Shown here piece after piece: positions 1-64,000 of a DNA stretch of 64,000 bases. The translations under genes and the position numbers were made by a program. The number at the start of each line of letters is the position of its first letter. Positions within the stretch are counted from its first letter, which is position 1. The stretch is from Deltaproteobacteria bacterium (lineage in GTDB: Bacteria > JAMCPX01). The stretch is taken from NCBI GenBank assembly GCA_023382265.1, contig JAMCPX010000008.1, positions 84,274 to 148,273 of the forward strand. The letters run 5' to 3'. The notes beneath the pieces are model-generated. The model saw only the letters and a list, made by a program, of their open reading frames with translations, was not told the origin of the DNA and ran no database searches.

Positions 1-765
1 ATCCCTGTAAAAAGGGTCGTTACACTTGCTCCGTCAAACACGGATATTGTTTCTGCACTTGGCATGACATCCACTATTGTCGGTGCAAGCAATACGGATG
101 ATAATCCCCTTCCCAAAGACGTGAAAAGGGTTGGATTTATAAATCCATCAGTAGAAGAAATTGTTTCTTTGAACCCGCAGTTGGTTGTGGGAATTTACGG
201 GGAGAATATGATATGTAACAGGCTTGAGCATTTAAATATCCCTTGCATAATTCTATCACCCGATACCATTGATGGGGTAATGCACGATATAAGACTTGCC
301 GGCAGAATCTTTTCAACAAATGCTGCTGCATCCGTTATTGTAAATCAAATGAAACAACAAATAGACTGGATAGTTTCAAAGTTAAGCAGTTGCAAAACAA
401 CACCTCTTGTGTATTTTGAGATTGACGCATCTGATCCATCAAGGCCGTTTTCAGCAGGCAGTGGTAGTTTGATAGATACCCTTATAACAATGGCGCACGC
501 AAAAAACATTGCACATAATACAATAGATCAGTGGCCCCAACTTTCAACAGAATATATTATATCGAAAAATCCCGATATCATCATACTTGCAGATGGACTT
601 AATATAAATGCATTAAAACGGAGGCCAGGATGGCCAGAGATAAAGGCAATAAGGGAAAAAAGGGTTTATCATGTTAATCAAAACATTGTCTCAAGGCCGG
701 GACCTAACATTATAAAGGGATTTTTAGATATTGCGAAGATAATACATCCGGGGGTTTTTAAGTAA
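1..765 (+). CDS. Periplasmic substrate-binding protein of ABC transporter (BtuF/FhuD-like cobalamin/iron-siderophore type), 5'-partial
   Basis: The reading frame is open from nt 1 (IPVKRVVTLAPSNTDIVSALG..., the typical BtuF N-terminal motif) and is in frame with the listed ORF 64..765. The domain architecture matches the cluster-A periplasmic binding fold. The true start lies upstream of the window. Confidence 0.7.
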   Translation: MPVKRVVTLAPSNTDIVSALGMTSTIVGASNTDDNPLPKDVKRVGFINPSVEEIVSLNPQLVVGIYGENMICNRLEHLNIPCIILSPDTIDGVMHDIRLAGRIFSTNAAASVIVNQMKQQIDWIVSKLSSCKTTPLVYFEIDASDPSRPFSAGSGSLIDTLITMAHAKNIAHNTIDQWPQLSTEYIISKNPDIIILADGLNINALKRRPGWPEIKAIREKRVYHVNQNIVSRPGPNIIKGFLDIAKIIHPGVFK

Positions 766-912
766 AATATAATATATGCAAATTCTGCATAGCGTGTAAA
801 TATTTACAAATATACATTCCTGTACATTTACTAACTTATTGAAATCATTAATATTTTTTTTGTTTAAGTTGGCATATTTCGTGCTTTATTTGTATGTAAA
901 AGGGATATTCAG

Positions 913-1341
913 ATGATAAGAATACTAATAATTGATCATGATACAGCATTTGTTGATAAGATGGTATATTTGCTTAAATCAAGCAATGATGATCTTGAGC
1001 TATCGGTTGCTTATAATATAGAAGATGCGTTATCTGCGTCTGAAAAACAGATATTTGATATTGTTGTTATTGATATCAGATTGCCTGAAATGAAGGAGCT
1101 TTCAATCATTGATATTATTAAGAAAAATTGCGATACAACAGCAGTTATTGCAACCTCATCTTGTGGAGCGACAAAAGATTGTATGGGAGTTGCTTTTAAT
1201 CATGGTTCTATTTTCTATATTGAAAAACCATACAGTATGGAAAAGCTTGAGTATATGATTAATCTATCAAGTAAGAAAAGAAGGGCTACTCCAAATAAAC
1301 CGGAACGATTTACAGCAAACAGTACTGATCTATTGCACTAA
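913..1341 (+). CDS. Single-domain response regulator (CheY-like receiver)
   Basis: Carries the receiver-domain hallmarks: an N-terminal acidic pocket (IIDHD), a phosphoacceptor Asp in VVIDIRLP, the conserved Thr (IATSS) and Lys (EKP). It has no output domain. Confidence 0.75.
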   Translation: MIRILIIDHDTAFVDKMVYLLKSSNDDLELSVAYNIEDALSASEKQIFDIVVIDIRLPEMKELSIIDIIKKNCDTTAVIATSSCGATKDCMGVAFNHGSIFYIEKPYSMEKLEYMINLSSKKRRATPNKPERFTANSTDLLH

Positions 1342-1500
1342 TGTTCACTCATTATAAAACAATACAAAAGATGTAACGGAGCAGTGCGATCTCTTTAACA
1401 ATTTTAACAGTATAAACGGTTTAAAACAAGCGGTCCATCCCCTGGAGGGGTACACCTTCCTCTTACAGGTTTCCATGTTTTTTTAGATGCACTATTTTAG

Positions 1501-2214
1501 TTAAATTTGTTTAATCTTGTTATATATAAAATCTGGTCTTATATTTAATGCTTTTATTACAGGGTAGCTTTCCCAGAATTCTATTATATTCACACACGCG
1601 TAATCTTGCTCTATCCTGAATAAATGTTCATAAGGTATACCTGTTAAATGGCACAGTATCACCCTGTTAACTCCGCCATGAGCAACAATAGCTATGTTAC
1701 CAGAGCTATGCTGAGAAAGCACCTGATGCAGTACATTGATTACCCGTTCGCTAACCTCTTTTATGCTCTCCCCGCCAACAGGTCTATTCTTAAAAGGATT
1801 ATTGGTCCATGCATTGAATGCCTCTGGATATTGCTGTTTAATACTATCAAATGTCATACCTTCCCACTTACCAAAGCTCATCTCCCTTAATTCTTTAAAA
1901 ATAAAAGGCTTTATCCTGTAAGGTGCTGCAATAATCTCTGCACTATCAAATGCCCTTTTTAATGGAGATACATATATAGCATCCAGCAAAAGCCCTGATT
2001 CCATCTGCTGTTGTGTATCTTTTTCAGTATCAACAGATATCTTTGGCCGAAGAGTTTCTGGTTTATGTAACAATATCTTATTAAAAAATCTTGATACCAC
2101 TTTTATCTGTTCAATACCATTTTTTGATAAAACAACGTCTATGCTGCCGGTATATTTCCGGAATTCGCTTCCTTCGATCTCTCCATGTCTTATCAAGTAT
2201 AATGTTAATGGCAT
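1501..2214 (-). CDS. Histidine phosphatase family protein (phosphoglycerate mutase-like; possible alpha-ribazole phosphatase)
   Basis: Has the N-terminal LYLIRHGE catalytic RHG motif and the AHGG motif of the histidine phosphatase branch-1 family. Confidence 0.75.
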   Translation of the reverse strand: MPLTLYLIRHGEIEGSEFRKYTGSIDVVLSKNGIEQIKVVSRFFNKILLHKPETLRPKISVDTEKDTQQQMESGLLLDAIYVSPLKRAFDSAEIIAAPYRIKPFIFKELREMSFGKWEGMTFDSIKQQYPEAFNAWTNNPFKNRPVGGESIKEVSERVINVLHQVLSQHSSGNIAIVAHGGVNRVILCHLTGIPYEHLFRIEQDYACVNIIEFWESYPVIKALNIRPDFIYNKIKQI

Positions 2215-2248
2215 ATAATATCTTTGTGTTGATCCGTTTACATATTTT

Positions 2249-4147
2249 TTATTTGCTGTCTGATTTAATGTTTATTGTTTTAAATCTTTTTATATAGACA
2301 TCAAGTATTGTAATAGCAGATGGAGTAATCCCGGAGATTCTTGATGCCTGACCAAGTGTTAATGGCTTGAATTTATTCAACTTTTCTTTAACTTCTGCTG
2401 ATAAGCCCGGAATAATACTAAAATTAAATTCCTCTGGTATTTTTATATCTTCTATCTTTTTAAATCGTTCCATATACTCCAGCTCTCTTTTTATATAGCC
2501 GTCGTATTTTATAGCCACTTCTATGGAATCCTTTAATATCCAGCTTGCACCCGCTAATGATGGTTCTAATCCTTCAATATGTTTCATTGTAACATTAGGC
2601 ATTTTAAGCAATTGATATAAGGTTATGGCCTCTCCCTTATCATTATACCCGGTTTGTTCAAATATAGCTTTTAATGGTTTTCCTGTTATCTTTTTTTGCT
2701 GTAGTGAGGTCATCGCTTCATTATATTGTTCCCTTTTTTCTACAAAATGCTTATAATCTGCGTCGCTTAAAAGCCCTATGTTTTTACCCATATCACTAAG
2801 CCGCATGTCCGCATTATCTTCTCTTAAAATAAGCCTGTACTCCGCCCTTGATGTAAACATCCTGTACGGCTCACTTGTTCCTTTTGTAACGAGATCATCT
2901 ATAAGTACGCCAATATAAGCTTGCTGCCTTGTGATGATCAAAGGTTCTTTATCTAAAACCTGCAAACCCGCATTAATACCTGCAACAATACCCTGCGCAG
3001 CAGCTTCCTCATAACCTGAGGTGCCATTGATCTGTCCTGCATGATAAAGCCCTTTTACAAGTTTTGTTTCGAGTGTTGGATATAGCTGTGTAGGGTTAAC
3101 AAAGTCATACTCTATTGCATACCCCGGCCTCATAATTTCTACCTGTTCAAGTCCTTTTATAGATCTGAGCATTTTTAATTGAATATCATAAGGCAGGCTT
3201 GTTGCCAGACCATTTGGATAGATTTCTTTTGTTTGGTAGCCCTCTGGCTCAAGAAATATCTGATGTCGTGGTTTGTCTTTAAATTTTACAACCTTATCTT
3301 CAACTGAAGGACAATACCTTGCCCCGGTACCCTTTATAATGCCCGTATATAGAGGAGAGCGATCCAGGCCGGATAAAATAAACGTATGCGTTTGTGCATT
3401 TGTGTACGTCATATAACATGAAACCTGCGGGTTTGTAATATACGCAGTTTTAAACGAAAACGGAATAGGCGGTTCATCCCCGGGCTGTTTTTCGAGCACT
3501 GAGAAATCTATGTTTTTTGCATCCAGTCTTGGGGTTGTTCCTGTTTTTAGTCTGCCTACCTCAAATCCAAGCTGTCTCAAACTGTCAGATATTCCTATTG
3601 AAGGAGGCTCTCCTGCCCTGCCTGCCGGGAAGCTTGTAAGCCCGATATGGATCAATCCATTTAAGAATGTTCCCGTTGTCAAGATAACTGTTTTTCCATA
3701 AAACACAAGCCCAATGGATGTTTCAACCCCTTTTATTCTACCCTGCTCTGTTATAAGCGAGATTACTGTTGCCTGTTTTAGATCAATGCCTTCCTGCTGT
3801 TCTATAATCGTTTTCATGTATGTTCTGTACATTACCCTGTCACACTGGCAGCGGTTCCCCCTTACTGCCGGGCCTTTGTTTGTGTTTAATCTTCTGAAGT
3901 GTATGCCGGCGTAATCCGATGCTATTGCCATCTCTCCACCAATCGCATCAATCTCACGAACAAGGTGACCCTTGGCCAATCCACCTATTGCAGGGTTGCA
4001 AGACATATAACCAACAGTATCAAGATTACCTGTAAGCAGTAACACCTTGCAGCCCATTTTTGCACCTGCCAGGGACGCCTCTATGCCTGCGTGGCCTGCG
4101 CCAACAACAATAACATCATAATATGTATCATAAATGATTTTTTTCAT
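2249..4147 (-). CDS. mnmG: tRNA uridine 5-carboxymethylaminomethyl modification enzyme MnmG (GidA)
   Basis: Has an FAD-binding N-terminus ([15 protein letters not shown]), is about 630 aa long, and keeps the MnmG motifs throughout. Confidence 0.95.
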
Positions 4148-4334
4148 AAGTGTTTCACATGAAACATTTTAACCGTTGAATATGATTATAGATTATAGCA
4201 CAGACCGTTTAATAATCAATCTTAAACTCAAAAATACAATAGGGAACCTTTTTATCCGTTTTTTTTAAATGTATTGTTTGGATTAACGAATATTACGCCC
4301 CTGTCATTACCACGAGAAGTTACATACAAACGCG

Positions 4335-5138
4335 TTAAATCTTTGACAAAAATGATAACATCAGGCTGTTTACCTTTTCTGGCGCTTCAAGACAGGTAAG
4401 ATGAGCCGCATCCTTTACAACCTCTACCCTTGCCCCTTTTATCTTCGCTGCCATTTTTTTTGCCTCTTCAACCGTTGTAAAAATATCTTTCTCTCCTACT
4501 ATGATCAAAACCGGACAGTCTATATTATGAAGCATTGACGTGGAATCCGATCTTTCCATCATACCCAGCGAGGCATTTGCTATTGCCCCTGGAGAAGTAC
4601 GGGATATTCCATCTCTTACAGTATGCACAATATCGGGTCTTATCTTTATGGTCGATGGCGCAAACAACTTTTCTGTCCATTCATCTGCAATCTTATCCAT
4701 CTCTCCGTTGCGCGCCCTTTGAGCCAGATTAATCCTTCCTTGTTTGCCTTGCTCAGAATCCACACCTGACCTTGTACCAAGCAGTATCATTGCCTTTACA
4801 TATGACGGGAACATCCTGTAGAATGTAAAAATAATGTACCCGCCCATTGAAATACCTGCAAACACGGCATTTTCAATGCCGAGAGTATAAAGCAGTTCCT
4901 TCAGGTCATGAGCGAACAGTTCCATAAAGTATGTACCTTCGGTGATCCCCGACTTACCGAATCCTCTCAGGTCAGGGGCTATGACTCTTGCCTTCGTACT
5001 AAGGGTCTCTATCTGCAAATCCCAGATATCCCCTGACAGGGGAAAACCATGAATAAGCATTACAGGCACACCCCTGCCTTGATCCCGATAAAACATACTG
5101 AAGCCGTTTATCTCTTTATAGGTCTCACTGCTATGCAT
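4335..5138 (-). CDS. Alpha/beta-fold hydrolase
   Basis: Shows the LIHGF oxyanion region and a GxSxG nucleophile elbow (GISMGG), and is about 267 aa long. Confidence 0.7.
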   Translation of the reverse strand: MHSSETYKEINGFSMFYRDQGRGVPVMLIHGFPLSGDIWDLQIETLSTKARVIAPDLRGFGKSGITEGTYFMELFAHDLKELLYTLGIENAVFAGISMGGYIIFTFYRMFPSYVKAMILLGTRSGVDSEQGKQGRINLAQRARNGEMDKIADEWTEKLFAPSTIKIRPDIVHTVRDGISRTSPGAIANASLGMMERSDSTSMLHNIDCPVLIIVGEKDIFTTVEEAKKMAAKIKGARVEVVKDAAHLTCLEAPEKVNSLMLSFLSKI

Positions 5139-5186
5139 GCCACGTCATTCAAAATTCCGTATAATTCAATATCCGGAATTTTATTT

Positions 5187-5693
5187 TTATACCGCTTTCT
5201 TTAGTCCTTCTTCTCCAATATCCCTAAGTATTCTCAGTGCATCATCAATGTGCTTCTTAGGCATGAACTGGGATGAAAATATGTGTCTGATGATCCCTTT
5301 CTGGTCTATTATGTAAGTTACTCTGCCGGGTAACAAACCAAGGGTCTTTGGCACACCATAAAGCTTTCTTACTTTGCCTTCATTGTCGCTCAACAGAGTA
5401 AATGGCAGTTTGTAATGGGATGCGAAGCTTGTATGTGATTCTTTTGTGTCTGAACTGATACCGATCACCTCTGCACCTTCCTGCTTGAAAGCCTCGTAGC
5501 TGTCTCTGAAAGCACATGCCTCGGAAGTACACCCTGTTGTATAATCCCTGGGGTAGAAGTACAGCACAATGTTCTTTTTTCCGATGAGATCTTTAAGGTT
5601 AACCTTTTCGCCTGACTGTGACACAAGGGTGAAATCGGGGGCAGTATCGCCTATTTTTAGTTCCTTCTTTCCACTCGGTTTTTTTGAAGTCAT
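5187..5693 (-). CDS. bcp: Thiol peroxidase Bcp (peroxiredoxin, AhpC/TSA family)
   Basis: PDFTL...YFYPRDYTTGCTSEAC matches the Bcp active-site signature. Confidence 0.9.
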   Translation of the reverse strand: MTSKKPSGKKELKIGDTAPDFTLVSQSGEKVNLKDLIGKKNIVLYFYPRDYTTGCTSEACAFRDSYEAFKQEGAEVIGISSDTKESHTSFASHYKLPFTLLSDNEGKVRKLYGVPKTLGLLPGRVTYIIDQKGIIRHIFSSQFMPKKHIDDALRILRDIGEEGLKKAV

Positions 5694-5887
5694 ATAGCAC
5701 CTCTTTTTACCATAATTATATTATAATCATTGACAGGAAGATTTTGTACATTGTTGAGGCTGTGCCGCCATCTTTTTTCCCCACATGAAGAGTGAGAAGC
5801 AATTTTGCACATTGTGTCAAAACCTCTATACAATGGGGACAATACCTTGATTAATCTTATTGCCCCAGTCTTAATAGTATTTTTGGA

Positions 5888-7450
5888 TCAATTCACATCG
5901 GAGATTTCAAGTATCCTGTCAATACGAAACGTTCTTGTTTCGTTACGCTCGTGGCAAAACGCCTCGATGCCCACATACTTCTTATCGAGATATGCCATCT
6001 CTCCTACAAAATGCGGCGTAATAACTCTTATGGATTTAATATCGTTATTTTTGAGGTAAACAATCTTAAGTTTTTTACCATCTTTAATGGCATTTTTTAT
6101 TAGAGCTATCTTATCATCCATGGAGCAGAGGTTATCGGACAGCCTATACTGAAAATCCGTTACAAACTTTACCACCCTCCAGTCTATAAAGATGTGCTTC
6201 TTTTCTACAGGTTTTTTTAAAACTATTCCATCAAGGCTGGTACACCTGCTAAGTGCAACATATATCTGGCCTGTGCTAAAAGTTCCCCTTCCAATATCTA
6301 TGACAACCCTTTCAAATGTCTTGCCCTGACTCTTATGAATAGTAACTGCCCATGCGAGCCTGAGAGGGTACTGTGTAAAAGATCCGACAACTTCGGATTC
6401 GATCTGTTTCTTATCCATATCGTACTGATAATTAAAAAGCTCCCACTTGTGAGGAACAACATCGACAATGTCCCCTGTTGAAAGCTCTACAGTTATAACA
6501 TCGATGTTTTCAGGATCCACGGTTATATCAGTTATCTTACCAATGCTGCCGTTTACCCACATGCCGGATGGCTCGTTGTTGAGGAGCATTACCTGAGCTC
6601 CTGCCTTTAACCGGAGTTCCATCTGAGTTGGAAGGGTTTCATCTTTAAAGTCCCCTGTTAATTCTCCCAGGTAGGTTACGGGCTCATTTTTGAGCAGCGT
6701 AAGATGATCAAGATTGATCTTATTGGCTGCTTCATTTGTTGATGTAAGCCAGATGAAAAAATCCTTCATGCTGGGATCGAAATCGGGTTTATATCTGCGG
6801 TTTAATATTTTTAATCCTTCCTCCGTTATTGAGTTATTACGAATAGTATTAAGCAGGTTGATGAAAGACTCGTCCCTCTGGCGGTAAACCTTTTCAAGCT
6901 CTATAAACTCCATATCAATCTCTTTCATTGCCCGTGCCTCGAAGAAGAAGGGGCTGTCGTACTGATGTTTAAAAACCTCTTTCTCCCCCTCTTTTACAAC
7001 AGGCGGAAGCTGGTATAAATCACCGATCAATATCATCTGAACGCCGCCAAACGGCTGGTTATGCTTGTTACCGTTGAACATAAGAAACTGAGCTATGCAA
7101 TCCATAAGATCGGCGCGTACCATTGAAACCTCATCAATGACAATTGCATCCAATTCCCTGTAAATATTATTATGTGCTTTTTTAATTTTCTTTACGGATT
7201 GAAGAGTAACCCCGGGTTTGAACCTAAAAAATGAGTGTATCGTCTGTCCTTTTACATTCAGTGCAGCCACGCCTGTAGGAGCAAGTACTACAATGTTTTT
7301 CTTTGTATTGTTACGAAAATAATCGAGAAGTGTTGATTTGCCCGTACCTGCCCTGCCTGTTATAAAGGCGTGCTTCGAGGTATTTTCCATTATATCTAAA
7401 GCTTTTTGAAACTGTTCATTTAGCTCAATGGGCTTTTTATATATTGTCAT
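5888..7450 (-). CDS. PIF1/RecD-family ATP-dependent DNA helicase with C-terminal WYL-like domain
   Basis: Has a Walker A (GRAGTGKST), the VLAPTGVAA and IDEVSMV motifs of the SF1B PIF1 family, and a C-terminal ~90 aa with a ...FCHERNETRTFRIDRILEI pattern resembling a WYL domain. Confidence 0.75.
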   Translation of the reverse strand: MTIYKKPIELNEQFQKALDIMENTSKHAFITGRAGTGKSTLLDYFRNNTKKNIVVLAPTGVAALNVKGQTIHSFFRFKPGVTLQSVKKIKKAHNNIYRELDAIVIDEVSMVRADLMDCIAQFLMFNGNKHNQPFGGVQMILIGDLYQLPPVVKEGEKEVFKHQYDSPFFFEARAMKEIDMEFIELEKVYRQRDESFINLLNTIRNNSITEEGLKILNRRYKPDFDPSMKDFFIWLTSTNEAANKINLDHLTLLKNEPVTYLGELTGDFKDETLPTQMELRLKAGAQVMLLNNEPSGMWVNGSIGKITDITVDPENIDVITVELSTGDIVDVVPHKWELFNYQYDMDKKQIESEVVGSFTQYPLRLAWAVTIHKSQGKTFERVVIDIGRGTFSTGQIYVALSRCTSLDGIVLKKPVEKKHIFIDWRVVKFVTDFQYRLSDNLCSMDDKIALIKNAIKDGKKLKIVYLKNNDIKSIRVITPHFVGEMAYLDKKYVGIEAFCHERNETRTFRIDRILEISDVN

Positions 7451-7485
7451 TTTGCAATATTATTCTCTGTATTTTTTTGTTAAAA

Positions 7486-8877
7486 TCACTTTCCAATACA
7501 AAATTCGGAAAAGATCTTATCAAGTATATCTTCCGGCGTAATCTCACCGGTTAGCTCACTAATTGCCATTATAGCACTATCAACCTCTTCTGCTATAATT
7601 TCAGGAAAAGCCTGTTGAGCAAGTAATTCAATTGCATTTCTTAGTGCCAATTCAGTGTGTTCCATTGCTTGTTTATGTCTTTCTCTGCTTATAACAAGAT
7701 TACCCTCTATATCTGATTTTGTCTGATACAAAGAGATAGCACGTTCTAATTCATCCAGCCCCTGCTTTGTCTTTGCTGATATTGTAAATACCTGGTAAGG
7801 GCTGAATAGTGTTCTAATCCTTTTTATTTCTTCTATATCTTTACATACATCTATCTTATTAATAAGCACAATCACCTTCTGCATATCAATTCCTTGTATA
7901 ACTAAAAGCTCTTCTTCTAAGGATACTTTTTTTAAAGGATCTATTACTATTGCATTAATATCTGCCTGTTTTATCAATGTTTTTGTCATCTCAATCCCCA
8001 ACTTTTCAACAAGTTCCTCACTTTTTCTTAACCCGGCTGTATCTATCAATACAATCTTTTTACCCTGATAATTTATTGATTCCTGAATATAATCCCTTGT
8101 AGTGCCTGGATGTTCCGTGACAATCGCCCTACTCTCTCCTAACATAGCATTAAAGATACTGGATTTACCAACATTTGGCTTACCTATAAAAGCGACCTTT
8201 ATTCCTTCTTTTATTATTTTTGCGTGTTCATAACTATTTAATATATAAGCAGTCTCGTCATGAGCTGCCTGTAATATGATGCCTAATTCTAAAACCCCTT
8301 TTGGCTTTACATCTTCTTCTGGAAAATCAATCATTACTTCAAGATGTGATTTTACCTGTAAAAGCTTTTCTTTAATCCCTAGAATATACTCTGATAAAAG
8401 CCCTTTCAGATGACTCATTGCCTGCTGTCTTGAAGCTTCTGTATCAGACTTTATAAGATCCAGTACTGCCTCTGCTTGTAAAAGGTCCATCTTGCCGTTT
8501 AAAAATGCCCTTCTTGTAAATTCACCTTTTTGGGCAGGTCTTGCTCCGGCTTGTATTACCTGTTTTAAAACTGCCTGCATAACGCCGGAACTGCCGTGCG
8601 TATATATTTCAGCCATGTTTTCACCGGTATAGGTCTTCGGGCTTTTCATATATGCAAGCATTACGTTATCTATTGTTTTGCCTGATGTATCATTTATATC
8701 ACCATAATATAGTGAATGACTTTTAAAAGCTTTTACATGTTTTCTGGATTTAAATAAATTTTTTATAATGTGTAATGTAAGTTCCCCACTGATTCTAATT
8801 ATACCGATTGCCCCTTCTCCAGATGGCGTAGCAATGGCTGTAATTGTATCGCTATTAAAAAAGTCTTTTTTTTTCAT
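7486..8877 (-). CDS. mnmE: tRNA modification GTPase MnmE (TrmE)
   Basis: Has a G-domain (GKPNVGKSS), the C-terminal CIGK motif and is about 460 aa long. It is divergent from dnaA. Confidence 0.95.
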   Translation of the reverse strand: MKKKDFFNSDTITAIATPSGEGAIGIIRISGELTLHIIKNLFKSRKHVKAFKSHSLYYGDINDTSGKTIDNVMLAYMKSPKTYTGENMAEIYTHGSSGVMQAVLKQVIQAGARPAQKGEFTRRAFLNGKMDLLQAEAVLDLIKSDTEASRQQAMSHLKGLLSEYILGIKEKLLQVKSHLEVMIDFPEEDVKPKGVLELGIILQAAHDETAYILNSYEHAKIIKEGIKVAFIGKPNVGKSSIFNAMLGESRAIVTEHPGTTRDYIQESINYQGKKIVLIDTAGLRKSEELVEKLGIEMTKTLIKQADINAIVIDPLKKVSLEEELLVIQGIDMQKVIVLINKIDVCKDIEEIKRIRTLFSPYQVFTISAKTKQGLDELERAISLYQTKSDIEGNLVISRERHKQAMEHTELALRNAIELLAQQAFPEIIAEEVDSAIMAISELTGEITPEDILDKIFSEFCIGK

Positions 8878-8967
8878 TAAAAAACAAAGCGGCCTTTCAT
8901 ATTTTTTATAATCTTCATTAATAAAAACTCATAATATTGACAATGTCAATATTTGGATAAAAATTGC

Positions 8968-8995
8968 TTGACAATGCCTATAAGGGGCATAATAT
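8968..8995 (+). promoter_or_regulatory. Sigma70-like promoter candidate upstream of dnaA (TTGACA-N16-TAATAT), second copy of a tandem TTGACAATG repeat
   Basis: A -35 TTGACA sits at 8968-8973 and a -10 TAATAT at 8990-8995. A similar TTGACAATGTCAATAT element lies about 25 nt upstream. Confidence 0.35.
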
Positions 8996-9168
8996 AATTT
9001 ATGTATAATTTATGATTATCTTTATTTTTCAATAAGTTATATGGCTTTCTACAAGTTGTGGTTATGGATAATACTTATACTATATATTGGTTTTAAAAAG
9101 ATGAATTATAAATGTTTAAAAACACATAATACAGCTATATATCTAATTAAAAGATATAGCTTTTTTAG

Positions 9169-9188
9169 TTTTCCACAGGTGTGGAAAA
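9169..9188. promoter_or_regulatory. Palindromic pair of DnaA boxes (TTTTCCACA gg TGTGGAAAA)
   Basis: TTTTCCACA fits the TTWTNCACA DnaA-box consensus, and two inverted copies sit about 85 nt upstream of the dnaA start. This is the expected autoregulatory or origin site. Confidence 0.5.
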
Positions 9189-9269
9189 AGTTGTGTGTAA
9201 CATTTTTTGATTTATTCTTTGATCTCAATAAGTTACAAACTGAATTATATGTTAATGATAGGTGAACGT

Positions 9270-10574
9270 ATGAAAACATGGGAAACTATAAAACAAACGC
9301 TTATAAATTTTTATAATGATTCAAGTGTTGATCCGTGGCTAAACACCTTAAATGTAATAAGTTTTGATAATAATTCTCTTATCATTAGTGTTCCTGATCA
9401 ATTTTCTTATGATTGGATTAAAAACCATTTTTTAAATGATATAATCCGCGTAGTAAGAGATATTAATGGTAATGAAATAGAGGTATCTCTTATTTTAGAG
9501 GATGGAAAGACCGATGAAATAATTAATATTGCACCTATCAAAGATAATAAGTTTATAGACAAAGCAGCAGAGTTACGTGAAAAATATTCCTTGGAAAATT
9601 TTGTAGAAGGTGAATGCAATAAGTTTGCATTTGCTGCTGCACAGGCGGTGGCTAAGGGGCCGGGGCATACATACAATCCTCTGTTTATCTATGGTGGCGT
9701 TGGCCTTGGTAAAACTCATCTTGTGAATGCAATAGGGAATCACATAAAAAAAGAATATAAACTTTATGTTATATATGTATCTGCAGAAGCTTTTGTAAAC
9801 GATCTCGTGCACCACTTAAAAACTAACAAGATGGATAGTTTTAGGGAAACATATAGAAATTGTGATGTACTGCTGATAGATGATATAGAGTTTATATCAA
9901 ATAAAGAAAAAACGCAGGAGGAAATTTTTCATACATTTAATAAGCTCTATGAAGAAAAAAAACAAATCGTATTTACATCAGACAGATTGCCTAAAGAGAT
10001 ACCCGGTATAGAGGAAAGGCTTAGAAGTAGATTTGAAATGGGACTTATCGCCGATATCCAGGCTCCCGATGTTGAAACAAAGGTAGCTATAGTGAAGAAA
10101 AAAGCAGAACAAAATAACATTGATATAGATGATGATATAGCATTCTTTCTTGCTTATAACACATTATCCAACATTCGAGAACTTGAAGGATATTTAACAA
10201 GGCTGTCAGCTTATGCCTACCTTACTAAAACAAAATTAAATATAAACGTAGCCAAAGAGGTACTGGCAAGTGTTATTAAAAAGAAAGATAAATGGGTTAC
10301 GATAGAAGATATACAAAAAGCTATATCTATATATTTTAAGATTAAAGTGTCTGATCTGAATTCCCAAAAGAGGATGAGATATATAGCGTATCCAAGACAA
10401 ATAGCCATGTATTTGGCTAGAACTCTAACAAATGCATCATTTCCTGAGATAGGTACACAATTCGGGAATAAAGACCATTCTACAGTTATTCATTCTGTAA
10501 ATAAAATAGATAACCTGTATAAAACTGATCAAAGTGTTAAAGATGTTATTGAAAAGATCAAAAAAGGACTTTAA
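9270..10574 (+). CDS. dnaA: Chromosomal replication initiator protein DnaA
   Basis: Has the AAA+ domain (GGVGLGKTHL), the sensor motifs and the C-terminal DNA-binding domain (YPRQIAMYLAR...HSTV). The start was moved to ATG 9270 (MKTWETIKQ), which has an upstream GGTGA RBS. The ORF-track start at 9207 is an unlikely N-terminal extension. Confidence 0.95.
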   Translation: MKTWETIKQTLINFYNDSSVDPWLNTLNVISFDNNSLIISVPDQFSYDWIKNHFLNDIIRVVRDINGNEIEVSLILEDGKTDEIINIAPIKDNKFIDKAAELREKYSLENFVEGECNKFAFAAAQAVAKGPGHTYNPLFIYGGVGLGKTHLVNAIGNHIKKEYKLYVIYVSAEAFVNDLVHHLKTNKMDSFRETYRNCDVLLIDDIEFISNKEKTQEEIFHTFNKLYEEKKQIVFTSDRLPKEIPGIEERLRSRFEMGLIADIQAPDVETKVAIVKKKAEQNNIDIDDDIAFFLAYNTLSNIRELEGYLTRLSAYAYLTKTKLNINVAKEVLASVIKKKDKWVTIEDIQKAISIYFKIKVSDLNSQKRMRYIAYPRQIAMYLARTLTNASFPEIGTQFGNKDHSTVIHSVNKIDNLYKTDQSVKDVIEKIKKGL

Positions 10575-10768
10575 TAAAGTTATTTAAAACTTGTTGATAA
10601 GTATATTGTAATTATATATATGTAATTACAAACAGAAGTGTTAACACATTTTAAACTGAATTGTTTTAAAAATTTTTTATAAAAATTAAATAGATAAAAA
10701 ATATGAGTAGATTTTTAACAAACTTACTACTATGATTATTATATATTATCAAATACTAGGAGATAGTT
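10575..10768. other. AT-rich dnaA-dnaN intergenic region, candidate oriC/DNA-unwinding element
   Basis: The region is very AT-rich. It contains TGTTGATAA (reverse complement TTATCAACA, a near DnaA box). Its position between dnaA and dnaN is the most common bacterial oriC location. Confidence 0.4.
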
Positions 10769-11866
10769 ATGGAGTTTAGTATATTAAAAAAAGATTTTGT
10801 TTCCGCAATAAGTAAAGTGATCGGTGCAACAGAAAAAAAAGCAAGTATGCCGATATTATCCAATATTTTAATAAAAATAGAAAAAGATATTCTGACAATT
10901 ATAGGAACAGATCTTGAAGTTACAATTATCACTAAAATTAAGTGTAATAATATAGTTTCAGAAGGAAAAACGGTAGTACCAGCTAAAAAAATATTTGATT
11001 TTGTAAAAGAACTGCCCGAGAGTGAAATTAATATAAAAATAGAAGATGGATTGATAAATATGGTTATAGGAAAGATATCAGGTAAATTAAAAGTTTTACA
11101 AGCAGAGGACTTTCCTATGATAGAAGAGTACAAAGACGGTTTTACAAAAATTGATAACAACACTATTATGAAGACCATAGATAAAACGATATATGCTGCC
11201 TCTACTGATGAGGTTAGATACAGTTTGAACGGTATATTTTTAGAAAAATATATAAATAAATTAAGATTTGTGGCTACGGATAGTCATAGAATGGCTTTGT
11301 GTGATTTAAAAGAAGTAAATAGTATAGAAGGTTTAACAAAAGGGGTTATAATACCAAGAAAAGGCTTATATGAAATGAGAAAAATAAACAGCGATAATGA
11401 CGTTGAAATTGCTATTGATAAAAATAAAAATTTTATAGTAAGAATAGGTGATACTACAATACAGATGAGACTGTTGGATTATGATTTTCCTGATTATAAA
11501 CCTGTTATACCAAAAGAAACAAAGGTTAATATAAAAATAAATAAAAATATTTTAGCATCAGCAATAAAGAGGGCTCAATCTATATATCAGGATAAAATAA
11601 CAAGAATCATATTCAATGTTAATAATAAGACTCTTACCATAGAAAGTAGTGAGTCTGATACGGGTGAGGCAAAAGAAGAAATAGAGATAGACTACAATGG
11701 TGAACCTTTAACAATAGGCTTTAATGGAAGATATGTATTAGACTGCTTAAACACAATAGAAAGTGATTTTATAATAATTGGTTTGAATAATGATCAAAGT
11801 GTTGCAACAATTATACCGGAAGAAGATAAATTACATTATAACCTTATTATGCCTATGAGAATATAG
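10769..11866 (+). CDS. dnaN: DNA polymerase III beta sliding clamp DnaN
   Basis: Is 365 aa long with the N-terminal MEFSILKKDF...PILSNILI motif and three beta-clamp domains. Confidence 0.95.
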   Translation: MEFSILKKDFVSAISKVIGATEKKASMPILSNILIKIEKDILTIIGTDLEVTIITKIKCNNIVSEGKTVVPAKKIFDFVKELPESEINIKIEDGLINMVIGKISGKLKVLQAEDFPMIEEYKDGFTKIDNNTIMKTIDKTIYAASTDEVRYSLNGIFLEKYINKLRFVATDSHRMALCDLKEVNSIEGLTKGVIIPRKGLYEMRKINSDNDVEIAIDKNKNFIVRIGDTTIQMRLLDYDFPDYKPVIPKETKVNIKINKNILASAIKRAQSIYQDKITRIIFNVNNKTLTIESSESDTGEAKEEIEIDYNGEPLTIGFNGRYVLDCLNTIESDFIIIGLNNDQSVATIIPEEDKLHYNLIMPMRI

Positions 11867-12028
11867 GATAGTTTTATGTAAAAATAGAGTACAGCATTAC
11901 TGAATATATCTAAGGTCCGGTTTTAGATGATTATGAGATTATATTAAGATACGCAATTTAAAAAAGTAACAAAAACCATCATCCACCCCAAAAGCGAAGC
12001 AGCCAAAAAATCCAAAAATTTAATGTGG

Positions 12029-12247
12029 TTACTTCTTCTCTTCCTGTTTTGGTACCTTGGATTTTGCAGTGGAGATACCAACGACTTTATATAACGGACA
12101 AAAGCTTATACTGGATGTTAAAATCGGTACAAACCCTATCAATCCGAGCCATCTCCACGAGCCATGTACCCAGAAGATCATTGAAAGAAGAAATAACCCG
12201 ATTATCCATCTCACAACCTTGTCAACAGAACCAACATTTTGTTCCAT
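12029..12247 (-). CDS. DUF2892 (YgaP-like) small inner-membrane protein
   Basis: The R-W-I-G-L..L...GLIGFVPILTS..FCPLY pattern is typical of the DUF2892 family, and the ORF is 72 aa. Confidence 0.6.
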   Translation of the reverse strand: MEQNVGSVDKVVRWIIGLFLLSMIFWVHGSWRWLGLIGFVPILTSSISFCPLYKVVGISTAKSKVPKQEEKK

Positions 12248-12487
12248 ATATATACCTCCTCGTTACTAATAGTATAGTGACAAATAAAAATGATTTCAAG
12301 TATTGACTGCGAAAATGCATTTTAAAATATAGAAGAATATGTTGTAAACAATAAAAATAGTTATGGCATGCCATTCGCGCAGAATTGATTATCTGACAAA
12401 GATAAAAGTGTTGATAGGCAAGAATAAAAATATAGTTGAAAATATAACCATTTATAATAAATATAGTAATTAACAGGAGGCCAAAAA

Positions 12488-13363
12488 ATGGCAGAAAATA
12501 AAAAAAGTAAAATAATCGGCATTATAGGAGGGAGCGGTATGTATGAGATGGAGGGTATAAAAGGTGTTAAAGAAATACGATTAGAAACACCTTATGGGGA
12601 TCCATCGGATGCCTACATTATAGGTGAATACAATGATGCAGAGTTTATATTTCTACCGCGTCACGGCAAAGGACATCGTATACTTCCATCAGAGATAAAC
12701 TTCAGAGCAAATATTTATGGTATGAAGATGCTTGGAGTAGAATGGATAATATCTGTAAGTGCGGTAGGGAGTATGAAAGAGGATATAAAGCCGGGAGATA
12801 TTGTTATACCGGATCAGTTTATAGATTTAACAAAAAAGAGAGAATCAACCTTTTTTGGTAATGGCATTGTCTCGAGTATTTCTATGGCAGACCCTGTATG
12901 CCCTGTTTTGTCGGGAGAGCTGTATAGCGCAGGCAAAAAGCTTGGTATAACAACACACAAGGGAGGTACATATGTATGTATTGAAGGACCGCAGTTTTCT
13001 TCAAGGGCGGAATCAAAGTTATACAGACAATGGGGTGTGGATATAATAGGAATGACAAATATGCCGGAGGCAAAACTCGCACGAGAGGCGGAGATTTGCT
13101 ATGCAACGATCGCACTTGCAACAGACTATGATTGCTGGTATCAAGGTATGAAGGATGTTGAAGTGAATGAGATTGTTAAAACGATGCAAGAAAATATAGA
13201 AAAGGCGAAAAGTATTATAAAGGCAGTTATCCCTATAATTGATCATTCAAGGGTATGCTCATGTTCTCATGCACTCCGGGATAGCTTTATGACATCAACT
13301 TCACTCATCTCCGAAAAGATCAAAAAAGATTTAAAACCCATCATAGGAGATTATATAAAATGA
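12488..13363 (+). CDS. mtnP: S-methyl-5'-thioadenosine phosphorylase (MTAP, PNP/MTAP family)
   Basis: Has IGIIGGSG at the N-terminus, the phosphate-binding region, the ...GMT.MPE motif and an AGGAGG RBS. A ~40 aa C-terminal extension contains CSCSH. Confidence 0.85.
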   Translation: MAENKKSKIIGIIGGSGMYEMEGIKGVKEIRLETPYGDPSDAYIIGEYNDAEFIFLPRHGKGHRILPSEINFRANIYGMKMLGVEWIISVSAVGSMKEDIKPGDIVIPDQFIDLTKKRESTFFGNGIVSSISMADPVCPVLSGELYSAGKKLGITTHKGGTYVCIEGPQFSSRAESKLYRQWGVDIIGMTNMPEAKLAREAEICYATIALATDYDCWYQGMKDVEVNEIVKTMQENIEKAKSIIKAVIPIIDHSRVCSCSHALRDSFMTSTSLISEKIKKDLKPIIGDYIK

Positions 13364-13803
13364 AAAAAAATTTCATAAGAATATGTATATGGGCAAGTTT
13401 TATACTAACTTCATGTGCAGTTAACAGTACTACAGGCACAGTAGTAACGATTAATCAAAACAATCAAGATAGGTTTGAAGAGCAAAAGATGTTTACCGTA
13501 AACCTGATTCCGCCGGAAGGAGGTAAGTCTATCTGGGAAGGTAAGAAGTTAGAACCCCCTTACAGCAAACAGGTTTTACCTGGTAAGACATATAATGTTC
13601 AAGTAGAAACAGCGGATGGAGTTATATATGATGGCAGTATTAAGGTACTTGCAGATGGGGGTAGTATAGGGAAATATCCTGGTTATGATGTAAGACTTTT
13701 AAAATATATCAGAGGGATCATTAAACAAGAAAAACATATTTCTTTTTATCTAAACTCTCCGGCAGGCAGGCAGGTACTTTTGGTAACTTTTATATCGCAT
13801 TAA
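13360..13803 (+). CDS. Hypothetical lipoprotein
   Basis: Has a signal peptide with a lipobox-like LTSC. No recognisable domain. Its start overlaps the MTAP stop (ATGA). Confidence 0.45.
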   Translation: MKKNFIRICIWASFILTSCAVNSTTGTVVTINQNNQDRFEEQKMFTVNLIPPEGGKSIWEGKKLEPPYSKQVLPGKTYNVQVETADGVIYDGSIKVLADGGSIGKYPGYDVRLLKYIRGIIKQEKHISFYLNSPAGRQVLLVTFISH

Positions 13804-13850
13804 ATCAAAATAATACATATTAAACCGTAAATGGAAACACGGAATTATGA

Positions 13851-13877
13851 GCAGGGGCGGGTTAAATCCGTCCCTGC
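13851..13877. terminator. GC-rich stem-loop between convergent genes (possible bidirectional terminator)
   Basis: gcaggggcgg-gttaaat-ccgtccctgc forms a 10-bp stem with one mismatch. There are no strong U-tracts. Confidence 0.3.
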
Positions 13878-13901
13878 CAGCTAGTCAAATTCTACAGATA
13901 C

Positions 13902-14300
13902 TCACTTCAGACTTTTGATATAAGCAATAATATCGTCGATCTCTATAGGACTGAGCTTACCTTTAAAAGAAGGCATGACATGTGCGGGAAAACCTTTTAC
14001 ATTATAATCGTCCGGATCAAGGATCTTGTTCTTTATAAATTTATCATCAACAACTATCTTTTCTTCTTTTCCACCTATGTTAACGAATTCTTTTTTACCA
14101 TACAAACCCTTGTAAGATGGTCCCACAAGTGTAGTACCATTGGCAGTATGGCATGCTGTACAACCTTTTTCTTGAACAATCTGTAAACCTTTTGCAGCAC
14201 TACCTTCTGCTACCTTTGCTCCCATAGCCTGAGAAACAACCGAAATTCCTGCTATAATCATTATAGCCATAAGCACTGTAAACTTTATTCTTTTTACCAT
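13902..14300 (-). CDS. Monoheme class I c-type cytochrome (periplasmic)
   Basis: Has a signal peptide, a single CTACH heme motif, the GPSYKGLYG cytochrome-c fold signature and a distal Met (HVMPSF). The start was set at ATG 14300 (MVKRIKF), which is preceded by a GGAGG RBS. Confidence 0.8.
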   Translation of the reverse strand: MVKRIKFTVLMAIMIIAGISVVSQAMGAKVAEGSAAKGLQIVQEKGCTACHTANGTTLVGPSYKGLYGKKEFVNIGGKEEKIVVDDKFIKNKILDPDDYNVKGFPAHVMPSFKGKLSPIEIDDIIAYIKSLK

Positions 14301-14381
14301 ATCATCCTCCTGATAACTAAAATATATGTGCTTCTTAAACCAACAGAGGTACATATAAAATTATTGTTCTTATAATACAAA

Positions 14382-15827
14382 CTAAAACAAATATTCAAGT
14401 TTTATTGCAGTTACATCAAAATCAGACGGTGATATATTTGATGTTGGGACTTGAGCAAGTGCTGCATATTGTGCAACCCCTGGGTTATACTTCATAAAGA
14501 ATGAATGTTCCAACAGTAAATTGACATTCTGGTATGGATACCATGATAGTCCTGCAACAAGAGATTGGACATCCATATCACTTACCTGAGAGGAGCTTGT
14601 TGAAAGATACTTTACATATGCCCCATAAGTTCTCTTGTAATAATAATCTGCCATAACACCCAGGCCGTTCCTGCTCACAGAGGTACCACTGTTCGAAAAA
14701 CTGGTTCCGGAGTACTGATCTACTCCATAAAACTTACTATCATTCTCTGATTGATAAAGTACATAAAGTTCTGCAAGATTGTTGTTGGCAAGATACTGTG
14801 CCTGCAGGTCAACGCCATAGTTCGTATAATTATCAAGATAATTTGGATTTACCAGAGATGAAATAGGCTGAGTCATCCTCTCATTGCCAAAATATCCGAA
14901 TCCGCCGATTTCTACATATACATTATTAAACTCAGGTAAGTAATAAGACACGCGAACACCGGGATCAACAGTGCTTGAGCCATTGAATACCCCGGTTCCA
15001 GCCACTCCTCCCTGAACATATCCGGTCAAGGTTTGATTTTTTGTAGGATGATATGCCCCTACACACGCGTAAAGGCCGCCATCAGTAAAGTCACCCCACA
15101 TACCATATAATTCACCACCTTCTACAAATGCCGTGTTTGTATCAAGTAAGGTATTGTGTGTGCTCATGCCCATAAGTGTAGATGTTAATCCCCACATGCC
15201 AAATGTATTTGAAGGATCTGCCATACCAACCGTATCAACAGCTCTGAATCCATAGCTTAAAGTTTTCCCTGCAAATGTTGTATCTGATCCTACAAATGCA
15301 AGATCAAAGATACCTAAACCAAGGGTTCCGCCTTCATCATTAATACCTGTTAATTCAATTAATGTACCAATATGAGGACCAATCTTTCCTCCTACATATA
15401 TACTGGAGTCAGCAAGCAGGTTAAGAACATCCGTATCTCCATACCCTGAAGGATATGAAACAAAGCCCTGTCCTCCTGTCGCGATACCTCTTGGAACAAT
15501 GCCGTTGTTCCCGCCCTGCTGATTATTCCATCTGGCAACCAGTCTTGCCGACAGCATTGGAACCTTGTTGATTGCAAGTCCAGGCATGGATTTATCATCA
15601 GACTTTATCTGATCTACATAGTCTATCGTATAACCATGAAGTTTAAAATTCCTGCCAAATGGTGTTAGATGAGGGAAAACAGTGTGACACACATCACAGG
15701 CAAGACCTGTTTGTCTTGCAAAACTCGGTACTGCTTTGGCGTTTTTCGGTAAGCCGATCGTCATAACAAAGACCAACCCTGATAACACTATAACCGTTCC
15801 TAATTTACTTAAAACATTCTTTTTCAT
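14382..15827 (-). CDS. Fused monoheme cytochrome c / outer-membrane beta-barrel protein (Cyc2/Cyt572-like candidate)
   Basis: Has a signal peptide, then a single CDVCH motif about 12 aa into the mature protein. The remaining ~430 aa is rich in G/Y/S/T/N with the alternating pattern typical of beta-strands and a C-terminal ...LEYLF aromatic terminus, the outer-membrane beta-barrel signature. Confidence 0.7.
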   Translation of the reverse strand: MKKNVLSKLGTVIVLSGLVFVMTIGLPKNAKAVPSFARQTGLACDVCHTVFPHLTPFGRNFKLHGYTIDYVDQIKSDDKSMPGLAINKVPMLSARLVARWNNQQGGNNGIVPRGIATGGQGFVSYPSGYGDTDVLNLLADSSIYVGGKIGPHIGTLIELTGINDEGGTLGLGIFDLAFVGSDTTFAGKTLSYGFRAVDTVGMADPSNTFGMWGLTSTLMGMSTHNTLLDTNTAFVEGGELYGMWGDFTDGGLYACVGAYHPTKNQTLTGYVQGGVAGTGVFNGSSTVDPGVRVSYYLPEFNNVYVEIGGFGYFGNERMTQPISSLVNPNYLDNYTNYGVDLQAQYLANNNLAELYVLYQSENDSKFYGVDQYSGTSFSNSGTSVSRNGLGVMADYYYKRTYGAYVKYLSTSSSQVSDMDVQSLVAGLSWYPYQNVNLLLEHSFFMKYNPGVAQYAALAQVPTSNISPSDFDVTAIKLEYLF

Positions 15828-16116
15828 TAGCTCCTCCTTCTTAAGTTAAAAGATGACTGTTTTTATATGCTATTCAAAATTTGTGTCAACAATTTGGTTT
15901 ACAATATGCTTCGTATCCGTGGCCGATATACAGGAGAGGTTATTTGTAGAAGAATATATAAAAAACAAAGTAATCAATTATATAATATTCAAATATCTAT
16001 TGCTTAAAAATTCAAACAAGAATAAAAAAACAAAAGATAAAGAAAAACTTGACTTAATAGATTATATATAGACTTTACAATATAATATAAAAACTAATAA
16101 AGGAAGATTTTTTGTT

Positions 16117-16824
16117 ATGAATATTAAAAGGTATATAATTGCAGGATTGTTTACTACACTTATTACAACGACAGTACACGCCGGGCAAAATGCCTGTATT
16201 ACCTGCCACGAGTCTCTTGGTGGAACGATCGCCGCACCTGTTATACACTGGAAGGGCTCTATACACTCGCAAAACGGCGTAACATGTAATTCATGTCACG
16301 GTGGTAATCCTGATGTTAAAACAGGGAATATAAAATTTTTATCACCTGCTGAATTTAGTAATATACAGGCTCATGCAATGTCAAAAGCAAGCGGGTTTAT
16401 TGGTATACCATCAGGCAAAACGATGTTTGATATGTGTGGGAAATGTCATACGGATTCAGTAAATATGTATGCCAACAGTATAATGGGTGTCGCATATTTA
16501 GAAAATAAAGGCGGTCCATCATGCGCAACCTGTCATAATAGCCATGATAATGTTATTCCTGCTGTGCCGAAGGTATGTGAGCAATGCCATAAAGATATAA
16601 CGGGTTTTGATCAGATATCCCCTATGAATGTTTCCGATGCAACAATTCATGACCTTTCTATGCTAAGGATACATATCGAACAAAAGAAGGTGGAGGGTAA
16701 TAAGCTGCCCATATTCAGCAAGGAGCTCGCTTCATTTCAGATCGGATTTGTAGCATGGGGAGCAGTGCTTTTACTGTTGATAGTCTCGTTCATCATCTAT
16801 ATCGTACTCGAGAAGAGGAGTTAA
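16117..16824 (+). CDS. Pentaheme c-type cytochrome with C-terminal membrane anchor
   Basis: Has a signal peptide, five CxxCH motifs (CITCH, CNSCH, CGKCH, CATCH, CEQCH) and a C-terminal hydrophobic helix. It is the first gene of the bc-type complex operon. Confidence 0.85.
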   Translation: MNIKRYIIAGLFTTLITTTVHAGQNACITCHESLGGTIAAPVIHWKGSIHSQNGVTCNSCHGGNPDVKTGNIKFLSPAEFSNIQAHAMSKASGFIGIPSGKTMFDMCGKCHTDSVNMYANSIMGVAYLENKGGPSCATCHNSHDNVIPAVPKVCEQCHKDITGFDQISPMNVSDATIHDLSMLRIHIEQKKVEGNKLPIFSKELASFQIGFVAWGAVLLLLIVSFIIYIVLEKRS

Positions 16825-16825
16825 T

Positions 16826-17089
16826 ATGTCATTTGAGATCATTCACGAAAATAAACCATCATACTCTAAACCGGCAGGTGTTGTAATTGTATTCTTATCC
16901 CTCCTGCTTCTTGTTATGGCTGTTTTTTTTGCTTATCTGTTTATATCGGGCAAGGGTACCGACTATATAATGGGTACTATTCTTGCTTTTGAATTCTTAA
17001 TCTCGGGTATACTGCTGATTCTTTTTGCTAAATATTTTATTTCATTTAGGCACGTGGCAGAAGATCGTAAGGAGGAATTCTTATGGTAG
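16826..17089 (+). CDS. Small two-TM membrane protein (possible accessory subunit of the Rieske/cyt b complex)
   Basis: Is translationally coupled: its ATG 16826 lies directly after the upstream stop, with an AGAGGAG RBS. It is 87 aa with two hydrophobic helices. Confidence 0.5.
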   Translation: MSFEIIHENKPSYSKPAGVVIVFLSLLLLVMAVFFAYLFISGKGTDYIMGTILAFEFLISGILLILFAKYFISFRHVAEDRKEEFLW

Positions 17090-17703
17090 ATAACCATACA
17101 AATGATCCATTTGGCGACGGTAACAAAGGAATAACACGCAGGAAGTTTATTCTTAGTATAATACTTGTAGCAATAGCCGGTGCATTCGGATCCATATTAT
17201 CATTGCTTAAGGTTTTGTCACCTTCAAAAAAAGGTGCCGGATATGTATCAACCATAGTTTCGGGTGATAAGCTTTTATACGCGTCCGGGAATCAAGTTGG
17301 TTCTGTAATAAAAGCTTCTGCCATGGGGGTTGGGGACGCTGTGCTTGCATATCCTATTGGTAAAACATCTAACCCGGCAAACCTTGTGCAGCTGATTAAA
17401 TTAGAGGAAAAAGATTTTCAGCCTCCAACGGATATTAAGTTTACAGACAAGGGGTTTGTCGCGTACAGTGCAATATGTACACATCTTGGATGCACAGTTT
17501 CATGGGTTAACAATAAAAATGCGCCTACGCACTCTTACTCAGAGTGTTTTTGTCATAACAGTATTTTTAATCCGGAAAAGGGTGCAAAGGTTATTGGCGG
17601 TCCTGCACCTGTGCCGCTTGCACAAATAGGCATAAGGGTTGATAGCGATGATTCTTTAGTTTTTACTAGCGGTTTTAATGGTCCAATAGGACCACAGGTA
17701 TAA
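17083..17703 (+). CDS. Rieske [2Fe-2S] iron-sulfur subunit with twin-arginine signal
   Basis: Has an RRKFIL Tat motif plus TM anchor and the Rieske boxes CTHLGC and CFCHNS. An AAGGAGG RBS precedes it, and the start overlaps the upstream stop. Confidence 0.9.
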   Translation: MVDNHTNDPFGDGNKGITRRKFILSIILVAIAGAFGSILSLLKVLSPSKKGAGYVSTIVSGDKLLYASGNQVGSVIKASAMGVGDAVLAYPIGKTSNPANLVQLIKLEEKDFQPPTDIKFTDKGFVAYSAICTHLGCTVSWVNNKNAPTHSYSECFCHNSIFNPEKGAKVIGGPAPVPLAQIGIRVDSDDSLVFTSGFNGPIGPQV

Positions 17704-17724
17704 AAAAATAATGAGGTAACTGAT

Positions 17725-18984
17725 ATGCTTTTTGATTGGTTTGAACAAAGACTGGAACTTAAAAAATTTAAAGAAAAATATTTAACAAAAACTTTTCCAA
17801 CGCATCCTACATTTCTATTGGGAGAGATAGCTCTTTTTTCTTTTATAACCCTGGTTATAACAGGCATATTTCTCGGGTTCCTTTATGAGCCATCAACGAA
17901 GCTTACACCGCTTTTTAGTGCCATGGTTCCGGCAGCATATGCGAGTGTTGTTAAAATAGATCTTATTCCTCTCGGCATGATCATAAGGCGCATACATCAC
18001 TGGTCTGCAATGATTATGATAGCCTCTATTTTAGCACACTTATTAAGGGTTTATTTTACTTCCGCTTATAGGAAACCGCGAGAGATAAACTGGTTTATAG
18101 GACTTGCATTATTTGGTCTTTCGCTCTTTGCTGCATTTACAGGCTATCTCCTGCCATACAGCAATTTCTCTGTAACGGCTACATCTATTGGCTATTATAT
18201 AGCCAAGTCGGTACCATGGATTGGAGGCTGGGTATCAAGATTGGTATTTGCAGGAGAATTCCCTTCTGATGCAACTGTCCCAAGGTTCTTCTTTTTACAC
18301 GTCATGCTTATCCCCATACTTCTTTTAAGCCTTATAGGTTTGCACATGATGATCCTCGTAAAACAAAAGCATACAGAACCTCTTGCAAATAAATCCAAGA
18401 AAGAGGCAGAAAACGGTAAAAGACTTATTGGTATCCCAATCTGGCCTGAGCAAACCATCATCAGTGTATCTTTTTATTTCTTTTTACTGTTTATAATTAT
18501 ACTGATTGCGACCAACATACCTCTTAATCCTATAGAGGCATACGGCCCTCCTTCACCGGGAACGCCGGTTATGAGACCAGATTGGTATTTCTTAATGATC
18601 TATGGATTTTTAAAACTGATTCCGGGAGATTTGTCTTTTAGTATTCTCGGCGGCAAGTTCACACCGGAAACGATCGGCGGTGTACTATTTCCTTCTGTGC
18701 TAATATTGGCCATTATCCTTATTCCTTTTCTTGACAGAGCTAAAGAGCCTGTAAGCTACATAGAAAATCCATTACATAGGCCATTTATGACTTCAATAGG
18801 ACTTACAGGAATTACTTTTACATCAATGCTTGTAGTTGCAGGTTATATCGATGTGCTTCATATAAAGCCAAAAGCTATGCTTATATTGTTAGCAGTTACA
18901 AGTGTTTCAATGTGGGTAATCTCTTATTTCCTTTTAAGGTTTTACAATAATAGAAGAAATAACGGAGGGAACAATGTTAAATAA
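17725..18984 (+). CDS. Cytochrome b (long form, b6 plus subunit-IV-like fusion) of a bc-type complex
   Basis: Carries the RRIHHWSAMIMI...HLLR heme-ligand helix motifs, is 419 aa, and has at least 8 TM helices. Confidence 0.9.
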   Translation: MLFDWFEQRLELKKFKEKYLTKTFPTHPTFLLGEIALFSFITLVITGIFLGFLYEPSTKLTPLFSAMVPAAYASVVKIDLIPLGMIIRRIHHWSAMIMIASILAHLLRVYFTSAYRKPREINWFIGLALFGLSLFAAFTGYLLPYSNFSVTATSIGYYIAKSVPWIGGWVSRLVFAGEFPSDATVPRFFFLHVMLIPILLLSLIGLHMMILVKQKHTEPLANKSKKEAENGKRLIGIPIWPEQTIISVSFYFFLLFIIILIATNIPLNPIEAYGPPSPGTPVMRPDWYFLMIYGFLKLIPGDLSFSILGGKFTPETIGGVLFPSVLILAIILIPFLDRAKEPVSYIENPLHRPFMTSIGLTGITFTSMLVVAGYIDVLHIKPKAMLILLAVTSVSMWVISYFLLRFYNNRRNNGGNNVK

Positions 18985-19753
18985 ACCCAATATAGGTCTA
19001 TTTGTTCTATTAAGTATATGTGTGTCTTTATCAAACGCGGGCTACGCTTCACAGAACAATAATGCTCATGTAAAAAATACATGCGTTATATGCCACTCTA
19101 AAATATCGGGCGAAACCTTTGTAGGAATCAAATCGCACTCATGGGAGAATTCTATTCATCAAGAACACGGTATAACCTGTAATCAATGCCATGGTGGAAA
19201 CCCGAAGGCAATTACAACCGCAAAGGCACATATTGGTGTATTAGGTTCAAGCAATCCGGATAGCGGTGTGTATTATAAGAATATCCCAAAGACATGCGGC
19301 AGATGTCATAATAAAGAACTTTACAAGTATACGGAAAGCAATCATTTTAAAAAGCTTGAAGCAACTGGACAGGGGCCTAATTGTGTAACATGTCATGGTT
19401 CTATGGTAACAACAATATTAACGCCGGACGATATGGCAAACGTATGTGATAAATGTCATAACACAAGGATTGGTGTTTTTCCCTATATCCCCGAGAAGGC
19501 AAAGGCTGTCCTGATGTTGCTTGATACAGAAGGATCCCTTATCGCCGCAGATGAAAAGATATACAGCAGCAGTAAAGAAGATATGCAGATATTGCAAAAA
19601 GCGAAGAGCCAGTTTTCTAATGCGAAACTCGAATGGCATGCATTTGACCTGGATAAAATAACAAAATATCTTCAAAATACAGAAGAAATCCTAAAAGAGT
19701 TAAGCAAGCCTCCGGTACAAACAAGCCCGGTAAGCAAACAGCATAATAAATAA
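18974..19753 (+). CDS. Pentaheme c-type cytochrome
   Basis: Has a signal peptide and five CxxCH motifs (CVICH, CNQCH, CGRCH, CVTCH, CDKCH). Its start overlaps the cyt b stop, and a GGAGGG RBS is present. Confidence 0.85.
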   Translation: MLNKPNIGLFVLLSICVSLSNAGYASQNNNAHVKNTCVICHSKISGETFVGIKSHSWENSIHQEHGITCNQCHGGNPKAITTAKAHIGVLGSSNPDSGVYYKNIPKTCGRCHNKELYKYTESNHFKKLEATGQGPNCVTCHGSMVTTILTPDDMANVCDKCHNTRIGVFPYIPEKAKAVLMLLDTEGSLIAADEKIYSSSKEDMQILQKAKSQFSNAKLEWHAFDLDKITKYLQNTEEILKELSKPPVQTSPVSKQHNK

Positions 19754-19967
19754 TTTATTACGATTTCGGCGATGTTCGTGCATATATGCTTATGATAGAA
19801 TAGTTTACTATCCTGCAGTATAGTTGATTTTGTGTGTAAAACAAAAATTGCAGTTCAATACAGTACCTCAGGGTAATATGTAACGATAGTTTCAAGTATC
19901 ATAGGCTGGGCCCGGTGTTGAAAGAACAAAAAGGTTGCTCTATTGTATATGCGGATTGGCAACCGGG

Positions 19968-19996
19968 TTGACTTATACGCAATGTGCTATCATAAT
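19968..19996 (+). promoter_or_regulatory. Promoter candidate for tRNA-Ser (TTGACT-N17-CATAAT)
   Basis: The -35 lies at 19968-19973 and the -10 at 19991-19996, 7 nt before the tRNA 5' end. Confidence 0.35.
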
Positions 19997-20003
19997 GCAT
20001 TGC

Positions 20004-20093
20004 GGAGAGGTACCGAAGTGGTCATAACGGGCCCGCCTCGAAAGCGGGTATCCTGGGCAACCGGGAACGTGGGTTCGAATCCCACCCTCTCCG
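20004..20093 (+). tRNA. tRNA-Ser (anticodon CGA)
   Basis: A cloverleaf is readable: acceptor GGAGAGG/CCTCTCC, D-arm, anticodon stem CCCGC/GCGGG with loop CUCGAAA (anticodon CGA), a long variable arm (class II), T-arm GTGGG-TTCGAAT-CCCAC and discriminator G. CCA is not encoded. Confidence 0.9.
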
Positions 20094-20237
20094 TTAATGA
20101 GGGATGGCACTGTTTAATCCAAAAAAAGTGCAGCAGGAAAGTTTGCCTTTTAATTTTTCAAATACATTATTCCGGCTGGCTTATTTTTACTTGAATTATC
20201 GGTGTTTTTATTCTATCCTCCTTAAAAGAGGTATTCT

Positions 20238-20663
20238 ATGGCAGAACAGATTTCCGTATTTATAGAAAATATTGCAGGCAGACTGAAAGAGATTACCGCT
20301 TTACTGAAAAATGCTAACATTGATATAAAGGCTATAACAATAGCGGATGCGCCGGATTTTGGGGTTGTGAGGATGATCGTTGATAACACAAAAAAGGCAT
20401 TGAGTCTGCTCAGAAGCGCAAAGTTTATAACAAGAACAACGGACGTTGTTGCAGTAAAGATCGAAAACAAGCCGGGCAGCCTGTTCAATGTGCTGAAAGT
20501 GCTTGAAAAATCGAACATCGATATAGAGTATCTTTACTCTTATACTGCAAGCCCACGTGAACATGCCATTCTCGTGTTCCGGTTTGATAATAATGAATCT
20601 GCCCAAAAGGCACTGTCGAATTCACAAATATCGATTTTATCTACAGAAGAACTGTTAAAATAA
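20238..20663 (+). CDS. Tandem ACT-domain protein
   Basis: Has two ~70 aa ACT-like repeats (..VFIENIAGRL..; ..VKIENKPGSLFNVLKVL..). Confidence 0.7.
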   Translation: MAEQISVFIENIAGRLKEITALLKNANIDIKAITIADAPDFGVVRMIVDNTKKALSLLRSAKFITRTTDVVAVKIENKPGSLFNVLKVLEKSNIDIEYLYSYTASPREHAILVFRFDNNESAQKALSNSQISILSTEELLK

Positions 20664-20734
20664 AAAGAGGAGGACTCTATGAAAAAATCCTTTCAAGATC
20701 GGGTCAGAGATCCTGAACCGGCAGGAAGCGTATT

Positions 20735-21565
20735 ATGACTACAAACAAAGAGGGCATGATAAAATCCAAAGACGGTACAGAGATATTTTACAAATACATA
20801 CTTACGGATAAGCCAAAGGCGTCCGTTTTCATTGTCCACGGACTTGGAGAGCACCTCGGCAGGTATGATAACGTAACAAACACACTGAAAGAGTATAACC
20901 TTTTCCTCCTGGATCTCAGGGGCCACGGCAAGTCTGGAGGCAAAAGGGGGCATGCTATGCGTTTTGATGAGTACCTCGATGATGTGGATGCACTCAGGAA
21001 CGAGGTGAAGGGGCTTGTCCAGGGGAAAACATTCATTCTTGGCCACAGTATGGGAGGGCTCATCGTTTTGCGGTATGCCATCTACAGGCCGGAAGGCATT
21101 TCAGGCGTTGTATCTTCGGGACCGCTGCTCGGGGTAAACGTGAAGGTACCGAAGATTAAAGATGTGATCGGCAGGCTTGTCGCCAATCTTGCTCCGGGCC
21201 TGTCCATGAGCAACGAGATAGATACGAGTAAACTGTCTCACGATAAGGCTGTGGTCGATGCATACAACAACGACCCCCTTGTCCATGCAAAGGTCAGTGC
21301 ACGATGGTATGTTGAAATGGTAAAGGCAATGGAGGATACAAACGCGAATGCAGGCAGATTGTCCATACCGTGCCTGATACTGCATGGCAGTGCCGATGCG
21401 CTCACAAACCCTGGATCGTCAAAGGAGTTTTTTGAAAAGGCCGGTTCCAAAGACAAAACGTACAAACTGTACGAGGGTTATTATCACGAGGTATATAACG
21501 AAGTCGAAAAGCAGAAGCCGCTTTCCGATATGGCGGAATGGCTGAACAAGAGAGCCCAGGAGTAA
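20735..21565 (+). CDS. Alpha/beta hydrolase, lysophospholipase/monoacylglycerol-lipase family
   Basis: Has HGLGEHLGRY and a GHSMGG nucleophile elbow, and is about 276 aa. GC is higher than in the flanking DNA. Confidence 0.8.
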   Translation: MTTNKEGMIKSKDGTEIFYKYILTDKPKASVFIVHGLGEHLGRYDNVTNTLKEYNLFLLDLRGHGKSGGKRGHAMRFDEYLDDVDALRNEVKGLVQGKTFILGHSMGGLIVLRYAIYRPEGISGVVSSGPLLGVNVKVPKIKDVIGRLVANLAPGLSMSNEIDTSKLSHDKAVVDAYNNDPLVHAKVSARWYVEMVKAMEDTNANAGRLSIPCLILHGSADALTNPGSSKEFFEKAGSKDKTYKLYEGYYHEVYNEVEKQKPLSDMAEWLNKRAQE

Positions 21566-21567
21566 CC

Positions 21568-23133
21568 ATGTACAAATACAAAACCATTAAAGAACTGATA
21601 TCTGGTCAGGCAAAAGCAAAGCCGGACAAGGTATTCATGTATTATAAGGATATGACAAAAACCCTGCGGGAGCTCGATGATATATCGAATAGAATAGGCA
21701 ATGGCTTGCTTTCGCTCGGCGTTAAAAAGGGTGACAGGGTAACAATGCTTATACCGAACAGGCCCGAGTTTATCTATGCATGGTTCTCATTGATGAAGAC
21801 AGGGGCTGTTATGGTACCGATCAATATCCAGTTCAAACCGGACGAAATAAAATACATTATCAATAATTCCGAAGCCGGCACGCTTATAACGACCGGTGCA
21901 TTCCAGGATACGGTCACAAAGATACGGGGCGAACTGCCGCAGCTGCAGCATATCATCGTCATCGATCCAAAAGATAAGACAGGCATAATTCCCTTTGAAG
22001 ATGTAGTATCGGCGAATCCGTCTGAGCCGGCCGTTGCTGTCGGTGAGTATGATTATGCATCATTCATCTATACCTCGGGCACCACGGGTTATCCCAAGGG
22101 AGTGATAGATACAAACCGCAATTACATCGCGAATGCCCACCAGATTGCCGAGGCCGCTGATTTTACCGAGAAAGACAGGGCTATGCTCATACTGCCATTG
22201 TTCCACTGCAATGCACAGGTCGTTACCGTGCTTGCACCGATGTACGCAGGTGCAAGTTTTGTTCTGATGGAAGGGTTCTCTCCAAAGGATTTTCTGCCGG
22301 CAATCGATAAGTACAGGCCCTCGACATTCAGCGGGGTGCCGACTGTCTATGCAATTCTAAACAGTCTGCCCGATGCCGGGAAGTACGACCTTTCCTCCCT
22401 GAGGTTTGTTATATGCGGAGCGGCGCCCATGCCGGTCGAGGTATTCAACACGTTCGAGGAAAAGTACAAGGCGTTTATACTCGAAGGCTACGGTCTTTCA
22501 GAGGCAACCTGTGCCAGCATCATTAACCCGTTAAAGGGTAAGAGGAAAATAGGCTCTATCGGCAAGCCTCTCAACGGCCAGGATGCAAGGATCCTCGATG
22601 AAAACAACAAAGAACTGCCGCAGGGACAGATTGGAGAGATCTGCATCAAGGGCGATGTGGTCATGGCAGGTTATTACAAAAACCCCGAGGCAACGGCAGC
22701 CACGATAAAGGACGGATGGCTGCATACCGGTGATCTCGGTTACATGGACGAGGAAGGATACATCTACATCATAGGCAGAAAAAAAGAGATGATCATACGC
22801 GGCGGGGAAAACATCTATCCCAAAGAGATAGAAGAGGTTTTGTACAAGTATCAGAAAGTACAGGATGCGGCTGTCGTCGGCATACCTGATCCCAAATGGG
22901 GAGAAGAGGTGTTCGGGTTTATAGTGCCGAAACAGGGCATGCAAATAGCAGAGCAGGATCTTGTGGACTTTTTAAAAGAAAAGATAGCCAATTACAAGAT
23001 ACCGAAGAAGTTTGTTATTACGGATGCCTTTCCCAAGACAGCAACAGGCAAGATACAAAAGAATAAGATCATCGGGCAGTATGCACAAGAACACGGGATC
23101 GATCTTTCAAAGAAGTTTGCCGCAAAAAAATAA
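21568..23133 (+). CDS. Long-chain fatty acid-CoA ligase (AMP-binding enzyme, FadD-like)
   Basis: Has the AMP-binding motif I (SFIYTSGTTGYPKGV), motif II (GYGLSE) and the C-terminal lysine region. The start was set at ATG 21568, which follows an AGGAG RBS. Confidence 0.85.
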   Translation: MYKYKTIKELISGQAKAKPDKVFMYYKDMTKTLRELDDISNRIGNGLLSLGVKKGDRVTMLIPNRPEFIYAWFSLMKTGAVMVPINIQFKPDEIKYIINNSEAGTLITTGAFQDTVTKIRGELPQLQHIIVIDPKDKTGIIPFEDVVSANPSEPAVAVGEYDYASFIYTSGTTGYPKGVIDTNRNYIANAHQIAEAADFTEKDRAMLILPLFHCNAQVVTVLAPMYAGASFVLMEGFSPKDFLPAIDKYRPSTFSGVPTVYAILNSLPDAGKYDLSSLRFVICGAAPMPVEVFNTFEEKYKAFILEGYGLSEATCASIINPLKGKRKIGSIGKPLNGQDARILDENNKELPQGQIGEICIKGDVVMAGYYKNPEATAATIKDGWLHTGDLGYMDEEGYIYIIGRKKEMIIRGGENIYPKEIEEVLYKYQKVQDAAVVGIPDPKWGEEVFGFIVPKQGMQIAEQDLVDFLKEKIANYKIPKKFVITDAFPKTATGKIQKNKIIGQYAQEHGIDLSKKFAAKK

Positions 23134-23177
23134 GCATACAGCTACTTTCAATACGCAAGAGAAAATTGAGAAGTAAG

Positions 23178-23828
23178 ATGTCGTGGAATAAGGATTATGA
23201 AAAGTCGGGTAGGATATGGGGAGAAAATCCAGGAGAACTTGCAAAAGCCGCAGTCCGATATCTGAAAAAAAACAAGTCCGCCAGCGAAAGCCTTAATCTT
23301 CTGGACATTGGTTGCGGCTACGGAAGGGACGCATTCTATCTTTCGGACAATCTTCAATGCAATACTCTTGGAATAGATGTCTCGGAAAAGGCAACAGAGA
23401 TTGCAATGAGTACGGTCATAAAAACAAAAAAAAACAATATCATGTTTCAATCCATTGATTTTGCATCACTGGGAGGAGACAAATATGATATTGTGTTTGC
23501 CTCGAACGTATATCAGATCCTGCATCCGCATGAAAGGGAGGCATTCAGGGTTGCGGCAAAAAAAGCATTAAGGCCGGAAGGTCTGCTGTTCCTTGCTACC
23601 CTTTCCACAAGGGATCCAGAGCATTACGGTAAAGGCATGAAGGTTGAAGGAGAAGAAAACTCTTTTAAAGACGAGAAGTACCTCCATTTTTGTACGAAGG
23701 AAGAGCTCATGCAAGACTTCGGATTTCTGAACATAAAAGAGCTCTATGAGCAGCAGTACACCGAGCCCCGCTCAACCGGAGAAACCCACCACCACGTATC
23801 ATGGATACTGATAGGGTTTGCATCTTAA
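23178..23828 (+). CDS. Class I SAM-dependent methyltransferase
   Basis: Has motif I (LDIGCGYGRDAF) and later motifs. The ORF-track start at 23166 is a TTG, so ATG 23178 is preferred. Confidence 0.7.
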   Translation: MSWNKDYEKSGRIWGENPGELAKAAVRYLKKNKSASESLNLLDIGCGYGRDAFYLSDNLQCNTLGIDVSEKATEIAMSTVIKTKKNNIMFQSIDFASLGGDKYDIVFASNVYQILHPHEREAFRVAAKKALRPEGLLFLATLSTRDPEHYGKGMKVEGEENSFKDEKYLHFCTKEELMQDFGFLNIKELYEQQYTEPRSTGETHHHVSWILIGFAS

Positions 23829-24211
23829 CCAATGTCCAGACTTTGTCATCAAAAAACGCAATAGAAAGTTGACCATAGGATGAACAGTTCCTTGGTGAAC
23901 GATCTTGCCGTATACCTTGCAATAGTATATGAATAAAACGATGCATCTGTCCCGGTCTTCGAAATGAGCCTCGATTACAGCTTCAACGACTGGCATCCGA
24001 TCTGATTCCGGGAAACGACCTTTACCTCATCTGATATAAGAGCATGGGCCGTACCCATTCCCCTGCTGTACCGACCCTTGACCACTACCTCCCCATGATT
24101 TACACAATGGCACTGCGGGAGAAGCATGAACCCCTCACGTTCATATATGAAGGATTCCAGCACGCCTCGATCTAAAGAGGTCCTTCAAGATCGATGTATA
24201 AACCAGCATAG

Positions 24212-24379
24212 GTACAGCAGCAAATATTATCTCCTAATGCAGCTATTATACCGGACAGATTGATGAAAGAACTTAAAACTATTACTCCGGAGAAATCAAA
24301 GACCGCCTTGATTTCCGAAGCTCTGGAAGAATATATTAATAAAAAACGCAGAGAGAAATTAGTGTCCCTCAAGGGATAA
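24212..24379 (+). pseudogene. Truncated VapB-type antitoxin fragment
   Basis: The short ORF ends ...KTITPEKSKTALISEALEEYINKKRREKL. This resembles the C-terminal helix of VapB/DUF2191-type antitoxins, but the N-terminal DNA-binding part is missing. Confidence 0.4.
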
Positions 24380-24452
24380 ATCAATATAGAATACGACTGG
24401 AAAATCGAAGAGGGAAGGGAACTAATGACTGCGAAAGAAAAAGAGAAGGGAT

Positions 24453-24831
24453 ATGGCAGAAAGCATAATCGCTGACACGTGTGTCTGGATCGCATATTTC
24501 AGGGGAGAGCCGGCACTATCCAGAAAACTGGAGACCTTGAAAAAAGGGATGCCGTCTCTATTTGTGGAATTGTTTTATACTAGTTGCTCCAAGGGTTAAA
24601 GGACGAAAATGAAAAGAGAGTAATAGGTGACGCTTTCAAAGGACTCCGCTATATTGAAATGCACGAGGATACATGGAAGGGGCTGGCGTATTGACGAAAG
24701 ATATGAAGAGAACCGGTATCACACTGCCGCCATCGGATATTTTTCTCGCTCAGCTTTCAATAGAAAACAACTGCAAGATTTTCACAATAGACAGTTATTT
24801 TAAGAGAATTCCGGGAATAAATCTCTTATAA
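24453..24831 (+). pseudogene. VapC (PIN-domain) toxin gene disrupted by frameshifts
   Basis: The N-terminus MAESIIADTCVWIAYFRGE is the PIN DTSVWI motif. The frame hits a stop after ~48 aa. The PIN C-terminus (ITLPPSDIFLAQLSIENNCKIFTIDSYF) resumes in a different frame. Confidence 0.6.
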
Positions 24832-24943
24832 GTCAATGGCCACCTTGACATCGGAACAGTACGTTCCTATTCAGTGTTTCAAAAGGTATAAAGCGTATAT
24901 ACAACCCATACTCTTTCTCCTGTTAGAATGTCCCTTTTACCGT

Positions 24944-26344
24944 TTACACGCAGCAGGAAAGCCCGGATATGTCCTTGACAAACGAGAGAGCGCAGGTCTT
25001 GATCGCCTCTGAAAGTGTTGGGAATACGGGCGTTGAGTCGATCACATCGTAGATAGTGTTCTTGTTCTTTATAAGTATCATAGCCTGTGCAATCAGTTCG
25101 CCTGCATTGGGTGCGAGTATGTGGACACCGAGGATCTGGCCTGACTTCGGATGAACAGCCATCTTGATCAAACCTTCTGTTCTATTGAGGATAATCGCCT
25201 TGGGAATATTCTTTAACTCAACGCTTCTGCATGCACAGGTGTTCATCCTGTTCATCTGCTCCTGTTCTATAAGCCCCGCACCTGCAAGCTGCGGATCGGT
25301 AAAGATGGTATACGGCACGGCATCGTAATCCATCGTGAGCTTTGAGCCTGCCAATGCATTCTCAGCGGCAATACTGCCTTCCCTGCCGGCTGTTGTCTCA
25401 AGTCTGGATGGCTGGTTTATCACATCCCCAGCTGCAAACACATTTTCATTCTTTGTTGTGAGATATTGATTCACGATAACCGCATGACGCCTGTCTGTTT
25501 CGACGCCTGATTTATCAAGATCAAGGTCTTTTGTGTTTGGTGTCTTGCCGGTTGCAAGCAGTATCTCGTCACCGCTGACCTCATATTCTGTTTTGTCAAT
25601 ACGATACATTACGACCTTCTTCTTGCCCTTTTTGTATGCCCTTTTCACCTTTGCGCGGGTTTTCATTGTTATGCCTTCTTCTGTAAGCAATGATTCAAGC
25701 CTGTTGACGACCTCTTCTTCACCGGGCTGGAATATCGATGGTTGAAATTCGAGGATCGTTACCTTCGAGCCAAAGCGTGCATACATCTGGGCAAACTCAA
25801 GTCCGAGAGGGCCCGCGCCGACAATGATCAATTCCAATGGCAACACCTTTAACTTCAGGGCCCTTGTGTGTGTGATAAACCCTGTCTCTTTTATACCTTC
25901 TATAGGCGGGACGCTCGCGGTAGAGCCTGTCGCTATAATGATCTTTTTTGCACGGAAGGTTTTACCATCAGCCCTGACCTCGTCTTTTGACGTAAAAGAT
26001 GCCCTTCCCTGAAGAACGGTTACATGCTCGAGACGCTTCAGCACCTTGTCATACTTTTCTTTCCGCATGATCGCAACAAGGTCCAGCTCATGCTGGATGA
26101 CCTCCTTAAAATCAAAGGATTTCACGTTAAGCTCAATCCCCGGAATACCATGATGCCGTGCAAGATGCAATAATTCGCCTGCATACAGCAGTGCCTTCGA
26201 AGGCACGCAGCCGACATTTACACACGTGCCGCCGAGCGGCATACCGTCGTTTATCATGAGCGTTTTAGCATTAAGCTCATTTGCCCTGATTGCCGCTGCA
26301 AAACCGCCTGCACCCGCGCCTATTACAATTAAATCATAATCCAT
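24944..26344 (-). CDS. merA: Mercuric reductase MerA (core enzyme, no N-terminal HMA/NmerA domain)
   Basis: Has an FAD-binding N-terminus, the redox-active GGTCVNVGCVPSK motif, and a C-terminal ...KDISGLSCCV carrying the MerA-specific vicinal Cys pair. It lies in a higher-GC segment. Confidence 0.8.
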   Translation of the reverse strand: MDYDLIVIGAGAGGFAAAIRANELNAKTLMINDGMPLGGTCVNVGCVPSKALLYAGELLHLARHHGIPGIELNVKSFDFKEVIQHELDLVAIMRKEKYDKVLKRLEHVTVLQGRASFTSKDEVRADGKTFRAKKIIIATGSTASVPPIEGIKETGFITHTRALKLKVLPLELIIVGAGPLGLEFAQMYARFGSKVTILEFQPSIFQPGEEEVVNRLESLLTEEGITMKTRAKVKRAYKKGKKKVVMYRIDKTEYEVSGDEILLATGKTPNTKDLDLDKSGVETDRRHAVIVNQYLTTKNENVFAAGDVINQPSRLETTAGREGSIAAENALAGSKLTMDYDAVPYTIFTDPQLAGAGLIEQEQMNRMNTCACRSVELKNIPKAIILNRTEGLIKMAVHPKSGQILGVHILAPNAGELIAQAMILIKNKNTIYDVIDSTPVFPTLSEAIKTCALSFVKDISGLSCCV

Positions 26345-26522
26345 ATTGCCTCCTTTTAAAGAGTAGAAAGTGCTCTTCAGAGCGCTCTCGACTTGTAGTA
26401 TGTATTAATACTTTAGCTGTTTTTCAGTAACTATGCAAATCTCGTCGATATGCAGTACACTTATCATTTTTGTCTTCTTTCAAAATTCTTTGTCTCTGTA
26501 TAGTCCTCATTGTTTTTATTCA

Positions 26523-26672
26523 TCGCTCTTCACCCTCCATTGCCTCAAGGATGTGGCATTCGCTTACAGGACCCTTTCCTATGCATGCCAGGATCAACTT
26601 TGCCAGCGCCTTCTTCATCCTCTGGAGCGTCCGGATCTTTGCTTCGATGTCTTCTATTTTTGCTTCCGTGAG
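26523..26672 (-). pseudogene. MerR-family regulator C-terminal fragment (dimerisation helix plus metal-binding Cys loop)
   Basis: LTEAKIEDIEAKIRTLQRMKKALAKLILACIGKGPVSECHILEAMEGEER* matches the MerR coiled-coil and Cys-X8-Cys metal loop. No HTH-encoding N-terminus was found in any frame upstream. It sits in frame directly after the TGA of the small membrane ORF. Confidence 0.55.
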
Positions 26673-26945
26673 TCAGTGTACTGTGCCAAAGAGAGCCCTG
26701 TAACCTACAGAAGCCCTGCCTATCCCCATACTCCATAAAAATGCATAGATGACGGCAAAGACAATGCCCAACATGAAATGCATCATTAAGCCAAGTGGTA
26801 TAACTCCTTCCTTCTTGAATATGGAACCGGGTAATCCCACAATTTCCATCTTCGTCATACCCATCTTGGATGCCGCAACCATTACCATAGACATTACAAT
26901 TGTTTTGACTATGCCGGCAACAACTGCTCCTATTATGTTTATCAT
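26673..26945 (-). CDS. Small hydrophobic membrane protein (unknown)
   Basis: Is 90 aa with about 3 TM segments, no Cys pairs (so not MerT/MerP) and unknown function. It may be a gene remnant. Confidence 0.35.
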   Translation of the reverse strand: MINIIGAVVAGIVKTIVMSMVMVAASKMGMTKMEIVGLPGSIFKKEGVIPLGLMMHFMLGIVFAVIYAFLWSMGIGRASVGYRALFGTVH

Positions 26946-27136
26946 ATGCTACCTCTTTATCGCCGTGCAGTTCCTTTATCTCTTCAGGATACCCCATCCT
27001 GAACAGGTTTCCCATATACAACCATTGAAGTTGCAGCTCCGGCGGACATTGAACCCGCGGCCTCGCCGTTTTCCTTTACACCCTGTTTGTGCCGCACAAG
27101 CATGTTGATCAAAGATTGTAGTGAATTAACTGGTCT

Positions 27137-29917
27137 CTATTTCTTAACAACCTTGGATAGGCAAGATTTCTTATGCAGTTTTTTGCAGCATATTGGAACA
27201 GCAAGAAAGAGCAGCAGGAAGAGTGCATCCCATGGATCATAGTTCTGAGTATAAGATATACTACAAGAAAAGCCCCTGTCAGGATAGAGCTTGCCTTGAA
27301 CAGGGTTTCTAAATACACCGCCCGAGATCACAAGTGCATAAGGTTGATCATTAAGCGGAGTCATGCCTTTTGGTATATTGTAGCCTTTCACTATAGCTTT
27401 ATATATGCCAACCTGCGGATGCGCAATTTCTATTTGTTGTATATTGTTTGTGTGATCGGGTTGATTAAGGCCATTTGGATAATAAATCCGGCTATCAGGT
27501 GATGCAATGGTAACATCCAATTGATTAACAATATCTCTGCTGCTTCCAGGAGAAGCAGGATAATCGCTCCATACAAGTGTCGTAATAAGGGGATCACCGT
27601 TAAGCACCTCAAATTGAAGTACTCGGTGTGCCCCTGTTGCTAAACCATTACCTTCTTTATAGTCGAATACGTGTATATGCCAGTTTTGTGAAGGTATTAA
27701 AAGTCTTGTTAGATCAATCCTTCCCCAGCCTTCAATATTGTTTGGCCTATACGGAACTTCAAGGTATTTGCCTGTTCCGTACTGCCCCGGATAAATATCC
27801 TTTGCAGTGTTTATCATCACGGCCTTAACAAGTGCGGCAGAAGGGGATGCATACCCGTTTTTTAATAACCACTGTCTTACAATGGCAGCACTACCAGCTG
27901 CAACCGGAGTTGCCATACTTGTTCCACCAAGAAACATGTACCTTTGATCCTCTAATGTTGTAGAGGATATACCCCAGAATGATTGCGAGCCCCAGCCACC
28001 TGTAACCGTATCGATTGATATATCATCAATCATAACATAATCAGATTTATTGCCGGAATCGGACACAGTAAGTCTTAACCCAAACCCATTAAGATTATCT
28101 GAGCCTGTATCGGTAAAATATGATAAAATGGGGTAGCTTGCATTATACCATCCTGCTGTTGATGTAAAAGTATCAAGGAGAATCCATGCACTCCGTGAAG
28201 GATCAAAGACCTCAAAACTCAATACCCCGGATAAAAGCCTTGTATTAACATAAAAATTAAGTTGTGCATGATGTGTTATGCTTGCAATGGAAAGTGATGT
28301 AAAAAACTGTGCATAAGATAAAACGGGAGATGTCATTGAGGTGATACCCAGCGCATAAGTGCTTTTATACCCATTAGGATAAATCATAAATCCTTGAACT
28401 GTACCTGTTATTGAAAATCCCTGAAGTCCGTTTTCAAAATCATCGGTATAGAAAATAGATTGAGACTTTGCCGACAGGATAAAAGTTCCAGGTGCTACAA
28501 GATCGGGTTTTATTCTGCCGTCATTAGCAGGACCCCTGCTTGAAAATGCCGCCATTCCATCCGGATTGTTGGCAAGCAAATCAGTGCTTATCGGCGGGAC
28601 AGGAAAACTATTGGGCCATGCAATGCCGTATGTTAAAGGTATGGAAGGCCTGAAGCTCTCCGTCGCACCAATGGTAAGACAATCCTTTGCCAGTGCAGGT
28701 GAAGAAATGCTTGATAGATCCACCACGCCGTCATTGTCAGCATCCGTTCCGTCATTGCCGGATGCAAATAAAATTAGCATGTCGGGGTGTTCCCATATAA
28801 ATTTATCAAGACTCCATGCAAGAATATCATAGGATATGATATTGGAGGTGCCCCAGCTGTCGCTGTGTATACGTGGTGCGAGAGTGTCGTTGTATGCCTG
28901 ATTAAATAAATTACCGATTACTGCAGGAATACCGTTAAAAATTCCCTGCCTATTCATTACATCTTGAAAAACAAGTTTATTGACTCCGTATGCGATCCCG
29001 TTATGGGAGATTCCAGCAAAGGGTGTTTGCTGATCATAACCGAGTATAGTATCAGCTACGTGTGTTCCATGCCCTACATCATCCTGGAAACTACCCGTAT
29101 CGGGATAACCATCTGCATATATGCTTACTTCTTTATTTAAAAACGCGGGATGAAAGTCTGTACCTGTTATATAACCGTAAAATCTATTATCCGCAGAATC
29201 ATAATTTAAGCCCGCATTACCCGTATCAAGACCGGTATCAGCTATTGCAACCGCCTGACCCGCGCCGTTATAACCGTTGATGTTTTGCTGTATAACGTCT
29301 GTAGAGAGTCTTACACCGGCAATCCATGATGCTACATCGTTAAACAATACAAAATGCGGATACGGTTGAATCCATCTAATATCGTTTGATCCTGCAAGGC
29401 TTATTATCTCATTACGTGTTAGTTTTGCATGTATAATACTATTATTTTTAGAGTGTTCAGTACTAATTACTGTCCCGCCTTCAATCATAATATCATTTAC
29501 GAGCTTCTCTCCCGATATTTGAGGGAAGCCAAGTATAAGCACATTGTAAGGAGTAGAAATATCATGGATGCGCATCATTGCAGATAATGTTGATTCGATT
29601 TTATATGGAGGTAAATATTGCCATACTCCTGTTAACCGGTTTTTTATAGAATTTAAAGTTTCCCTATTAGCTAACACCAAAAAGCTGTTTTCAGGAATAT
29701 AACCTGCAATGATATTACCGTTCTGCTTTAGAATGGTAATATCATTAGCGTATACGTGATCTTTAAATTGAATAATATACGGTTGCTTTTGATCAGACAG
29801 TGTAACATAATTTTTGTAATTCACAAGATATTTGTTGAATATAACCGGCTTTGCTTCAGCCCCGCAGCCTGTAAGGAGAAATGAAAACAAAAACCATAAA
29901 CCTACACGTATTAACAT
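27137..29917 (-). CDS. Subtilisin-like serine protease (peptidase S8) lipoprotein with large C-terminal extension and C-terminal hydrophobic/basic tail
   Basis: Has a lipoprotein signal (LLTGC), the catalytic regions DTG.., HGTHVADTILG and GTSMATPVAAG, about 450 aa of downstream beta-rich domains, and a C-terminus ...ALFLLLFLAVPICCKKLHKKSCLSKVVKK. Confidence 0.85.
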   Translation of the reverse strand: MLIRVGLWFLFSFLLTGCGAEAKPVIFNKYLVNYKNYVTLSDQKQPYIIQFKDHVYANDITILKQNGNIIAGYIPENSFLVLANRETLNSIKNRLTGVWQYLPPYKIESTLSAMMRIHDISTPYNVLILGFPQISGEKLVNDIMIEGGTVISTEHSKNNSIIHAKLTRNEIISLAGSNDIRWIQPYPHFVLFNDVASWIAGVRLSTDVIQQNINGYNGAGQAVAIADTGLDTGNAGLNYDSADNRFYGYITGTDFHPAFLNKEVSIYADGYPDTGSFQDDVGHGTHVADTILGYDQQTPFAGISHNGIAYGVNKLVFQDVMNRQGIFNGIPAVIGNLFNQAYNDTLAPRIHSDSWGTSNIISYDILAWSLDKFIWEHPDMLILFASGNDGTDADNDGVVDLSSISSPALAKDCLTIGATESFRPSIPLTYGIAWPNSFPVPPISTDLLANNPDGMAAFSSRGPANDGRIKPDLVAPGTFILSAKSQSIFYTDDFENGLQGFSITGTVQGFMIYPNGYKSTYALGITSMTSPVLSYAQFFTSLSIASITHHAQLNFYVNTRLLSGVLSFEVFDPSRSAWILLDTFTSTAGWYNASYPILSYFTDTGSDNLNGFGLRLTVSDSGNKSDYVMIDDISIDTVTGGWGSQSFWGISSTTLEDQRYMFLGGTSMATPVAAGSAAIVRQWLLKNGYASPSAALVKAVMINTAKDIYPGQYGTGKYLEVPYRPNNIEGWGRIDLTRLLIPSQNWHIHVFDYKEGNGLATGAHRVLQFEVLNGDPLITTLVWSDYPASPGSSRDIVNQLDVTIASPDSRIYYPNGLNQPDHTNNIQQIEIAHPQVGIYKAIVKGYNIPKGMTPLNDQPYALVISGGVFRNPVQGKLYPDRGFSCSISYTQNYDPWDALFLLLFLAVPICCKKLHKKSCLSKVVKK

Positions 29918-29935
29918 GCTGCCAGGTATATCATT

Positions 29936-30652
29936 TTATTCTATTACATCAATAATGATTACCGTAATATTGTCGTCCCCGCCGTTTGCATTTGCAACAT
30001 CTATCAATGTGCTTGCTGCATGATAGATATCGGGCATACTTACAAGTTCTGATATTATATCATCTTTTACCATGTGAGTTAAACCGTCGCTGCAAAGTAT
30101 AAATCTGTTCCCTGGATGTATAACTATTTTTTGTGAATCCACTTTCACATATTCTGAGAACCCAATGGATCTTGTAAGAACATTGCGCATCGTGTGAGTT
30201 CCCATTTGCTCATAAGAGATAAAACCGTTTCTGAACTGTTCATTTACATACGTATGATCCTCTGTAAGCTGAACAAGTTTGCCTTCCGAAAGTAAATAAG
30301 CCCTTGAATCCCCGACATGACACAGTGTTGCACTGGCATTTTTTATGAGCATTGAGGTAACCGTTGTTCCCATGCCGGAATACTGAGTATTTCGCTTTGC
30401 CTGTTTAAAGATGTTGCCATTGGCAATATATATGGCATCACTTAAAGATGACTCGTTTAAAACTTCTTGCTTTATTATGTGTTCTTTAATGCTTTTTACC
30501 GCGATATTACTTGCCACTTCACCTGCGTTATGTCCCCCCATACCGTCTGCTACAATATAAAGTCCGATAGTATCGTCATGATAAAAGCTATCCTCGTTGC
30601 CAGTCCTTTTCATACCGACGCTAGTTTTACCGTGGGATGCCAGCTTCATCAA
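29936..30652 (-). CDS. PP2C-family Ser/Thr protein phosphatase (Stp-like)
   Basis: Has GMKRTGNEDSF, VADGMGGHNAGEVAS and DGLT/DD metal-binding motifs. Confidence 0.85.
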   Translation of the reverse strand: MMKLASHGKTSVGMKRTGNEDSFYHDDTIGLYIVADGMGGHNAGEVASNIAVKSIKEHIIKQEVLNESSLSDAIYIANGNIFKQAKRNTQYSGMGTTVTSMLIKNASATLCHVGDSRAYLLSEGKLVQLTEDHTYVNEQFRNGFISYEQMGTHTMRNVLTRSIGFSEYVKVDSQKIVIHPGNRFILCSDGLTHMVKDDIISELVSMPDIYHAASTLIDVANANGGDDNITVIIIDVIE

Positions 30653-31998
30653 TTACTTCCTGCTATTTTTAGTTTTTTAACAAGTACGGATGGCGTGTAT
30701 ATGTTGCCATAAAATACAGGGGAAGGACCAAGTAATTCTATACTATTAAAAAGATCAAAAATGTTTCCCGCTACGGTTATATCCTTGAGCCCGGATGCAA
30801 ACCTGCCTGATTTGATCAGGTGTCCCCTTGCACCCAGAGAGAATTCACCCGTTACAGGATTTGCAGTATGAAGTCCCATCAGCTCGGTTATAACGGGTCC
30901 GCTGTCTAAAATCTTTTCTAAATCCCGATTAGCCTTTTTCTCGGAGTTAAGCATGATATTTGTTGTCCCGATTACCGGCGGCTGTGATATGGCATACCTT
31001 ACGGTATTTCCTGTAGAAACGGTATTCATAAGATTTGCATAATATGTATCATAAAGAAATGTTTTTACAACTCCTTGTTCTACGAGTAATTTTTTCTTTG
31101 TATCTGCACCCTCTCCATCAAAAGGCACGGAACCGGTGCCGTGCTGTAATGCAGGATCATCTACCATGTTCAAATGCTCCGGGAATACCTGCTGATTTAA
31201 TTTACTTATAAGGCTGCTTGTCTTTTTGTAAACAGCGTCTCCAAGAAATGATCTTGAAAGCACGCTAATAAACTGGGACGTTACATAAGGGCTAAGGATC
31301 GTATCATAAAATCCCGTTAATAGCTGTATACCCCCAAGTGTGTATACGGCATTTGTTGAGCAGCGGCCTCCGATCAATGCAGGGTTTAGTTCTGAGAATG
31401 TATTTGCACTCTGAAAATCCCAGTTCATCTGTGATTCGTCTCCATCCTTTGCGTATACGGAAAGGCTTATCCCGAACCTTGTGATTTTTGCCCGCCTGCT
31501 TATACCGGCAGAATTGATAATACTTATAGTTTCGACAGCCTCTTCATAAGAGGGTTTTTCTACCTTTACTATGCGTTTATCGATATGGGCTGAGTCGATC
31601 ATGTTTCTAATAAGTCCAAGCCTTGCGTCCGGAGAAATGTTATTTACAGCTTTATCGTAAAATGTACAATTCTCTTCCAATATGGTTTTGTCCTGTAAAA
31701 AAGAAAATTTTTGTTTTTCAAGTATGCTTCCTGTATAAACAGCCCTTTTTAATGCCTCTTCTATTGCGGCCTGGGAGAAATCAAAACTGAATGCAAACCC
31801 AAGCCTCTGATCCCTTAATGTTCTTAATGCAATACCATTCTCGTCAACGGTGTGCAGCCTTTCTATGGATTTATCATCCTCAAGTGAGATGGTCAGTTTT
31901 TTTGTATCCTGGATGTATGCCTCGTATCCATCAAGAGCCTGTTCTTTTGCAAGCCTTGATAATAAGGCTGACATGCTTTCAATATTATTTTTTTTCAT
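30649..31998 (-). CDS. TldD/PmbA-family metallopeptidase
   Basis: Is about 450 aa with the PmbA/TldD fold signature and a C-terminal GxC-containing region. Its stop overlaps the PP2C start. Confidence 0.85.
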   Translation of the reverse strand: MKKNNIESMSALLSRLAKEQALDGYEAYIQDTKKLTISLEDDKSIERLHTVDENGIALRTLRDQRLGFAFSFDFSQAAIEEALKRAVYTGSILEKQKFSFLQDKTILEENCTFYDKAVNNISPDARLGLIRNMIDSAHIDKRIVKVEKPSYEEAVETISIINSAGISRRAKITRFGISLSVYAKDGDESQMNWDFQSANTFSELNPALIGGRCSTNAVYTLGGIQLLTGFYDTILSPYVTSQFISVLSRSFLGDAVYKKTSSLISKLNQQVFPEHLNMVDDPALQHGTGSVPFDGEGADTKKKLLVEQGVVKTFLYDTYYANLMNTVSTGNTVRYAISQPPVIGTTNIMLNSEKKANRDLEKILDSGPVITELMGLHTANPVTGEFSLGARGHLIKSGRFASGLKDITVAGNIFDLFNSIELLGPSPVFYGNIYTPSVLVKKLKIAGSN

Positions 31999-32442
31999 TG
32001 GTTAACTCTAATATAAGTGCGATTTCATTGCAATCGGGAAACTGCGGACACTTGAGGCAATCACTCCATATCTTTTGAGGTAACAATGATTTATCAACAA
32101 TTCTGAATCCAAGTTTTTCAAAGAATTCAGGTTTATAGGTGAGCGCAAATACCTGGTTTATATCGTAATCCTTTGCTTCTTCTATGGATGATATGGAGAG
32201 CTCAGAGCCTATGCCTTTTCTTGCATACTCGGGCCTTACCGCAAGGGATCGTATCTCTGCGAGTCCGTCCCAGAAAATATGAAGTGCGCATACTGCGATG
32301 ATCTCATCCGTTTCAATCGTATATACATTATAATCGCGGATGTTTTCATATATCTCCAGCAGAGACCTCTGAAGCATTTCACCCTTTTTTGCATAAACTT
32401 CTATTATTCTCTGTATCTCTTTGGCATCACGAAGCCTTGCCT
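31985..32442 (-). CDS. GNAT-family N-acetyltransferase
   Basis: Has an acetyl-CoA-binding motif (RPEYARKGIGSEL). The start was reassigned to TTG at 32442, which follows AAAGGAG, because the ORF-track ATG at 32596 would overlap 49 codons of recN. Confidence 0.65.
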
Positions 32443-32448
32443 TCCTTA

Positions 32449-34149
32449 TCAAGTTTGCTCCTTTATATGTTTTAAAAACTCTTTTGCCTGATTCCTTGAC
32501 AGATCCGTTATCTTTGTTCCTGACAGCATTCTTGCAATCTCTTCTATCCTTTCGTTTTCTGCAAGAACTTTTGCAGCAACTTCCGTGCTCCCGCAAGCGG
32601 CATGCTTCTGAATATTTATATGGAAATCACCGAAACCTGCTATTTGGTAGAGGTGCGTGATACAGATCACCTGATGATATTTTGAAAGCTCTTTTAATTT
32701 TTTACCGACCACCTCTGCAATGCTTCCTCCTATGCCCGTATCAATCTCATCGAATACAAGCACCGGAACTTTTGAAGCGTTTGCAAGCACCCTTTTTATA
32801 GCAAGCATAGCCCTTGAAAGTTCTCCCCCTGATATGATCTCCGTTAAAAGTTTTAGTGCAAATCCGGGGTTTGCGGAGAAATAAAACCTCACAAGATCTG
32901 TACCGGTTGCCGTTATACGCCTGTCATTTATACTTATGGCATCTTTTACATCCGTGTTCTGTATGTTAATTTCAAATTTAGCATTCTTAATACCAAGAGT
33001 TATCAACTCTTTTTCAATCTTCTTGCTCAACTCTTTTGAAACCGATTTTCTTCCATCCGAGAGTTCCATAGACTTTTTGTAAATCTGCTCTTTCATATTT
33101 ATTATATCCTGCTTTAAGCTGCTGATATACTCATCATTATGTTCGAGTTTATTAAGCTTCGTGTACATATTACCCGCATAATCCAATATGCCCTGAATAG
33201 TGTTTCCGTATTTCTTTTTAAGATTATCTATTAAAGATAGTCTCTGTTCAACATCGGCATGTCTTTGCTCATTAATCTCGACCTTTGACATATAGCTGTT
33301 TATGTCCTGCGCTATATCTTTTAATTCTGCTGCTACCGGTTCAAGCCTGATAAAAAATTCATTTAATACGGGATCAATAGATTTAATAGCTCCGATAGCT
33401 TTTATTGCCCTTACAATAATACCATGTGCCCCTGTCTCATCGTCATATATGAAATTATAAACAATGTTTAGCTCTGTTAGTATTTGTTGTGCATTTGTAA
33501 GCAGCTTATATTCATGCTCAAGCTCTTTATCTTCTCCTAATTTAAGCTTTGCCGAGTTGATCTCGGAAAACTGAAATCTCATTAATTCTTCCTGCCTTTT
33601 TACGTTATCGATATCCTGAATTAGCCTGTCATAATCATGCATTGCCGTTATCAAAGATGTGTAAAGATTTTTTACCTCGAAGGCTTTTTGTTCAAGACCC
33701 GCGTAAGCATCAAGAAGTGATACATGGTTCGCTTCATCAAGCAGGCTTTGATGCTCGTGCTGGCTATGAATATCAACAAGTAGTTTTGACAATTCCGCAA
33801 GTGTGGATAAAGTTGAGGCCGTGCCGTTTACATAAGCCCTGCTTCTGCCATGCGATGTTATTACCCTTTTTATCACAAGCTCAGAGCTTGATTCAAAACC
33901 ATGTAATTCGAGAAACGACCGGATTTCTTTATTATCTTCAATATTAAATAGTCCTTCTACGATTGCTTCCGGCACGCCATCTCTTACAATAGTTTCATCC
34001 GTTCTCCCGCCAAGAAGAGCGAGCATTCCGTCAACCATGATGGATTTGCCTGCACCCGTTTCCCCGCTGATTATGCAGAATTGTCCATCAAAAGGTATCG
34101 TAACATCACTGAAAACAGCAAGGTTCTTAAGTCTTAGAGACTTAAGCAT
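32449..34149 (-). CDS. recN: DNA repair protein RecN
   Basis: Has a Walker A (GETGAGKS), long coiled coils, a C-terminal Walker B/signature and is 566 aa. Confidence 0.95.
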   Translation of the reverse strand: MLKSLRLKNLAVFSDVTIPFDGQFCIISGETGAGKSIMVDGMLALLGGRTDETIVRDGVPEAIVEGLFNIEDNKEIRSFLELHGFESSSELVIKRVITSHGRSRAYVNGTASTLSTLAELSKLLVDIHSQHEHQSLLDEANHVSLLDAYAGLEQKAFEVKNLYTSLITAMHDYDRLIQDIDNVKRQEELMRFQFSEINSAKLKLGEDKELEHEYKLLTNAQQILTELNIVYNFIYDDETGAHGIIVRAIKAIGAIKSIDPVLNEFFIRLEPVAAELKDIAQDINSYMSKVEINEQRHADVEQRLSLIDNLKKKYGNTIQGILDYAGNMYTKLNKLEHNDEYISSLKQDIINMKEQIYKKSMELSDGRKSVSKELSKKIEKELITLGIKNAKFEINIQNTDVKDAISINDRRITATGTDLVRFYFSANPGFALKLLTEIISGGELSRAMLAIKRVLANASKVPVLVFDEIDTGIGGSIAEVVGKKLKELSKYHQVICITHLYQIAGFGDFHINIQKHAACGSTEVAAKVLAENERIEEIARMLSGTKITDLSRNQAKEFLKHIKEQT

Positions 34150-34150
34150 T

Positions 34151-35041
34151 CTACCGTTCTCCCCATTTAAGTTTTTCTCTCAATATGTCGAAATAGCTTC
34201 TGTATTGAGACTTTATCAGAGTGACATAATGGGCTGATTTTTTTATTACCAATTTATGCGACTTTTTGAATGCACCCGACACCTGGCCGTCAAGTGTTAC
34301 AACTACATCCGTGTCATCCGTATCGAGTTCTATCTCTACTATTGAATCTGCAGAAAGAATAATGGGTCTGTTTGTAAGCGTATGCGGGGCTATCGGCGTT
34401 ATAATAATGCTGTCCATTGTTGGATAAACGATCGGTCCTCCCGCTGCCATTGAGTAAGCAGTTGAACCTGTTGGCGTAGATATGATAAGTCCGTCCGCAC
34501 GATATTTTGTTACATACCTGTTATCCACATTAATTTTGAGAGATACGATCCTTGCTATTGTGCTTTTTGTTATAACAGCATCATTGAGGACATAGTAGCT
34601 CATGACTTCTTTATCCTGCTCAACCACCCTTGCTGAGAGCCTCATACGTTTTTCGTACTCAGCCCTGCCCGACATAACGAGCTCTGTCGCACGATAAAGC
34701 TCATTCATTGTAATCTCTGTTAAAAATCCAAGACTTCCTATATTTACCCCTATAATCGGGATGTCCTGTGCTCCCATAAGTCTTATTGCAAGCAAAAATG
34801 TTCCGTCTCCGCCAAAGACCACAATGTTATCTGTGCCGGGAGGAATTCTGTTCTTGAAAGTCGGTATCCGGGTATTTATAGCCTGAGCCATGCTTTCCTC
34901 TATCACTATATCTATGCCAGTGTTGATCAGATAGTTTATATATTTCTCTATCTCATTATAAATGGCTACCGGTTTTTTACTTTTTATAATAATAGCAAAC
35001 TTCATATTTACCTTTTTACTTAATGCATTTTCTGATAACAT
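34151..35041 (-). CDS. nadK: NAD+ kinase
   Basis: Has the GGDGT motif and is 296 aa. It sits directly upstream of recN, the conserved nadK-recN arrangement. Confidence 0.9.
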   Translation of the reverse strand: MLSENALSKKVNMKFAIIIKSKKPVAIYNEIEKYINYLINTGIDIVIEESMAQAINTRIPTFKNRIPPGTDNIVVFGGDGTFLLAIRLMGAQDIPIIGVNIGSLGFLTEITMNELYRATELVMSGRAEYEKRMRLSARVVEQDKEVMSYYVLNDAVITKSTIARIVSLKINVDNRYVTKYRADGLIISTPTGSTAYSMAAGGPIVYPTMDSIIITPIAPHTLTNRPIILSADSIVEIELDTDDTDVVVTLDGQVSGAFKKSHKLVIKKSAHYVTLIKSQYRSYFDILREKLKWGER

Positions 35042-35066
35042 AAATCAAGCTTAATTTTAACTAAAT

Positions 35067-36344
35067 ATGATAACACAACCTCTTGCCAATAGGTTAAGGC
35101 CCAAAACTCTTGATGAACTGGTTGGTCAGGAACAAGTTCTTGGCCCAGGTAAACCCCTGCGTCAGACCCTTGATGCAGGGATATTACCTTCAATGATTGT
35201 CTGGGGGCCGCCCGGCTCAGGGAAAACATCTTTTATAAAGATCATAACATCCAGAAATGTCTATGAAACGATCTACATGACTGCCGTATCTATCGGCACA
35301 AAAGAAATAAATAGTGTCCTTAAAGAAACAAAGGCTTTGAATTTATCAAACAAAAGGCTTGTGCTTGTGATTGATGAGCTTCAGCATCTCAACAGATCCC
35401 AGCAGGAGCTCTTACTTCCTTACGTTGAAGACGGCAGTATTATATTCATTGGAATATCAACAGAAAACCCCTCTTTTGCACTGAACCGGGCTTTATTATC
35501 GAGAACGACGATCGTTATTTTTGCCCCTCTGCATGAGCAGGCACTTGGAAGTATTATTACACGTGCAATAAAAGATTTTGAAGGTATTGAGATCAGGATA
35601 GAGAATGATGCAATGGATTACATTGTTATAAGAAGCAATGGAGATGGAAGAAAAGCACTAAATGCAATTGAACTGCTTTCCGGCATTGCAATAAAGAAAC
35701 CAGATAGAACAATAACCGTGGATGATGCAAAAAAACTTTCAGATGTATATTCATTGCCTTACGATCGAAAAGAGGACGAACATTATCATACAATATCTGC
35801 GTTTATAAAAAGCATGCGTGGCTCTGATCCGGATGCTGCTGTTTACTATCTTGCGAGAATGATAGAATCCGGAGAGGATCCGAGATTTATCTTAAGAAGG
35901 ATGATCATTTTTGCATCAGAGGATATTGGCAATGCAGATCCACTAGCTCTAACAATTGCGGTATCTGCATTCCAGGCATTTGAGATTGTAGGTATGCCCG
36001 AAGGATTTATACCAACAGCCCACGCAGTAATATACCTTGCCGGCTCCCCGAAAAGCAATTCAACTTATAAGGCTTACATCAATGCAAAGGCCTCTATTAA
36101 AGAGCAAGGGTATGTTAAAATCCCAAAACATCTTATCAACCCCGTAAACGCGTTTGGTAGAGAACAGGGCTATGGAGATGGATACAAATATCCGCATGAC
36201 TATGAAGGTGGATACGTGGAAGAACAGTATTTGCCGGATAAGCTTGTTGGTAATCATTTCTACATTCCAAAAGATATTGGTTTTGAAAAGATTATTAAGG
36301 CTCATCTTGAAAGGATAAAAAAGAGCAATAATAAACCGAAATAA
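35067..36344 (+). CDS. rarA: Replication-associated recombination protein A (AAA+ ATPase RarA/MgsA)
   Basis: Has Walker A GPPGSGKTS, Walker B LVIDELQ and the C-terminal MgsA domain. Confidence 0.9.
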   Translation: MITQPLANRLRPKTLDELVGQEQVLGPGKPLRQTLDAGILPSMIVWGPPGSGKTSFIKIITSRNVYETIYMTAVSIGTKEINSVLKETKALNLSNKRLVLVIDELQHLNRSQQELLLPYVEDGSIIFIGISTENPSFALNRALLSRTTIVIFAPLHEQALGSIITRAIKDFEGIEIRIENDAMDYIVIRSNGDGRKALNAIELLSGIAIKKPDRTITVDDAKKLSDVYSLPYDRKEDEHYHTISAFIKSMRGSDPDAAVYYLARMIESGEDPRFILRRMIIFASEDIGNADPLALTIAVSAFQAFEIVGMPEGFIPTAHAVIYLAGSPKSNSTYKAYINAKASIKEQGYVKIPKHLINPVNAFGREQGYGDGYKYPHDYEGGYVEEQYLPDKLVGNHFYIPKDIGFEKIIKAHLERIKKSNNKPK

Positions 36345-36397
36345 AGCAGCGGCTGAGGCTGATTTTAGACCGGCGGCCGATTCTCGACCCGTACCCA

Positions 36398-36913
36398 TTA
36401 TTTGGGTAGATAGTTATGAAAGTTGGAGAAAAAACCCAAAAATAAATCTTTATATTCTCTGAATATCCATACTAATACAGGAGTGATAATTATCGTGCTT
36501 ATAAGACTATAAAACACCATACGTCTTTTATTAGCACCAAGTGCCTGGAAAGCAAGTACGGTGGCAAACGTCCCTATTAGAAACGGGCCTATCACAACGG
36601 CGTAAAAAAGCCCTTTACCAGTTACAAATTTCGTAAGGGTCTTCCCCCTTTTCTTGTCAATGTATGTCTTTATTCGCGGGACACTCTCAAGCCTGTTGAT
36701 CAGAAAAACCATTATAACCGCCACTAAAAAATTAGCCAGACCGACTACGACCGTTAACCAAACCGCAGGCAACCCAAACCCAATACCAAGCGGTATTGAG
36801 ACCCCTCTGCCTGTAAGGGGATTAATCGTGGTAAAAACAACTGTCATCCATTTATCAAATATACTCATACTATGAGAAAATAAGTATAAATATGAAATTT
36901 GCAATCGTACCAA
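36398..36913 (-). CDS. Membrane protein (COG2426-like putative small multidrug export protein)
   Basis: Has four predicted TM helices and is about 150-170 aa. An internal Met (MSIFDKW) may be the true start. Confidence 0.5.
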   Translation of the reverse strand: MVRLQISYLYLFSHSMSIFDKWMTVVFTTINPLTGRGVSIPLGIGFGLPAVWLTVVVGLANFLVAVIMVFLINRLESVPRIKTYIDKKRGKTLTKFVTGKGLFYAVVIGPFLIGTFATVLAFQALGANKRRMVFYSLISTIIITPVLVWIFREYKDLFLGFFSNFHNYLPK

Positions 36914-36946
36914 TATCCTATGTCTGTTTTATGCGTACAAATTTGA

Positions 36947-38269
36947 TTGCAAAAGCTGCAAGTAAATTTTATACTGCCGCCGATGGATAGAAAGCTCTTA
37001 AATGAATACGATAAGCCTGCGAAAGAGCATTATTACATACTTTTCTTGAGCTGGGCAGGCTGGGTGTTTGACTTTTATGATCTTACACTCTACACTTTTC
37101 TCCTTATACCAATAGGTAAAGAACTTCACCTGACCAACATGCATCTTTCTTATATACTCGGCATTTCATTAGCTGCTACGGCCATCGGCGGTATACTATT
37201 TGGAGTACTTGCCGATTATTTCGGCAGGCGCAGCGTTTTGCAATGGACTATCATTACTTACAGTATCGGTACATTCTTGAGCGGTCTTGCACCGGATTTT
37301 AATTTCTTGATATTATTTAGAATAATTACCGGTATCGGTGTTGGCGGAGAATGGGCAACGGGTCAAACTTATGTGGGGGAGACGTTCCCGCCTAATGTAA
37401 GGGGCAGATTTGGGGCATTCATGCAGACAGGTGCACCGGTAGGTGTAGCTCTTGCAGCACTTGTTGGAGGGTTCTTATCTCCATTGATAGGCTGGCGTGC
37501 CTCATTTATGATTTCTGTACTCCCCGCCGTGCTTGTTATCATAATAAGAAGAAAGCTGCCCGAATCTGACTTATGGGAAGAACGCAAACGTTTGATAAGT
37601 TTAAATCAAGTATCATCGCAGGTTATAAAAGAGGAGACCGGCAATAACTTTTTAGAGCTGTTTTCCAAAAAATATGTTGGCATGTTTATAAAGGCGCTCC
37701 TGCTCGGCATATTCCTTATGTCTGCTTACTGGTTTACGTACTCATGGTTACCCGGTTACCTTTATGAACAAAGACATTTTTCAATTACGAAATCGGGTTT
37801 GTGGATGATCATTACACAAACAGGCGGTTTTATAGGTTATGGCACTTTTGGCTTTGTAGCCGACAGGCTGGGTAGAAGACCCGCGTTTACAATATACGCA
37901 TTTTTGATGGCAGCAGGACTTGTTATGATAACATTGATGTGGAGTTTTATTGCCAGTTATCCTTACATAATTCTTGTATTCATGTTTATGGTAGGTTTTG
38001 GTACTGGATTTTTTAGCGGCTATGGCCCGCTTATGTCGGAATTATTCCCTACAAAAATCCGGAACACAGCCATGGGAACTGCATTTAATCTTGCGCGGGG
38101 AATCCAGTTCTTCACACCAGTTATAATTGTTATTGTGTCAAGGTATTATGGGCTTGGCGGCGGGATATCTATTGCTGCACTTTTCGCCATACTCGTAGGA
38201 TTATGGGTATGGGTATTCCCGGAGACGAAAGGTAAAAAACTTACAGCGTTAACCCAAAAAATGGAATAG
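36947..38269 (+). CDS. MFS transporter
   Basis: Has 12 predicted TM helices and the MFS signature GRR-like motif (FGVLADYFGRRSV). Confidence 0.85.
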   Translation: MQKLQVNFILPPMDRKLLNEYDKPAKEHYYILFLSWAGWVFDFYDLTLYTFLLIPIGKELHLTNMHLSYILGISLAATAIGGILFGVLADYFGRRSVLQWTIITYSIGTFLSGLAPDFNFLILFRIITGIGVGGEWATGQTYVGETFPPNVRGRFGAFMQTGAPVGVALAALVGGFLSPLIGWRASFMISVLPAVLVIIIRRKLPESDLWEERKRLISLNQVSSQVIKEETGNNFLELFSKKYVGMFIKALLLGIFLMSAYWFTYSWLPGYLYEQRHFSITKSGLWMIITQTGGFIGYGTFGFVADRLGRRPAFTIYAFLMAAGLVMITLMWSFIASYPYIILVFMFMVGFGTGFFSGYGPLMSELFPTKIRNTAMGTAFNLARGIQFFTPVIIVIVSRYYGLGGGISIAALFAILVGLWVWVFPETKGKKLTALTQKME

Positions 38270-38275
38270 GACACA

Positions 38276-39073
38276 ATGTTTACCTTTCTACAAGCCTCTC
38301 CCAATGACGGGTCGTCTGCGGAACAGCACACAATACCTCCACAGGCCATTCATAAGTTCGCGGTCGTAATACCGGTCTATAATCATGAATCCAGGCTCAG
38401 GGCTGTCGTTGAAAGCGCCATGAGCCTCCGCCTGCCGGTCTATGTCATAGATGACGGCTCAACGGACGCAACTCCAGGCATCCTGAAATCCATCCCTGGT
38501 ATAACGGTCATCAGTCATTCTACAAATCTCGGGAAAGGCGCAGCCCTCATGACCGGTTTCACGGAAGCTGCAAGGACGGCGGATTTCGCTATCACGATAG
38601 ACGCAGATGGCCAGCATGACCCGGCAGACGCCGTTCATCTTATGGCCCCTTTGCAATCCGGTATCCATGCGATTGTTATCGGCAGGCGGGAAAACATGCT
38701 GAACGATACGAGAATAAAATGGACCAGCCGCTTTGGAAGAAAATTTTCGAACTTCTGGGTGCGTATGTCCGGAGGGCCCGTGCTGTCGGACACACAGAGC
38801 GGGTTCCGCATATATCCAATCCATGAAATACTGGGCATTAAGTCGGTGTCCAGACGGTTCCAATTTGAGGTGGAAATAGTTGTGCTTGCGCATTGGAAGA
38901 GCATACCGATCGTTGAGGTCCCGGTCAAAGTGCTGTATCCATCAAAACAAGACCGTATATCCCATTTCCGTCCCTTCGTTGATTTCTGGAGGAATGCAGG
39001 GACGTTTACCATGCTGATTGCCATGAGGATCCTTTTGCCGTTGAAGTTGAGGCGGAGGCTGATACAAAAATGA
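38276..39073 (+). CDS. Family 2 glycosyltransferase (polyprenyl-phosphate sugar transferase, DPM1/ArnC-like)
   Basis: The FAVVIPVYNHE...IDDGSTD motif is the GT-A DxD region. A C-terminal amphipathic TM tail is present. This is the first gene of the higher-GC block. Confidence 0.85.
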   Translation: MFTFLQASPNDGSSAEQHTIPPQAIHKFAVVIPVYNHESRLRAVVESAMSLRLPVYVIDDGSTDATPGILKSIPGITVISHSTNLGKGAALMTGFTEAARTADFAITIDADGQHDPADAVHLMAPLQSGIHAIVIGRRENMLNDTRIKWTSRFGRKFSNFWVRMSGGPVLSDTQSGFRIYPIHEILGIKSVSRRFQFEVEIVVLAHWKSIPIVEVPVKVLYPSKQDRISHFRPFVDFWRNAGTFTMLIAMRILLPLKLRRRLIQK

Positions 39074-42000
39074 ACGGGCAATCATCCTTGATCAGATGGA
39101 AGGCCGTTGTCGTGGTCATACTTGCGTTTACAGTTTTATATATAGCCGGGGTGCACGGCCTCACGATAGAAACCGATATAACAGCAAGCCTGCCCAAAAA
39201 TGATCCGGTCATTGCGGATGCCCGGTACGTTATCACCCATTATCCTGTATTTGACCGTGTTTTCATCGACATTGGTGTGACCAAGCAACATACGGATGAC
39301 GGGCTTCTTATGACCGCTGCAACATATATGCAGCAGGGGCTGCGTGCAAGCGGACTATTTAAAGAGGTGGGATTAGGCACATCGGTCGATGCCATGCCGC
39401 TCCTCTTGTCACATATAGTCTCCAACCTCCCGTCGATGTTTTCCCTGAAGGAACTGGAGACCTCGGTCCTCCCGTTATTGGGCAGCGCTTCGCTCCGATC
39501 TCTCATGGATCGAAACATGGATATCCTGCAGGGGCTTGAGGGTATGGGCCAGTCCGGTTTGATCGCCCGAGATCCCCTGGGACTCAGGAACATTGTACTG
39601 GCACGTATGGCATCACTCCTGCCTGTTCACGGTGCCACCATTAACAATAACTTTATTATGAGCAGGGACAGAAGGCACATCCTTATCATCGCAGAGCCAA
39701 AACAATCCTCGACAGATACTAACTTTGCATTGAAAATAAATGCACTTATAAACAAGCTGATCGCCGAAATAGATCAAAAAGCCGGAGGAGCACAACAACA
39801 AATCTCAATCACACCGATCGGCTCATACCGTGCGGCTATCGACAATGAAACCATTGCCAGAAGGGATACGATGCGTGCACTGCTCCTCTCTACGATTGGG
39901 ATCGCACTGCTTCTTTTGATCAGTTTCCCCAGATGGTATATAGGACTTATGGCACTTGTCCCGGCCCTGGCCGGGACAAGTGCGGCACTCTTTGTTATGT
40001 CGCTCCTCAGGCATAATTTATCCATTCTTGCCATCGGCTTCGGCGGGGCCATTATCTCTATCAATGTTGATTACGGTATTGCATATCTTCTGTTTCTCGA
40101 TCAGGCGCAAACAACCTCCGGAACCTACGCATCAAGGCAGTCGTTCTGGGTTGGGCTTGGAGCGTCTCTAACCACAGTGGGCTCGTTTCTTGCATTGAGT
40201 TTCAGCGGGTTTCCAATCCTTGCCGAGATAGGCTGGTTTACCGCCATGGGCACACTCTTTTCTTTTGCATTTGTCCATACGATATTCCCGCTGGTTTTCC
40301 GCAGGGTATCCCCTGCCAGGCACCGCGGCATTATGCCCATGGAAAAGATCACGAGCCGCCTGGTACTATCGAGTGGATGGACCGCGTTTATTGTGGCAGG
40401 TATCTTCGGACTGGTTATGGCATTTTTTGCCAGGCCCGCGGTAAAAGCCGATGTGGAGGCCATGAACACGGAGAGTGCGGCTACGCATATTGCGGAAAGT
40501 AATGTAAAGAAAACATGGGGAGACATACTATCGGACACCACGTACATCCTTATCCAGGGAAGTTCTGTTAAATCGCTGCAGGACCGTGCAGACAGGCTTG
40601 ATACCTTTATCAGGGCTCGTATGGCATCCGGTGTTGTCCGCTCCGGGTTTTCGCCATTGTCTATTTTTCCCGGTGAGGCCCTGGCTCGGAAGAACGAGGC
40701 CGCGTGGAAAGCCTTCTGGACAACACAGCGGGTTCAATCCCTGCGCGGTAAAATCGCACATGTTTCAAAGCTTGTCGGTTTTTCCCATAATGCCTTTGAG
40801 CCGTTTTTTGAGAAACTCATGGTCCGCAGAGCTTATGATACAGCTATTCCCCGGCAACTTTACGGGATGCTCGGCATATCAAGGGGCTGGGACAACAATA
40901 CATGGATGATGATAAGTGCCGTGCGGCCTGGACCGTACTATAATCCGGAGATATTCTATAAGAATCTTTCCGGAGCAGGCATAGGTAAAATGCTTGATGC
41001 CCATTGGTTCACCGTACGGTTATCAAATCTGCTTTTCACTATGTTCGTTAGAATGGGCATACTGTGCGGAGTAGGTCTTGTCGTGGTTCTGGTGTTTTAT
41101 TTTATGGATTTTATACTGGTAATACTTGCATTGGTCCCGGTTGCATTTGCCCTGGTGAGTACCTTCGCGACATACCATTTTCTGCATCGACCCCTGGACA
41201 TTCCGAGTCTGTTGCTGGTTGTGGTCGTGTTCGGTATGGGAAGCGATTATTCCATCTATTTCATCGGGGCATATCAGCGTTATTTTGATGAACACGACCC
41301 TGCCATGAGTCCCATACGTACCGCGGTCTTCCTCAATGCAGGTTCCACCATTACCGGCCTCGGCGTTCTGGCATTTGCAGGACAGGCCATGCTGAAGAGT
41401 GCTGGACTGAGCATGGTGCTCGGGCTTGGCTATGCCCTTATCGGAACAGTTACACTTCTGCCGCCGATACTGAGGGTTCTTTACGCACCAAGGAAAAAAG
41501 GAATTATGCCGGCGGTTGCAGCGGGCTCTCCTGAACATAGAGCAAGGGTATTGTCCTCGTATAGATACATGGAGACATACGTCAGGATGTTTGCCAGGTT
41601 CAAGATCAAGTTTGACCCGATGTTTTCACAGCTCGCGGATTTTGTCGGGCCCAAGGATAAGGTTATGGATCTCGGATGCGGGTACGGCGTTCCTTCTGCG
41701 TGGCTGATGCATCTTTACCCTTCCGTGTATTTGTTCGGTGTGGATCCGAATCAAGACCGTGTGCGGGTCGCGCGGAGAGCATTGGGTGATCGCGGGACCG
41801 CTGTCCATGGCGAGGCGCCTGATTTCCCGAAGCCTCCGCATGCATGCGATGCAGTCCTCATGCTCGACATAATCCATTATCTTTCCGATGAGGAATTTGC
41901 GCAAACACTTGCATCCTCGTCTTCCTGTCTTAAGCCCGGGGGATCCGTGGTGATCAGGGCGACAGTCCCTTCATCAAAACATGTGCCGTGGGAACGGTGG

Positions 42001-42180
42001 CTGGAGCAGAGCAGGCTCACACTCAGGGGGCAAAAATATTATTTCAGGACCAGCGAAAGTATCGTTCAGATTATCTCAAAGGCCGGTTTCACCCTGACAT
42101 ATTCCGGCGATTCTGCGAAGGGAAGAGAGGAGACCTGGTTCGTCTGCATGACAGTGGAGCACAGCCAAGAGCCGCTATGA
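39070..42180 (+). CDS. MMPL/RND-superfamily exporter (COG4258-like) fused to C-terminal class I SAM-dependent methyltransferase
   Basis: Has two 5-6 TM bundles, each preceded by a large periplasmic loop (the MMPL topology). The C-terminal ~190 aa has MTase motifs I (VMDLGCGYG), II (DAVLMLDIIHYL) and III (LKPGGSVVI). Confidence 0.8.
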   Translation: MNGQSSLIRWKAVVVVILAFTVLYIAGVHGLTIETDITASLPKNDPVIADARYVITHYPVFDRVFIDIGVTKQHTDDGLLMTAATYMQQGLRASGLFKEVGLGTSVDAMPLLLSHIVSNLPSMFSLKELETSVLPLLGSASLRSLMDRNMDILQGLEGMGQSGLIARDPLGLRNIVLARMASLLPVHGATINNNFIMSRDRRHILIIAEPKQSSTDTNFALKINALINKLIAEIDQKAGGAQQQISITPIGSYRAAIDNETIARRDTMRALLLSTIGIALLLLISFPRWYIGLMALVPALAGTSAALFVMSLLRHNLSILAIGFGGAIISINVDYGIAYLLFLDQAQTTSGTYASRQSFWVGLGASLTTVGSFLALSFSGFPILAEIGWFTAMGTLFSFAFVHTIFPLVFRRVSPARHRGIMPMEKITSRLVLSSGWTAFIVAGIFGLVMAFFARPAVKADVEAMNTESAATHIAESNVKKTWGDILSDTTYILIQGSSVKSLQDRADRLDTFIRARMASGVVRSGFSPLSIFPGEALARKNEAAWKAFWTTQRVQSLRGKIAHVSKLVGFSHNAFEPFFEKLMVRRAYDTAIPRQLYGMLGISRGWDNNTWMMISAVRPGPYYNPEIFYKNLSGAGIGKMLDAHWFTVRLSNLLFTMFVRMGILCGVGLVVVLVFYFMDFILVILALVPVAFALVSTFATYHFLHRPLDIPSLLLVVVVFGMGSDYSIYFIGAYQRYFDEHDPAMSPIRTAVFLNAGSTITGLGVLAFAGQAMLKSAGLSMVLGLGYALIGTVTLLPPILRVLYAPRKKGIMPAVAAGSPEHRARVLSSYRYMETYVRMFARFKIKFDPMFSQLADFVGPKDKVMDLGCGYGVPSAWLMHLYPSVYLFGVDPNQDRVRVARRALGDRGTAVHGEAPDFPKPPHACDAVLMLDIIHYLSDEEFAQTLASSSSCLKPGGSVVIRATVPSSKHVPWERWLEQSRLTLRGQKYYFRTSESIVQIISKAGFTLTYSGDSAKGREETWFVCMTVEHSQEPL

Positions 42181-43073
42181 AAGGTCTGTTCTACAGGTGC
42201 ATATCTTTCCTGTCCCGTATCTTCGGGCTCTGGATCGTCTCAGCATCCGCATGGATAATTGTTACCGCCTACTTTATTCTTATGCCAGGAAGGACAGCCA
42301 ACAGTGTCAGATTCTACCGTGCATTATATCCCGGGAGAAATGTCTTTTACCACGTATGGTGCGCATGGAGGCAGTATCACCATTTCTCAACGGTTTTTGT
42401 AGACAGGCTTATATTCGAGAAAGAGGAAGGGCTGAACTGGGTCGGTGAGGGATTGGACCATCTTTCCTCAGCAGCAAAAAGAGGTGAATACGGCATACTG
42501 CTCACGTCGCATTTTGGAAATTGGGAGGCAGCGGCACGCGGGCTCCAGACACTGGACTTTAAGATCCTTTTGTATATGGGGTCGCGGCAATATGAACAGA
42601 TCGAGGCACAGATCAAAAAAGACCTCGCAGACCACGGGATCACCATCATAGCTGTACCCAAAGACGCCGGTACACAATTTGAAGGACTCGCAGGCCTGCG
42701 TTTCCTGAGGAACGACGGGTTTGTTGCCATGGCCGGAGACCTTTTATGGAATAATGAGGAAAAATCCATCAAGGTTAAATTTCTCGGCCATGATGTTTTC
42801 CTGCCGCAGGCACCGTATGTCTTTGCCCTTGTCCTTGAAGCACCTATCTTCGTGTTTTTTGTCATGCGGACCGGGAGGGCGAAGTACAGGATCGTTGCCC
42901 ATCCGCCGATCTATGTAAAAGCTGGATCTCGGGAGCATCGCGAAGCAGCAATACAGAATGCGGCACAACAGTACGTATCGTTACTGGAACAGACCGTACG
43001 GCAGTACCCTGATCATTGGTACCACTTTACACCTATGTGGATTGATGGTACGGATAGTCAAAACATAGGTTAG
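42177..43073 (+). CDS. Lysophospholipid/lipid A-type acyltransferase (LPLAT, LpxL/HtrB-like)
   Basis: Has an N-terminal TM helix and HFGNWE, the H(X)4(D/E) acyltransferase motif. The start ATG 42177 overlaps the upstream stop (ATGA); the ORF-track 41988 start is an overlap artefact. Confidence 0.8.
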   Translation: MKGLFYRCISFLSRIFGLWIVSASAWIIVTAYFILMPGRTANSVRFYRALYPGRNVFYHVWCAWRQYHHFSTVFVDRLIFEKEEGLNWVGEGLDHLSSAAKRGEYGILLTSHFGNWEAAARGLQTLDFKILLYMGSRQYEQIEAQIKKDLADHGITIIAVPKDAGTQFEGLAGLRFLRNDGFVAMAGDLLWNNEEKSIKVKFLGHDVFLPQAPYVFALVLEAPIFVFFVMRTGRAKYRIVAHPPIYVKAGSREHREAAIQNAAQQYVSLLEQTVRQYPDHWYHFTPMWIDGTDSQNIG

Positions 43074-43411
43074 AAAACCGTTCTTCCCGGCTTTAGTAGT
43101 TCGTCTGTAACGATTATTCCGGAACCGTCTACCCTGACTATAAAGAATGTATCTAAAACGACTATTTTTACATTTACCATTTAGCGTATGTTCTTTTGGA
43201 AGATTTGAAATATGATCTTGATCATCAAGATAACCTTCTCGTCCTGCAGAAACAAGCCCATGATCGTATTGATCAATGCATTGCCTTTTGTGGTTATGGA
43301 ATCTCAATTCTTCATCCGTCAGTCCCACTCGATTTCACTCTTCCGTTAAACGGTTCCTACTGGACTTTTGCAGATGATAGTGCTATCATTACAATTCAAG
43401 GAGGTATTTGT

Positions 43412-43933
43412 ATGAAATTAACGCCGCTTGATATACAGCAGCAGAGGTATAGGAAAACGTTTAGGGGCTATGATGTTAGAGAGGTTGATGCCTTCATGGA
43501 GCTTGTAAAGAATGAGATGGAAGAAGTCGTTACGGAAAACAATGACTTAACACAGAAGCTTAAAGAGAAAACGGACAGCCTGCAGGAGTACAAAGAGCGA
43601 GAGCAGACAATAAAAGAAACAATGCTTACCGCCCAGCAGCTTAAAAATGATATAAGTGCTAACGCACATAAAGAGGCCGAGATCATAATAGCAGAGGCAA
43701 AGATAAAGGCAGAAGAACTAATCAATAATGCACAGAACAGATATATGGAGATCATAAACGAATTAAAAGAGCTACGAAGGCAAAAAATTCAACTTGAAGC
43801 AAGTCTGAGGGCGATACTTGAAACGCATTTAAAGATGCTTGAGACCGAGGTCATAAAAGAGGAGCACGTCATAGATGAAAAAATTTCAATAATAGCAGGC
43901 AAATCCAAGATATCAAATGGCAAGCAGTCATAA
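43412..43933 (+). CDS. DivIVA-domain protein
   Basis: MKLTPLDIQQQRYRKTFRGYDVREVDAFM is the canonical DivIVA N-terminus. A GGAGG RBS precedes ATG 43412, and a coiled-coil C-terminus follows. Confidence 0.75.
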   Translation: MKLTPLDIQQQRYRKTFRGYDVREVDAFMELVKNEMEEVVTENNDLTQKLKEKTDSLQEYKEREQTIKETMLTAQQLKNDISANAHKEAEIIIAEAKIKAEELINNAQNRYMEIINELKELRRQKIQLEASLRAILETHLKMLETEVIKEEHVIDEKISIIAGKSKISNGKQS

Positions 43934-44150
43934 AATATTGTGTGTGACTGTCAAACCATTATCTTCTAAAAGTGAGCTCATTCAAAAGGATAGAGAGCTA
44001 AAAGCATATCTTAAATCACCGCCTATTGACGGTAAGGCTAATGAAGAATTAATTTATCTGGTAAGTAAACAATTTAATGTAAAAAAAACGGATGTTAAAA
44101 TTATAAGTGGGAAGACATCAAAGAAAAAACTCATACGCATTTTAACATAA
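43917..44150 (+). CDS. DUF167 (YggU) family protein
   Basis: Is 77 aa. The ...KAYLKSPPIDGKANEELIYLVSKQFNVKKTDVKIISG... pattern matches the YggU family. Confidence 0.7.
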   Translation: MASSHKILCVTVKPLSSKSELIQKDRELKAYLKSPPIDGKANEELIYLVSKQFNVKKTDVKIISGKTSKKKLIRILT

Positions 44151-44165
44151 AAGGAGCTTTTAAAA

Positions 44166-44420
44166 ATGCCTATTTATGAATACAAATGTTTAAGGTGTGG
44201 TAAAACATTTGAAATAACGCAAAAGATCACTGCAAAACCAATTACAAAATGTCCGGAATGTGGCGGAGATGTGAAAAAGCTTATATCAAACTCCAGCTCT
44301 TTTATCTTAAAAGGTAGCGGATGGTATGCAACCGATTACGCGCGTAGAGATAATAAAGAGCCAAAGAAACCAATTGAAACTAAATCAAAGCCGGAGACCA
44401 AAAAGGCGAATACAGCCTGA
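44166..44420 (+). CDS. FmdB-family zinc-ribbon protein
   Basis: [16 protein letters not shown]...CPECGG has the CxxC...CxxC pattern of the FmdB family. Confidence 0.75.
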
Positions 44421-44442
44421 CATCTAAAAAAATATAAATTTC

Positions 44443-45336
44443 GTGGTTATTCTCTTTACCATATTGTTTGTTTTTTTATTTCCTTCAAATGCCTTCTGCT
44501 GGGGACCCATTACTCATATTGATTTTGCAGTGGAGGTTTTAAATCTTTCACAATATGTTGCGCCGAGAATTGCAGAACTTATAATGACATTTCCCTATGA
44601 TTATCTTTACGGCAACATAGGGGCGGACATTGTTATAGGTAAAAATTTTACGGAGTATGAGTATCACTGTCATAACTGGCTTATAGGTTTTCAGGTACTG
44701 AAATCAGCCCGGAGTAATCATCAAAAGGCATTTGCTTATGGATATATAAGTCACCTTGCAGCAGATGTAATAGCGCATAACTATTTTGTCCCGAATAAGA
44801 TCATTACGAGCTACAGGAAAAAGCTTTTACCTCATCCCTACTGGGAAATCAGGTTTGAAAAAATGATAGACGAATCCTCTGCAAACATTATTGGTAAAAC
44901 ATTTAAGCAAAGGCATGTAGATGATAACGACCTGCTAAAGGCAACACTTGAAAAAACGCTATTCTCATTTTCTACAAATAAAAGGCTGTTCAATGGATTG
45001 ATGTTTATGACAAGAAAAAAGTTTTTACGAGGGATATTCCATAGTCTAACATCAGACAAAAAATGGGGCTTCACAAAAGAGGAATTCCGGGAGTATAAGC
45101 TTTATTCTTTGGATGCCGTTTTTGATGTACTTATAAACATAGATAAATCTATCTACACAAGATTTGATCCAACAGGCAATGAGTTAATAAATGCGAGTAT
45201 TGGTATTCGCAAGCAATTAAACCGTTTGCATAAAAGAGGTATGCTTACAGATCCTCTAAAACAGGAATTAACAAAGACGATCATTCCGCACCTCCAGCCT
45301 GGTATATATTCCCTCCATGAAGCACATATAAAATAA
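44443..45336 (+). CDS. Zinc-dependent phospholipase C / P1-nuclease superfamily protein
   Basis: Has a signal peptide followed by the CWGPITH motif. The mature N-terminal Trp plus His is the zinc-ligand pattern of this superfamily. Confidence 0.55.
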   Translation: MVILFTILFVFLFPSNAFCWGPITHIDFAVEVLNLSQYVAPRIAELIMTFPYDYLYGNIGADIVIGKNFTEYEYHCHNWLIGFQVLKSARSNHQKAFAYGYISHLAADVIAHNYFVPNKIITSYRKKLLPHPYWEIRFEKMIDESSANIIGKTFKQRHVDDNDLLKATLEKTLFSFSTNKRLFNGLMFMTRKKFLRGIFHSLTSDKKWGFTKEEFREYKLYSLDAVFDVLINIDKSIYTRFDPTGNELINASIGIRKQLNRLHKRGMLTDPLKQELTKTIIPHLQPGIYSLHEAHIK

Positions 45337-45416
45337 TGCCCCTTATCTTTACCGGAGATGTAATGTAAAAAATGCCGATCCTGCTTCGTGCACATTTGTT
45401 GCTGCTCTCGGTATTC

Positions 45417-45439
45417 GGCATGAAATGCCCCCTTTTTTT
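45417..45439 (+). terminator. Rho-independent terminator candidate
   Basis: ggcat-gaa-atgcc forms a stem-loop followed by cccTTTTTTT. Confidence 0.45.
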
Positions 45440-45505
45440 ATGTTGCTTAGACAGATGCGTATTTCAATGTTGTCCGAACAGCACAAGATATGTTATACGC
45501 GGTAT

Positions 45506-46396
45506 ATGAGAATCTTTATCCAGCAGATTGTTAACGGCATTACAACAGGGAGCGTTTACGCGCTGATAGCTCTTGGTTATACGATGGTTTATGGGATCAT
45601 AGAGCTCATAAATTTTGCCCATGGAGAAATATATATGATCGGCGCTTATGGCGGGCTGATAGCTTTAACAATACTCGGGGCTACGCATTCTTCAGGTGCA
45701 GGCATTATCGTTGTTTCTATTGCTTCCGGAATGCTCTTATCAATAGGATACGGATTGACTGTAGAAAAATTTGCTTACAAACCTTTGCGTGATGCCTCAA
45801 GGCTTTCATTACTTATTACCGCACTTGGTGCTTCCATATTTCTGCAGAACTTTGTTATGATAGGGCAGGGTTCTTCGGATAAGAGGTATCCGGTAATTAA
45901 CATTCTTAATCCCGTATTTTCGGTACACGGCATTTCTATCAGTACAATGCAGATCATAATATTTGCTGTAGCAATTACTGTTATGATTGGTCTTGATCTC
46001 TTTATAAATAAGACAATGACAGGTTGGGCAATGAAAGCAGCTTCACAGGATCTAACGACCGCGCAGCTTGTTGGTATAAATACCGATAACATCATTTCCT
46101 TAACGTTTATTATAGGCTCAGGACTTGCAGGGGTGGGTGGTGTACTGATAGGTTTTTACTATGATATTGTGAATTTTTATATAGGCTATCTTATGGGTAT
46201 GAAGGCTTTTACTGCTGCCGTGCTTGGTGGAATAGGTGATGTCCGAGGTGCGATGGTTGGAGGTATATTGCTCGGCTTGCTTGAGAGTCTTGGTGCTTCC
46301 TATGTCTCACCTAATTATAAAGACGCCTTTGCATTTATCGTGTTGATCATTATTTTACTTATAAAGCCTTCGGGTCTGTTCGGCAGGACAAGATGA
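45506..46396 (+). CDS. livH: Branched-chain amino acid ABC transporter permease LivH
   Basis: MRIFIQQIVNGITTGSVYALIALGYTMVYG is the canonical LivH N-terminus. The ORF-track start at 45425 is a probable extension. Confidence 0.85.
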   Translation: MRIFIQQIVNGITTGSVYALIALGYTMVYGIIELINFAHGEIYMIGAYGGLIALTILGATHSSGAGIIVVSIASGMLLSIGYGLTVEKFAYKPLRDASRLSLLITALGASIFLQNFVMIGQGSSDKRYPVINILNPVFSVHGISISTMQIIIFAVAITVMIGLDLFINKTMTGWAMKAASQDLTTAQLVGINTDNIISLTFIIGSGLAGVGGVLIGFYYDIVNFYIGYLMGMKAFTAAVLGGIGDVRGAMVGGILLGLLESLGASYVSPNYKDAFAFIVLIIILLIKPSGLFGRTR

Positions 46397-47514
46397 GATT
46401 TTTTACAGAATTGCTAAAATCTTATGTAATCCCTGTTGTGTGGACTTTTGTTATTGCTATACCAATAATGGGTATACAAAGGGCAATCTTTGCCGGAGTC
46501 TTTATAATGATAGGTTTGCTCATATACAATTTCTTTAAAAAGAAAAGCCGTAACAACACGGATGCAGAAACGTTTTCGCAGATAAAAAAGAAACTTTCAG
46601 GCATTATAACTTACGGATATCCCGGCATATTGGCAGCAGTAATAATAATTCCGCTATTTTTAAATAGCTATGATATGGATATACTTACATCAGCATTATT
46701 ATACTCAATGCTTGCACTTGGATTGAATTTGCTTGTTGGGGATATGGGCTTATTAAATCTCGGATATATAGCATTCTATGGTATAGGTGCTTATACTTAC
46801 GCGATTCTCGCAACAAAGCTTGGTGTTGGTTTCTGGATCAGTATATGGGTAGGCGGCATAGCGTCTGCACTAATAGGCTTGATCATAGCTATTCCTACAC
46901 TCAGGTTAAAGGGTGATTATTTTGCAATTGTCACACTCGGTTTTGGAGAGATCATCAGGATAATTCTTAACAACTGGAATAGTCTTACGAACGGTCCAAA
47001 CGGTATAATGAATATTCCAAGACCTCTTTTGTTTAATTTATCATTTGATTCAGGATTAAACTTTTATTATCTGGTTCTTTGTTTCTTATTATTACAGGTT
47101 TATTTACTTTACAGAATAAAAAAATCAAGGTTCGGCAGATATTCTGTTGCTATTAGAGAGAATGAATCTGCATCAGAAATGATTGGATTAAATGCTTACA
47201 GTATTAAATTAATATTTTTTATGGTTAGTGCATTTTTTGGCGGGATTGCGGGAGTTTTGTTTGCTTCAAAGCTGAGATTTATATCTCCCGATAGCTTTAC
47301 ATTTATAGAATCGATTTATGTTCTTGCAATGGTTATACTGGGGGGCATGGGCAATATCCCTGGCGTTATAGTTGGGGCTTTTGCCCTTGTTGTTATCCCT
47401 GAATTATTGAGGAGCTTTGTCGTATACAGAATGCTCATTTTCGCACTGCTGCTTATAACAATAATGCTTTTCAGGCCGGAGGGGTTATTGGGTAAAAAGG
47501 GTTATGGGAGATAG
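46393..47514 (+). CDS. livM: Branched-chain amino acid ABC transporter permease LivM
   Basis: Belongs to the LivM permease family with about 9 TM helices. Its start overlaps the livH stop. Confidence 0.85.
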   Translation: MRFFTELLKSYVIPVVWTFVIAIPIMGIQRAIFAGVFIMIGLLIYNFFKKKSRNNTDAETFSQIKKKLSGIITYGYPGILAAVIIIPLFLNSYDMDILTSALLYSMLALGLNLLVGDMGLLNLGYIAFYGIGAYTYAILATKLGVGFWISIWVGGIASALIGLIIAIPTLRLKGDYFAIVTLGFGEIIRIILNNWNSLTNGPNGIMNIPRPLLFNLSFDSGLNFYYLVLCFLLLQVYLLYRIKKSRFGRYSVAIRENESASEMIGLNAYSIKLIFFMVSAFFGGIAGVLFASKLRFISPDSFTFIESIYVLAMVILGGMGNIPGVIVGAFALVVIPELLRSFVVYRMLIFALLLITIMLFRPEGLLGKKGYGR

Positions 47515-48277
47515 AACCGTATTGAAAGTTGATGATGTAAGCCTGATGTTTGGAGGTTTAAAGGCTCTTGATCGTATAAGTTTAGAAATGGAGAAGGGAG
47601 AGGTGCTGTGTATAATAGGACCCAATGGAGCCGGGAAGACAACGTTGTTTAATTGTATAACAGGCTTCTTAAAGCCTTCGGCGGGCAGGATTATATACGA
47701 TAACAGTATAGAGTTAACAGGTAAAAAACCCCATACAATAGCTTCTTACGGCCTATACAGGAGCTTTCAAAATCTTGCACTGTTCACACACCTTACGGTA
47801 CTTGAGAATATCCTTATAGGGGGATTAAAGAGAAAGGACGTGTCTTATAATATTATTGACGCATTGTTTTATACCTCAAAGTTTAAAAACGGAGAATATT
47901 CATTAAAAAAAGAGAGCGTACAAATTTTAGAGTTTCTGGGTCTGGCAGATAAAAAGGATACCTATACAAGTGAGCTGCCTTATGGAAAAAGGAAACTGCT
48001 CGAACTTGCAAAGGGGCTTATAACAAAACCGAAATTGCTTCTGCTGGATGAGCCTGCTGCAGGGCTGAATACAACCGAAAAGGTTGAGCTGGTAAATGCA
48101 ATAAAAAAGGTTGTAGCGCAAAAGATAGATGTAGTTATTATAGAGCACGATATGCGTTTTGTGTCTGATATCGCAAACTGGATTGTTGTTCTTGACTACG
48201 GTAAAAAGATTGCAGAGGGTTTACCTGAAGATGTAAAAAAGGATAGAGCAGTTATAGAGGCGTACATAGGTTCATAA
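47504..48277 (+). CDS. livG: Branched-chain amino acid ABC transporter ATP-binding protein LivG
   Basis: Has Walker A GPNGAGKTT, the ABC signature and Walker B LLLDEPAAG. Confidence 0.9.
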   Translation: MGDRTVLKVDDVSLMFGGLKALDRISLEMEKGEVLCIIGPNGAGKTTLFNCITGFLKPSAGRIIYDNSIELTGKKPHTIASYGLYRSFQNLALFTHLTVLENILIGGLKRKDVSYNIIDALFYTSKFKNGEYSLKKESVQILEFLGLADKKDTYTSELPYGKRKLLELAKGLITKPKLLLLDEPAAGLNTTEKVELVNAIKKVVAQKIDVVIIEHDMRFVSDIANWIVVLDYGKKIAEGLPEDVKKDRAVIEAYIGS

Positions 48278-48760
48278 TGAAGATGGTTTGAACAGTGTGT
48301 ATAATGTTAGCATAAGCCGGTTTAAAACCCGTTCCTGTTTCTCAACCCTGTATTCAATCTGCATATACATGAAATTGTACTTGACTTTCAGATTTATCCA
48401 CTTACATTTCTCATTTTATTCATCAGAAGTGGTGTAATATGAAGCGGGTTTTTAAATGTATTATAACTATCTTACTTATTCTTCTTAAGTTTTTTCAACG
48501 CTGTAGCAGTTGTTAAAACAGCAGCATACAAAGTAACTTTGTGGGCACCTCCACCCGATTCTCTTTCGGGTTTGCAGGGGTATTGCAGCAATTGTCTTTA
48601 TTGTACATGGGATTCTATATGCGCGAATAACAATTGGAGAGCACTTCTTACTGAAGGGGGATGCTCTTTTGATTGTAATTTTAATCTTTTAAGTTGTGCT
48701 ATGTATGCTGATTATCATGGATGTCCTTCGACGTATTGTACGGGTGGTTACCCTTCTTAG

Positions 48761-49084
48761 GCATTACCTCCTTTTACCGGAAAAGAGTTTATAGAAACGG
48801 TGGCAAAAGAATTCGGGACAAGTCCGGGTTACCGGGTCCTTTCAAGGTGGATGGTAAGGATGGCGGGGCTGTTTCAAACGACCATGGCAGAGCTGTATGA
48901 GATGCACTATCAGAACGAGTTCGATTATCTTTTCGATTCTTCAAAATTCCAGAACGCATTCGGGGTTCAGCCCGTGTCTTACCTGCAGGGGATCAAAGAG
49001 ACCATACAGTATTATCAGCAGAAAAAGAGGGACAGTTGTCCCTCTTCTATTATTATCTCCCTCCTGTCCATAGAGAAAGAATAA
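48761..49084 (+). pseudogene. C-terminal fragment resembling NAD-dependent epimerase/dehydratase (SDR) family protein
   Basis: ..TGKEFIETVAKEFGTSPGYRVLS...FGVQPVSYLQGIKETIQYY resembles the C-terminal substrate-binding region of SDR epimerases. No Rossmann N-terminus is present, and the only candidate start is a GTG. Confidence 0.35.
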
Positions 49085-49106
49085 AAAAGGCGGGCTTGCG
49101 CCCGCC
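49083..49106. terminator. GC hairpin (ggcgggc-ttgc-gcccgcc) with A-run on the 5' side; terminator-like for leftward transcription
   Basis: A perfect 7-bp GC stem. A poly-A lies upstream on the + strand, which reads as a U-tract on the - strand. Confidence 0.35.
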
Positions 49107-49380
49107 CCGATAGTCTTAATTCAGAATTTGTTTCTCAGTAATTTCCGCCGCCCTGGAACTGCGGGCATGTGCTGTCGGTAAAGTACGAGCACGGGAAGTA
49201 CTGTGGACCTGTAGTTGTATTAACAATTTCATTGACTGTGGTACCACCATGCACAATTGTCAAGAATGTAGCCCCAAGGTTTTCGTTAAGCAGGCTTACA
49301 GACTCAACGGATTATTTTAAGACTTGACAATACAGTCTTTGTACAAATATTATTAATGTGTCATTGTAAAATAAATCATT

Positions 49381-49929
49381 ATGAACATAAAAGACATTTC
49401 AAGGGATGGATTTAAGCTTAATCTTATAAAGGATAACGCATGGTTTATGGCCATGCTGGGATTAAGGGCTGTTGAAATAGACAGCATAAATAAGGAACTC
49501 GTATCGAATCTGGATATGCACCTTGAAGATAGCGGTGTAATTGATATACACGGCAATGTGCGTGTTGATATTAATATAAAGTGCGTAAGGTGTTTAAATT
49601 TATTTCATTACATTATTGATAAGCAATTTACCGTAATGCTTGAGCCTTACAGTAACAATTTTCAATCATACCATGAATTGAAAAAGGAAGAGCTTGATAC
49701 GGAATTTTACACAAATCATGACTTTGAACCGGAGAATATCGTTTTTGAACAGGTTATGATAAGCTTATCCATGTATCCTTTATGTAAACCTGATTGTAAG
49801 GGATTATGCAGCATCTGCGGTACAAACTTAAATGAACACCAGGATCATGTATGCAAAAAGGCTGTAGAAGAGGATAATCCATTACGGATAAAATTACAAA
49901 GATTGAAATTAATAAAAGGAGCTAAATAA
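49381..49929 (+). CDS. yceD: YceD/DUF177 family protein (23S rRNA accumulation protein)
   Basis: Has CxxC...CxxC metal-binding pairs and sits immediately upstream of rpmF, the conserved yceD-rpmF-plsX arrangement. Confidence 0.8.
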   Translation: MNIKDISRDGFKLNLIKDNAWFMAMLGLRAVEIDSINKELVSNLDMHLEDSGVIDIHGNVRVDINIKCVRCLNLFHYIIDKQFTVMLEPYSNNFQSYHELKKEELDTEFYTNHDFEPENIVFEQVMISLSMYPLCKPDCKGLCSICGTNLNEHQDHVCKKAVEEDNPLRIKLQRLKLIKGAK

Positions 49930-50111
49930 TGGCACAGCCAAAAAGAAGACATTCAAAATCAAGACGGGACAAAAGAAGGGCAAATTACAAATTGGAAGCA
50001 ACAGCTCTTGTTGCCTGTCCAAGGTGCAGTCAGTTGATGAAACCTCATCATGTATGCCCCACATGTGGTTATTATGACGGAAAAGAAATAGTAGAGGTAA
50101 AAGAAATTTAA
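49929..50111 (+). CDS. rpmF: 50S ribosomal protein L32
   Basis: Begins MAQPKRRHSKSRRDKRRA.. and has a CPRC...CPTCG zinc ribbon. Confidence 0.9.
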   Translation: MAQPKRRHSKSRRDKRRANYKLEATALVACPRCSQLMKPHHVCPTCGYYDGKEIVEVKEI

Positions 50112-50116
50112 TAACT

Positions 50117-51118
50117 ATGAAAGTTGCGTTTGATGCTTTTGGAACCGACGGCTCTCCAGATACTGAGATAAAAGCGGTTAATGAGGCAATAAAACAGGGT
50201 ATCGAAGTAATACTCGTAGGAGATAAAGAAAAACTTGCATCCGTGGACTCACGGATAGAGATCGTTGATGCAAAAGAGATAATTACTATGGGTGAATCTC
50301 CCTCTCTGGTCATAAGGGGCAAGAAGGATGCTTCAATGCGTGTAGCAATAGAGCTGGTTGCAAAAGGAAGGGCTGATGCAGTGGTAAGCGCAGGGAATTC
50401 GGGGGCTATGATGGCATTATCCATGCTTATCTTAAAAAAATTACCGGGCGTTTACAGACCCGCAATAGCCGGTGTGATGCCGAGTTACAAAGGGCACACC
50501 GTATTTATAGACATGGGTGCGAATGTAGATTGTAAACCCGTTCACCTTGTTCAATTTGCTGTAATGGGCAGTGTTTATGCAGAAAAATTATTCAATATAA
50601 CTAATCCAAACATTGGTTTGCTTAGCAATGGAGAGGAAGACAGCAAGGGGAATGAGTTAACCCATCAAACGCATGAATTGTTAAAGAAAACATCTTTAAA
50701 CTACAAAGGTTACGTTGAAGGTAAAGATATATACACTGGGGATGTGGATGTTATTGTAGCAGATGGGTTTGTGGGGAATACGGTTTTAAAGGCGAGCGAA
50801 GGCGTTGCTGACATGATAACAAAAATGATAAAGGACAGCTATAAAGCATCTCCTATAAGCATACTCGGCTATCTGCTGTCCGTAGGGGCATTTAACAGAC
50901 TGAAAAAACGCATTGATTATGCCGAGTACGGCGGAGCCCCTCTCATAGGCATAAACGGGCTGTCAATAATAAGCCACGGCCGTTCAAATGTAAAAGCACT
51001 TGTCAGCTCACTTGCATTATCAAAAAGATTTTATGAAACAAGGCTCAATTATGCAATAATAGAAGAACTCAATCGCAACACCGCATTACTTAACAATATA
51101 AATGAGGAGAACCTATGA
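50117..51118 (+). CDS. plsX: Phosphate acyltransferase PlsX
   Basis: Has the MKVAFDAFGTDGSP N-terminus and is 333 aa. Confidence 0.95.
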   Translation: MKVAFDAFGTDGSPDTEIKAVNEAIKQGIEVILVGDKEKLASVDSRIEIVDAKEIITMGESPSLVIRGKKDASMRVAIELVAKGRADAVVSAGNSGAMMALSMLILKKLPGVYRPAIAGVMPSYKGHTVFIDMGANVDCKPVHLVQFAVMGSVYAEKLFNITNPNIGLLSNGEEDSKGNELTHQTHELLKKTSLNYKGYVEGKDIYTGDVDVIVADGFVGNTVLKASEGVADMITKMIKDSYKASPISILGYLLSVGAFNRLKKRIDYAEYGGAPLIGINGLSIISHGRSNVKALVSSLALSKRFYETRLNYAIIEELNRNTALLNNINEENL

Positions 51119-52053
51119 AGATTGCATTCATTTTTCCCGGGCAAGGTTCTCAATATGTGGGAATGGGTAAATCACTTTATGATCATTTTGATATTATAAA
51201 AGATTACTATGATAAAGCAGATAAGACACTTGGATATAGCCTGAAAAATCTGATGTTCGAAGGACCTAAAGAAGAATTAACACTAACGTACAATGCGCAA
51301 CCCGCAATACTTACGATGAGTATAGCGGTTCTTGAACTTGTAAAAAGCAAAATAGCTATAGAACCACTGGTGTGTATGGGGCACAGTGTTGGAGAGTACA
51401 GCGCCCTTGTAGCAGCAGGTGCCATAAGCTTTGAAGAGGCTGTTTACGCTGTAAGAAAAAGAGGTGAAGCTATGCAAGCGGCGGTAAAACCTGGTGAAGG
51501 AACAATGGCCGCTATTATAGGAGCTGACGAACTTGCGATAAAACAGTCTTTAACCCAGGCCCAGGCATCTGTAGGCGGGATTGCAGAGATAGCAAATTAT
51601 AATAGCCCTGAACAGATAGTAATTGCGGGTAATGTTATCACTGTTGAAAAAGCTATGAGCCTATTACATGCAAAGGGTGCAAAACTGGTTAAAAAACTTG
51701 AAGTTAGCGCCCCGTTTCATTCAAGCCTTATGTCGCCTGCCGTACCTGTTATGGAAAAAGTATTACAGGATATTAGCTTTAAAAATACAAAATGTCCGGT
51801 CATCTTCAATGTTGATGCGCAGCCCCATTCATTAGCCGAGGATATGTACCCTTTGCTTTTAAAGCAGATTGCGAGTTCCGTAAGATGGACGGATACAATT
51901 TTATACGCAATAAAGCATGGTGTCGACACTTTTATTGAAATGGGACCAGGTAATGTCCTCACAATGCTTGTAAAACGTATCAACCAATCTGTAAAGTTTA
52001 TTAATGTAAACGACGAAACGACACTTGAACGATTATACGCCGCCGTACAATAA
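51115..52053 (+). CDS. fabD: Malonyl-CoA:ACP transacylase FabD
   Basis: Has FIFPGQGSQYVGMG and the GHSVGE active-site serine. Confidence 0.95.
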   Translation: MKIAFIFPGQGSQYVGMGKSLYDHFDIIKDYYDKADKTLGYSLKNLMFEGPKEELTLTYNAQPAILTMSIAVLELVKSKIAIEPLVCMGHSVGEYSALVAAGAISFEEAVYAVRKRGEAMQAAVKPGEGTMAAIIGADELAIKQSLTQAQASVGGIAEIANYNSPEQIVIAGNVITVEKAMSLLHAKGAKLVKKLEVSAPFHSSLMSPAVPVMEKVLQDISFKNTKCPVIFNVDAQPHSLAEDMYPLLLKQIASSVRWTDTILYAIKHGVDTFIEMGPGNVLTMLVKRINQSVKFINVNDETTLERLYAAVQ

Positions 52054-52054
52054 T

Positions 52055-52801
52055 ATGGGATGGGATTTTTCAGATAAAATTGCGGTTGTTACCGGAGGAG
52101 CAAAGGGTATTGGTAGAGCGATAACAGAAAAATTATTGTCGTACAATACTACTGTAATAATTATTTATAATAATTCACAAGAGGATGCCGAGAATGTCTG
52201 TAAAGCTGCAGAAAATGCCGGAAGAAAAGCTTACGCAATCAGGTGTAATGTTACAAATCCTTCAGAGGTCAAAAACGCATTTGAATATATAGAAAAAACC
52301 TTTAAAAAACTCGATTTTCTTATAAACAATGCCGGTATCACAAAAGATAATCTATTAATAAGAATGAAGGATGAAGAATGGCTTGATGTCGTTTCTACAA
52401 ACCTGAACGGCGTTTTTTATTGCACAAGATCAGCGGTTAAGCTTATGTTGAGAAAGAGATACGGCAGAATAATAAACATATCATCTATTGTTGGCATATC
52501 CGGTAATCCGGGTCAGTCAAATTATGCTGCAACAAAAGCCGGGATAATAGGCTTTACAAAGGCCGCAGCAAAAGAGATGGGCGGGAAAAATATACTTGTA
52601 AATGCTATTGCGCCTGGTTATATTGAAACAGATATGGTTTCTGTTATGCCTGAAGAGTTTAAAACCATGATACTCGGGAACATACCTCTGCACAGGTACG
52701 GGACACCTGAAGATGTTGCCGGCTTAGTATGTTTTCTATTATCGGATGATGCCGGTTATATAAATGGTGCTGTTGTAGATATAAACGGTGGTATACTTTA
52801 A
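52055..52801 (+). CDS. fabG: 3-oxoacyl-ACP reductase FabG
   Basis: Has the NADP-binding TGGAKGIG motif, NAG, and the YAATKAG catalytic Y-x3-K. The start was set at ATG 52055, just after the fabD stop. Confidence 0.95.
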
Positions 52802-52827
52802 GAAGTTTAATAAAGGAGGAAACAATT

Positions 52828-53067
52828 ATGTCATTAGAAAAAGCGGTAAGAGAACTTATTGCTGATCGGCTGAAGCTCGATCTAGAACAGGTTCAGGTGA
52901 ATGCAAGATTTATAGAGGATCTCGGGGCAGACTCTCTTGATATCGTCGAGATGATCATGCAGATGGAAGAGCTTTTTGGTGTAACGATCCCGGATGAGGA
53001 TGCAGAGAAAATCAAAACTGTAAATGATGCTATTTCTTATCTAAAAGAAAAGGGAGTGAATGCTTAA
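52828..53067 (+). CDS. acpP: Acyl carrier protein
   Basis: [11 protein letters not shown] is the phosphopantetheine-attachment serine motif, and the ORF is 79 aa. Confidence 0.95.
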
Positions 53068-54304
53068 AAGAAGGGTTGCTATTACAGGTATTGGTACTGT
53101 TAATCCGCTTGGTAATAGTACGAAAGAAAGCTGGTCAGAACTTATCCAGGGAAATGGGGGGATCAATATTGTATCAAGGTTTGATCCGGCAGAGTGCGAA
53201 GCAAAAATTGCCGGCGAGGTAAAAAATTTTAATCCTGAAAATTTTATTGAGAAAAGGGATATTAAAAAAATGTCTCTTTTTATTCAGTATGCAATAGCTT
53301 CTTCTTTAATGGCTTATGAAGACAGCGGTCTTACGAAAGATCATATTGATCCTGAAAGGCTCGGGGTAATTATTGGCAGCGGTATGGGTGGACTTGAAAG
53401 TATTGAGTTCTACCACCGGCTTCTATTGTCGGATGGCCCAAGAAAGGTTTCTCCATTCTTTATACCAATGACGATCGGCAATATGGCAACAGGTTACGTT
53501 GCGATAAAACTTGATGCAAGGGGCCCGAATTTATGTATTACAACTGCATGTACATCCGGTGCTCACTCTGTAGGAGAGGCGTTCAGGTATATACAGAATG
53601 GGCTTGCGGATGTGGTCTTTGCGGGTGGAGCGGAATCAACGATAACACCTCTTGCGTTCGCAGGGTTTACCAATATGAAGGCATTATCAACAAAAAATGA
53701 TAATCCCGAAAAGGCTTCAATGCCGTTTGATAATGAACGCGATGGATTTATTCTGGCAGAGGGCGCAGGAATACTTGTGCTGGAGGAATATGAGCATGCA
53801 AGGTCGAGGAATGCAAGGATCTACGCAGAGATAATTGGATATGGAGCAAATGGAGATGCGTACCATATTACCGCGCCTTCTCCTGAAGGCAAAGGAGCAA
53901 CCGATTGCATGAAGCTTGCAATAAGTAATGCCGGTATAAAGCCGGAAGAGATTGATTACATAAATGCTCACGGCACTTCTACAAAATACAATGACCTTTA
54001 TGAGACAAAGGCAATTAAAACCGTATTCGGTGAGCATGCATATAAATTAGCTGTTAGTTCTACAAAAGGTGCTACCGGACATTTGCTCGGTGCAGCAGGC
54101 GGTGTTGAAGCCATATTTACGGTACTTGCAATTTATCATAAGATTGTCCCGCCTACAATAAACTACTCAACTCCAGATCCGGAATGTGACCTTAACTATG
54201 TCCCAAATAATGCAATAGAAAAGGAAATCAGATTTGCCCTTTCAAACTCTTTTGGTTTTGGCGGGACAAATGGTGTATTATTATTTAAGAGGGTAGAGGA
54301 TTGA
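53060..54304 (+). CDS. fabF: 3-oxoacyl-ACP synthase II FabF
   Basis: Has the active-site Cys (TACTSG), the His-His catalytic residues and is 414 aa. Confidence 0.95.
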
Positions 54305-54771
54305 AGATTGCAATCGCATCAGACCATGCGGGATTTTCTTTAAAACAGGAGATTTTCAGGTTTTTAACAGAAAAACATATAGAGGTGAAGGATCTCGGTA
54401 CATTCACAGAATCATCCGTTGATTATCCAGATTATGCATTAAAGGTAGCAGAATCTATTTTTGCAAACGAGGCGGAGAAAGGGATACTCATTTGTGGAAC
54501 AGGCATTGGCATGTCCATTGCCGCAAACAAGTATCCCCATATTATTGCAGCGCTTGTTTACAGTACTTATACTGCTGAAATGGCGGCAAGGCATAACAAT
54601 GCAAATGTAATCACGCTGGGTGGAAGAACAATGGATAAAAAGGATGCATTAAAATGCGTAGATATCTGGCTTAATACACCATTTGAACATGGCAGGCACG
54701 AAACCAGGATTAACAAGATCCTCAATAGTAAAACAAACAAGAAAGGAGATGGATCTTATGGAACACCTTAA
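54301..54771 (+). CDS. rpiB: Ribose-5-phosphate isomerase B
   Basis: [15 protein letters not shown] is the RpiB/LacAB N-terminus. Confidence 0.9.
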
Positions 54772-56002
54772 ACATACAGACGTAGATGTGTATAACGCCA
54801 TTTTAAAGGAAATAAAGAGACAGCAAAATACACTTGAGCTTATCGCCTCTGAAAATATTGTAAGCAGAGCAGTGCTTGAGGCAATGGGTAGCGTTATGAC
54901 AAACAAGTACGCAGAAGGCTATCCCGGGAAAAGATACTATGGGGGCTGCGAAAACATGGATACAGTAGAGCAGCTTGCAATAGACAGGGCAAAAGAGCTT
55001 TTCAAGGCGGACTATGTTAATGTTCAACCCCACTCAGGTGCACAGGCAAACATGTCTGTGTATTTTGCCTTTCTTAATCCCGGGGATACCATTATGGGTA
55101 TGAACCTGGCGCACGGCGGACATCTTACTCATGGTAGTCCTGTAAACTTCTCGGGCAGGTTTTACAAGGTTATACCGTATGGGGTAAGAAAGGATACGAG
55201 AACAATCGATTACGATGAACTTGAAAAGCTTGCGATGGAGCACAGGCCAAAGATGCTCATCGCCGGTGCATCGGCATATCCAAGGACAATAGATTTCGAA
55301 AGATTCTCAAAGATAGCCAAGTTCTGCAATGCATATCTCATGGTTGATATGGCACACATCGCAGGACTTGTTGCAACGGGCCTACACCCGAGTCCTGTAC
55401 CATGGTCTGATTTTGTTACAACTACTACCCATAAGACACTGAGAGGCCCTCGTGGAGGGGTTGTTATGTCTAAATCGGAGCACGAAAAACAGATCAGATC
55501 TCAGGTGTTCCCCGGCATGCAGGGCGGCCCGCTTATGCATGTCATTGCTGCAAAAGCAGTATCATTCAAAGAAGCGATGTCGGAAGGGTTTAAACAGTAC
55601 CAGAAGCAGGTTGTTAAGAATGCAAAACTGTTTGCAGAAGAACTACTTAAAAGAGGCTATGATATTGTATCGGGAGGTACCGACACACATCTGTTTCTTG
55701 TTGATCTTACATCAAGAGGCATAACAGGCAAGGATGCTGAACATACGCTTGAGATAGCAGGTATTACGGTAAACAAGAATGCGGTACCTTATGACGAAAA
55801 ACCGCCTGCAGTAACAAGCGGATTGAGAATCGGAACGCCTGCAATAACATCAAGGGGTATGAAGGAGCCTGAAATATTATTAATCGCAGAGTATATTGAT
55901 GAGGCTTTAAAGAATAAAGATAACAATACAAGACTTGAGGAGATAAAACAAAGGGTTGTAAAATTGTGCGGTAATTTCCCGATATATGAAGATTTAGTCT
56001 AA
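54758..56002 (+). CDS. glyA: Serine hydroxymethyltransferase
   Basis: Has the PLP-lysine motif ([13 protein letters not shown]). The start was set at ATG 54758 ([13 protein letters not shown]), which follows GGAG. The ORF-track start at 54683 overlaps rpiB. Confidence 0.95.
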
Positions 56003-56007
56003 CAATT

Positions 56008-56490
56008 ATGAAATGCCCGAAATGCGATTATCTTGATACTGCTGTTATAGATTCACGCATGACAAAAGACGGCTCTTCTATTAGAAGACGGAGAGAATGC
56101 CCGAAGTGTAATACACGGTTTACAACTTATGAAAGAATGGAGACTGCTGCGTCTCTTATGGTGATAAAAAAGGACAATAGAAGAGAGGTATTTGACAGGC
56201 AAAAGATCAAGCAGGGTATAATAAAGGCATGCGAGAAAAGACCTATAAGCATGGACACCATTGATAAGATTGTAGAAAGGATTGTAAAAAAGTATGAAGA
56301 CGCTCCTGAAAAAGAGTTCGCCTCGACCCGTATAGGTGAAGATATAATGATGGAGCTTAAAGAGCTTGATAAGGTTGCTTATGTTAGGTTTGCTTCTGTG
56401 TACAGGGAGTTTAATGACATAAGTGAATTCATGGATGAATTGGAGAGTCTGTTGAAAACAAAGTTAAAGAAACCTGCCAACAAGAAGTAA
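56008..56490 (+). CDS. nrdR: Transcriptional repressor NrdR
   Basis: MKCPKC...CPKC is the zinc ribbon and an ATP-cone follows. The ORF is 160 aa. Confidence 0.9.
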   Translation: MKCPKCDYLDTAVIDSRMTKDGSSIRRRRECPKCNTRFTTYERMETAASLMVIKKDNRREVFDRQKIKQGIIKACEKRPISMDTIDKIVERIVKKYEDAPEKEFASTRIGEDIMMELKELDKVAYVRFASVYREFNDISEFMDELESLLKTKLKKPANKK

Positions 56491-56518
56491 AATACCCCTT
56501 TCTTGTTAAAAAACAATT

Positions 56519-56926
56519 CTATCCGGCTTTTGTATCTATTGCAAAGTTTGCGAGTTTGTCTGCCTCACGATTCAATTCTCTTGGTATATGTTTTACTGTT
56601 ATACTATCAAAATTGACCATAAGCCCCAGGTATACCCTGAATAACTTTTTTAGGTTTGTATCCTTTACAGCGTAATCACCGTTTACCTGTGAGACAAGCA
56701 GCTGGGAGTCGGACAGAATCTTTACTTTTTTAATATGTAATTCTATAAGCTTTTCAAGTGCAAATAGAAGGGCATTATATTCAGCCACATTGTTTGTTGC
56801 ATGGCCCAGATATTTACTGAAACGCATTGGCTCCTTTTCTACACCATAGACGACAACACCACATCCCGCGTCTCCAGGATTGCCCCTTGATGCTCCATCG
56901 ATATATACTACTATCCCGCTATCCAT
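56519..56926 (-). CDS. rnhA: Ribonuclease HI
   Basis: Has the YIDGASRGNPG motif and the DEDD catalytic residues. The ORF is 135 aa. Confidence 0.9.
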   Translation of the reverse strand: MDSGIVVYIDGASRGNPGDAGCGVVVYGVEKEPMRFSKYLGHATNNVAEYNALLFALEKLIELHIKKVKILSDSQLLVSQVNGDYAVKDTNLKKLFRVYLGLMVNFDSITVKHIPRELNREADKLANFAIDTKAG

Positions 56927-57842
56927 TATCCAGCATTACCTGTTTTATTAATGCCTCCACCGAGAGTTCAATAACATCCTGTTTATACATTGTCATCTCA
57001 TTCTTGTAACTCAATTCCATAAGCCATGCCTTTATCGCACCCTTATCCTTACCATCGTGTATTTGTTTCTGTATTTTCTCTTTTATAGAATAGGCTGTGT
57101 CTATGGATTCTCTTATACGATTTAATGCCTCGTTACCTTTAAAATAGGTTGTATGACCGAGTCCTATTATATCAGGCCGCATTGATTCTATAAGCTTTAA
57201 TGATTGCACGTATTGCTTAAAGCCAAAAAAGAATAAAGGCATATTGCTGTTATCCGAATAGTAAAATCCCGCTGAATCAGATATGAGCATAGTACCTTCT
57301 GATTTTATGAATAAAGATAAAATGCCAGATGTGTGGCCGGGGGTTGCAATTGCCTTTATATCTTTATTAATGATCGTATCTCCATTATTGATCTCTGACG
57401 TTACCTTAAATCCTTCATCGGAGACATCAAAGGTTGTTTCTCCAAGCCCCCTGTACACATCAACAAAATGCCTGTCCTCTATCATGAAATTTTGTATTAC
57501 CTGTTGTTTCAAAAGCCGTTCTTTTGTTTTGGTTGATGAAAGCACAAAAGCCCTGTTAAAATGCTTGGCCAAATGAGGTAAACCTGTTGTGTGATCTGCA
57601 TGCTCGTGAGATATAACGATATATCCTATGTCTTCTTTTTTGATATTAAGTGCATTAATCTGATCAAAGATTTTTTTTGATGTAGCTGTTACACCTGCTT
57701 CAAAAATGATATAGGTATCATCTGCCTTTATAAGATAGGAAATAAACCTGCTATCCCCTAACGCATAAACCCAGTCGTTTAGTTTAAAAGGAAAACATTG
57801 TTTCATCAGGATATGTTTAAAAAGTATAGCAAAAATAGTCAA
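56919..57842 (-). CDS. MBL-fold metallo-hydrolase
   Basis: ISHEHADHTTG is the HxHxDH motif. Its stop overlaps the rnhA start. Confidence 0.8.
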   Translation of the reverse strand: MTIFAILFKHILMKQCFPFKLNDWVYALGDSRFISYLIKADDTYIIFEAGVTATSKKIFDQINALNIKKEDIGYIVISHEHADHTTGLPHLAKHFNRAFVLSSTKTKERLLKQQVIQNFMIEDRHFVDVYRGLGETTFDVSDEGFKVTSEINNGDTIINKDIKAIATPGHTSGILSLFIKSEGTMLISDSAGFYYSDNSNMPLFFFGFKQYVQSLKLIESMRPDIIGLGHTTYFKGNEALNRIRESIDTAYSIKEKIQKQIHDGKDKGAIKAWLMELSYKNEMTMYKQDVIELSVEALIKQVMLDNG

Positions 57843-57893
57843 GAGTTAACTCAAAAAAAGTAGTAAAAAGTTTTAGGTACAATTTTCCATTTT

Positions 57894-58017
57894 CCTCGCA
57901 GCATGCTGCGAGGAGTAAATAGAGCGTGATACCTTTGTTAGCTGTCATTCATGCGAAAGTAGAAATCCAGTTCTTTTGCCTTGCTTTTCTGGATTCTCAT
58001 TTACACATGAATGACAG
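57894..58017. other. Structured intergenic element: perfect 9-bp hairpin (cctcgcagc-atg-gctgcgagg) plus nested long stem-loop (12-bp outer stem 57942-57953/58006-58017, 7-bp inner stem)
   Basis: The inverted repeats can be read directly. The element lies in the 228-nt gap between two same-strand (-) genes and has no flanking U-tract. Confidence 0.3.
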
Positions 58018-58070
58018 GCAAGCAGTAAACTTGTAGGTTTCGGTCTTACGTTAACAAATAAAAGTTACAG

Positions 58071-58826
58071 CTATTTTTTATTCTTTATAGAATCCAATAA
58101 CTTCTGTGCAAGCGGTTTGTCAAACATAGCCCAATCCGCTCGGAATGTGGGAGTTGTAAAAGTTAACACCTTATTAAGGATCTCTCTGGCTTGATCATAT
58201 TTATCATCTTTTATATAAACCTTTCCCATTATGGCCATGGAGAGAGTAAAGTTTGGATCAACCTTTAAGGATCTGTTCAGGTAATCAAGTGCCTTTGAAT
58301 CACTGCCTCCTGCTATCCACGGAAGTTCGTAGTACATCTCGCCGTAAGCCTCAAGTACATTGTAATTGTTTTTATCAAGTGCATAAGCCTTACCAAGATA
58401 CTTCTTAAAATCCGGAAGCATGAATAATGAATTTATCACACCTTTATACTGGCTTATTCTTCCGATATTTGCAGCACACCAGAAATAACCCTGAGCGCCT
58501 TTTGGATTTAATGCTATTGCTTTCTTTGCAGCAGCCTCACCGGCTTGATAGTCCTTTAGTGTATTCGTATGGGTCAGCTTTGATTGATCCCCCAATGTTA
58601 AATAAGCCTTCGACAGCATGTTGTAGGCTTTGTACTGGATCTGAGGTGCATCGTTCTCCATTATGATCTGATTATACATGTCAATAGATTTCTGGATATT
58701 TGTTATATCCTTGTCATAATCATTGAATACCTTATTTGCATCTTCGAGTGTGAGTGCATAGGCGCTTACCGATAAAGCGAATGTTAGAGCCACAGTCAGA
58801 ATTGTTAAAATCTTTAATTTAAACAT
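58071..58826 (-). CDS. TPR-repeat protein with signal peptide
   Basis: Has an N-terminal signal peptide and repeated helical A/Y/L-rich 34-residue TPR-like units. Confidence 0.6.
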   Translation of the reverse strand: MFKLKILTILTVALTFALSVSAYALTLEDANKVFNDYDKDITNIQKSIDMYNQIIMENDAPQIQYKAYNMLSKAYLTLGDQSKLTHTNTLKDYQAGEAAAKKAIALNPKGAQGYFWCAANIGRISQYKGVINSLFMLPDFKKYLGKAYALDKNNYNVLEAYGEMYYELPWIAGGSDSKALDYLNRSLKVDPNFTLSMAIMGKVYIKDDKYDQAREILNKVLTFTTPTFRADWAMFDKPLAQKLLDSIKNKK

Positions 58827-58936
58827 ATTTCCTCCTTTTATGTATTATTGATTTTATATATCCCAATACATTTGATTAATCAAGGATTCGTATTGTTACA
58901 TAACAACAATCTATAAACCCCGCAATCTCTAATATA

Positions 58937-59761
58937 CTATGATTTGTTTAAAAGATCTTTTACGGCTATACTAAAACCGGCTGGACCTATCGCGTTAATC
59001 TTTTGTACTGCTAACTTAAAATGGGTAAATGTATTATCGGGCTTTTTTACTGCATAAGGTATCATAACATTAGCAAGCATAGGCTCATCGTTTTTGCCTT
59101 CACCTATACCAACGGTTGTTAGATTATTATGTGTGTTTTTGTAAATAGAAATCAGTTTACTTACGCCTTCTCCCTTGTCGGTATTACCCATAAGATGATA
59201 AAACCTTGTACCAGCATAGACCTTTAGGCCATTGTCATATGCAACTTTTGTTATGCTTTCTATTACATCCTTTTTTTTTACAAGAAACGGTTCATCATAC
59301 AACCTCTGTTTAGCCATGCCTGCAAGATACTCGCTAAGGTTCAGGTACTTTGCAACATCACGTACAGACATATCACCAAACCCCACAATATTATCGCCGG
59401 ATTCTTTTTTCATCTCTGCAAAAACCTGTCTGATCTTCTTATAATCGGTTCCAAGTTCTATGGTTACATAGCCGCCAAATTCCTTATACTGTTTGTAGGG
59501 CTTGAGCGGTTTAAACTGTTTAAATTGTTCTACCGGTATATAAATTGCGCCCCCGTTTTCGACAATAAACGGATCAACGTTATTCGTTTGTTTTCTGAAG
59601 TACAAAACTTCTGTGTAGGATTTACTCGTACAAAAGATGAGGGGTATATCATACTTTTTCAGAAGTTCAATTCCGTTTGCAGAGGCTTTTGGAGAGTAAG
59701 TATTATAGTCAAGCAGTGTTCCGTCAAGATCGGTAAAAACGATCAAAAATCTTTTAGGCAT
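58937..59761 (-). CDS. HAD-IIB family hydrolase (mannosyl-3-phosphoglycerate phosphatase-like)
   Basis: FTDLDGTLLD is HAD motif I. The motif spacing and ~274 aa length are typical of the MpgP/YedP subfamily. Confidence 0.75.
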   Translation of the reverse strand: MPKRFLIVFTDLDGTLLDYNTYSPKASANGIELLKKYDIPLIFCTSKSYTEVLYFRKQTNNVDPFIVENGGAIYIPVEQFKQFKPLKPYKQYKEFGGYVTIELGTDYKKIRQVFAEMKKESGDNIVGFGDMSVRDVAKYLNLSEYLAGMAKQRLYDEPFLVKKKDVIESITKVAYDNGLKVYAGTRFYHLMGNTDKGEGVSKLISIYKNTHNNLTTVGIGEGKNDEPMLANVMIPYAVKKPDNTFTHFKLAVQKINAIGPAGFSIAVKDLLNKS

Positions 59762-59764
59762 TGT

Positions 59765-60805
59765 TTATACTATATCCCATGGTTTTGGTAAAAAAATACT
59801 ATTATACTTGGCAAGCGCATATCTGTCTGTCATACCGGATATAAAATCGGTGATCCGTTTTTCAAGAGGATCCTTTATAACATAAAAACCCGCTTCTTTC
59901 TCAAACAGTGACGGATTATCTTTATAATAATAAAATAATTGTGTCAGTATGTGCTCGCATTTCTCTAACTCTTTATGCACAACATCACTCTCGTACACAT
60001 GTTCGTATAAAAAGTCCCGGAGCATATTAAGTGAGTCCATGACATCATTCTCTATAGAGATCGTTTCATAGTCGATTGCCGATGTTGCAGAAATCACACT
60101 TTTTACCATTGAATCGATGCGTTTTGAATATGTGTTACCCAGTATTTTAACGGCTTTTCCAGGCAGATTGCTTTCTGTTATAACACCCGCCCTTATCGCA
60201 TCATCTATATCGTGGTTTACATAGGCAATAATATCTGCAAGCCTTACAATTCTGCCTTCAAGCGTTACCGCGGTGCAGTCAGAAGAGCTTGACATAATCG
60301 GTCCCTTGCCTTTTGAATGTTTTGATATCCCATCCCTCACTTCAAACGATAGGTTTAGACCTTTACCGTTCCTTTCGAGGACATCGACCACCCTGAGACT
60401 TTGAATATAATGTTTAAACCCTTTAGGGTTTAACTTATTCAAAACGAGTTCGCCAGCATGACCAAATGGTGTATGTCCAAGATCGTGGCCTAGCCCTATT
60501 GCTTCGGTGAGTTCCTCATTAAGTCTTAATGACCTGGAGATCGTTCTTGCTATCTGGGTAACCTCAAGTGTATGTGTAAGCCTTGTTCTGTAGTGATCCC
60601 CTTTTGGCAGGAGCAGTACCTGCGTTTTATACATAAGCCTTCTGAACGACTTGCTGTGCAAAATGCGATCCCTGTCATGCTGGAATATGGGTCTTATGGC
60701 ACATGGCTTTTCCCTCCTGACTCTGCCTTTTGAGTTTACACTAAGCATGGCCACTGGGTGCAGAGTTTGTTTTTCCTGCTGTTCTAACATTTCTCTGATA
60801 AGCAT
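59765..60805 (-). CDS. dGTPase-like HD-domain deoxynucleoside triphosphate triphosphohydrolase
   Basis: Has the HD motif (..[10 protein letters not shown]..) and a dGTP triphosphohydrolase-like N-terminus ([14 protein letters not shown]). Confidence 0.8.
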
Positions 60806-60975
60806 GTGTTTATAGTACCATCGTTTAATTATGAATGTAGAGGCAATTCATGAGCTGCCGCTACAACAAAACAACCCCGTTTTCTTTTCGCCGTGTGACT
60901 GCTCTAATAATATGGACGGCTGCATGGGTTTACCCATACAAATCGTGAACCAGTGCAATGACGTATACATATGCC

Positions 60976-62175
60976 TTATTTCACAGCAGGCGGTGGATGC
61001 GTTATTGCGATATTAAGATTAGCGGCAGAATCATTTTGATCAAGCATATCCCTTGTCAGGAAAAGGCTGCTGTTATTGTGGCAATTTGTACAGCTCGATA
61101 TGCTGTCACCTCCATTTTGCGGGGTAATAAGCTGTATGTTATGGGGATACGTATTCTGCCATGTCGGCACAAGATCAAAACCCGGAAGAAGACCAAACCC
61201 GAAATAATCAAAAGTATCCCTTGTGATGGGGTAATGCCTTACGGTTGTATAGATATAGGATTCTGTTGTTATATCGTTAAGCCCGATCCTGAAATCCGTT
61301 TGTGTGAACTGTGCCGCACCTATATACTGATTTCCCGAGTACATGCTTATATAATCATACGTGTTTTTATAAGGTAGTGAGTGACATACGGTGCAATTGA
61401 GAGTTCCCATCTGTGGTATGTTGTGTTCTGTGATACCCGAAGTACCATTGGTAACATCGGTATGACACATACCGCATTGGGGCATCTCCTTTACCTGCCA
61501 CATTGTTGTATAGGTTATACCATCACCGTGTATGCCGTTGCTGTGACAGTCCTTGCATTGAAAGCCGAGATTATAATGAACATCGGGCGGATTGCTTGAT
61601 AGACCTTCAAATTCCTGTGCTTGTGTTGTGTGGCACTGATTACACGTGTCCTGCATTGATGCGACTGTAAATTCATGTCCTTCGATCAGTCCGCCGGTAA
61701 TTGGTCTTTGCACATGACAACCGCCGCAAGATGCATGGCAGGTCTGACAGTCTACTTTGTTTGGAGTGTTTAAATTGTTATAGTATGAACAGGAGATTTT
61801 CTGTAAATAAGATTTCTCCCCGGCAAGGGTGTAATGCAAGCTGGTTGTATAGCTCTGGACAATCCCTGCATGGCAATTTGCGCATACCGTATTTGGATCA
61901 AGAGATGGATCGTTTACGATACCATTGTGTGCCTGAACCATTGAAGTGGTAGAAGAATCTCCTTTATGACAGTCCACGCATTGCATAACGTTATGCGGGG
62001 AATTCAAAAAAGCGGATGTAACAAGGAAATCGGCAGGATTTATGGAGGAAGCCGATGCCTGAAGCATCGAAGCACTTGTGTGGCATACTTTACAATTATT
62101 TATGTTGTTTACTTCACTTTTGCCGCACCCTGCAATCACCAGAGCTATAAACATAAGAACTAATAGCTTTTTCAT
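60976..62175 (-). CDS. Decaheme c-type cytochrome lipoprotein
   Basis: Has a lipoprotein signal (IAGCG) and ten CxxCH motifs (CKVCH, CVDCH, CANCH, CQTCH, CGGCH, CNQCH, CKDCH, CGMCH, CTVCH, CTNCH). Confidence 0.85.
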   Translation of the reverse strand: MKKLLVLMFIALVIAGCGKSEVNNINNCKVCHTSASMLQASASSINPADFLVTSAFLNSPHNVMQCVDCHKGDSSTTSMVQAHNGIVNDPSLDPNTVCANCHAGIVQSYTTSLHYTLAGEKSYLQKISCSYYNNLNTPNKVDCQTCHASCGGCHVQRPITGGLIEGHEFTVASMQDTCNQCHTTQAQEFEGLSSNPPDVHYNLGFQCKDCHSNGIHGDGITYTTMWQVKEMPQCGMCHTDVTNGTSGITEHNIPQMGTLNCTVCHSLPYKNTYDYISMYSGNQYIGAAQFTQTDFRIGLNDITTESYIYTTVRHYPITRDTFDYFGFGLLPGFDLVPTWQNTYPHNIQLITPQNGGDSISSCTNCHNNSSLFLTRDMLDQNDSAANLNIAITHPPPAVK

Positions 62176-62205
62176 CCCGTCCTCCTTTTGACGATATAAA
62201 AAATA

Positions 62206-62730
62206 TCAAAAATAATAATGTATGCCTGCATTTATAGTATCAGCAGAAATGCCAAATGCTGTACCGTATCCATCGAGATATTTTACACCGAGATCGAGCT
62301 CGAGATTAAACCCGAGATTCGGAAGTCCCTGAAAGAAAAATTCTATACCGCCTAAAGCACCAAGGCTGAAACCCGTTTTCATCTCTACTCCTGTAGCTGT
62401 TGAAACCGGTTGATTAAAAACGTATAAACCAGCGCCTGTATACAAGTTCATATTGGCTTCTTCCATTACATTATACAGGAATTTACCTCCGAGCCCAAAC
62501 GATGTCTGGCTGCTGCCGTTGTTTGGTGAAAAATTCAGAAAGGCAAAATCTCCCTGAATCCCCATGTCTTTGTTAAACCAGTACCTTGCAGATGCTGCAT
62601 CAAGATGCTGGTTTATGCCTATCTGCGAATTAAAACCGGCACCAATTCTTTCACTGAGATCCTTTGCCCATAGCTTGGGAACAATACCTACACTCAGCAA
62701 TCCCATTAAAACGAGTACTTTTATCTTCAT
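62206..62730 (-). CDS. Small outer-membrane beta-barrel protein (OmpW/OmpA-like 8-strand barrel)
   Basis: Has a signal peptide (..LWA), alternating hydrophobic beta-strand pattern and a C-terminal ...GIHYYF aromatic terminus. The start was set at ATG 62730, which follows AAGGAG. Confidence 0.7.
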   Translation of the reverse strand: MKIKVLVLMGLLSVGIVPKLWAKDLSERIGAGFNSQIGINQHLDAASARYWFNKDMGIQGDFAFLNFSPNNGSSQTSFGLGGKFLYNVMEEANMNLYTGAGLYVFNQPVSTATGVEMKTGFSLGALGGIEFFFQGLPNLGFNLELDLGVKYLDGYGTAFGISADTINAGIHYYF

Positions 62731-62960
62731 AAACAGCTCCTTTATCATGTGTTTTTTGGATATTAACAAAATCTAATATATAAGCAAGCAAACTCTTCAA
62801 AAAAATGCATATAAATAAATGAAAGGAACTCGCCTCTGGTTTAAGAATTTTGAATCCGGTATCTATGTTCACCAAACTTCAGCAGTGCTTTTGATTTTAA
62901 AATGACAAAAACAAATATCTATTTGACTAACACCTGTATCACATATATCATGCTAACAAT

Positions 62961-64000
62961 ATGTTTTTAAAAAGGCTTAATTTTACATTTTTCATTACGT
63001 TATGCTTGTGCCTTTTGTCCTCCGTTTCAAAAGCAGATCAACCATCTATTGAATCACAAAAATATCCTGTAATTACAGCCACCACCCAAACTTCCACAAC
63101 CGTGCATAGCTTCTCAGATTCTATTAACAGTATCTGGGAACAAAGAATTACTTCAACGGATTATGCGTCAATCGTTAAACGTATTAATAAGATAAAACTC
63201 GATAACGGGTTTACCAATCTTTATCCATACAGCCTTGCGCTTATTTATGAATCAAATGAAAAGGCATCAATGAAATTAGTGGACTACGCAGCATTGTTAT
63301 CACCGTCTATGCCGGAGCCGTACTTGTTGTTGTCATACCATATTTTAACATCCAGACATCCGGAGTACGCCAATGCGTTAATGTATTTAATGAAAGGCAT
63401 TAAGCTCTTTTTTGCCGATCCTTACAATCTTATGAGATTTATATCAAACAGGCTCATCAATATTACCTTCGCTATATTTTTTACATCCATTATTTTTAGC
63501 CTATTACTGTTGTTCAGGTATTATCCTCAAATACATAAAACCGTAAGAAGTATATTGCCCGGCATTGTTCCCAATTATGCCATAGTTGTCTTTGCCATAA
63601 TAATAGGGCTGATACCATTATTATTCGGTTTGGGGCCTATATGGCTAATAATTTTATGGCTTTTTATGACACTCATTTATCAGAAACCTGCCGAACGTAT
63701 TTTAAGCATTGGCTTTATAGCATTTCTTGCCATGTTTACCTATATCACGCTTATCGGAGTTGCTACTATTCTGGAACCCGTGGAACAGCCTTTGACAAGC
63801 ATAATGGACATTTATTATGGGACATCTTTAAAAAGCGATATATACAAATTAAAATCTTATGCAGACAGTCATCCGGATGATCTATACAGTAACTTATACA
63901 CAGGACTTTATCTTAAGAAGACAGGGGATTACGGCAGCGCCTTTACCTATTATAAAAGGCTTATAAACGATGGATATGAGAACTCACCTCTCCTGCTTAT
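62961..64000 (+). CDS. Membrane protein with N-terminal signal/periplasmic domain, multiple TM helices and a TPR-like C-terminal region; 3'-partial
   Basis: The reading frame is open from ATG 62961 to the window end with no stop, more than 346 codons. It is absent from the ORF track, presumably because it has no in-window stop. It is divergent from the OMP/decaheme pair. Confidence 0.5.
   Translation, partial: MFLKRLNFTFFITLCLCLLSSVSKADQPSIESQKYPVITATTQTSTTVHSFSDSINSIWEQRITSTDYASIVKRINKIKLDNGFTNLYPYSLALIYESNEKASMKLVDYAALLSPSMPEPYLLLSYHILTSRHPEYANALMYLMKGIKLFFADPYNLMRFISNRLINITFAIFFTSIIFSLLLLFRYYPQIHKTVRSILPGIVPNYAIVVFAIIIGLIPLLFGLGPIWLIILWLFMTLIYQKPAERILSIGFIAFLAMFTYITLIGVATILEPVEQPLTSIMDIYYGTSLKSDIYKLKSYADSHPDDLYSNLYTGLYLKKTGDYGSAFTYYKRLINDGYENSPLLL

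Follow-up and report, generated by a model that had tools for sequence, protein, structure and literature searches.

The described systems closest to the locus reported here include iron-oxidation chains, multiheme inner-membrane complexes and conduits across the outer membrane. In Acidithiobacillus ferrooxidans, the chain runs through Cyc2, Cyc1 and rusticyanin, CycA1 and the PetI bc1 complex, encoded by the rus and petI operons, and it has reportedly been proposed to run backwards when sulfur is oxidised anaerobically with Fe(III). The anammox bacterium Kuenenia is said to possess multiheme Rieske/cytochrome b complexes, R/b-2 and R/b-3. MtrCAB, MtoAB and PioAB move electrons to or from iron across the outer membrane by means of two distinct proteins, a decaheme cytochrome and the porin of about 26 strands through which it is threaded. 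Leptospirillum uses a chain of Cyt572, Cyt579, a bc complex and a cbb3 oxidase, the genes of which are not clustered (PMC10654088). For the Cyc2 family, membership criteria have been published, and all three of its biochemically studied members are Fe(II) oxidisers; function is least certain for Cluster 3 and the divergent homologues (PMC8406198).

The window, the whole 64,000-nucleotide stretch of DNA that was analysed, comes from an uncultured acid-mine bacterium. An earlier note on it had described a three-compartment architecture spanning the outer membrane, the periplasm and the inner membrane. This architecture is real: all seven genes lie at the coordinates claimed, and the heme counts are as claimed, with one CXXCH motif each in a cytochrome c and a cytochrome-porin and five in each of two pentaheme cytochromes. 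The minus strand carries the gene of a monoheme class I cytochrome c (13902-14300; ATG at 14300, 132 aa in the public record, with an open reading frame that reaches 14354) and that of a Cyc2-family cytochrome-porin (14382-15827; 481 aa). On the plus strand lie the genes for pentaheme cytochrome c subunit 1 (16117-16824; 235 aa), a DUF7318-like two-helix membrane subunit (16826-17089; 87 aa), a Rieske [2Fe-2S] subunit (17083-17703; 206 aa), an unsplit cytochrome b (17725-18984; 419 aa) and pentaheme cytochrome c subunit 2 (18974-19753; 259 aa). Close spacings of 1, -7, 21 and -11 nt, two of them overlaps, mark the set as a five-gene operon. Facing away from each other across positions 15828-16116, the two sets need not be co-transcribed. 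Domain assignments by Pfam and NCBIfam concur for the cytochrome c, the Rieske protein, the cytochrome b and the multiheme c3/c7-type domains. Elsewhere in the window, a decaheme lipoprotein gene adjoins that of a small outer-membrane barrel.

The 481-aa protein is a Cyc2-family fusion of a monoheme cytochrome and a 16-strand outer-membrane porin. Its motif AVPSFARQT, followed by C44DVCH48 and then P52-H-L, and its C-terminal end YLF agree with the published criteria (PMC8406198). The AlphaFold2 model shows a 16-strand barrel (pTM 0.72), with Foldseek matches to OmpF (2.9e-9), OprP (2o4v, 1e-7) and OprO (4rjx). Profile searches of Pfam and NCBIfam returned no match for this protein; a homologue 48% identical to it bears the JGI name iron:rusticyanin reductase. 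On all the sequence and fold criteria published for the family, its earlier designation as Cyc2-like is borne out. Within the protein's Cyc2 subfamily, the motif of the heme domain, which is the signature of the iron-oxidase family, does not vary; the habitats are iron-rich acid-mine drainage samples. Subfamily members are also present in Hydrogenobaculum and Desulfurella, neither of which is a known iron oxidiser; Desulfurella is a strict anaerobe. The neighbouring monoheme cytochrome c matches PF00034 (6.2e-10) and has a signal-like hydrophobic N-terminal segment. Small cytochromes c of this kind adjoin Cyc2-like genes in many genomes, including those of Hydrogenobaculum and Desulfurella.

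As the earlier note had held, the inner-membrane complex differs from a classical bc1: the operon lacks cytochrome c1, encodes two pentahemes and has a core of menaquinol type. Pentaheme 1 has an N-terminal signal sequence, Pfam c3/c7-type domains and a hydrophobic segment (residues 203-235) as C-terminal membrane anchor. Its orthologues are 50-60% identical across phyla, and a search of solved structures gave no significant match for it. Outside the heme motifs, H50, H143, M88, M123 and M170 are invariant in 26 orthologues, and the three methionines hint at higher-potential His/Met hemes. Pentaheme 2, which is 27-28% identical to pentaheme 1, starts with an N-terminal signal or anchor and ends in a helical tail some 90 aa long. 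Conservation of H55, H62, H86, H124, H222 and M144 in 14 orthologues suggests that its hemes are mostly bis-His. The 87-aa subunit, with two hydrophobic segments and a match to PF24002 that falls under the Pfam cut-off (1.9e-5), recurs at this place in all the complete orthologous operons that were examined. The Rieske subunit (PF00355) carries the motifs TRRKF, CTHLGC and CFCHNS and a twin-arginine signal/anchor; among solved structures, the Rieske protein of Thermus thermophilus (1nyk/3fou, 1e-19) comes nearest to it. The cytochrome b matches PF13631 (1.4e-50), its best NCBIfam model is the actinobacterial QcrB (2.8e-89, under the cut-off of that model), and Corynebacterium QcrB (7q21_B, 1.3e-57) is the nearest chain of solved structure. 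Its helix B contains H-x13-H and its helix D H-x14-H; the Qo motif is PDWY, and the heme-ci position has no cysteine. On these sequence characters, it is an unsplit cytochrome b of the menaquinol, or "green", type.

A shared control region had been postulated in the AT-rich stretch of about 290 nt between the divergent genes. The stretch itself is as described (289 nt, with 23.5% GC against 40% for the whole window), but a role in control was not demonstrated: a promoter scan of 15828-16116 stayed at chance level (21 sites found, 23.1 expected), and no regulator site was established there. Upstream of the pentaheme 1 gene lie TTGACT (16049-16054) and the -10-like TACAAT (16076-16081). In two other loci, L010 and L013, CTTGACT precedes the pentaheme gene by much the same distance, and its counterpart in L122 and L119 is TTGATTAA/TTCGATTAA; these elements may be candidate promoters. 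The 72-aa open reading frame annotated at 15853-16071 is probably spurious.

Cyc2 and the five-gene operon do co-occur across genomes, the point by which the earlier note had proposed to judge its case. Orthologous operons adjoining Cyc2 genes show 50-78% identity. The two units are divergent in the window and in L010, L013, L171 and L172, where the Cyc2 proteins are 56-61% identical to that of the window. In L081 and L122, Cyc2 lies directly upstream of the operon on the same strand, with gaps of about 140 nt, and in L119 it is divergent, the gene of a 135-aa cytochrome c separating the two. These last three loci have Cyc2 proteins of a second clade, only 26-27% identical to the first set, and adjacency is seen with both clades and in three arrangements. 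Among 79 Cyc2-seeded loci drawn from species-representative genomes, 20 (25%) have a Rieske/cytochrome b pair no more than 8 kb away, the median distance being about 1.9 kb; the random-gene expectation of about 1-2% is our own estimate, not a computed null. A Rieske/cytochrome b neighbour is lacking in the other 59, and Cyc2-like genes of this kind occur in Hydrogenobaculum, in many Bacteroidetes MAGs and in one further locus (L006); the Desulfurella subfamily member has both a cytochrome c and a Rieske/cytochrome b pair nearby. The unbiased loci, found through the pentaheme gene and with at least 1.5 kb of upstream sequence, include a Cyc2-family gene beside the operon in two of 19 cases and none in 17. 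The operon stands alone among unrelated genes in 11 loci and is mostly without Cyc2 in Nitrospirae, Ca. Sulfobium, Acidobacteria, Calditrichaeota, Desulfuromonadales and Syntrophobacteraceae; its orthologues occur mainly in anaerobe lineages and in sediment or wetland metagenomes. It is a widespread, conserved, autonomous module, usually with no Cyc2 nearby. The recurrent linkage, together with the proportion of Cyc2 loci that have a Rieske/cytochrome b pair close by, makes functional coupling of the two units likely.

In four sister MAGs, the five-gene operon is divergent from a longer operon that encodes a cytochrome c, an NAD(P)H-type flavoprotein, a second Rieske/cytochrome b, a multiheme cytochrome c, DoxX and, at its end, Cyc2. 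The window is a reduced form of this larger conserved supercluster with its second, NAD(P)H-linked Rieske/cytochrome b operon. In the sister operon, the cytochrome c nearest the promoter is 28% identical to the cytochrome c of the window, and the C-terminal domain of the multiheme subunit is 46% identical to that same window protein over 48 aa. No published description of a unit of Cyc2 and a decaheme Rieske/cytochrome b complex was found in the literature library searched, in line with the claim of novelty made earlier; cyt572-like (Cyc2) genes as such have already been reported in the probable lineage.

That lineage is probably Ca. Acidulodesulfobacterales (GTDB SZUA-79), an assignment that is circumstantial. 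It has been reported with cytochrome bd quinol oxidase only (PMC6776010). Its Cyc2 protein, a Leptospirillum-type variant by FeGenie, was detected in tailings together with Dsr proteins, also at 3.13 m, an anoxic depth where iron oxidation is unlikely (PMC13594681). In Ca. Acidulodesulfobacterium AP4, a cyt572-like gene was published earlier among the top-20 transcripts. The published reading for the lineage is iron oxidation (PMC13594681 and another report).

The recurrent linkage suggests that electrons can travel the whole way between the quinone pool and iron dissolved outside the cell. The best explanation overall, tentatively held, is that the locus encodes three tiers of one envelope-crossing path in which flow leans outward. 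The Rieske/cytochrome b complex would oxidise menaquinol via a Q-cycle and pass electrons to the ten c-type hemes of the two pentahemes, one of them anchored by its C-terminal helix; the small class I cytochrome c would act as the periplasmic shuttle, and the Cyc2-type porin would exchange electrons with dissolved iron. The components are identified, and the operon structure and the repeated linkage of Cyc2 with Rieske/cytochrome b genes are established; actual electron exchange among the tiers is fairly probable, and, given coupling, outward flow from quinol to Fe(III) is mildly favoured. Soluble Fe(III) is abundant and very oxidising at acid pH, and it would serve as terminal acceptor for quinol derived from the oxidation of sulfur, hydrogen or organic compounds, with the Q-cycle conserving energy. 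The lean towards outward flow is due to the menaquinol-type core, the occurrence of the operons mainly in anaerobes and the bd oxidase as sole oxidase reported for the probable lineage, as well as to the detection of Cyc2 together with Dsr proteins and at 3.13 m, the Desulfurella subfamily member and the decaheme lipoprotein beside the small barrel in the window. In the sister genomes, the second Rieske/cytochrome b complex, with its iron-sulfur flavoprotein, may share the high-potential Cyc2 outlet and, speculatively, drive NAD(P)+ reduction by bifurcation through it.

The chain would be reversible in principle: given a cytochrome c oxidase or some other sink, it could take in electrons from Fe(II). 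Electrons from Fe(II) oxidised at Cyc2 would then pass via the cytochrome c to the decaheme complex, run backwards on the proton-motive force to reduce menaquinone (the "uphill" branch, feeding NAD(P)H and CO2 fixation), and the "downhill" branch would fall to a cytochrome c oxidase of its own, encoded at another place in the genome. The Cyc2 protein agrees with its family on every testable criterion, the characterised members of which are Fe(II) oxidases (PMC8406198), and models of iron oxidisers send electrons from Cyc2 over a periplasmic cytochrome to bc1 for reverse transport. The AP4 transcript and the protein detected in tailings (PMC13594681) fit as well, and the invariant methionines of pentaheme 1, which may mark higher-potential hemes, would also suit inward flow. 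However, the 64-kb window holds no cytochrome c oxidase gene, and with the bd quinol oxidase reported for the lineage, a reverse Q-cycle would, by our own bookkeeping, translocate zero net charge. The uphill step from iron is about 0.2 V steeper with menaquinone than with ubiquinone, a cost that the menaquinol-type Qo site would impose. The orthologous operons belong mainly to anaerobes not known as iron oxidisers, and the NAD(P)H-linked sister complex would, in reverse, consume NAD(P)H. Inward flow of this kind is possible but rather unlikely. From the analogy with iron-oxidation chains drawn in the earlier note, the three-compartment architecture stands; oxidation is unproven, and flow may be outward in view of the bd oxidase and the Cyc2 protein at anoxic depth.

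The units could also be neighbours that do not work together, in which case the operon would supply other reductases of the periplasm as a general-purpose menaquinol:cytochrome c oxidoreductase, independently of Cyc2 and its cytochrome c. The solitary operons, the Cyc2-like genes with no Rieske/cytochrome b neighbour, the divergent orientation in the window and the chance level of promoter-like sites would all agree with this. It is nevertheless improbable, given that adjacency repeats with two distant Cyc2 clades in three arrangements, two of the cases being co-directional with short gaps, that the supercluster is kept in four sister genomes, and that a quarter of Cyc2 loci have the pair nearby. 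More doubtful still is a non-iron substrate for this acidophile/thermophile Cyc2 subfamily, for instance arsenic or sulfur species, a different redox-active metal in soluble form, or shuttles of the humic type. The chain would then be a general conduit for soluble extracellular redox compounds. The members in Hydrogenobaculum and Desulfurella and the published caution on Cluster 3 and divergent homologues (PMC8406198) speak for it, and the invariant iron-oxidase signature and the iron-rich drainage habitats speak against it.

The locus has in common with the A. ferrooxidans chain a Cyc2-family porin, a periplasmic c-type carrier and a Rieske/cytochrome b partner. It differs in having no rusticyanin or aa3 oxidase genes, in two pentahemes and a DUF7318-like subunit that replace cytochrome c1, in its menaquinol-type cytochrome b and in the adjacency of Cyc2 and Rieske/cytochrome b genes. 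With Leptospirillum it shares the acidophile setting, and the Cyc2 of the probable lineage has been reported as cyt572-like; however, a cbb3 oxidase completes that chain, whereas none is known for the window system, and the window protein has 481 aa and a standard CXXCH.

Like the Kuenenia complexes, the operon combines a Rieske/cytochrome b core with multiheme c subunits, and the sister-genome operon also has the NAD(P)H-type iron-sulfur flavoprotein. The sister Rieske protein is closest to PDB entries 9rk4 and 9rk3, which, from the look of their molecule names, appear to be from Kuenenia. The window operon itself lacks the flavoprotein and HAO-like subunits, spreads its ten hemes over two paralogous pentahemes and has an outer-membrane partner. 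The actinobacterial bcc complex (QcrABC) offers the closest solved cytochrome b, likewise unsplit, with H-x14-H in helix D and of menaquinol type. It differs in its diheme cytochrome cc (QcrC), the three transmembrane helices of QcrA and a QcrB of about 540 aa, and all NCBIfam Qcr models fall under cut-off for the window proteins.

The inner-membrane quinol oxidoreductases of Geobacter (the Cbc complexes and the Ext cluster), taken together with its porin-cytochrome conduits, are similar in that extracellular electron transfer is supplied by a b-type cytochrome and its multiheme c partners, and the N-terminal half of the window cytochrome b matches the ExtP model (2.6e-48). Unlike these, the window encodes a genuine Rieske protein alongside a cytochrome b of full length, which together imply a Q-cycle, and its outer-membrane part is a fused monoheme porin rather than a multiheme cytochrome inside a larger porin. 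Compared with MtrCAB, the ten hemes of the window system reside in the inner-membrane complex, and its outer-membrane protein has one heme and 16 strands.

Two divergent units make up the locus. On the minus strand, a Cyc2-family porin-cytochrome gene (14382–15827) is followed by a gene for a monoheme cytochrome c (13902–14300, in an open reading frame extending to 14354). On the plus strand, five genes (16117–19753) encode, in this order, a first pentaheme cytochrome, a DUF7318-like protein, a Rieske protein, a cytochrome b, and a second pentaheme cytochrome. These five genes abut or overlap, arranged as in a translationally coupled operon, hereafter the decaheme operon. All seven open reading frames lie where an earlier note on this DNA had placed them and are also called as genes in the public annotation. 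The heme counts of that note hold as well, with a single CXXCH motif each in the cytochrome c and the porin-cytochrome and five in each of the pentahemes.

The two units are separated by the AT-rich region of about 290 nt that the note had described, which measures 289 nt (15828–16116) and has a GC content of 23.5%. Its proposed role as a shared control region did not find support: a promoter and terminator scan of 13.7–20.3 kb remained at chance level, and the intergenic repeats are short AT-rich matches, as chance predicts. The heptamer CTTGACT is located 63–68 nt upstream of the pentaheme start and is common to the window and two sister loci (L010, L013), and related elements (TTGATTAA/TTCGATTAA) occur in L122 and L119, two loci with a more distant Cyc2. 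These conserved elements are a lead rather than proof of shared regulation. A 72-aa open reading frame annotated within the region (15853–16071, plus strand) is rich in Lys and Asn, matches no family, and is unlikely to be a genuine gene. Downstream of the decaheme operon lies a tRNA-Ser gene (20003–20094); an Rfam scan of the window found one tRNA and nothing else.

Members of the Cyc2 family are defined by a signal peptide, one CXXCH motif, the sequence AxPxFAR[Q/K][T/Y] upstream of it, PxL four residues downstream of it, a minimum length of 365 aa, and a 16-strand porin resembling OprO/OprP (Keffer et al., PMC8406198). Judged by sequence and modelled fold, the 481-aa protein of the window is a member of this family, agreeing with the definition in every feature tested. 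Its N-terminus has a hydrophobic segment (residues 4–28; helix 2–24 in the model) followed by AKA/VPSF, which resembles a signal peptide. The sole CXXCH, C44-D-V-C-H48, lies near the N-terminus within the heme region AVPSFARQT-GLA-CDVCH-TVF-PHL, and the heme motif is invariant in an alignment of a 29-member subfamily. The protein ends in YLF. Its AlphaFold2 model (pTM 0.72, pLDDT 66, with low confidence in the heme domain) contains 16 long strands and, in a Foldseek search, matches the 16-strand porins OmpF (2.9e-9), OprP (2o4v, 1e-7), and OprO (4rjx). The presence of the Cyc2 heme motif excludes an ordinary porin. A porin-cytochrome conduit of the MtrAB, PioAB, or Pcc type is likewise rejected, as these consist of a separate multiheme periplasmic cytochrome inserted into a large porin of its own, whereas the outer-membrane protein of the window is one chain with a single heme and 16 strands.

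The close subfamily of this Cyc2 (43–61% identity) comprises proteins from acid mine drainage (AMD) metagenome-assembled genomes (MAGs), Ca. Kryptonia, Ignavibacteriales, Hydrogenobaculum, and Desulfurella. One homologue with 48% identity is named iron:rusticyanin reductase by JGI, and the Cyc2 proteins of the GTDB lineage SZUA-79 have been described as a Leptospirillum-type variant (PMC13594681). Several acid-mine MAGs harbour two or three Cyc2-like paralogues, typically one joined to a Rieske/cytochrome b operon and the others alone: WY2.bin60 (L020, L024, L035), DBS2-1.bin76 (L012, L016), clean1809 (L014, L023), and STS170223_bin_85 (L010, L026). The Cyc2-like gene of L035 is split into open reading frames of 164 and 358 aa by a frameshift or an assembly error.

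The core of the inner-membrane complex is formed by the Rieske protein and an unsplit cytochrome b of 419 aa. The latter carries two histidine pairs, RRIH-x13-H in helix B and LH-x14-H in helix D, together with RPDWYF as the P(E/D)WY motif of the Qo site, and neither its sequence nor an alignment with QcrB reveals a cysteine at the heme-ci position. The Rieske protein (PF00355) contains the cluster-binding motifs CTHLGC and CFCHNS (CxHxGC/CxCH) and TRRKF for Tat export. The closest solved relatives of the cytochrome b are actinobacterial QcrB proteins (1.3e-57), and the closest solved structure to the Rieske protein is that of Thermus. As both sets of relatives lead in the same direction, the sequences point to a complex of the menaquinol type. 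An actinobacterial bcc complex (QcrABC) is nevertheless rejected, because QcrB reaches 300 bits where the cut-off is 500, QcrA 90 where it is 275, and a diheme QcrC is lacking. Nor is it a classical bc1 complex (PetABC), which possesses a monoheme cytochrome c1: Pfam and NCBIfam detect no cytochrome c1 domain in any of the seven proteins, and the c-type subunits are the two pentahemes. On this point, the earlier note had correctly set the inner-membrane partner apart from bc1.

The two pentahemes flanking the core are paralogous, with 27–28% identity to one another. Pentaheme 1 has a C-terminal anchor and, outside its heme motifs, the invariant residues H50, H143, M88, M123, and M170; in pentaheme 2, H55, H62, H86, H124, H222, and M144 are conserved. 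These histidines and methionines suggest both His/Met and bis-His coordination among the hemes. No resemblance of the pentahemes to a solved structure emerged. For pentaheme 1, modelled with AlphaFold2 (pLDDT 80), the best structural match was NrfH and was not significant (E = 0.63), and a sequence search returned only weak c7-type and OmcA matches. The 87-aa DUF7318-like protein has two helices, and its gene lies between those of pentaheme 1 and the Rieske protein in every case. The multiheme decoration recalls that of the anammox Rieske/cytochrome b complexes. The GltD-like iron–sulfur flavoprotein of the anammox-type, NAD(P)H-linked complexes is absent from the window operon; it is found in a second operon of five related loci (L010, L013, L171, L172, L173).

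The decaheme operon is an autonomous module that has been conserved as a unit. The order pentaheme–DUF7318–Rieske–cytochrome b–pentaheme does not vary among about 35 metagenomic loci as far as their contigs extend, and protein identities are 45–78%. Unrelated genes surround the operon in a 3-Mb genome and in most of the loci with good flanking sequence. About 180 distinct homologues of pentaheme 1, at 50–60% identity, come from Nitrospirae, Ca. Sulfobium, Acidobacteria, Calditrichaeota, Desulfuromonadales, and Syntrophobacteraceae, and span at least six phylum-level labels. At 50% identity, this close-knit family has only 11 clusters that reach E ≤ 1e-30. Such unusual conservation points to either a strong structural constraint or a recent horizontal spread of the operon. 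Two loci without Cyc2 have the operon flanked by other multiheme cytochromes, namely a 7-heme protein of 802 aa in L110 (7098–9506) and proteins with 12 hemes (321 aa, 7331–8296) and 5 hemes (173 aa, 13834–14355) in L114, which suggests alternative periplasmic or outer partners.

The co-occurrence of Cyc2 with this operon in other genomes, which the earlier note had named as a check, proved positive in two Cyc2 clades. In four sister genomes whose Cyc2 is 56–61% identical to that of the window (L010, L013, L171, L172), the decaheme operon lies divergently to a second operon of seven genes. The latter encodes a cytochrome c, the GltD-like NAD(P)H iron–sulfur flavoprotein (about 650 aa), a Rieske protein (177 aa; closest structures PDB 9rk4 and 9rk3), an ExtP/ExtQ-like cytochrome b (438 aa), a 4–5-heme cytochrome c, DoxX, and, as the last gene, Cyc2. 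It occupies positions 4364–11428 in L010, 4018–11458 in L013, 4189–11482 in L171, 4017–11425 in L172, and 3923–11395 in L173. A supercluster of 12 genes is thus present in four of these five loci, L173 having a complete second operon with no decaheme operon beside it. Cyc2 also ends the second operon, or its recoverable part, in L009, L011, L012, L014, and L173. The window represents a reduced form, in which Cyc2 and then the cytochrome c lie directly opposite the decaheme operon. It is unlikely to have arisen from the sister supercluster by simple deletion, because there the cytochrome c comes first and Cyc2 last.

Independently, a second Cyc2 clade, 26–27% identical and with the same heme motif, also adjoins orthologous decaheme operons: on the same strand in L081 (gap of about 140 nt) and L122, and divergently in L119, with a gene for a 135-aa cytochrome c in between. 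A Rieske/cytochrome b pair lies within 8 kb of Cyc2 in 20 of 79 GTDB loci, and Cyc2 neighbours the decaheme operon in 2 of 19 loci collected without bias. Chance adjacency is put at 1–2% or less, which is our rough estimate and not a computed null. We regard it as shown that the genetic linkage of Cyc2 with Rieske/cytochrome b genes is non-random. Cyc2 commonly has a small cytochrome c as its neighbour, Hydrogenobaculum and Desulfurella being among the examples, which mirrors the known cyc2–cyc1 pairing. Other Cyc2 clades adjoin still other Rieske/cytochrome b variants. In L028 (2100–5947), a 574-aa cytochrome b with its own CXXCH is encoded directly upstream of Cyc2, and in three Bacteroidetes MAGs (L043, L047, L048) a set of cytochrome c, Rieske, and cytochrome b genes is divergent from Cyc2 at a distance of about 1.5 kb.

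The window corresponds to bases 87859–151858 of contig JAJYST010000005.1 in the MAG GCA_021793435.1, which carries the NCBI label "Deltaproteobacteria bacterium", and an assembly of run SRR10244963 contains the same sequence. The source lineage is probably Ca. Acidulodesulfobacterales (GTDB SZUA-79), as the GC content of 40%, the AMD origin, the deltaproteobacterial label, and the cyt572-like gene, described for this lineage (PMC6776010), all fit. The DnaA protein of the window belongs to a small, deep clade at 64–69% identity, all other proteins being at 51% or less, and the clade members are labelled only "Deltaproteobacteria bacterium" or "bacterium". Sister MAG names (FK, DBS, WY, BP, and others) are typical of Chinese AMD series. 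The genes dnaA (9207–10574) and dnaN (10769–11866) are accompanied by spacers of 26% and 18% GC with DnaA-box-like 9-mers, and close to 9 kb the sign of the GC skew switches locally. The stretch 8800–11866 is probably the replication origin, about 2–4 kb from the cytochrome module. Elsewhere in the window, a block of about 50% GC (38000–43000), against 40% for the whole, encodes a glycosyltransferase, a 1036-aa MMPL/methyltransferase-type protein, and a lipid A acyltransferase-like protein, and may have been acquired horizontally; a smaller rise in GC at 21–23 kb covers an AMP-binding enzyme. At 60976–62769 (minus strand), a 399-aa decaheme lipoprotein (lipobox IAGC, ten CXXCH) is preceded directly upstream by a 187-aa protein that weakly matches OMP_b-brl, ends in YYF, and has the look of a small outer-membrane β-barrel. 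The two constitute a second candidate pair for extracellular electron transfer.

That the parts of the main locus are those of an unbroken route linking the menaquinone pool with dissolved extracellular iron is regarded as shown, and it is fairly likely that the three tiers do exchange electrons. As for direction, iron oxidation with inward flow is the published reading for the probable lineage (PMC13594681, PMC6776010), and it agrees with the Fe(II)-oxidising activity of every Cyc2 studied biochemically (PMC8406198). We nevertheless lean towards an outward flow to Fe(III), because the complex belongs to the menaquinol type, orthologues of it occur mainly in anaerobes, and the lineage's Cyc2 protein has been detected alongside Dsr proteins and also at an anoxic depth (PMC13594681). 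The lineage is also reported to have only a bd quinol oxidase (PMC6776010), and by our own reckoning a Q-cycle run in reverse and then a bd oxidase would translocate zero net charge. Finally, only an exit of electrons to a high-potential acceptor gives the flavoprotein-bearing sister complex a sensible role. A lineage assignment that is only probable counts against this leaning.

Outward flow could be extended to a mechanism that we consider possible but rather doubtful. In this acidophile lineage, Cyc2 would be an Fe(III)-reducing outlet rather than an Fe(II) oxidase, ending an energy-conserving Q-cycle iron respiration via the decaheme complex, and a second complex in the sister genomes would bifurcate electrons to NAD(P)+. 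There, the very high potential of acid-soluble Fe(III) would also be used by the second Rieske/cytochrome b complex with its NAD(P)H-type flavoprotein. The second quinol electron would be pushed uphill onto NAD(P)+, amounting to iron-driven electron bifurcation at a bc-type complex. If true, this would tie a route of extracellular electron transfer to a proton-motive Q-cycle for the first time, and it would explain "iron-oxidation" marker proteins in anoxic, sulfate-reducing layers.

As a marker of microbial iron oxidation, no gene is used more widely than that for Cyc2. A Cyc2 match in a survey may not mean iron oxidation, and, in a lineage with only a bd oxidase reported, Fe(III) respiration suits the chain better, which would alter the reading of iron-cycling inventories from mine waste and sediments. 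The inner-membrane partner of Cyc2 has so far been assumed, without a genetic link (models in PMC7029218). The neighbourhoods described here are the first such evidence we have found on what Cyc2 connects to: Cyc2 of different clades lies repeatedly beside Rieske/cytochrome b operons, and the partner is here a conserved ten-heme complex of the menaquinol type. Cyc2 thereby gains a testable inner-membrane partner, with concrete proteins named for expression and measurement, and the decaheme operon represents an uncharacterised respiratory complex conserved across several phyla with identities of 50% or higher. Cyc2 (cyt572-like) genes were already known from the probable lineage. A literature search found no description of the decaheme operon, its linkage to Cyc2, or the twelve-gene supercluster, and work on cable bacteria, Tenderiales, and bc-complex evolution has no bearing on the operon; this accords with the view of the earlier note that the combination was undescribed as a unit.

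The likeness to the iron-oxidation chains of Acidithiobacillus and Leptospirillum that had been proposed for the locus stands in its layout, as these chains follow the same scheme of outer-membrane Cyc2, periplasmic cytochrome, and bc complex. It may not extend to the inward direction, outward flow being the reading to which we lean. The window also differs from both chains in that its genes are adjacent, those for iron oxidation in Leptospirillum being unclustered (PMC10654088). Furthermore, its locus is devoid of cytochrome c1, rusticyanin, and an oxidase, and its complex instead carries ten c-hemes on a menaquinol-type core.

Follow-up and report, generated by a model that had tools for sequence, protein, structure and literature searches.

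A gene for a Cyc2-like fused monoheme cytochrome-porin divergent from a Rieske/cytochrome b operon in an acid-mine-type "Deltaproteobacteria" genome

As a genetic marker for microbial iron oxidation, Cyc2 is in wider use than any other. In Acidithiobacillus ferrooxidans, whose Cyc2 belongs to Cluster 2 and is ~485 aa long, the gene is part of the rus operon (cyc2-cyc1-cox-rus) and electrons follow the path Cyc2-Cyc1/CycA1-bc1; for Leptospirillum, a path through Cyt572 and Cyt579 has been proposed. Cluster-1 Cyc2, which includes Cyc2PV-1, is found in Zetaproteobacteria and Gallionellaceae, and its hosts are neutrophilic iron oxidizers (Keffer et al. 2021; McAllister et al. 2020). The published motif consists of AXPXFAR[Q/K][T/Y], stated to be unique to Cyc2, together with CXXCH and PXL (Keffer 2021). 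Cyt572, placed in Cluster 3, stands out by its unusual heme and forms a very long branch (Keffer et al. 2021). For the "cyt572-like" genes of Ca. Acidulodesulfobacterales/SZUA-79, both high transcript levels and detection of the encoded protein have been reported (Tan et al. 2019; Metallomics 2026).

In this work, we describe a cyc2-like gene found in the window, that is, the whole 64-kb stretch of DNA that was analyzed (table 1). Its reading frame starts with ATG, 5-6 nt after a strong Shine-Dalgarno sequence (GGAGGAG), and the stop codon occupies positions 14382-14384. The product is identical to the NCBI entry [quoted passage not shown], and an identical gene call is present in contig JAJYST010000005.1 of GCA_021793435.1, as well as in NCBI, Logan and ENA assemblies.

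Table 1. Features of the cyc2-like locus, with positions in the window
Feature	Position	Strand	Evidence
Secreted monoheme class-I cytochrome c, 132 aa, CTACH, Met in HVMPSF	13902..14300	-	PF00034 E 4e-10
cyc2-like gene, fused monoheme cytochrome-porin, 481 aa	14382..15827	-	ORF and translation
Predicted 16-stranded outer-membrane beta-barrel, aa ~85-481, end ...IKLEYLF (beta-signal-like)	14385..15575	-	Predicted structure
Cyc2 signature, cytochrome domain, aa 32-54: AVPSFARQT-GLA-CDVCH-TVF-PHL	15666..15734	-	Published-motif match
Heme c attachment site CDVCH, aa 44-48	15684..15698	-	Sole CXXCH in protein
Sec signal peptide, aa 1-32: n-region MKK, hydrophobic core, AKA cleavage site	15732..15827	-	Sequence reading and alignment
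AT-rich divergent intergenic region between cyc2 and Rieske/cytochrome b operon	15828..16116	.	Sequence
Pentaheme c-type cytochrome, 235 aa, C-terminal membrane anchor; first gene of operon	16117..16824	+	Five CXXCH; PF14537, PF14522
Two-helix membrane protein, 87 aa	16826..17089	+	Weak DUF7318 match
Rieske [2Fe-2S] subunit, 206 aa, twin-arginine leader RRKF, CTHLGC...CFCH	17083..17703	+	PF00355; NF050121 QcrA-like E 2e-25
Cytochrome b, 419 aa, fused b6 + subunit IV type	17725..18984	+	PF13631 E 1e-50, PF00033, PF00032; NF050120 QcrB-like E 3e-89
Pentaheme c-type cytochrome, 259 aa; last gene of operon	18974..19753	+	Five CXXCH; PF14522

The original prediction, made from the sequence alone, had described a Cyc2-like fused monoheme cytochrome-porin with a cleavable signal peptide, a single N-terminal CDVCH and a Gly/Tyr/Ser/Thr/Asn-rich barrel with an aromatic end, and on all of these points the description holds. 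The signal peptide, delimited by eye, reads MKKNVLSKLGTVIVLSGLVFVMTIGLPKNAKA and is cut after AKA32, so that V33, the first residue of VPSF..., is the mature N-terminus. The A-x-A ahead of the mature start V/I-P-S-F is kept in the alignment (A30 in 80% and A32 in 96% of the sequences), and the AlphaFold2 model has a helix at aa 3-25, in the signal peptide region. The protein contains three cysteines altogether; its mature form has a mass of 48.6 kDa and a pI of 4.7. It is rich in G, L, V, S, T, Y and N and ends in LEYLF, with an aromatic C-terminal residue also found in 107 of 110 homologues. At 481 aa, its length agrees with the at least 365 aa expected of the Cyc2 family.

CDVCH begins 11 residues into the mature chain and lies within a full Cyc2 signature. 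AVPSFARQT (aa 32-40) agrees with AXPXFAR[Q/K][T/Y], and the spacing from its R to the first heme cysteine is that of the Cyc2PV-1 peptide; PSFARQTGLAC is read as the reverse complement of positions 15696-15728 of the plus strand. PHL (aa 52-54) corresponds to PXL, with P52 conserved in 94% and L54 in 99% of the sequences, and three residues separate H48 from P52, compared with four in Cyc2PV-1. Altogether, the heme region is identical to the heme peptide of Cyc2PV-1, QTGAACLSCHFQTFPALNAFGR, at 13 of 22 positions. C44, C47 and H48 are invariant and exactly one CXXCH is present in each of the 110 homologues, in which P34, R38, Q39, T40, G58 and F61 are invariant as well. Heme c is predicted to be held by thioether bonds to C44 and C47, with H48 as the proximal ligand. 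No distal Met or His ligand is conserved across the family alignment.

The predicted barrel also has the expected number of strands: the AlphaFold2 model contains 16 long strands (pLDDT 84.8) and in fold searches best matched 16-stranded porins, OprP and OprO among them, in agreement with the OprO/OprP-like barrel that follows the cytochrome domain in Cyc2. Neither fold search returned a solved Cyc2 structure, and a sequence search of the PDB gave only noise (E>0.4). The general 16-stranded porins OmpF, OmpU, Omp32, VhChiP, OprP and OprO resemble the window protein in fold only, with a sequence identity of 10-14%, and they have no N-terminal heme domain. Moreover, scans of the 481-aa protein against Pfam-A and NCBIfam matched no family at E<=0.1, neither a cytochrome nor a porin model. 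MtrCAB, MtoAB and PioAB also carry electrons across the outer membrane, but the ~26-strand barrel and separately encoded decaheme partner that characterize MtrB, PioB and MtoB were not found for the window protein.

A word-indexed search recovered 142 homologues (E<=1e-3) and an exhaustive profile search 5738 representative clusters, defined at 50% identity. As a reference for Cluster 1 we used Mariprofundus/Zetaproteobacteria Cyc2 sequences, fetched via the mass-spectrometry peptides of the biochemically tested Cyc2PV-1. The family profile aligned with that of 22 Zetaproteobacteria Cyc2 with an hhalign probability of 99.7% (E 5.7e-26, 374 columns), and BLASTP gave an E value of 2e-8 to M. ferrinatatus CP-8. 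In view of these data, we consider it very probable that the gene encodes a Cyc2-family cytochrome-porin. Of the outcomes that the original prediction had listed as refuting it, namely no similarity to Cyc2, no predicted transmembrane barrel, or a heme motif arising from a mis-predicted start, none was observed. Homology to Cluster-1 Cyc2 runs over the full profile length, and both share the signal peptide, one CXXCH within AXPXFARQT...PXL, the 16-strand porin and a gene for a small periplasmic cytochrome c nearby. The identity of ~19%, however, is of inter-cluster level, which argues against placement in Cluster 1, and the window protein is ~75 aa longer (481 vs ~405 aa) and carries additional loop segments, for example aa ~101-132. 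The window gene also differs from Cluster 1 in its acid-mine-type source and in adjoining a Rieske/cytochrome b complex.

The close relatives of the window protein, at 43-61% identity, form a distinct clade with 57 clade-specific conserved positions and come from acid-mine-drainage MAGs, Hydrogenobaculum and Desulfurella. The MnmG of the window is 76-79% identical to proteins within an uncultured clade and at most 63% identical to anything named. Leptospirillum was not represented among the named homologues from the word-indexed search. Cyt572 and the "cyt572-like" genes of Ca. Acidulodesulfobacterales/SZUA-79 resemble the window gene in their published descriptions and share its acid-mine habitat; as in the SZUA-79 case, the window comes from a low-GC MAG labelled "Deltaproteobacteria", with one such gene in the region examined. 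In the literature searched we found no discussion of Cyc2 in Hydrogenobaculum or Desulfurella, and we know of neither as an iron oxidizer, Desulfurella being an anaerobic sulfur reducer. The close homologues in these two genera count against an Fe(II)-oxidase role.

The Rieske/cytochrome b/multiheme operon is divergent on the plus strand (16117-19753), as had been predicted. The monoheme class-I cytochrome c that the original prediction placed directly upstream on the same strand is real, but on the minus strand it lies downstream (3') of cyc2, co-directional and separated by an 81-bp gap. Its closest solved relative is 1w2l (E 2e-14), the cytochrome c domain of a caa3 oxidase subunit II, and by its position it corresponds to Cyc1, which makes it a candidate for the periplasmic electron acceptor. 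The intergenic region presumably holds the promoters of both directions. Promoter-like matches in it were no commoner than in shuffled sequence and the excess of terminator-like matches was not clear (4 vs 1.7 +/- 1.4 in shuffled sequence); with counts so near the shuffled level, we assigned no promoter or other regulatory site. Rfam identified only a tRNA in the window, and thus no rRNA of use for taxonomy.

Of 88 loci with a cyc2 homologue, 58 have a small c-type cytochrome ORF within 1 kb of it, and CXXCH occurred in 9.2% of nearby small ORFs vs 0.9% of distant ones. In ~40 loci of distant, mostly proteobacterial homologues, a diheme cytochrome of ~200-225 aa follows immediately downstream. 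Rieske/cytochrome b genes often adjoin cyc2 in the 43-61%-identity clade, although these complexes are not orthologous to that of the window (cytochrome b only 33-36% identical). Four sister MAG species have cyc2 at the end of an operon whose preceding genes encode, in order, a cytochrome c, a GltD-like Fe-S flavoprotein that has a site for NAD(P), Rieske, cytochrome b, another cytochrome c and a DoxX-like protein; the Desulfurella homologue (43% identical) lies inside a cytochrome-biogenesis/DOMON/Rieske/cytochrome b cluster. Two close homologues (P0013 and P0014) adjoin RND/OEP metal-efflux genes and not respiratory ones. A Bacteroidetes MAG (L001) was rejected as a case of Rieske/cytochrome b linkage, for the genes lie 7 kb off with unrelated genes between.

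The resemblance to A. ferrooxidans, established by description, includes an outer-membrane monoheme cytochrome-porin of similar size in an acidophile, a periplasmic c-type cytochrome encoded next downstream and, in A. ferrooxidans, a bc1 complex that takes part in the uphill path. The downstream cytochrome is a monoheme protein of 132 aa in the window but a diheme c4 in A. ferrooxidans, and the Rieske/cytochrome b genes, adjacent in the window, form the separate petI operon in that species. Neither rusticyanin nor cox genes were found in the window.

We lean toward Fe(II) oxidation as the physiological job of the protein. After export, heme attachment and insertion by BAM, a heme domain of ~40 residues would sit at the periplasmic opening of the pore or within that opening, where dissolved Fe2+ entering the pore could deliver one electron to the heme. 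From there the electron would pass to the presumably co-transcribed 132-aa cytochrome c and then, on one branch, to a terminal oxidase; no cytochrome c oxidase gene is encoded within the 64-kb window. On the other branch it may run backwards via the adjacent Rieske/cytochrome b/pentaheme complex to the quinone pool, an "uphill" flow that is driven by the pmf and serves NAD(P)H formation. Such a scheme would follow the logic of the A. ferrooxidans path and of that proposed for Leptospirillum. The only oxygen reductases discussed for Acidulodesulfobacterales are bd-type quinol oxidases (Tan et al. 2019), and if the genome of the window is similar in this respect, the downhill branch is left without explanation.

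The same fold and family would also suit a conduit working in reverse, in which quinol feeds electrons into the Rieske/cytochrome b/pentaheme complex, the small cytochrome c hands them to the Cyc2-like heme, and a soluble acceptor, extracellular or accessible from the pore, receives them, for instance Fe(III) or a different metal. The protein might also oxidize some soluble reductant instead of Fe(II). We regard this explanation, in either form, as rather unlikely. It would agree with the tight linkage of the gene to Rieske/cytochrome b in its clade, since the usual direction of such complexes is from quinol to cytochrome c, and with the occurrence of the gene beside such a cluster in an anaerobe like Desulfurella. 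Linkage is nevertheless no proof of outward flow, because the bc1 complex of A. ferrooxidans works in reverse, and it does so within the iron-oxidation pathway. Keffer et al. (2021) allow for additional Cyc2 functions and consider function outside the well-supported iron-oxidizer clades uncertain, especially in Cluster 3, but all three representatives tested biochemically oxidize Fe(II). Moreover, the acid-mine transcript and protein data have been read as iron oxidation in published work.

We consider a heme porin with a non-respiratory role very unlikely, whether it were to sense redox state, detoxify peroxide or metals at the outer membrane, or take up iron. An open coordination site would be allowed by the lack of a conserved distal ligand, and the metal-efflux genes beside P0013 and P0014 point in the same direction; against these stand the strong and widespread linkage of cyc2 homologues to genes for electron carriers, namely small soluble c-type cytochromes, the Rieske/cytochrome b linkage in the window, and the fact that no regulator or uptake gene adjoins cyc2 there. 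We attach practically no probability to an ordinary general porin in which CXXCH arose by chance, or to a mis-called start that created the motif. The general-porin fold and the lack of a matching cytochrome model would fit such a protein, but no Pfam porin family matches it either, and the residues of the heme site, together with the pattern PSFARQTG...P-L..FGR-FK, show little or no variation among 110 homologues that belong to many phyla, so that CDVCH is not a chance match. Nor is the motif a start-site artefact, given that it is invariant in the family and follows a canonical signal peptide and a strong ribosome-binding site. The conservation data thus effectively refute both possibilities.

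A broader proposal, which we consider unlikely, is that the acidophile-type Cyc2 subclade and the Rieske/cytochrome b complex form one hard-wired module. The operon of the sister MAGs would then couple Fe(II) oxidation at the outer membrane directly to pmf-driven reduction of NAD(P)+ or ferredoxin, with outward flow in anaerobes such as Desulfurella and the divergent arrangement of the window as a variant. Such a module may be likened to the proposed NAD(P)-linked Rieske/cytochrome b complexes of anammox bacteria and to the petI operon of A. ferrooxidans.

The window gene is an ordinary addition to a known family, because Cyt572/Cyc2-like genes have been reported in acid-mine "Deltaproteobacteria" since 2019; transcript and protein evidence accompanies those published genes, and current understanding is unchanged. 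It also illustrates an annotation gap, as a family of at least 5,700 representative clusters at 50% identity has no Pfam-A or NCBIfam model. Naming this "hypothetical protein" as a member of Cyc2 places an uncultured acid-mine lineage among the candidate iron oxidizers. The added value is modest and comes from the context, that is, a subclade common to acid-mine MAGs, Hydrogenobaculum and Desulfurella that recurs beside Rieske/cytochrome b genes, which suggests a testable wiring from an outer-membrane heme to the quinone pool.

The ATG of the cyc2-like gene follows a GGAGGAG Shine-Dalgarno sequence, and the gene was called in three public assemblies, including NCBI GCA_021793435.1 (contig JAJYST010000005.1); the NCBI product name is 'hypothetical protein M1381_01785 [Deltaproteobacteria bacterium]'. 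The encoded protein starts with a typical Sec leader (MKKNVLSKLGTVIVLSGLVFVMTIGLPKNAKA), after which the mature protein, of 48.6 kDa and acidic (pI 4.7), begins with VPSFARQTGLACDVCH. Its sole CXXCH is found at aa 44-48 (CDVCH), and the chain is rich in Gly, Ser, Thr, Tyr and Asn and ends in ...IKLEYLF. Exactly one CXXCH was present in all 110 sequences of our family alignment, 107 of which have an aromatic last residue. A chance occurrence of the motif was ruled out by the invariance of C44, C47 and H48 across this alignment. The original prediction had read the signal peptide, single CDVCH, composition and LEYLF end correctly, and the divergent Rieske/cytochrome b/multiheme operon that it reported is indeed present. 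The monoheme class-I cytochrome c that it described was also found, although downstream in the direction of transcription and not upstream as had been stated.

Features of the window, in window positions
Feature	Position	Strand	Description
PIF1-like helicase	5888-7450	-	fused to a C-terminal WYL domain
Origin neighbourhood	~7500-12000		mnmE, mnmG, dnaA (9207-10574), dnaN (10769-11866)
147-aa ORF	13360-13803	+	convergent with the small cytochrome gene; lipoprotein-like leader (…ILTSC); no family match
Small cytochrome c	13902-14300	-	monoheme class-I, secreted, 132 aa; CTACH, Met in HVMPSF, PF00034
cyc2-like gene	14382-15827	-	ATG-started ORF, 481 aa
72-aa gene	15853-16071	+	in public annotation; within the AT-rich divergent intergenic region
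Divergent operon	16117-19753	+	pentaheme cytochrome (235 aa), membrane protein (87 aa), Rieske (206 aa, Tat leader), cytochrome b (419 aa), pentaheme (259 aa)
GC-rich stretch	38001-43073		GC 0.50-0.51 vs ~0.38 for most of the window; GT2 glycosyltransferase, 1036-aa MMPL-like membrane protein with C-terminal methyltransferase fusion, lipid-A-acyltransferase-like gene

The best-conserved region of the family is the N-terminus, which reads A-x-A followed by V/I-P-S-F-A-R-Q-T-G-x-x-C-x-x-C-H-T-V-F-P-x-L-T-x-F-G-R-x-F-K-L-x-G-Y. Keffer et al. (mBio 2021) recognise Cyc2 by AXPXFAR[Q/K][T/Y] before CXXCH, stated as unique to Cyc2, by PXL after it and by a 16-stranded, OprO/OprP-like porin, to which FeGenie adds the heme motif and a length of at least 365 aa. 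The window protein carries AVPSFARQT, CDVCH and PHL in this order, and its computed barrel has 16 strands. Mass-spectrometry peptides of the biochemically tested Cluster-1 protein Cyc2PV-1 (Keffer Table S1), used as the query, retrieved Zetaproteobacteria Cyc2, among them the proteins from the isolates Mariprofundus ferrinatatus, M. aestuarium and M. micogutta. An alignment of the Cyc2PV-1 heme peptide QTGAACLSCHFQTFPALNAFGR and QTGLACDVCHTVFPHLTPFGR of the window protein has 13 identities and one gap, and in BLASTP the window protein matched M. ferrinatatus Cyc2 at E 2e-8. Of the profile comparisons that the original prediction had named as checks, the one with Cluster 1 gave a match: hhalign aligned the window family with 22 Zetaproteobacteria Cyc2 at a probability of 99.7% and E 5.7e-26, over 374 columns covering residues 1-442 of the window protein. 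Signature and profile alignment both support the proposed cytochrome-porin of the Cyc2 type, and we regard membership in the Cyc2 family as nearly certain. The identity to Zetaproteobacteria Cyc2 (~19%) is at the level found between clusters (15-23%, vs 26-53% inside Cluster 1; Keffer Fig. S7), so that within the family the protein probably lies outside Cluster 1, the candidates being Cluster 2 (A. ferrooxidans type) and Cluster 3 (Leptospirillum Cyt572 type).

Whatever the lineage, the iron-gene HMM tools that are now in routine use should pick up this protein. None of the Pfam-A and NCBIfam models or PDB sequences matches it, and precomputed Pfam domains were found in 0 of the 120 homologues listed. 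An exhaustive profile search, which scanned 1.84 billion representatives, recovered at least 5738 representative clusters (50% identity) at E<=1e-3, of which 732 reached E<=1e-30; despite this size the family has no model in Pfam-A (2025) or NCBIfam (r20), and its database entries are named 'hypothetical protein' or 'cytochrome C'.

Among the matches listed, homologues split into about 44 clusters at 43-61% identity and, after a sharp gap, the rest at 32% or less. The close group in these matches is made up of sequences from MAGs of the acid-mine type, which bear the labels Deltaproteobacteria, Bacteroidetes or Kryptoniota, and is also found in Hydrogenobaculum sp. Y04AAS1 (HY04AAS1_0319) and Desulfurella. 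It is characterized by 57 positions conserved at 90% or more and rare outside, and by additional loop segments, e.g., at aa ~101-132. One member, 48% identical, bears the JGI product name 'iron:rusticyanin reductase', the name by which Cyc2 is known as an enzyme. The 90%-identity cluster of a 491-aa Cyc2 homologue (P0011) also holds 54-aa Methylobacterium 'ribosome modulation factor' proteins, which look like a clustering or look-up artefact of the protein collection.

The small cytochrome c gene lies 81 bp downstream of the cyc2-like gene on the same strand, and the closest solved relative of its product is the cytochrome c domain of caa3 oxidase subunit II. Pairing of cyc2 homologues with a small cytochrome c is general: such an ORF was found within 1 kb of the homologue in 58 of 88 loci, where CXXCH occurs in 9.2% of nearby small ORFs vs 0.9% of distant ones. 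Distant homologues, most of which carry a Proteobacteria label (Burkholderiales, Steroidobacteraceae, unclassified Alpha- and Gammaproteobacteria MAGs), nearly always have a diheme ORF (two CXXCH) of ~200-240 aa directly 3', within 30-340 bp; some 40 loci (L005, L013-L078) show this order. This order resembles cyc2-cyc1 (diheme c4) of A. ferrooxidans, whereas the partner in the close clade is monoheme.

Linkage to Rieske/cytochrome b genes repeats in the close clade, with complexes that are non-orthologous (cytochrome b 33-36% identical to that of the window). In four sister MAG species (L089, 364-7428; L091; L093/L094; L095/L096), with Cyc2 57-61% identical, cyc2 ends a co-directional operon made up of a monoheme cytochrome c (121-123 aa), a GltD-like Fe-S flavoprotein (~650 aa; Fer4_20, Pyr_redox_2, NAD_binding_8 and two Fer4 domains), Rieske (175-178 aa), cytochrome b (438 aa), a c-type cytochrome (314-424 aa) and a DoxX-like protein (~130-141 aa), whose position is taken by one or two small unassigned ORFs in the operons of homologues P0003 and P0010. 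The arrangement calls to mind the petI operon of A. ferrooxidans, as well as the NAD(P)-linked Rieske/cytochrome b complexes that anammox bacteria are proposed to have. In the anaerobic sulfur reducer Desulfurella, for which the literature searched contained no mention of Cyc2, the gene of a 43% identical homologue (L086/L087, 7001-15398) is followed by those of a 97-aa monoheme cytochrome c, a 210-aa protein without assigned function and a two-component system (histidine kinase and response regulator) and, further on, by ResB/CcsA cytochrome biogenesis, DOMON protein, Rieske and cytochrome b genes. Of these partners, the Hydrogenobaculum locus has the small cytochrome only, and two further close homologues lie near metal-efflux genes. 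Among distant homologues, Rieske/cytochrome b genes occur within 8 kb in only one of ~76 loci. The translation of the 72-aa gene in the divergent intergenic region is Lys/Ile/Asn-rich, of low complexity and without a family match, suggesting a spurious call.

Within window aa 33-70 of the 110-sequence alignment there is no conserved distal heme ligand, H48 being the only invariant His and no Met being conserved; the closest conserved residues that might serve as one are K62 (99%), Y66 (93%) and H64 (67%). Taking the A. ferrooxidans model and the Leptospirillum proposal as a template, Fe2+ would enter the pore and reduce the single heme, from which the electron would pass to the periplasmic cytochrome c. 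It might then proceed to an oxidase whose gene lies elsewhere or, with the pmf as driving force, run backwards via the neighbouring Rieske/cytochrome b/pentaheme complex to the quinone, for NAD(P)H.

The physiological role of the protein is, on balance, somewhat more likely than not Fe(II) oxidation. Each of the three Cyc2 representatives assayed biochemically is an Fe(II) oxidiser, the source of the window looks like an acid-mine community, and the 'cyt572-like' genes of Ca. Acidulodesulfobacterales from acid mines rank within the top 20 transcripts, with Cyc2 protein detected as well. Caution comes from the 64-kb window, in which no cytochrome c oxidase or other terminal oxidase was found, and from the lack of conservation of a distal heme ligand. 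To our knowledge, Hydrogenobaculum and Desulfurella, hosts of close homologues, are also not known as iron oxidisers, and the authors of the Cyc2 family (Keffer et al.) hold function to be uncertain away from well-supported iron-oxidiser clades. The main rival to iron oxidation, a conduit that runs outward or on another substrate and is fed by the Rieske/cytochrome b complex, seems to us rather unlikely.

MnmG of the window has a tight set of relatives at 76-79% identity, including 'Deltaproteobacteria bacterium', all others being at 63% or less, which places the genome in an uncultured lineage. Its GC content (~38-40%) and the acid-mine co-occurrence are in keeping with Ca. Acidulodesulfobacteriota (SZUA-79; GC 29-43.5%) as a candidate phylum. 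Outside the cyc2 locus and the divergent operon, the window is made up of housekeeping DNA round the replication origin (dnaA, dnaN, mnmG, mnmE, fatty-acid synthesis); the cumulative GC skew reaches its minimum at 8-10 kb, and the cyc2 locus lies ~5 kb from the presumed origin. WYL, the domain fused to the helicase, senses ligands and often occurs in defence or regulatory settings, and the GC-rich stretch may be an envelope-lipid cluster gained by horizontal transfer. Descriptions of equivalent genes from acid-mine 'Deltaproteobacteria' date back to 2019, so that the window gene adds to a known type, and the clade-specific wiring of cyc2 to Rieske/cytochrome b complexes is the less ordinary aspect of the locus.

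Follow-up and report, generated by a model that had tools for sequence, protein, structure and literature searches.

A conserved five-gene Rieske/cytochrome b module with two pentahaem cytochromes c adjoins a Cyc2-family gene in a deltaproteobacterial genome

Results

Gene content and local DNA signals

The window examined here, a 64,000-nucleotide stretch of contig JAMCPX010000008.1 from a deltaproteobacterial assembly, carries five closely spaced genes on its + strand. The first, cytA (16117-16824), encodes a 235-aa pentahaem cytochrome c, presumed to replace cytochrome c1, with a signal peptide, five CxxCH motifs and a C-terminal TM helix. It is followed by a small membrane subunit of 87 aa with two hydrophobic helices (16826-17089), a 206-aa Rieske [2Fe-2S] protein with a Tat signal/anchor (17083-17703; twin-arginine ITRRKF, CTHLGC and CFCH), and a 419-aa cytochrome b with 8 predicted TM helices, in which b6-like N-terminal and subunit-IV-like C-terminal halves are fused (17725-18984). 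The last gene, cytE (18974-19753), encodes a second pentahaem cytochrome c of 259 aa with a signal peptide and five CxxCH motifs, periplasmic and non-anchored. The initial annotation had described these same five + strand reading frames, two distinct pentahaem cytochromes of which one is C-terminally anchored, and a b6/subunit-IV-type fusion; all of this holds at the level of the genes.

From cytA to cytE the junctions measure +1, -7, +21 and -11 nt. The earlier description of all genes as overlapping or abutting by 1 to 11 nt is correct for three of the four junctions and slightly wrong for the Rieske/cytochrome b junction, because that is a 21-nt spacer. A GGAG/AGGAGG Shine-Dalgarno sequence lies 6-9 nt 5' of every one of the five genes, and a scan of the cluster for internal terminators returned none that was convincing, the single weak match falling within the Rieske gene. 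The invariant acidic C-terminus of the small subunit, EDRKEE(F/L)LW, overlaps the Rieske Shine-Dalgarno sequence and start codon.

Upstream of cytA lies an AT-rich divergent intergenic region of 289 bp (15828-16116), which contains promoter-like hexamers (TTGACT ... TACAAT/TATAAT, consensus matches only) and the cytA Shine-Dalgarno sequence. Beyond it, on the - strand, are a gene for a Cyc2-family fused monohaem cytochrome-porin (14382-15827, 481 aa) and, directly downstream of cyc2, one for a class I monohaem cytochrome c with the haem motif CTACH (13902-14354). The public-record gene call for the latter is 132 aa long and corresponds by coordinate conversion to window positions 13902-14300.

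A bc-type core

Identification of the core as bc-type draws on Pfam and NCBIfam matches together with invariant functional residues. Cytochrome b matches Pfam Cytochrom_B_N_2 (1.4e-50), Cytochrome_B and Cytochrom_B_C. The b-haem ligand pairs H91/H105 and H192/H207, the histidines of helices B and D in bc-type proteins, are invariant in 51 orthologues, as is the Qo motif PDWY at residues 285-288 (R284-P-D286-W287-Y288), which conforms to the bc-type pattern P[E/D]WY. The D variant of this pattern is associated with menaquinol oxidisers, and this motif, taken with the host lineages, suggests that the quinone is menaquinone. The nearest solved cytochrome b is the actinobacterial QcrB (7q21_B, 1.3e-57), followed by b6 at ~5e-31. 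Inspection of the N-terminal segment (PTFLLGEIAL) reveals no Cys for haem ci; with one fused gene of 419 aa and no cytochrome f, the module departs from b6f and Firmicute bc complexes, which have split b6 and subunit IV, a haem-ci Cys and either cytochrome f or a subunit IV-cytochrome c fusion; the sole b6f-type trait of its cytochrome b is a 14-residue His spacing on helix D.

The Rieske protein (Pfam Rieske, 7.4e-7) contains the boxes C132-T-H-L-G-C137 and C155-F-C-H158, followed by S160 and F162. Residues C132/H134/C137, C155/C157/H158 and the twin arginines R19/R20 are invariant in 52 orthologues. Its nearest solved relative is that of Thermus thermophilus (1nyk/3fou, E 1e-19), and its match to the anammox (Kuenenia) proteins 9rk3/9rk4 is weak (~5e-7). 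The small subunit, a probable distant member of DUF7318, scores 25.2 bits against this family, where the Pfam gathering cut-off is 27, and 22 of its 26 orthologues match it at E <= 0.01 (best 7e-8). We take DUF7318 to be an archaeal family. A search of the small subunit against the PDB gave no match.

The two pentahaem cytochromes

The single C-terminal hydrophobic helix of cytA spans residues 203-235 and is conserved among homologues. All five CxxCH motifs are invariant in 49 homologues together with H50, H143, M88, M123 and M170, and the cluster has no monohaem c1 subunit of the canonical bc1 kind. An AF2 model of cytA (pLDDT 82) has no significant match among PDB folds, and relatives of both pentahaem proteins sought among solved structures gave none. 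Judged from its alignment, cytE is a paralogue of cytA (28% identity, E 7e-19, all five CxxCH aligned). Its invariant residues are H55, H62, H86, H124, M144 and H222, and its C-terminal ~90 aa are helical and haem-free.

All ten haem motifs are CxxCH, with neither CxxCK nor a cross-linking Tyr context in either protein. Because the invariant extra His and Met residues (five in cytA, six in cytE) equal or exceed the number of haems, no coordination site appears to be left open. With ligands assigned by conservation, all haems look six-coordinate, as in electron carriers rather than catalytic centres. This bears on the idea that the pentahaem proteins are nitrite, hydroxylamine or sulfite reductases fed by the Rieske/cytochrome b core; every NCBIfam score is, moreover, far under its cut-off, and we consider such a role very improbable.

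Conservation of the module

The same five genes recur in the same order in ~50 of 54 species-level MAG loci, under at least four phylum labels (Nitrospirota, Desulfobacterota/Syntrophobacteraceae, Acidobacteriota, Gemmatimonadota). Five CxxCH motifs are present in 48 of 48 second cytochromes and 48 of 51 first cytochromes, the remaining three cytA frames being short (97-167 aa) and apparently truncated at contig ends. This repetition of order and counts in independent loci disposes of chance as a cause and of the concern that the CxxCH count was wrong through sequencing error. The 7-nt small-subunit/Rieske overlap is kept in 48 of 52 loci. Given this order and the invariant haem motifs, b-haem histidines and PDWY, the five genes are a single conserved module, and it is self-contained, since the flanking genes vary in nearly every locus. 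Nor is it rare, as had been supposed: the cytochrome b clade comprises hundreds of 90%-identity clusters from metagenomes and 54 GTDB species genomes. The module is common in uncultured anaerobes, whose lifestyle is suggested by lineage.

That the five products form one complex, as the initial annotation proposed, is very probable from synteny: gene order is conserved across at least four phylum labels, the 7-nt overlap is near-invariant, cytA has a c1-like anchor and the cluster has no internal terminator. The opposing view, that the multihaem cytochromes are mere neighbours acting as independent periplasmic carriers apart from the Rieske/cytochrome b core, could draw on two loci (L011 and L049) in which cytE is absent although the sequence runs on past cytochrome b, and on the fact that the complex is deduced from synteny. 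Yet cytA is the first gene in every locus, cytE is present in 48 of ~50, the order stays fixed while the flanks change, and overlapping genes and the cytA anchor bind the cluster together; we hold this view to be unlikely. Given the two loci that lack it, cytE may be a loosely attached partner rather than a true subunit.

The Cyc2 neighbour

Cyc2 proteins have been defined by a signal peptide, a single CxxCH, the motif AxPxFAR[Q/K][T/Y] upstream of it, PxL 4 residues downstream and a length of >= 365 aa (PMC8406198). The neighbouring product has all of these features; its motif AVPSFARQT-GLA-CDVCH-TVF-PHL fits AxPxFAR[Q/K][T/Y]...CxxCH...PxL. Its AF2 model (pLDDT 79, pTM 0.79) shows a barrel of ~16 strands with a C-terminal Phe, and the best Foldseek matches are OmpT/OmpF-type general porins (E ~1e-8), which are 16-stranded. 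A homologue 48% identical to it bears the JGI name iron:rusticyanin reductase. On these features the neighbour belongs to the Cyc2 family of cytochrome-porins, whose Fe(II) oxidase activity is known from other members. Fe(II) oxidation is the activity of every Cyc2 characterised so far (PMC8406198, PMC13647500), one of them from an uncultured Thermodesulfovibrionia and expressed in E. coli (PMC13647500).

Across 55 loci, cyc2 occurs within 6 kb of the module in nine, in three arrangements, and in five of these nine it is co-directional and directly upstream of cytA. Three further loci (two or three contigs) have it at 6-7 kb, and 46 of the 55 have no cyc2 within 6 kb. In a Desulfurella locus, cyc2 occurs together with a cytochrome b that is 47% identical. 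The Hydrogenobaculum, Desulfurella and Syntrophobacteraceae loci likewise have a monohaem cytochrome c beside cyc2. Since a Cyc2-family gene adjoins the module here and cyc2 flanks it in nine loci, the present genome probably connects it to extracellular iron, and the context, with its divergent cyc2 and monohaem cytochrome c, supports the extracellular electron transfer suggested earlier. The 46 loci without a nearby cyc2 indicate that the connection to iron may be confined to certain lineages.

Discussion

The module combines a known Rieske/cytochrome b quinol-oxidising core with a variant trait, recognised here from the genes: two pentahaem cytochromes replace monohaem c1. The nearest named relatives are <= 44% identical. 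In the menaquinol-oxidising bc complex of Thermus thermophilus (FbcCXFB), which has the closest solved Rieske relative, the cytochrome c gene reportedly comes first (Mooser et al. 2005/2006), followed by those for a small membrane protein with no assigned role, the Rieske protein and cytochrome b. The module has this gene order and probably also the menaquinol chemistry; by its position the 87-aa protein would correspond to FbcX, and the Thermus-like four-gene form is exactly that of L011 and L049. The Thermus c subunit, however, is monohaem, whereas that of the module is a C-terminally anchored pentahaem accompanied by a second pentahaem gene, and the solved chain closest to the module cytochrome b is an actinobacterial QcrB.

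The actinobacterial bcc complex (QcrCAB) uses menaquinol and has a dihaem c subunit. It shares the fused 8-helix cytochrome b (NCBIfam bc1_QcrB_actin, 2.8e-89), and an actinobacterial model is the best NCBIfam match for the module Rieske. Scores nevertheless stay below the family cut-offs (QcrB 300 bits versus 500, QcrA 90 versus 275), a dihaem QcrC is missing, and the module Rieske has one N-terminal helix where the actinobacterial protein has three. Geobacter Cbc/ExtP-type complexes also place a b6-like cytochrome b beside multihaem c, used there for extracellular electron transfer, and NCBIfam ExtP matches the N-terminal half of the module cytochrome b (2.6e-48; 165 bits, below the 290-bit cut-off). 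Cbc complexes are not known to include a Rieske protein or a subunit-IV half and would hence lack a bifurcated Qo site, which makes them a poor comparison although the initial annotation proposed it.

Acidithiobacillus ferrooxidans has a ubiquinone-dependent bc1 complex. It likewise joins Cyc2, a small periplasmic cytochrome c and Rieske/cytochrome b in one iron-quinone route (PMC10654088), but with a canonical monohaem-c1 bc1, a rusticyanin hub and separate rus and pet operons, whereas the module has apparently anaerobic hosts (judged by lineage), pentahaem proteins as carriers and, with PDWY, a Qo site of the menaquinol type. The anammox complexes R/b-2 and R/b-3 (Kuenenia kuste4569-74, kustd1480-85) resemble the module in that multihaem c subunits take the place of c1 beside the Rieske/cytochrome b core (PMC12954380). 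They differ in having an NAD(P)-oxidoreductase subunit and Rieske proteins of high potential. By description only, the module can be likened to Methanoperedens MPEBLZ_00816-00823, a Rieske/cytochrome b core with two pentahaems and two small hypothetical proteins, and we count the DUF7318 match of the small subunit towards this likeness. That cluster belongs to an archaeon and has eight genes, one of them for an additional cytochrome c. This non-canonical cluster is transcribed, with its genes co-expressed, and its proposed role as a menaquinol:cytochrome c oxidoreductase that supplies electrons for nitrate or metal reduction (PMC4683180; PMC7327174) provides a precedent.

We modestly favour the reading that the module encodes an inner-membrane menaquinol:multihaem-cytochrome c oxidoreductase working by a Q cycle, forward by default and iron-linked in this genome. 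Menaquinol would be oxidised at the PDWY-type Qo site of the 8-helix dihaem cytochrome b, with the first electron passing to the Tat-exported Rieske cluster and the second crossing the membrane via haems bL and bH in a proton-motive Q cycle. The Rieske head would deliver its electron to cytA, the anchored pentahaem standing in for cytochrome c1, and cytA to its soluble paralogue cytE, such that a ten-haem wire would extend into the periplasm. The DUF7318-like 87-aa two-helix protein would be a structural membrane subunit. Periplasmic partners probably differ from genome to genome; the likeliest in the present one are the monohaem cytochrome c together with Cyc2 in the outer membrane. The forward, quinol-oxidising, energy-conserving run would be the default, and the proton-motive force could reverse the same wiring.

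Such reversal as the normal mode is a tentative, less probable alternative. Cyc2 would oxidise Fe(II) and pass electrons through the monohaem cytochrome c, cytE, cytA and the Rieske protein to menaquinone in a pmf-driven reverse Q cycle, and the resulting quinol would supply reductases that depend on it or the synthesis of NAD(P)H. Under anaerobic conditions and with menaquinone, this would mirror the uphill branch Cyc2-CycA1-PetABC of Acidithiobacillus. The nine loci with cyc2 adjacent to or co-directional with the module speak for it, and multihaem carriers of low potential, standing where c1 has a high one, would narrow the uphill gap to menaquinone. MAG names of the same accession series (FK, DBS, DX) presumably point to iron-rich mine-drainage sediments, which we also count in its favour. 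The energetic demand is an objection: menaquinone has a potential of ~-75 mV, and lifting an electron to it from a cytochrome at ~+200 mV takes ~280 mV, more than the pmf provides at one charge per electron. In addition, most module loci lack cyc2, and no terminal oxidase or nitrate reductase lies near the module in the window. The Cyc2 of PV-1 has a potential of 208 mV (PMC8406198). Because every characterised Cyc2 oxidises Fe(II) (PMC13647500; PMC8406198), electron uptake is favoured over the forward direction on this count, and for acidophiles the accepted view has bc1 running backwards after Cyc2 (PMC10654088).

The initial annotation also raised bifurcation and a comparison with anammox clusters. 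In such a scheme the two electrons of quinol would part, one reaching the multihaem cytochromes and the second going via the b haems to NAD(P)+. Sister genomes (loci L057-L059) lend this some colour, as an NAD(P)-linked anammox-type Rieske/cytochrome b operon lies immediately beside the module there; it encodes a GltD-like FAD/NAD(P)/FeS protein, ends in cyc2, and has a Rieske whose best PDB match is to Kuenenia Rieske proteins (9rk4 at 9e-22). That operon is, however, a separate complex, its cytochrome b being only 30% identical to that of the module, and it is absent from the present window. At none of 54 loci does the five-gene cluster include a subunit for NAD(P), FAD or FeS, and the module Rieske is far nearer to Thermus than to anammox proteins. 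The module is not of the anammox type, and bifurcation is highly unlikely.

Returning to the menaquinol-oxidising, iron-linked complex, if its partners are right, the module would connect the cell's menaquinone with extracellular iron.

Organization of the five-gene module

The five genes lie on the forward strand, and their coordinates match exactly the co-directional open reading frames drawn in the initial annotation. The first, cytA (16117-16824), encodes a 235-residue cytochrome c that combines a signal peptide and five CxxCH motifs with one hydrophobic helix at its C-terminus. It is followed by an 87-residue small subunit with two hydrophobic helices (16826-17089), a Rieske protein (17083-17703) with the twin-arginine sequence ITRRKF and the boxes CTHLGC and CFCH, a 419-residue cytochrome b (17725-18984) whose Pfam domains are b6-like towards the N-terminus and subunit-IV-like towards the C-terminus and for which eight helices are predicted, and cytE (18974-19753), a 259-residue protein that carries a signal peptide and five CxxCH motifs without an anchor. 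In gene order, the junctions measure +1, -7, +21 and -11 nt. The description of all genes as abutting or overlapping thus holds for every junction but one, the Rieske and cytochrome b genes being separated by a 21-nt spacer. A GGAG/AGGAGG Shine-Dalgarno sequence lies 5' of each of the five start codons.

The divergent spacer upstream of cytA is AT-rich, spans 289 bp and contains promoter-like hexamers; a promoter scan gave no more matches than background (25 found versus 27 expected). Downstream of cytE, approximately 250 nt of non-coding DNA precede a forward-strand tRNA-Ser(CGA) gene (20003-20094, 250 nt 3' of cytE), and a terminator scan found no convincing intrinsic terminator after cytE. 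An open reading frame listed at 19943-20194 does no more than overlap the tRNA gene. Inspection of the small-subunit C-terminus, EDRKEEFLW (17060-17089), reveals that its coding bases also supply the Shine-Dalgarno sequence of the Rieske gene (AAGGAGG) and the overlap of start and stop codons (ATGG-TAG), such that the conservation of this peptide may in part reflect a translational rather than a protein constraint.

At a larger scale, the window belongs to contig JAJYST010000005.1 of the metagenome-assembled genome GCA_021793435.1, which NCBI labels 'Deltaproteobacteria bacterium'. In the regions 9207-11866 and 8000-10000, dnaA and dnaN adjoin a minimum of cumulative GC skew, which puts roughly 5 kb between the respiratory cluster and the probable origin of replication. 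A segment at 38000-42200 stands out by its G+C fraction of 0.50-0.51; most of the window lies at 0.36-0.41, and two other stretches at 0.44-0.46. The segment, whose products include a family 2 glycosyltransferase and a 1036-residue MMPL-like/methyltransferase fusion protein, may have been acquired horizontally.

The module is conserved as a unit across phylum labels

A homologue scan using one genome per GTDB species recovered 54 loci, all in metagenome-assembled genomes (MAGs), with a cytochrome b 62-80% identical to that of the window. By NCBI label, these comprise 19 from Nitrospirota/Thermodesulfovibrionales, 18 from Deltaproteobacteria/Syntrophobacteraceae, 14 labelled as unclassified 'bacterium' and one each from Acidobacteriota, Gemmatimonadota and Pseudomonadota; the MAGs derive from sediment, subsurface, vent and soil habitats, and the module is conserved at 70-80% identity across phylum labels. 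By tblastn, all five genes occur in the same order in about 50 of the 54 loci, the exceptions being contig ends and two homologous loci, L011 and L049. These two hold the four-gene core only and truly lack cytE, though sequence runs on past cytochrome b, and cytE is therefore dispensable in some lineages. Five CxxCH motifs are present in every cytE orthologue (48/48) and in 48 of 51 cytA orthologues, where the other three reading frames are short (97-167 residues) and look truncated. The 7-nt overlap of the small-subunit and Rieske genes is retained in 48 of 52 loci, and the genes flanking the module differ in almost every locus.

With its order fixed, its genes translationally coupled and its context free-floating, the cluster has the look of a self-contained multi-subunit module. 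The earlier proposal of a single complex is accordingly strengthened by the gene order, the overlaps and the varying flanks, features of the sequence from which one assembly would be predicted. The description of such complexes as rare did not survive, given the 54 GTDB-species loci and a word-indexed search that scored 1977 relatives among 8000 candidates, in which each of the best 120 clusters shares 70% identity or more. When the library is clustered at 50% identity, a single representative stands for essentially the whole cytochrome b clade, and no further relative exceeds 44% identity; the few that are named belong to Thermomicrobiales and Nocardioides, and the rest are almost exclusively anonymous metagenome proteins. 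Public annotation labels the parts of the module only as 'cytochrome c3 family protein' or 'hypothetical'.

Local variations were seen among the homologous loci. In one (L014:1829-8827), 3,059 bp that run from cytA through the small-subunit and Rieske genes to cytochrome b are present twice in direct orientation and at 100% identity, owing either to an error of assembly or to a tandem duplication of very recent date. In another (L015:8152-11048; also L019 and L031), a membrane-anchored pentahaem cytochrome (171 residues) and a molybdopterin-oxidoreductase-family protein (729 residues) are encoded directly 3' of the module and may represent an alternative-complex-III-like or Qrc-like second quinol module.

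Subunit anatomy and nearest relatives

Inspection of the cytochrome b alignment reveals invariant H91/H105 and H192/H207 pairs, with b6-type 14-residue spacing on helix D, and an invariant PDWY Qo motif; the protein has no cysteine for haem ci. The Rieske protein retains both cluster boxes, including the disulfide cysteines, as well as the RR motif, all invariant. Among solved structures, the best match of the cytochrome b is actinobacterial QcrB (1.3e-57), its nearest relative in sequence although it falls below the curated cut-offs, followed by b6 (~5e-31) and then bc1. The Rieske protein is closest to that of Thermus thermophilus (1e-19), and two Kuenenia anammox Rieske proteins match at ~5e-7.

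The two pentahaem cytochromes align at 28% identity (E 7e-19) with all five haem motifs in register and are paralogues. Conserved residues comprise H50, H143, M88, M123 and M170 in cytA and H55, H62, H86, H124, M144 and H222 in cytE. With these as distal ligands, every haem could be six-coordinate, which points to haems that would carry electrons rather than perform catalysis, and a catalytic pentahaem was rejected on the same grounds. The anchored cytA is predicted to have more His/Met, and hence higher-potential, sites. The small subunit appears to be a distant member of DUF7318, the Pfam family matched by 22 of 26 orthologues (best E 7e-8), and its C-terminus, EDRKEE(F/L)LW, is invariant. 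Sequence searches of the PDB with both pentahaem cytochromes and the small subunit returned no useful relative.

A Cyc2-type neighbour and a probable link to iron

Divergent from cytA, on the reverse strand at 13902-15827, are genes for a 481-residue Cyc2-family fused cytochrome-porin and, following it, a class I monohaem cytochrome c. The larger protein is annotated by NCBI as hypothetical and has no Pfam or NCBIfam match. It has every sequence feature in the published definition of Cyc2 (PMC8406198), including a signal peptide, a single CxxCH, AVPSFARQT upstream of the haem motif (fitting AxPxFAR[Q/K][T/Y]), PHL four residues downstream (fitting PxL) and a length above 365 residues. An AF2 model (pLDDT 79) presents a barrel of approximately 16 strands that matches OmpF/OmpT-type porins, and a homologue 48% identical is named iron:rusticyanin reductase by JGI.

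A cyc2 gene with the full motif flanks the module in nine of 55 loci and is the sole recurrent neighbour across all loci. Relative to the module it is divergent, convergent or, in L037, L040 and L046-48, co-directional and immediately 5' of cytA. Between the window's Cyc2 and the Cyc2 proteins of the Syntrophobacteraceae loci, identity is only 26-33%, such that the association with the module has probably arisen, or been kept, more than once. The link to extracellular electron transfer made in the initial annotation is therefore backed by context, both in the adjacent cyc2 and in its recurrence. A Desulfurella MAG, of a genus with cultured members, encodes cyc2, a monohaem cytochrome c, a two-component system, ResB/CcsA cytochrome c biogenesis genes, and a DOMON protein, Rieske protein and cytochrome b (L061:8001-17398); its Rieske protein and PDWY-containing cytochrome b are 36% and 47% identical to those of the window, and the cluster is a sister form of the module with the DOMON protein in place of the pentahaem. 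In Hydrogenobaculum, cyc2 has only its monohaem partner.

Elsewhere in the window, a 399-residue decahaem lipoprotein cytochrome (60976-62769, reverse strand; 10 CxxCH, lipobox LIAGC) is encoded, its gene preceded by one for a 187-residue beta-barrel-like outer-membrane protein ending in YYF. This region may be a second extracellular-electron-transfer element of the same genome.

Sister genomes carry a separate anammox-type operon

The closest relatives of the window's Cyc2 (L057/L058, L059, and also L001, L009 and L032) are encoded in a longer divergent operon that runs from a monohaem cytochrome c through a 652-residue GltD-like FAD/NAD(P)/FeS protein, a second Rieske protein, a second cytochrome b, a membrane tetrahaem cytochrome c and DoxX to Cyc2. 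In L057 (4364-11428), it is divergent from cytA and its cytochrome b has 438 residues. The best PDB matches of the second Rieske protein are Kuenenia Rieske proteins (9rk4, 9e-22; 9rk3, 1e-18), and an anammox-type Rieske/cytochrome b complex therefore exists in the neighbourhood of the sister genomes. Its cytochrome b is only 30% identical to that of the module, and the two are different complexes, the sister one presumably NAD(P)-linked. An anammox-type complex co-operonic with an iron-oxidase-type porin-cytochrome, outside anammox bacteria, may be more novel than the five-gene module itself. The window lacks this operon and contains only five c-type cytochrome genes. Bifurcation, as invoked earlier, thus does not apply to the five-gene cluster: the anammox-type complex is a separate operon, absent from the window, and was rejected as the identity of the cluster given Rieske matches of ~5e-7 to Kuenenia versus 1e-19 to Thermus.

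Proposed mechanism and direction of electron flow

Geobacter Cbc, b6f and canonical bc1 were each rejected as identities of the module. The Thermus FbcCXFB complex is closest in Rieske sequence and also in gene order. In architecture, the nearest described precedent, compared by description only, is the 'non-canonical Rieske/cytb' cluster of Methanoperedens. Two of its genes encode pentahaem cytochromes and two encode hypothetical proteins; the cluster is transcribed as one unit and has been read as a menaquinol:cytochrome c oxidoreductase (PMC4683180; PMC7327174). Earlier work already proposed multihaem acceptors for Rieske proteins in anaerobes (Dibrova 2013, cited in PMC5317091). Full-text literature searches found no description of the five-gene cluster. 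The kind of complex is therefore already known, and within the literature searched the five-gene form, its breadth and its cyc2 linkage appear undescribed.

The core is assigned by its sequences to the Rieske/cytochrome b complexes, and around it we infer a physical assembly, its quinone type, haem ligation and direction. The anchored pentahaem cytA would fill the c1 position, with cytE carrying the wire further out into the periplasm. Most economically, the whole is read as a menaquinol:multihaem-cytochrome c oxidoreductase with a proton-motive Q cycle. We lean slightly towards this explanation as a whole, with forward operation, from menaquinol to iron or other acceptors, as the default direction. 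The main rival has the complex run in reverse, from Fe(II) to menaquinone, in keeping with the matching activity of every tested Cyc2. A Cyc2 from uncultured Thermodesulfovibrionia oxidises Fe(II) in E. coli, in a report that mentions no bc-type complex (PMC13647500), and the route from Cyc2 through cytochrome c to a bc1 running in reverse is well established in acidophilic iron oxidisers (PMC10654088). Forward operation is preferred because it fits the thermodynamics of a menaquinol enzyme and the anaerobic host lineages, and because most loci are without cyc2 and a decahaem lipoprotein is encoded elsewhere in the window; reverse operation is rated unlikely, though far from negligible.

More speculative still is a proposal that joins the module, the monohaem cytochrome c and Cyc2 into an iron:menaquinone oxidoreductase spanning the cell envelope. 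For strict anaerobes that rely on menaquinone (Thermodesulfovibrionia, Syntrophobacteraceae and allies), the assembly would supply what Cyc2-dependent iron metabolism has lacked until now, a point of entry or exit at the inner membrane, and its low-potential multihaem wire would be an evolutionary match to the menaquinone pool. Sister genomes would pair it with the anammox-type NAD(P)-reducing Rieske/cytochrome b complex, for which the same Cyc2 would act as high-potential port.

In most respiratory chains, energy conversion centres on Rieske/cytochrome b complexes, and to our knowledge those of anaerobes with low-potential quinones have hardly been studied. The module is of interest as a widespread, uncharacterised candidate for the inner-membrane partner of Cyc2 in anaerobes, and a purified example would reveal the docking of a Rieske head on a multihaem acceptor, the potentials at which a Q cycle can work from menaquinol, and whether such a complex may run in reverse. 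Its recurrent linkage to cyc2 offers a testable route by which electrons from Fe(II) may enter, or drain to Fe(III) from, the quinone pool of anaerobes.
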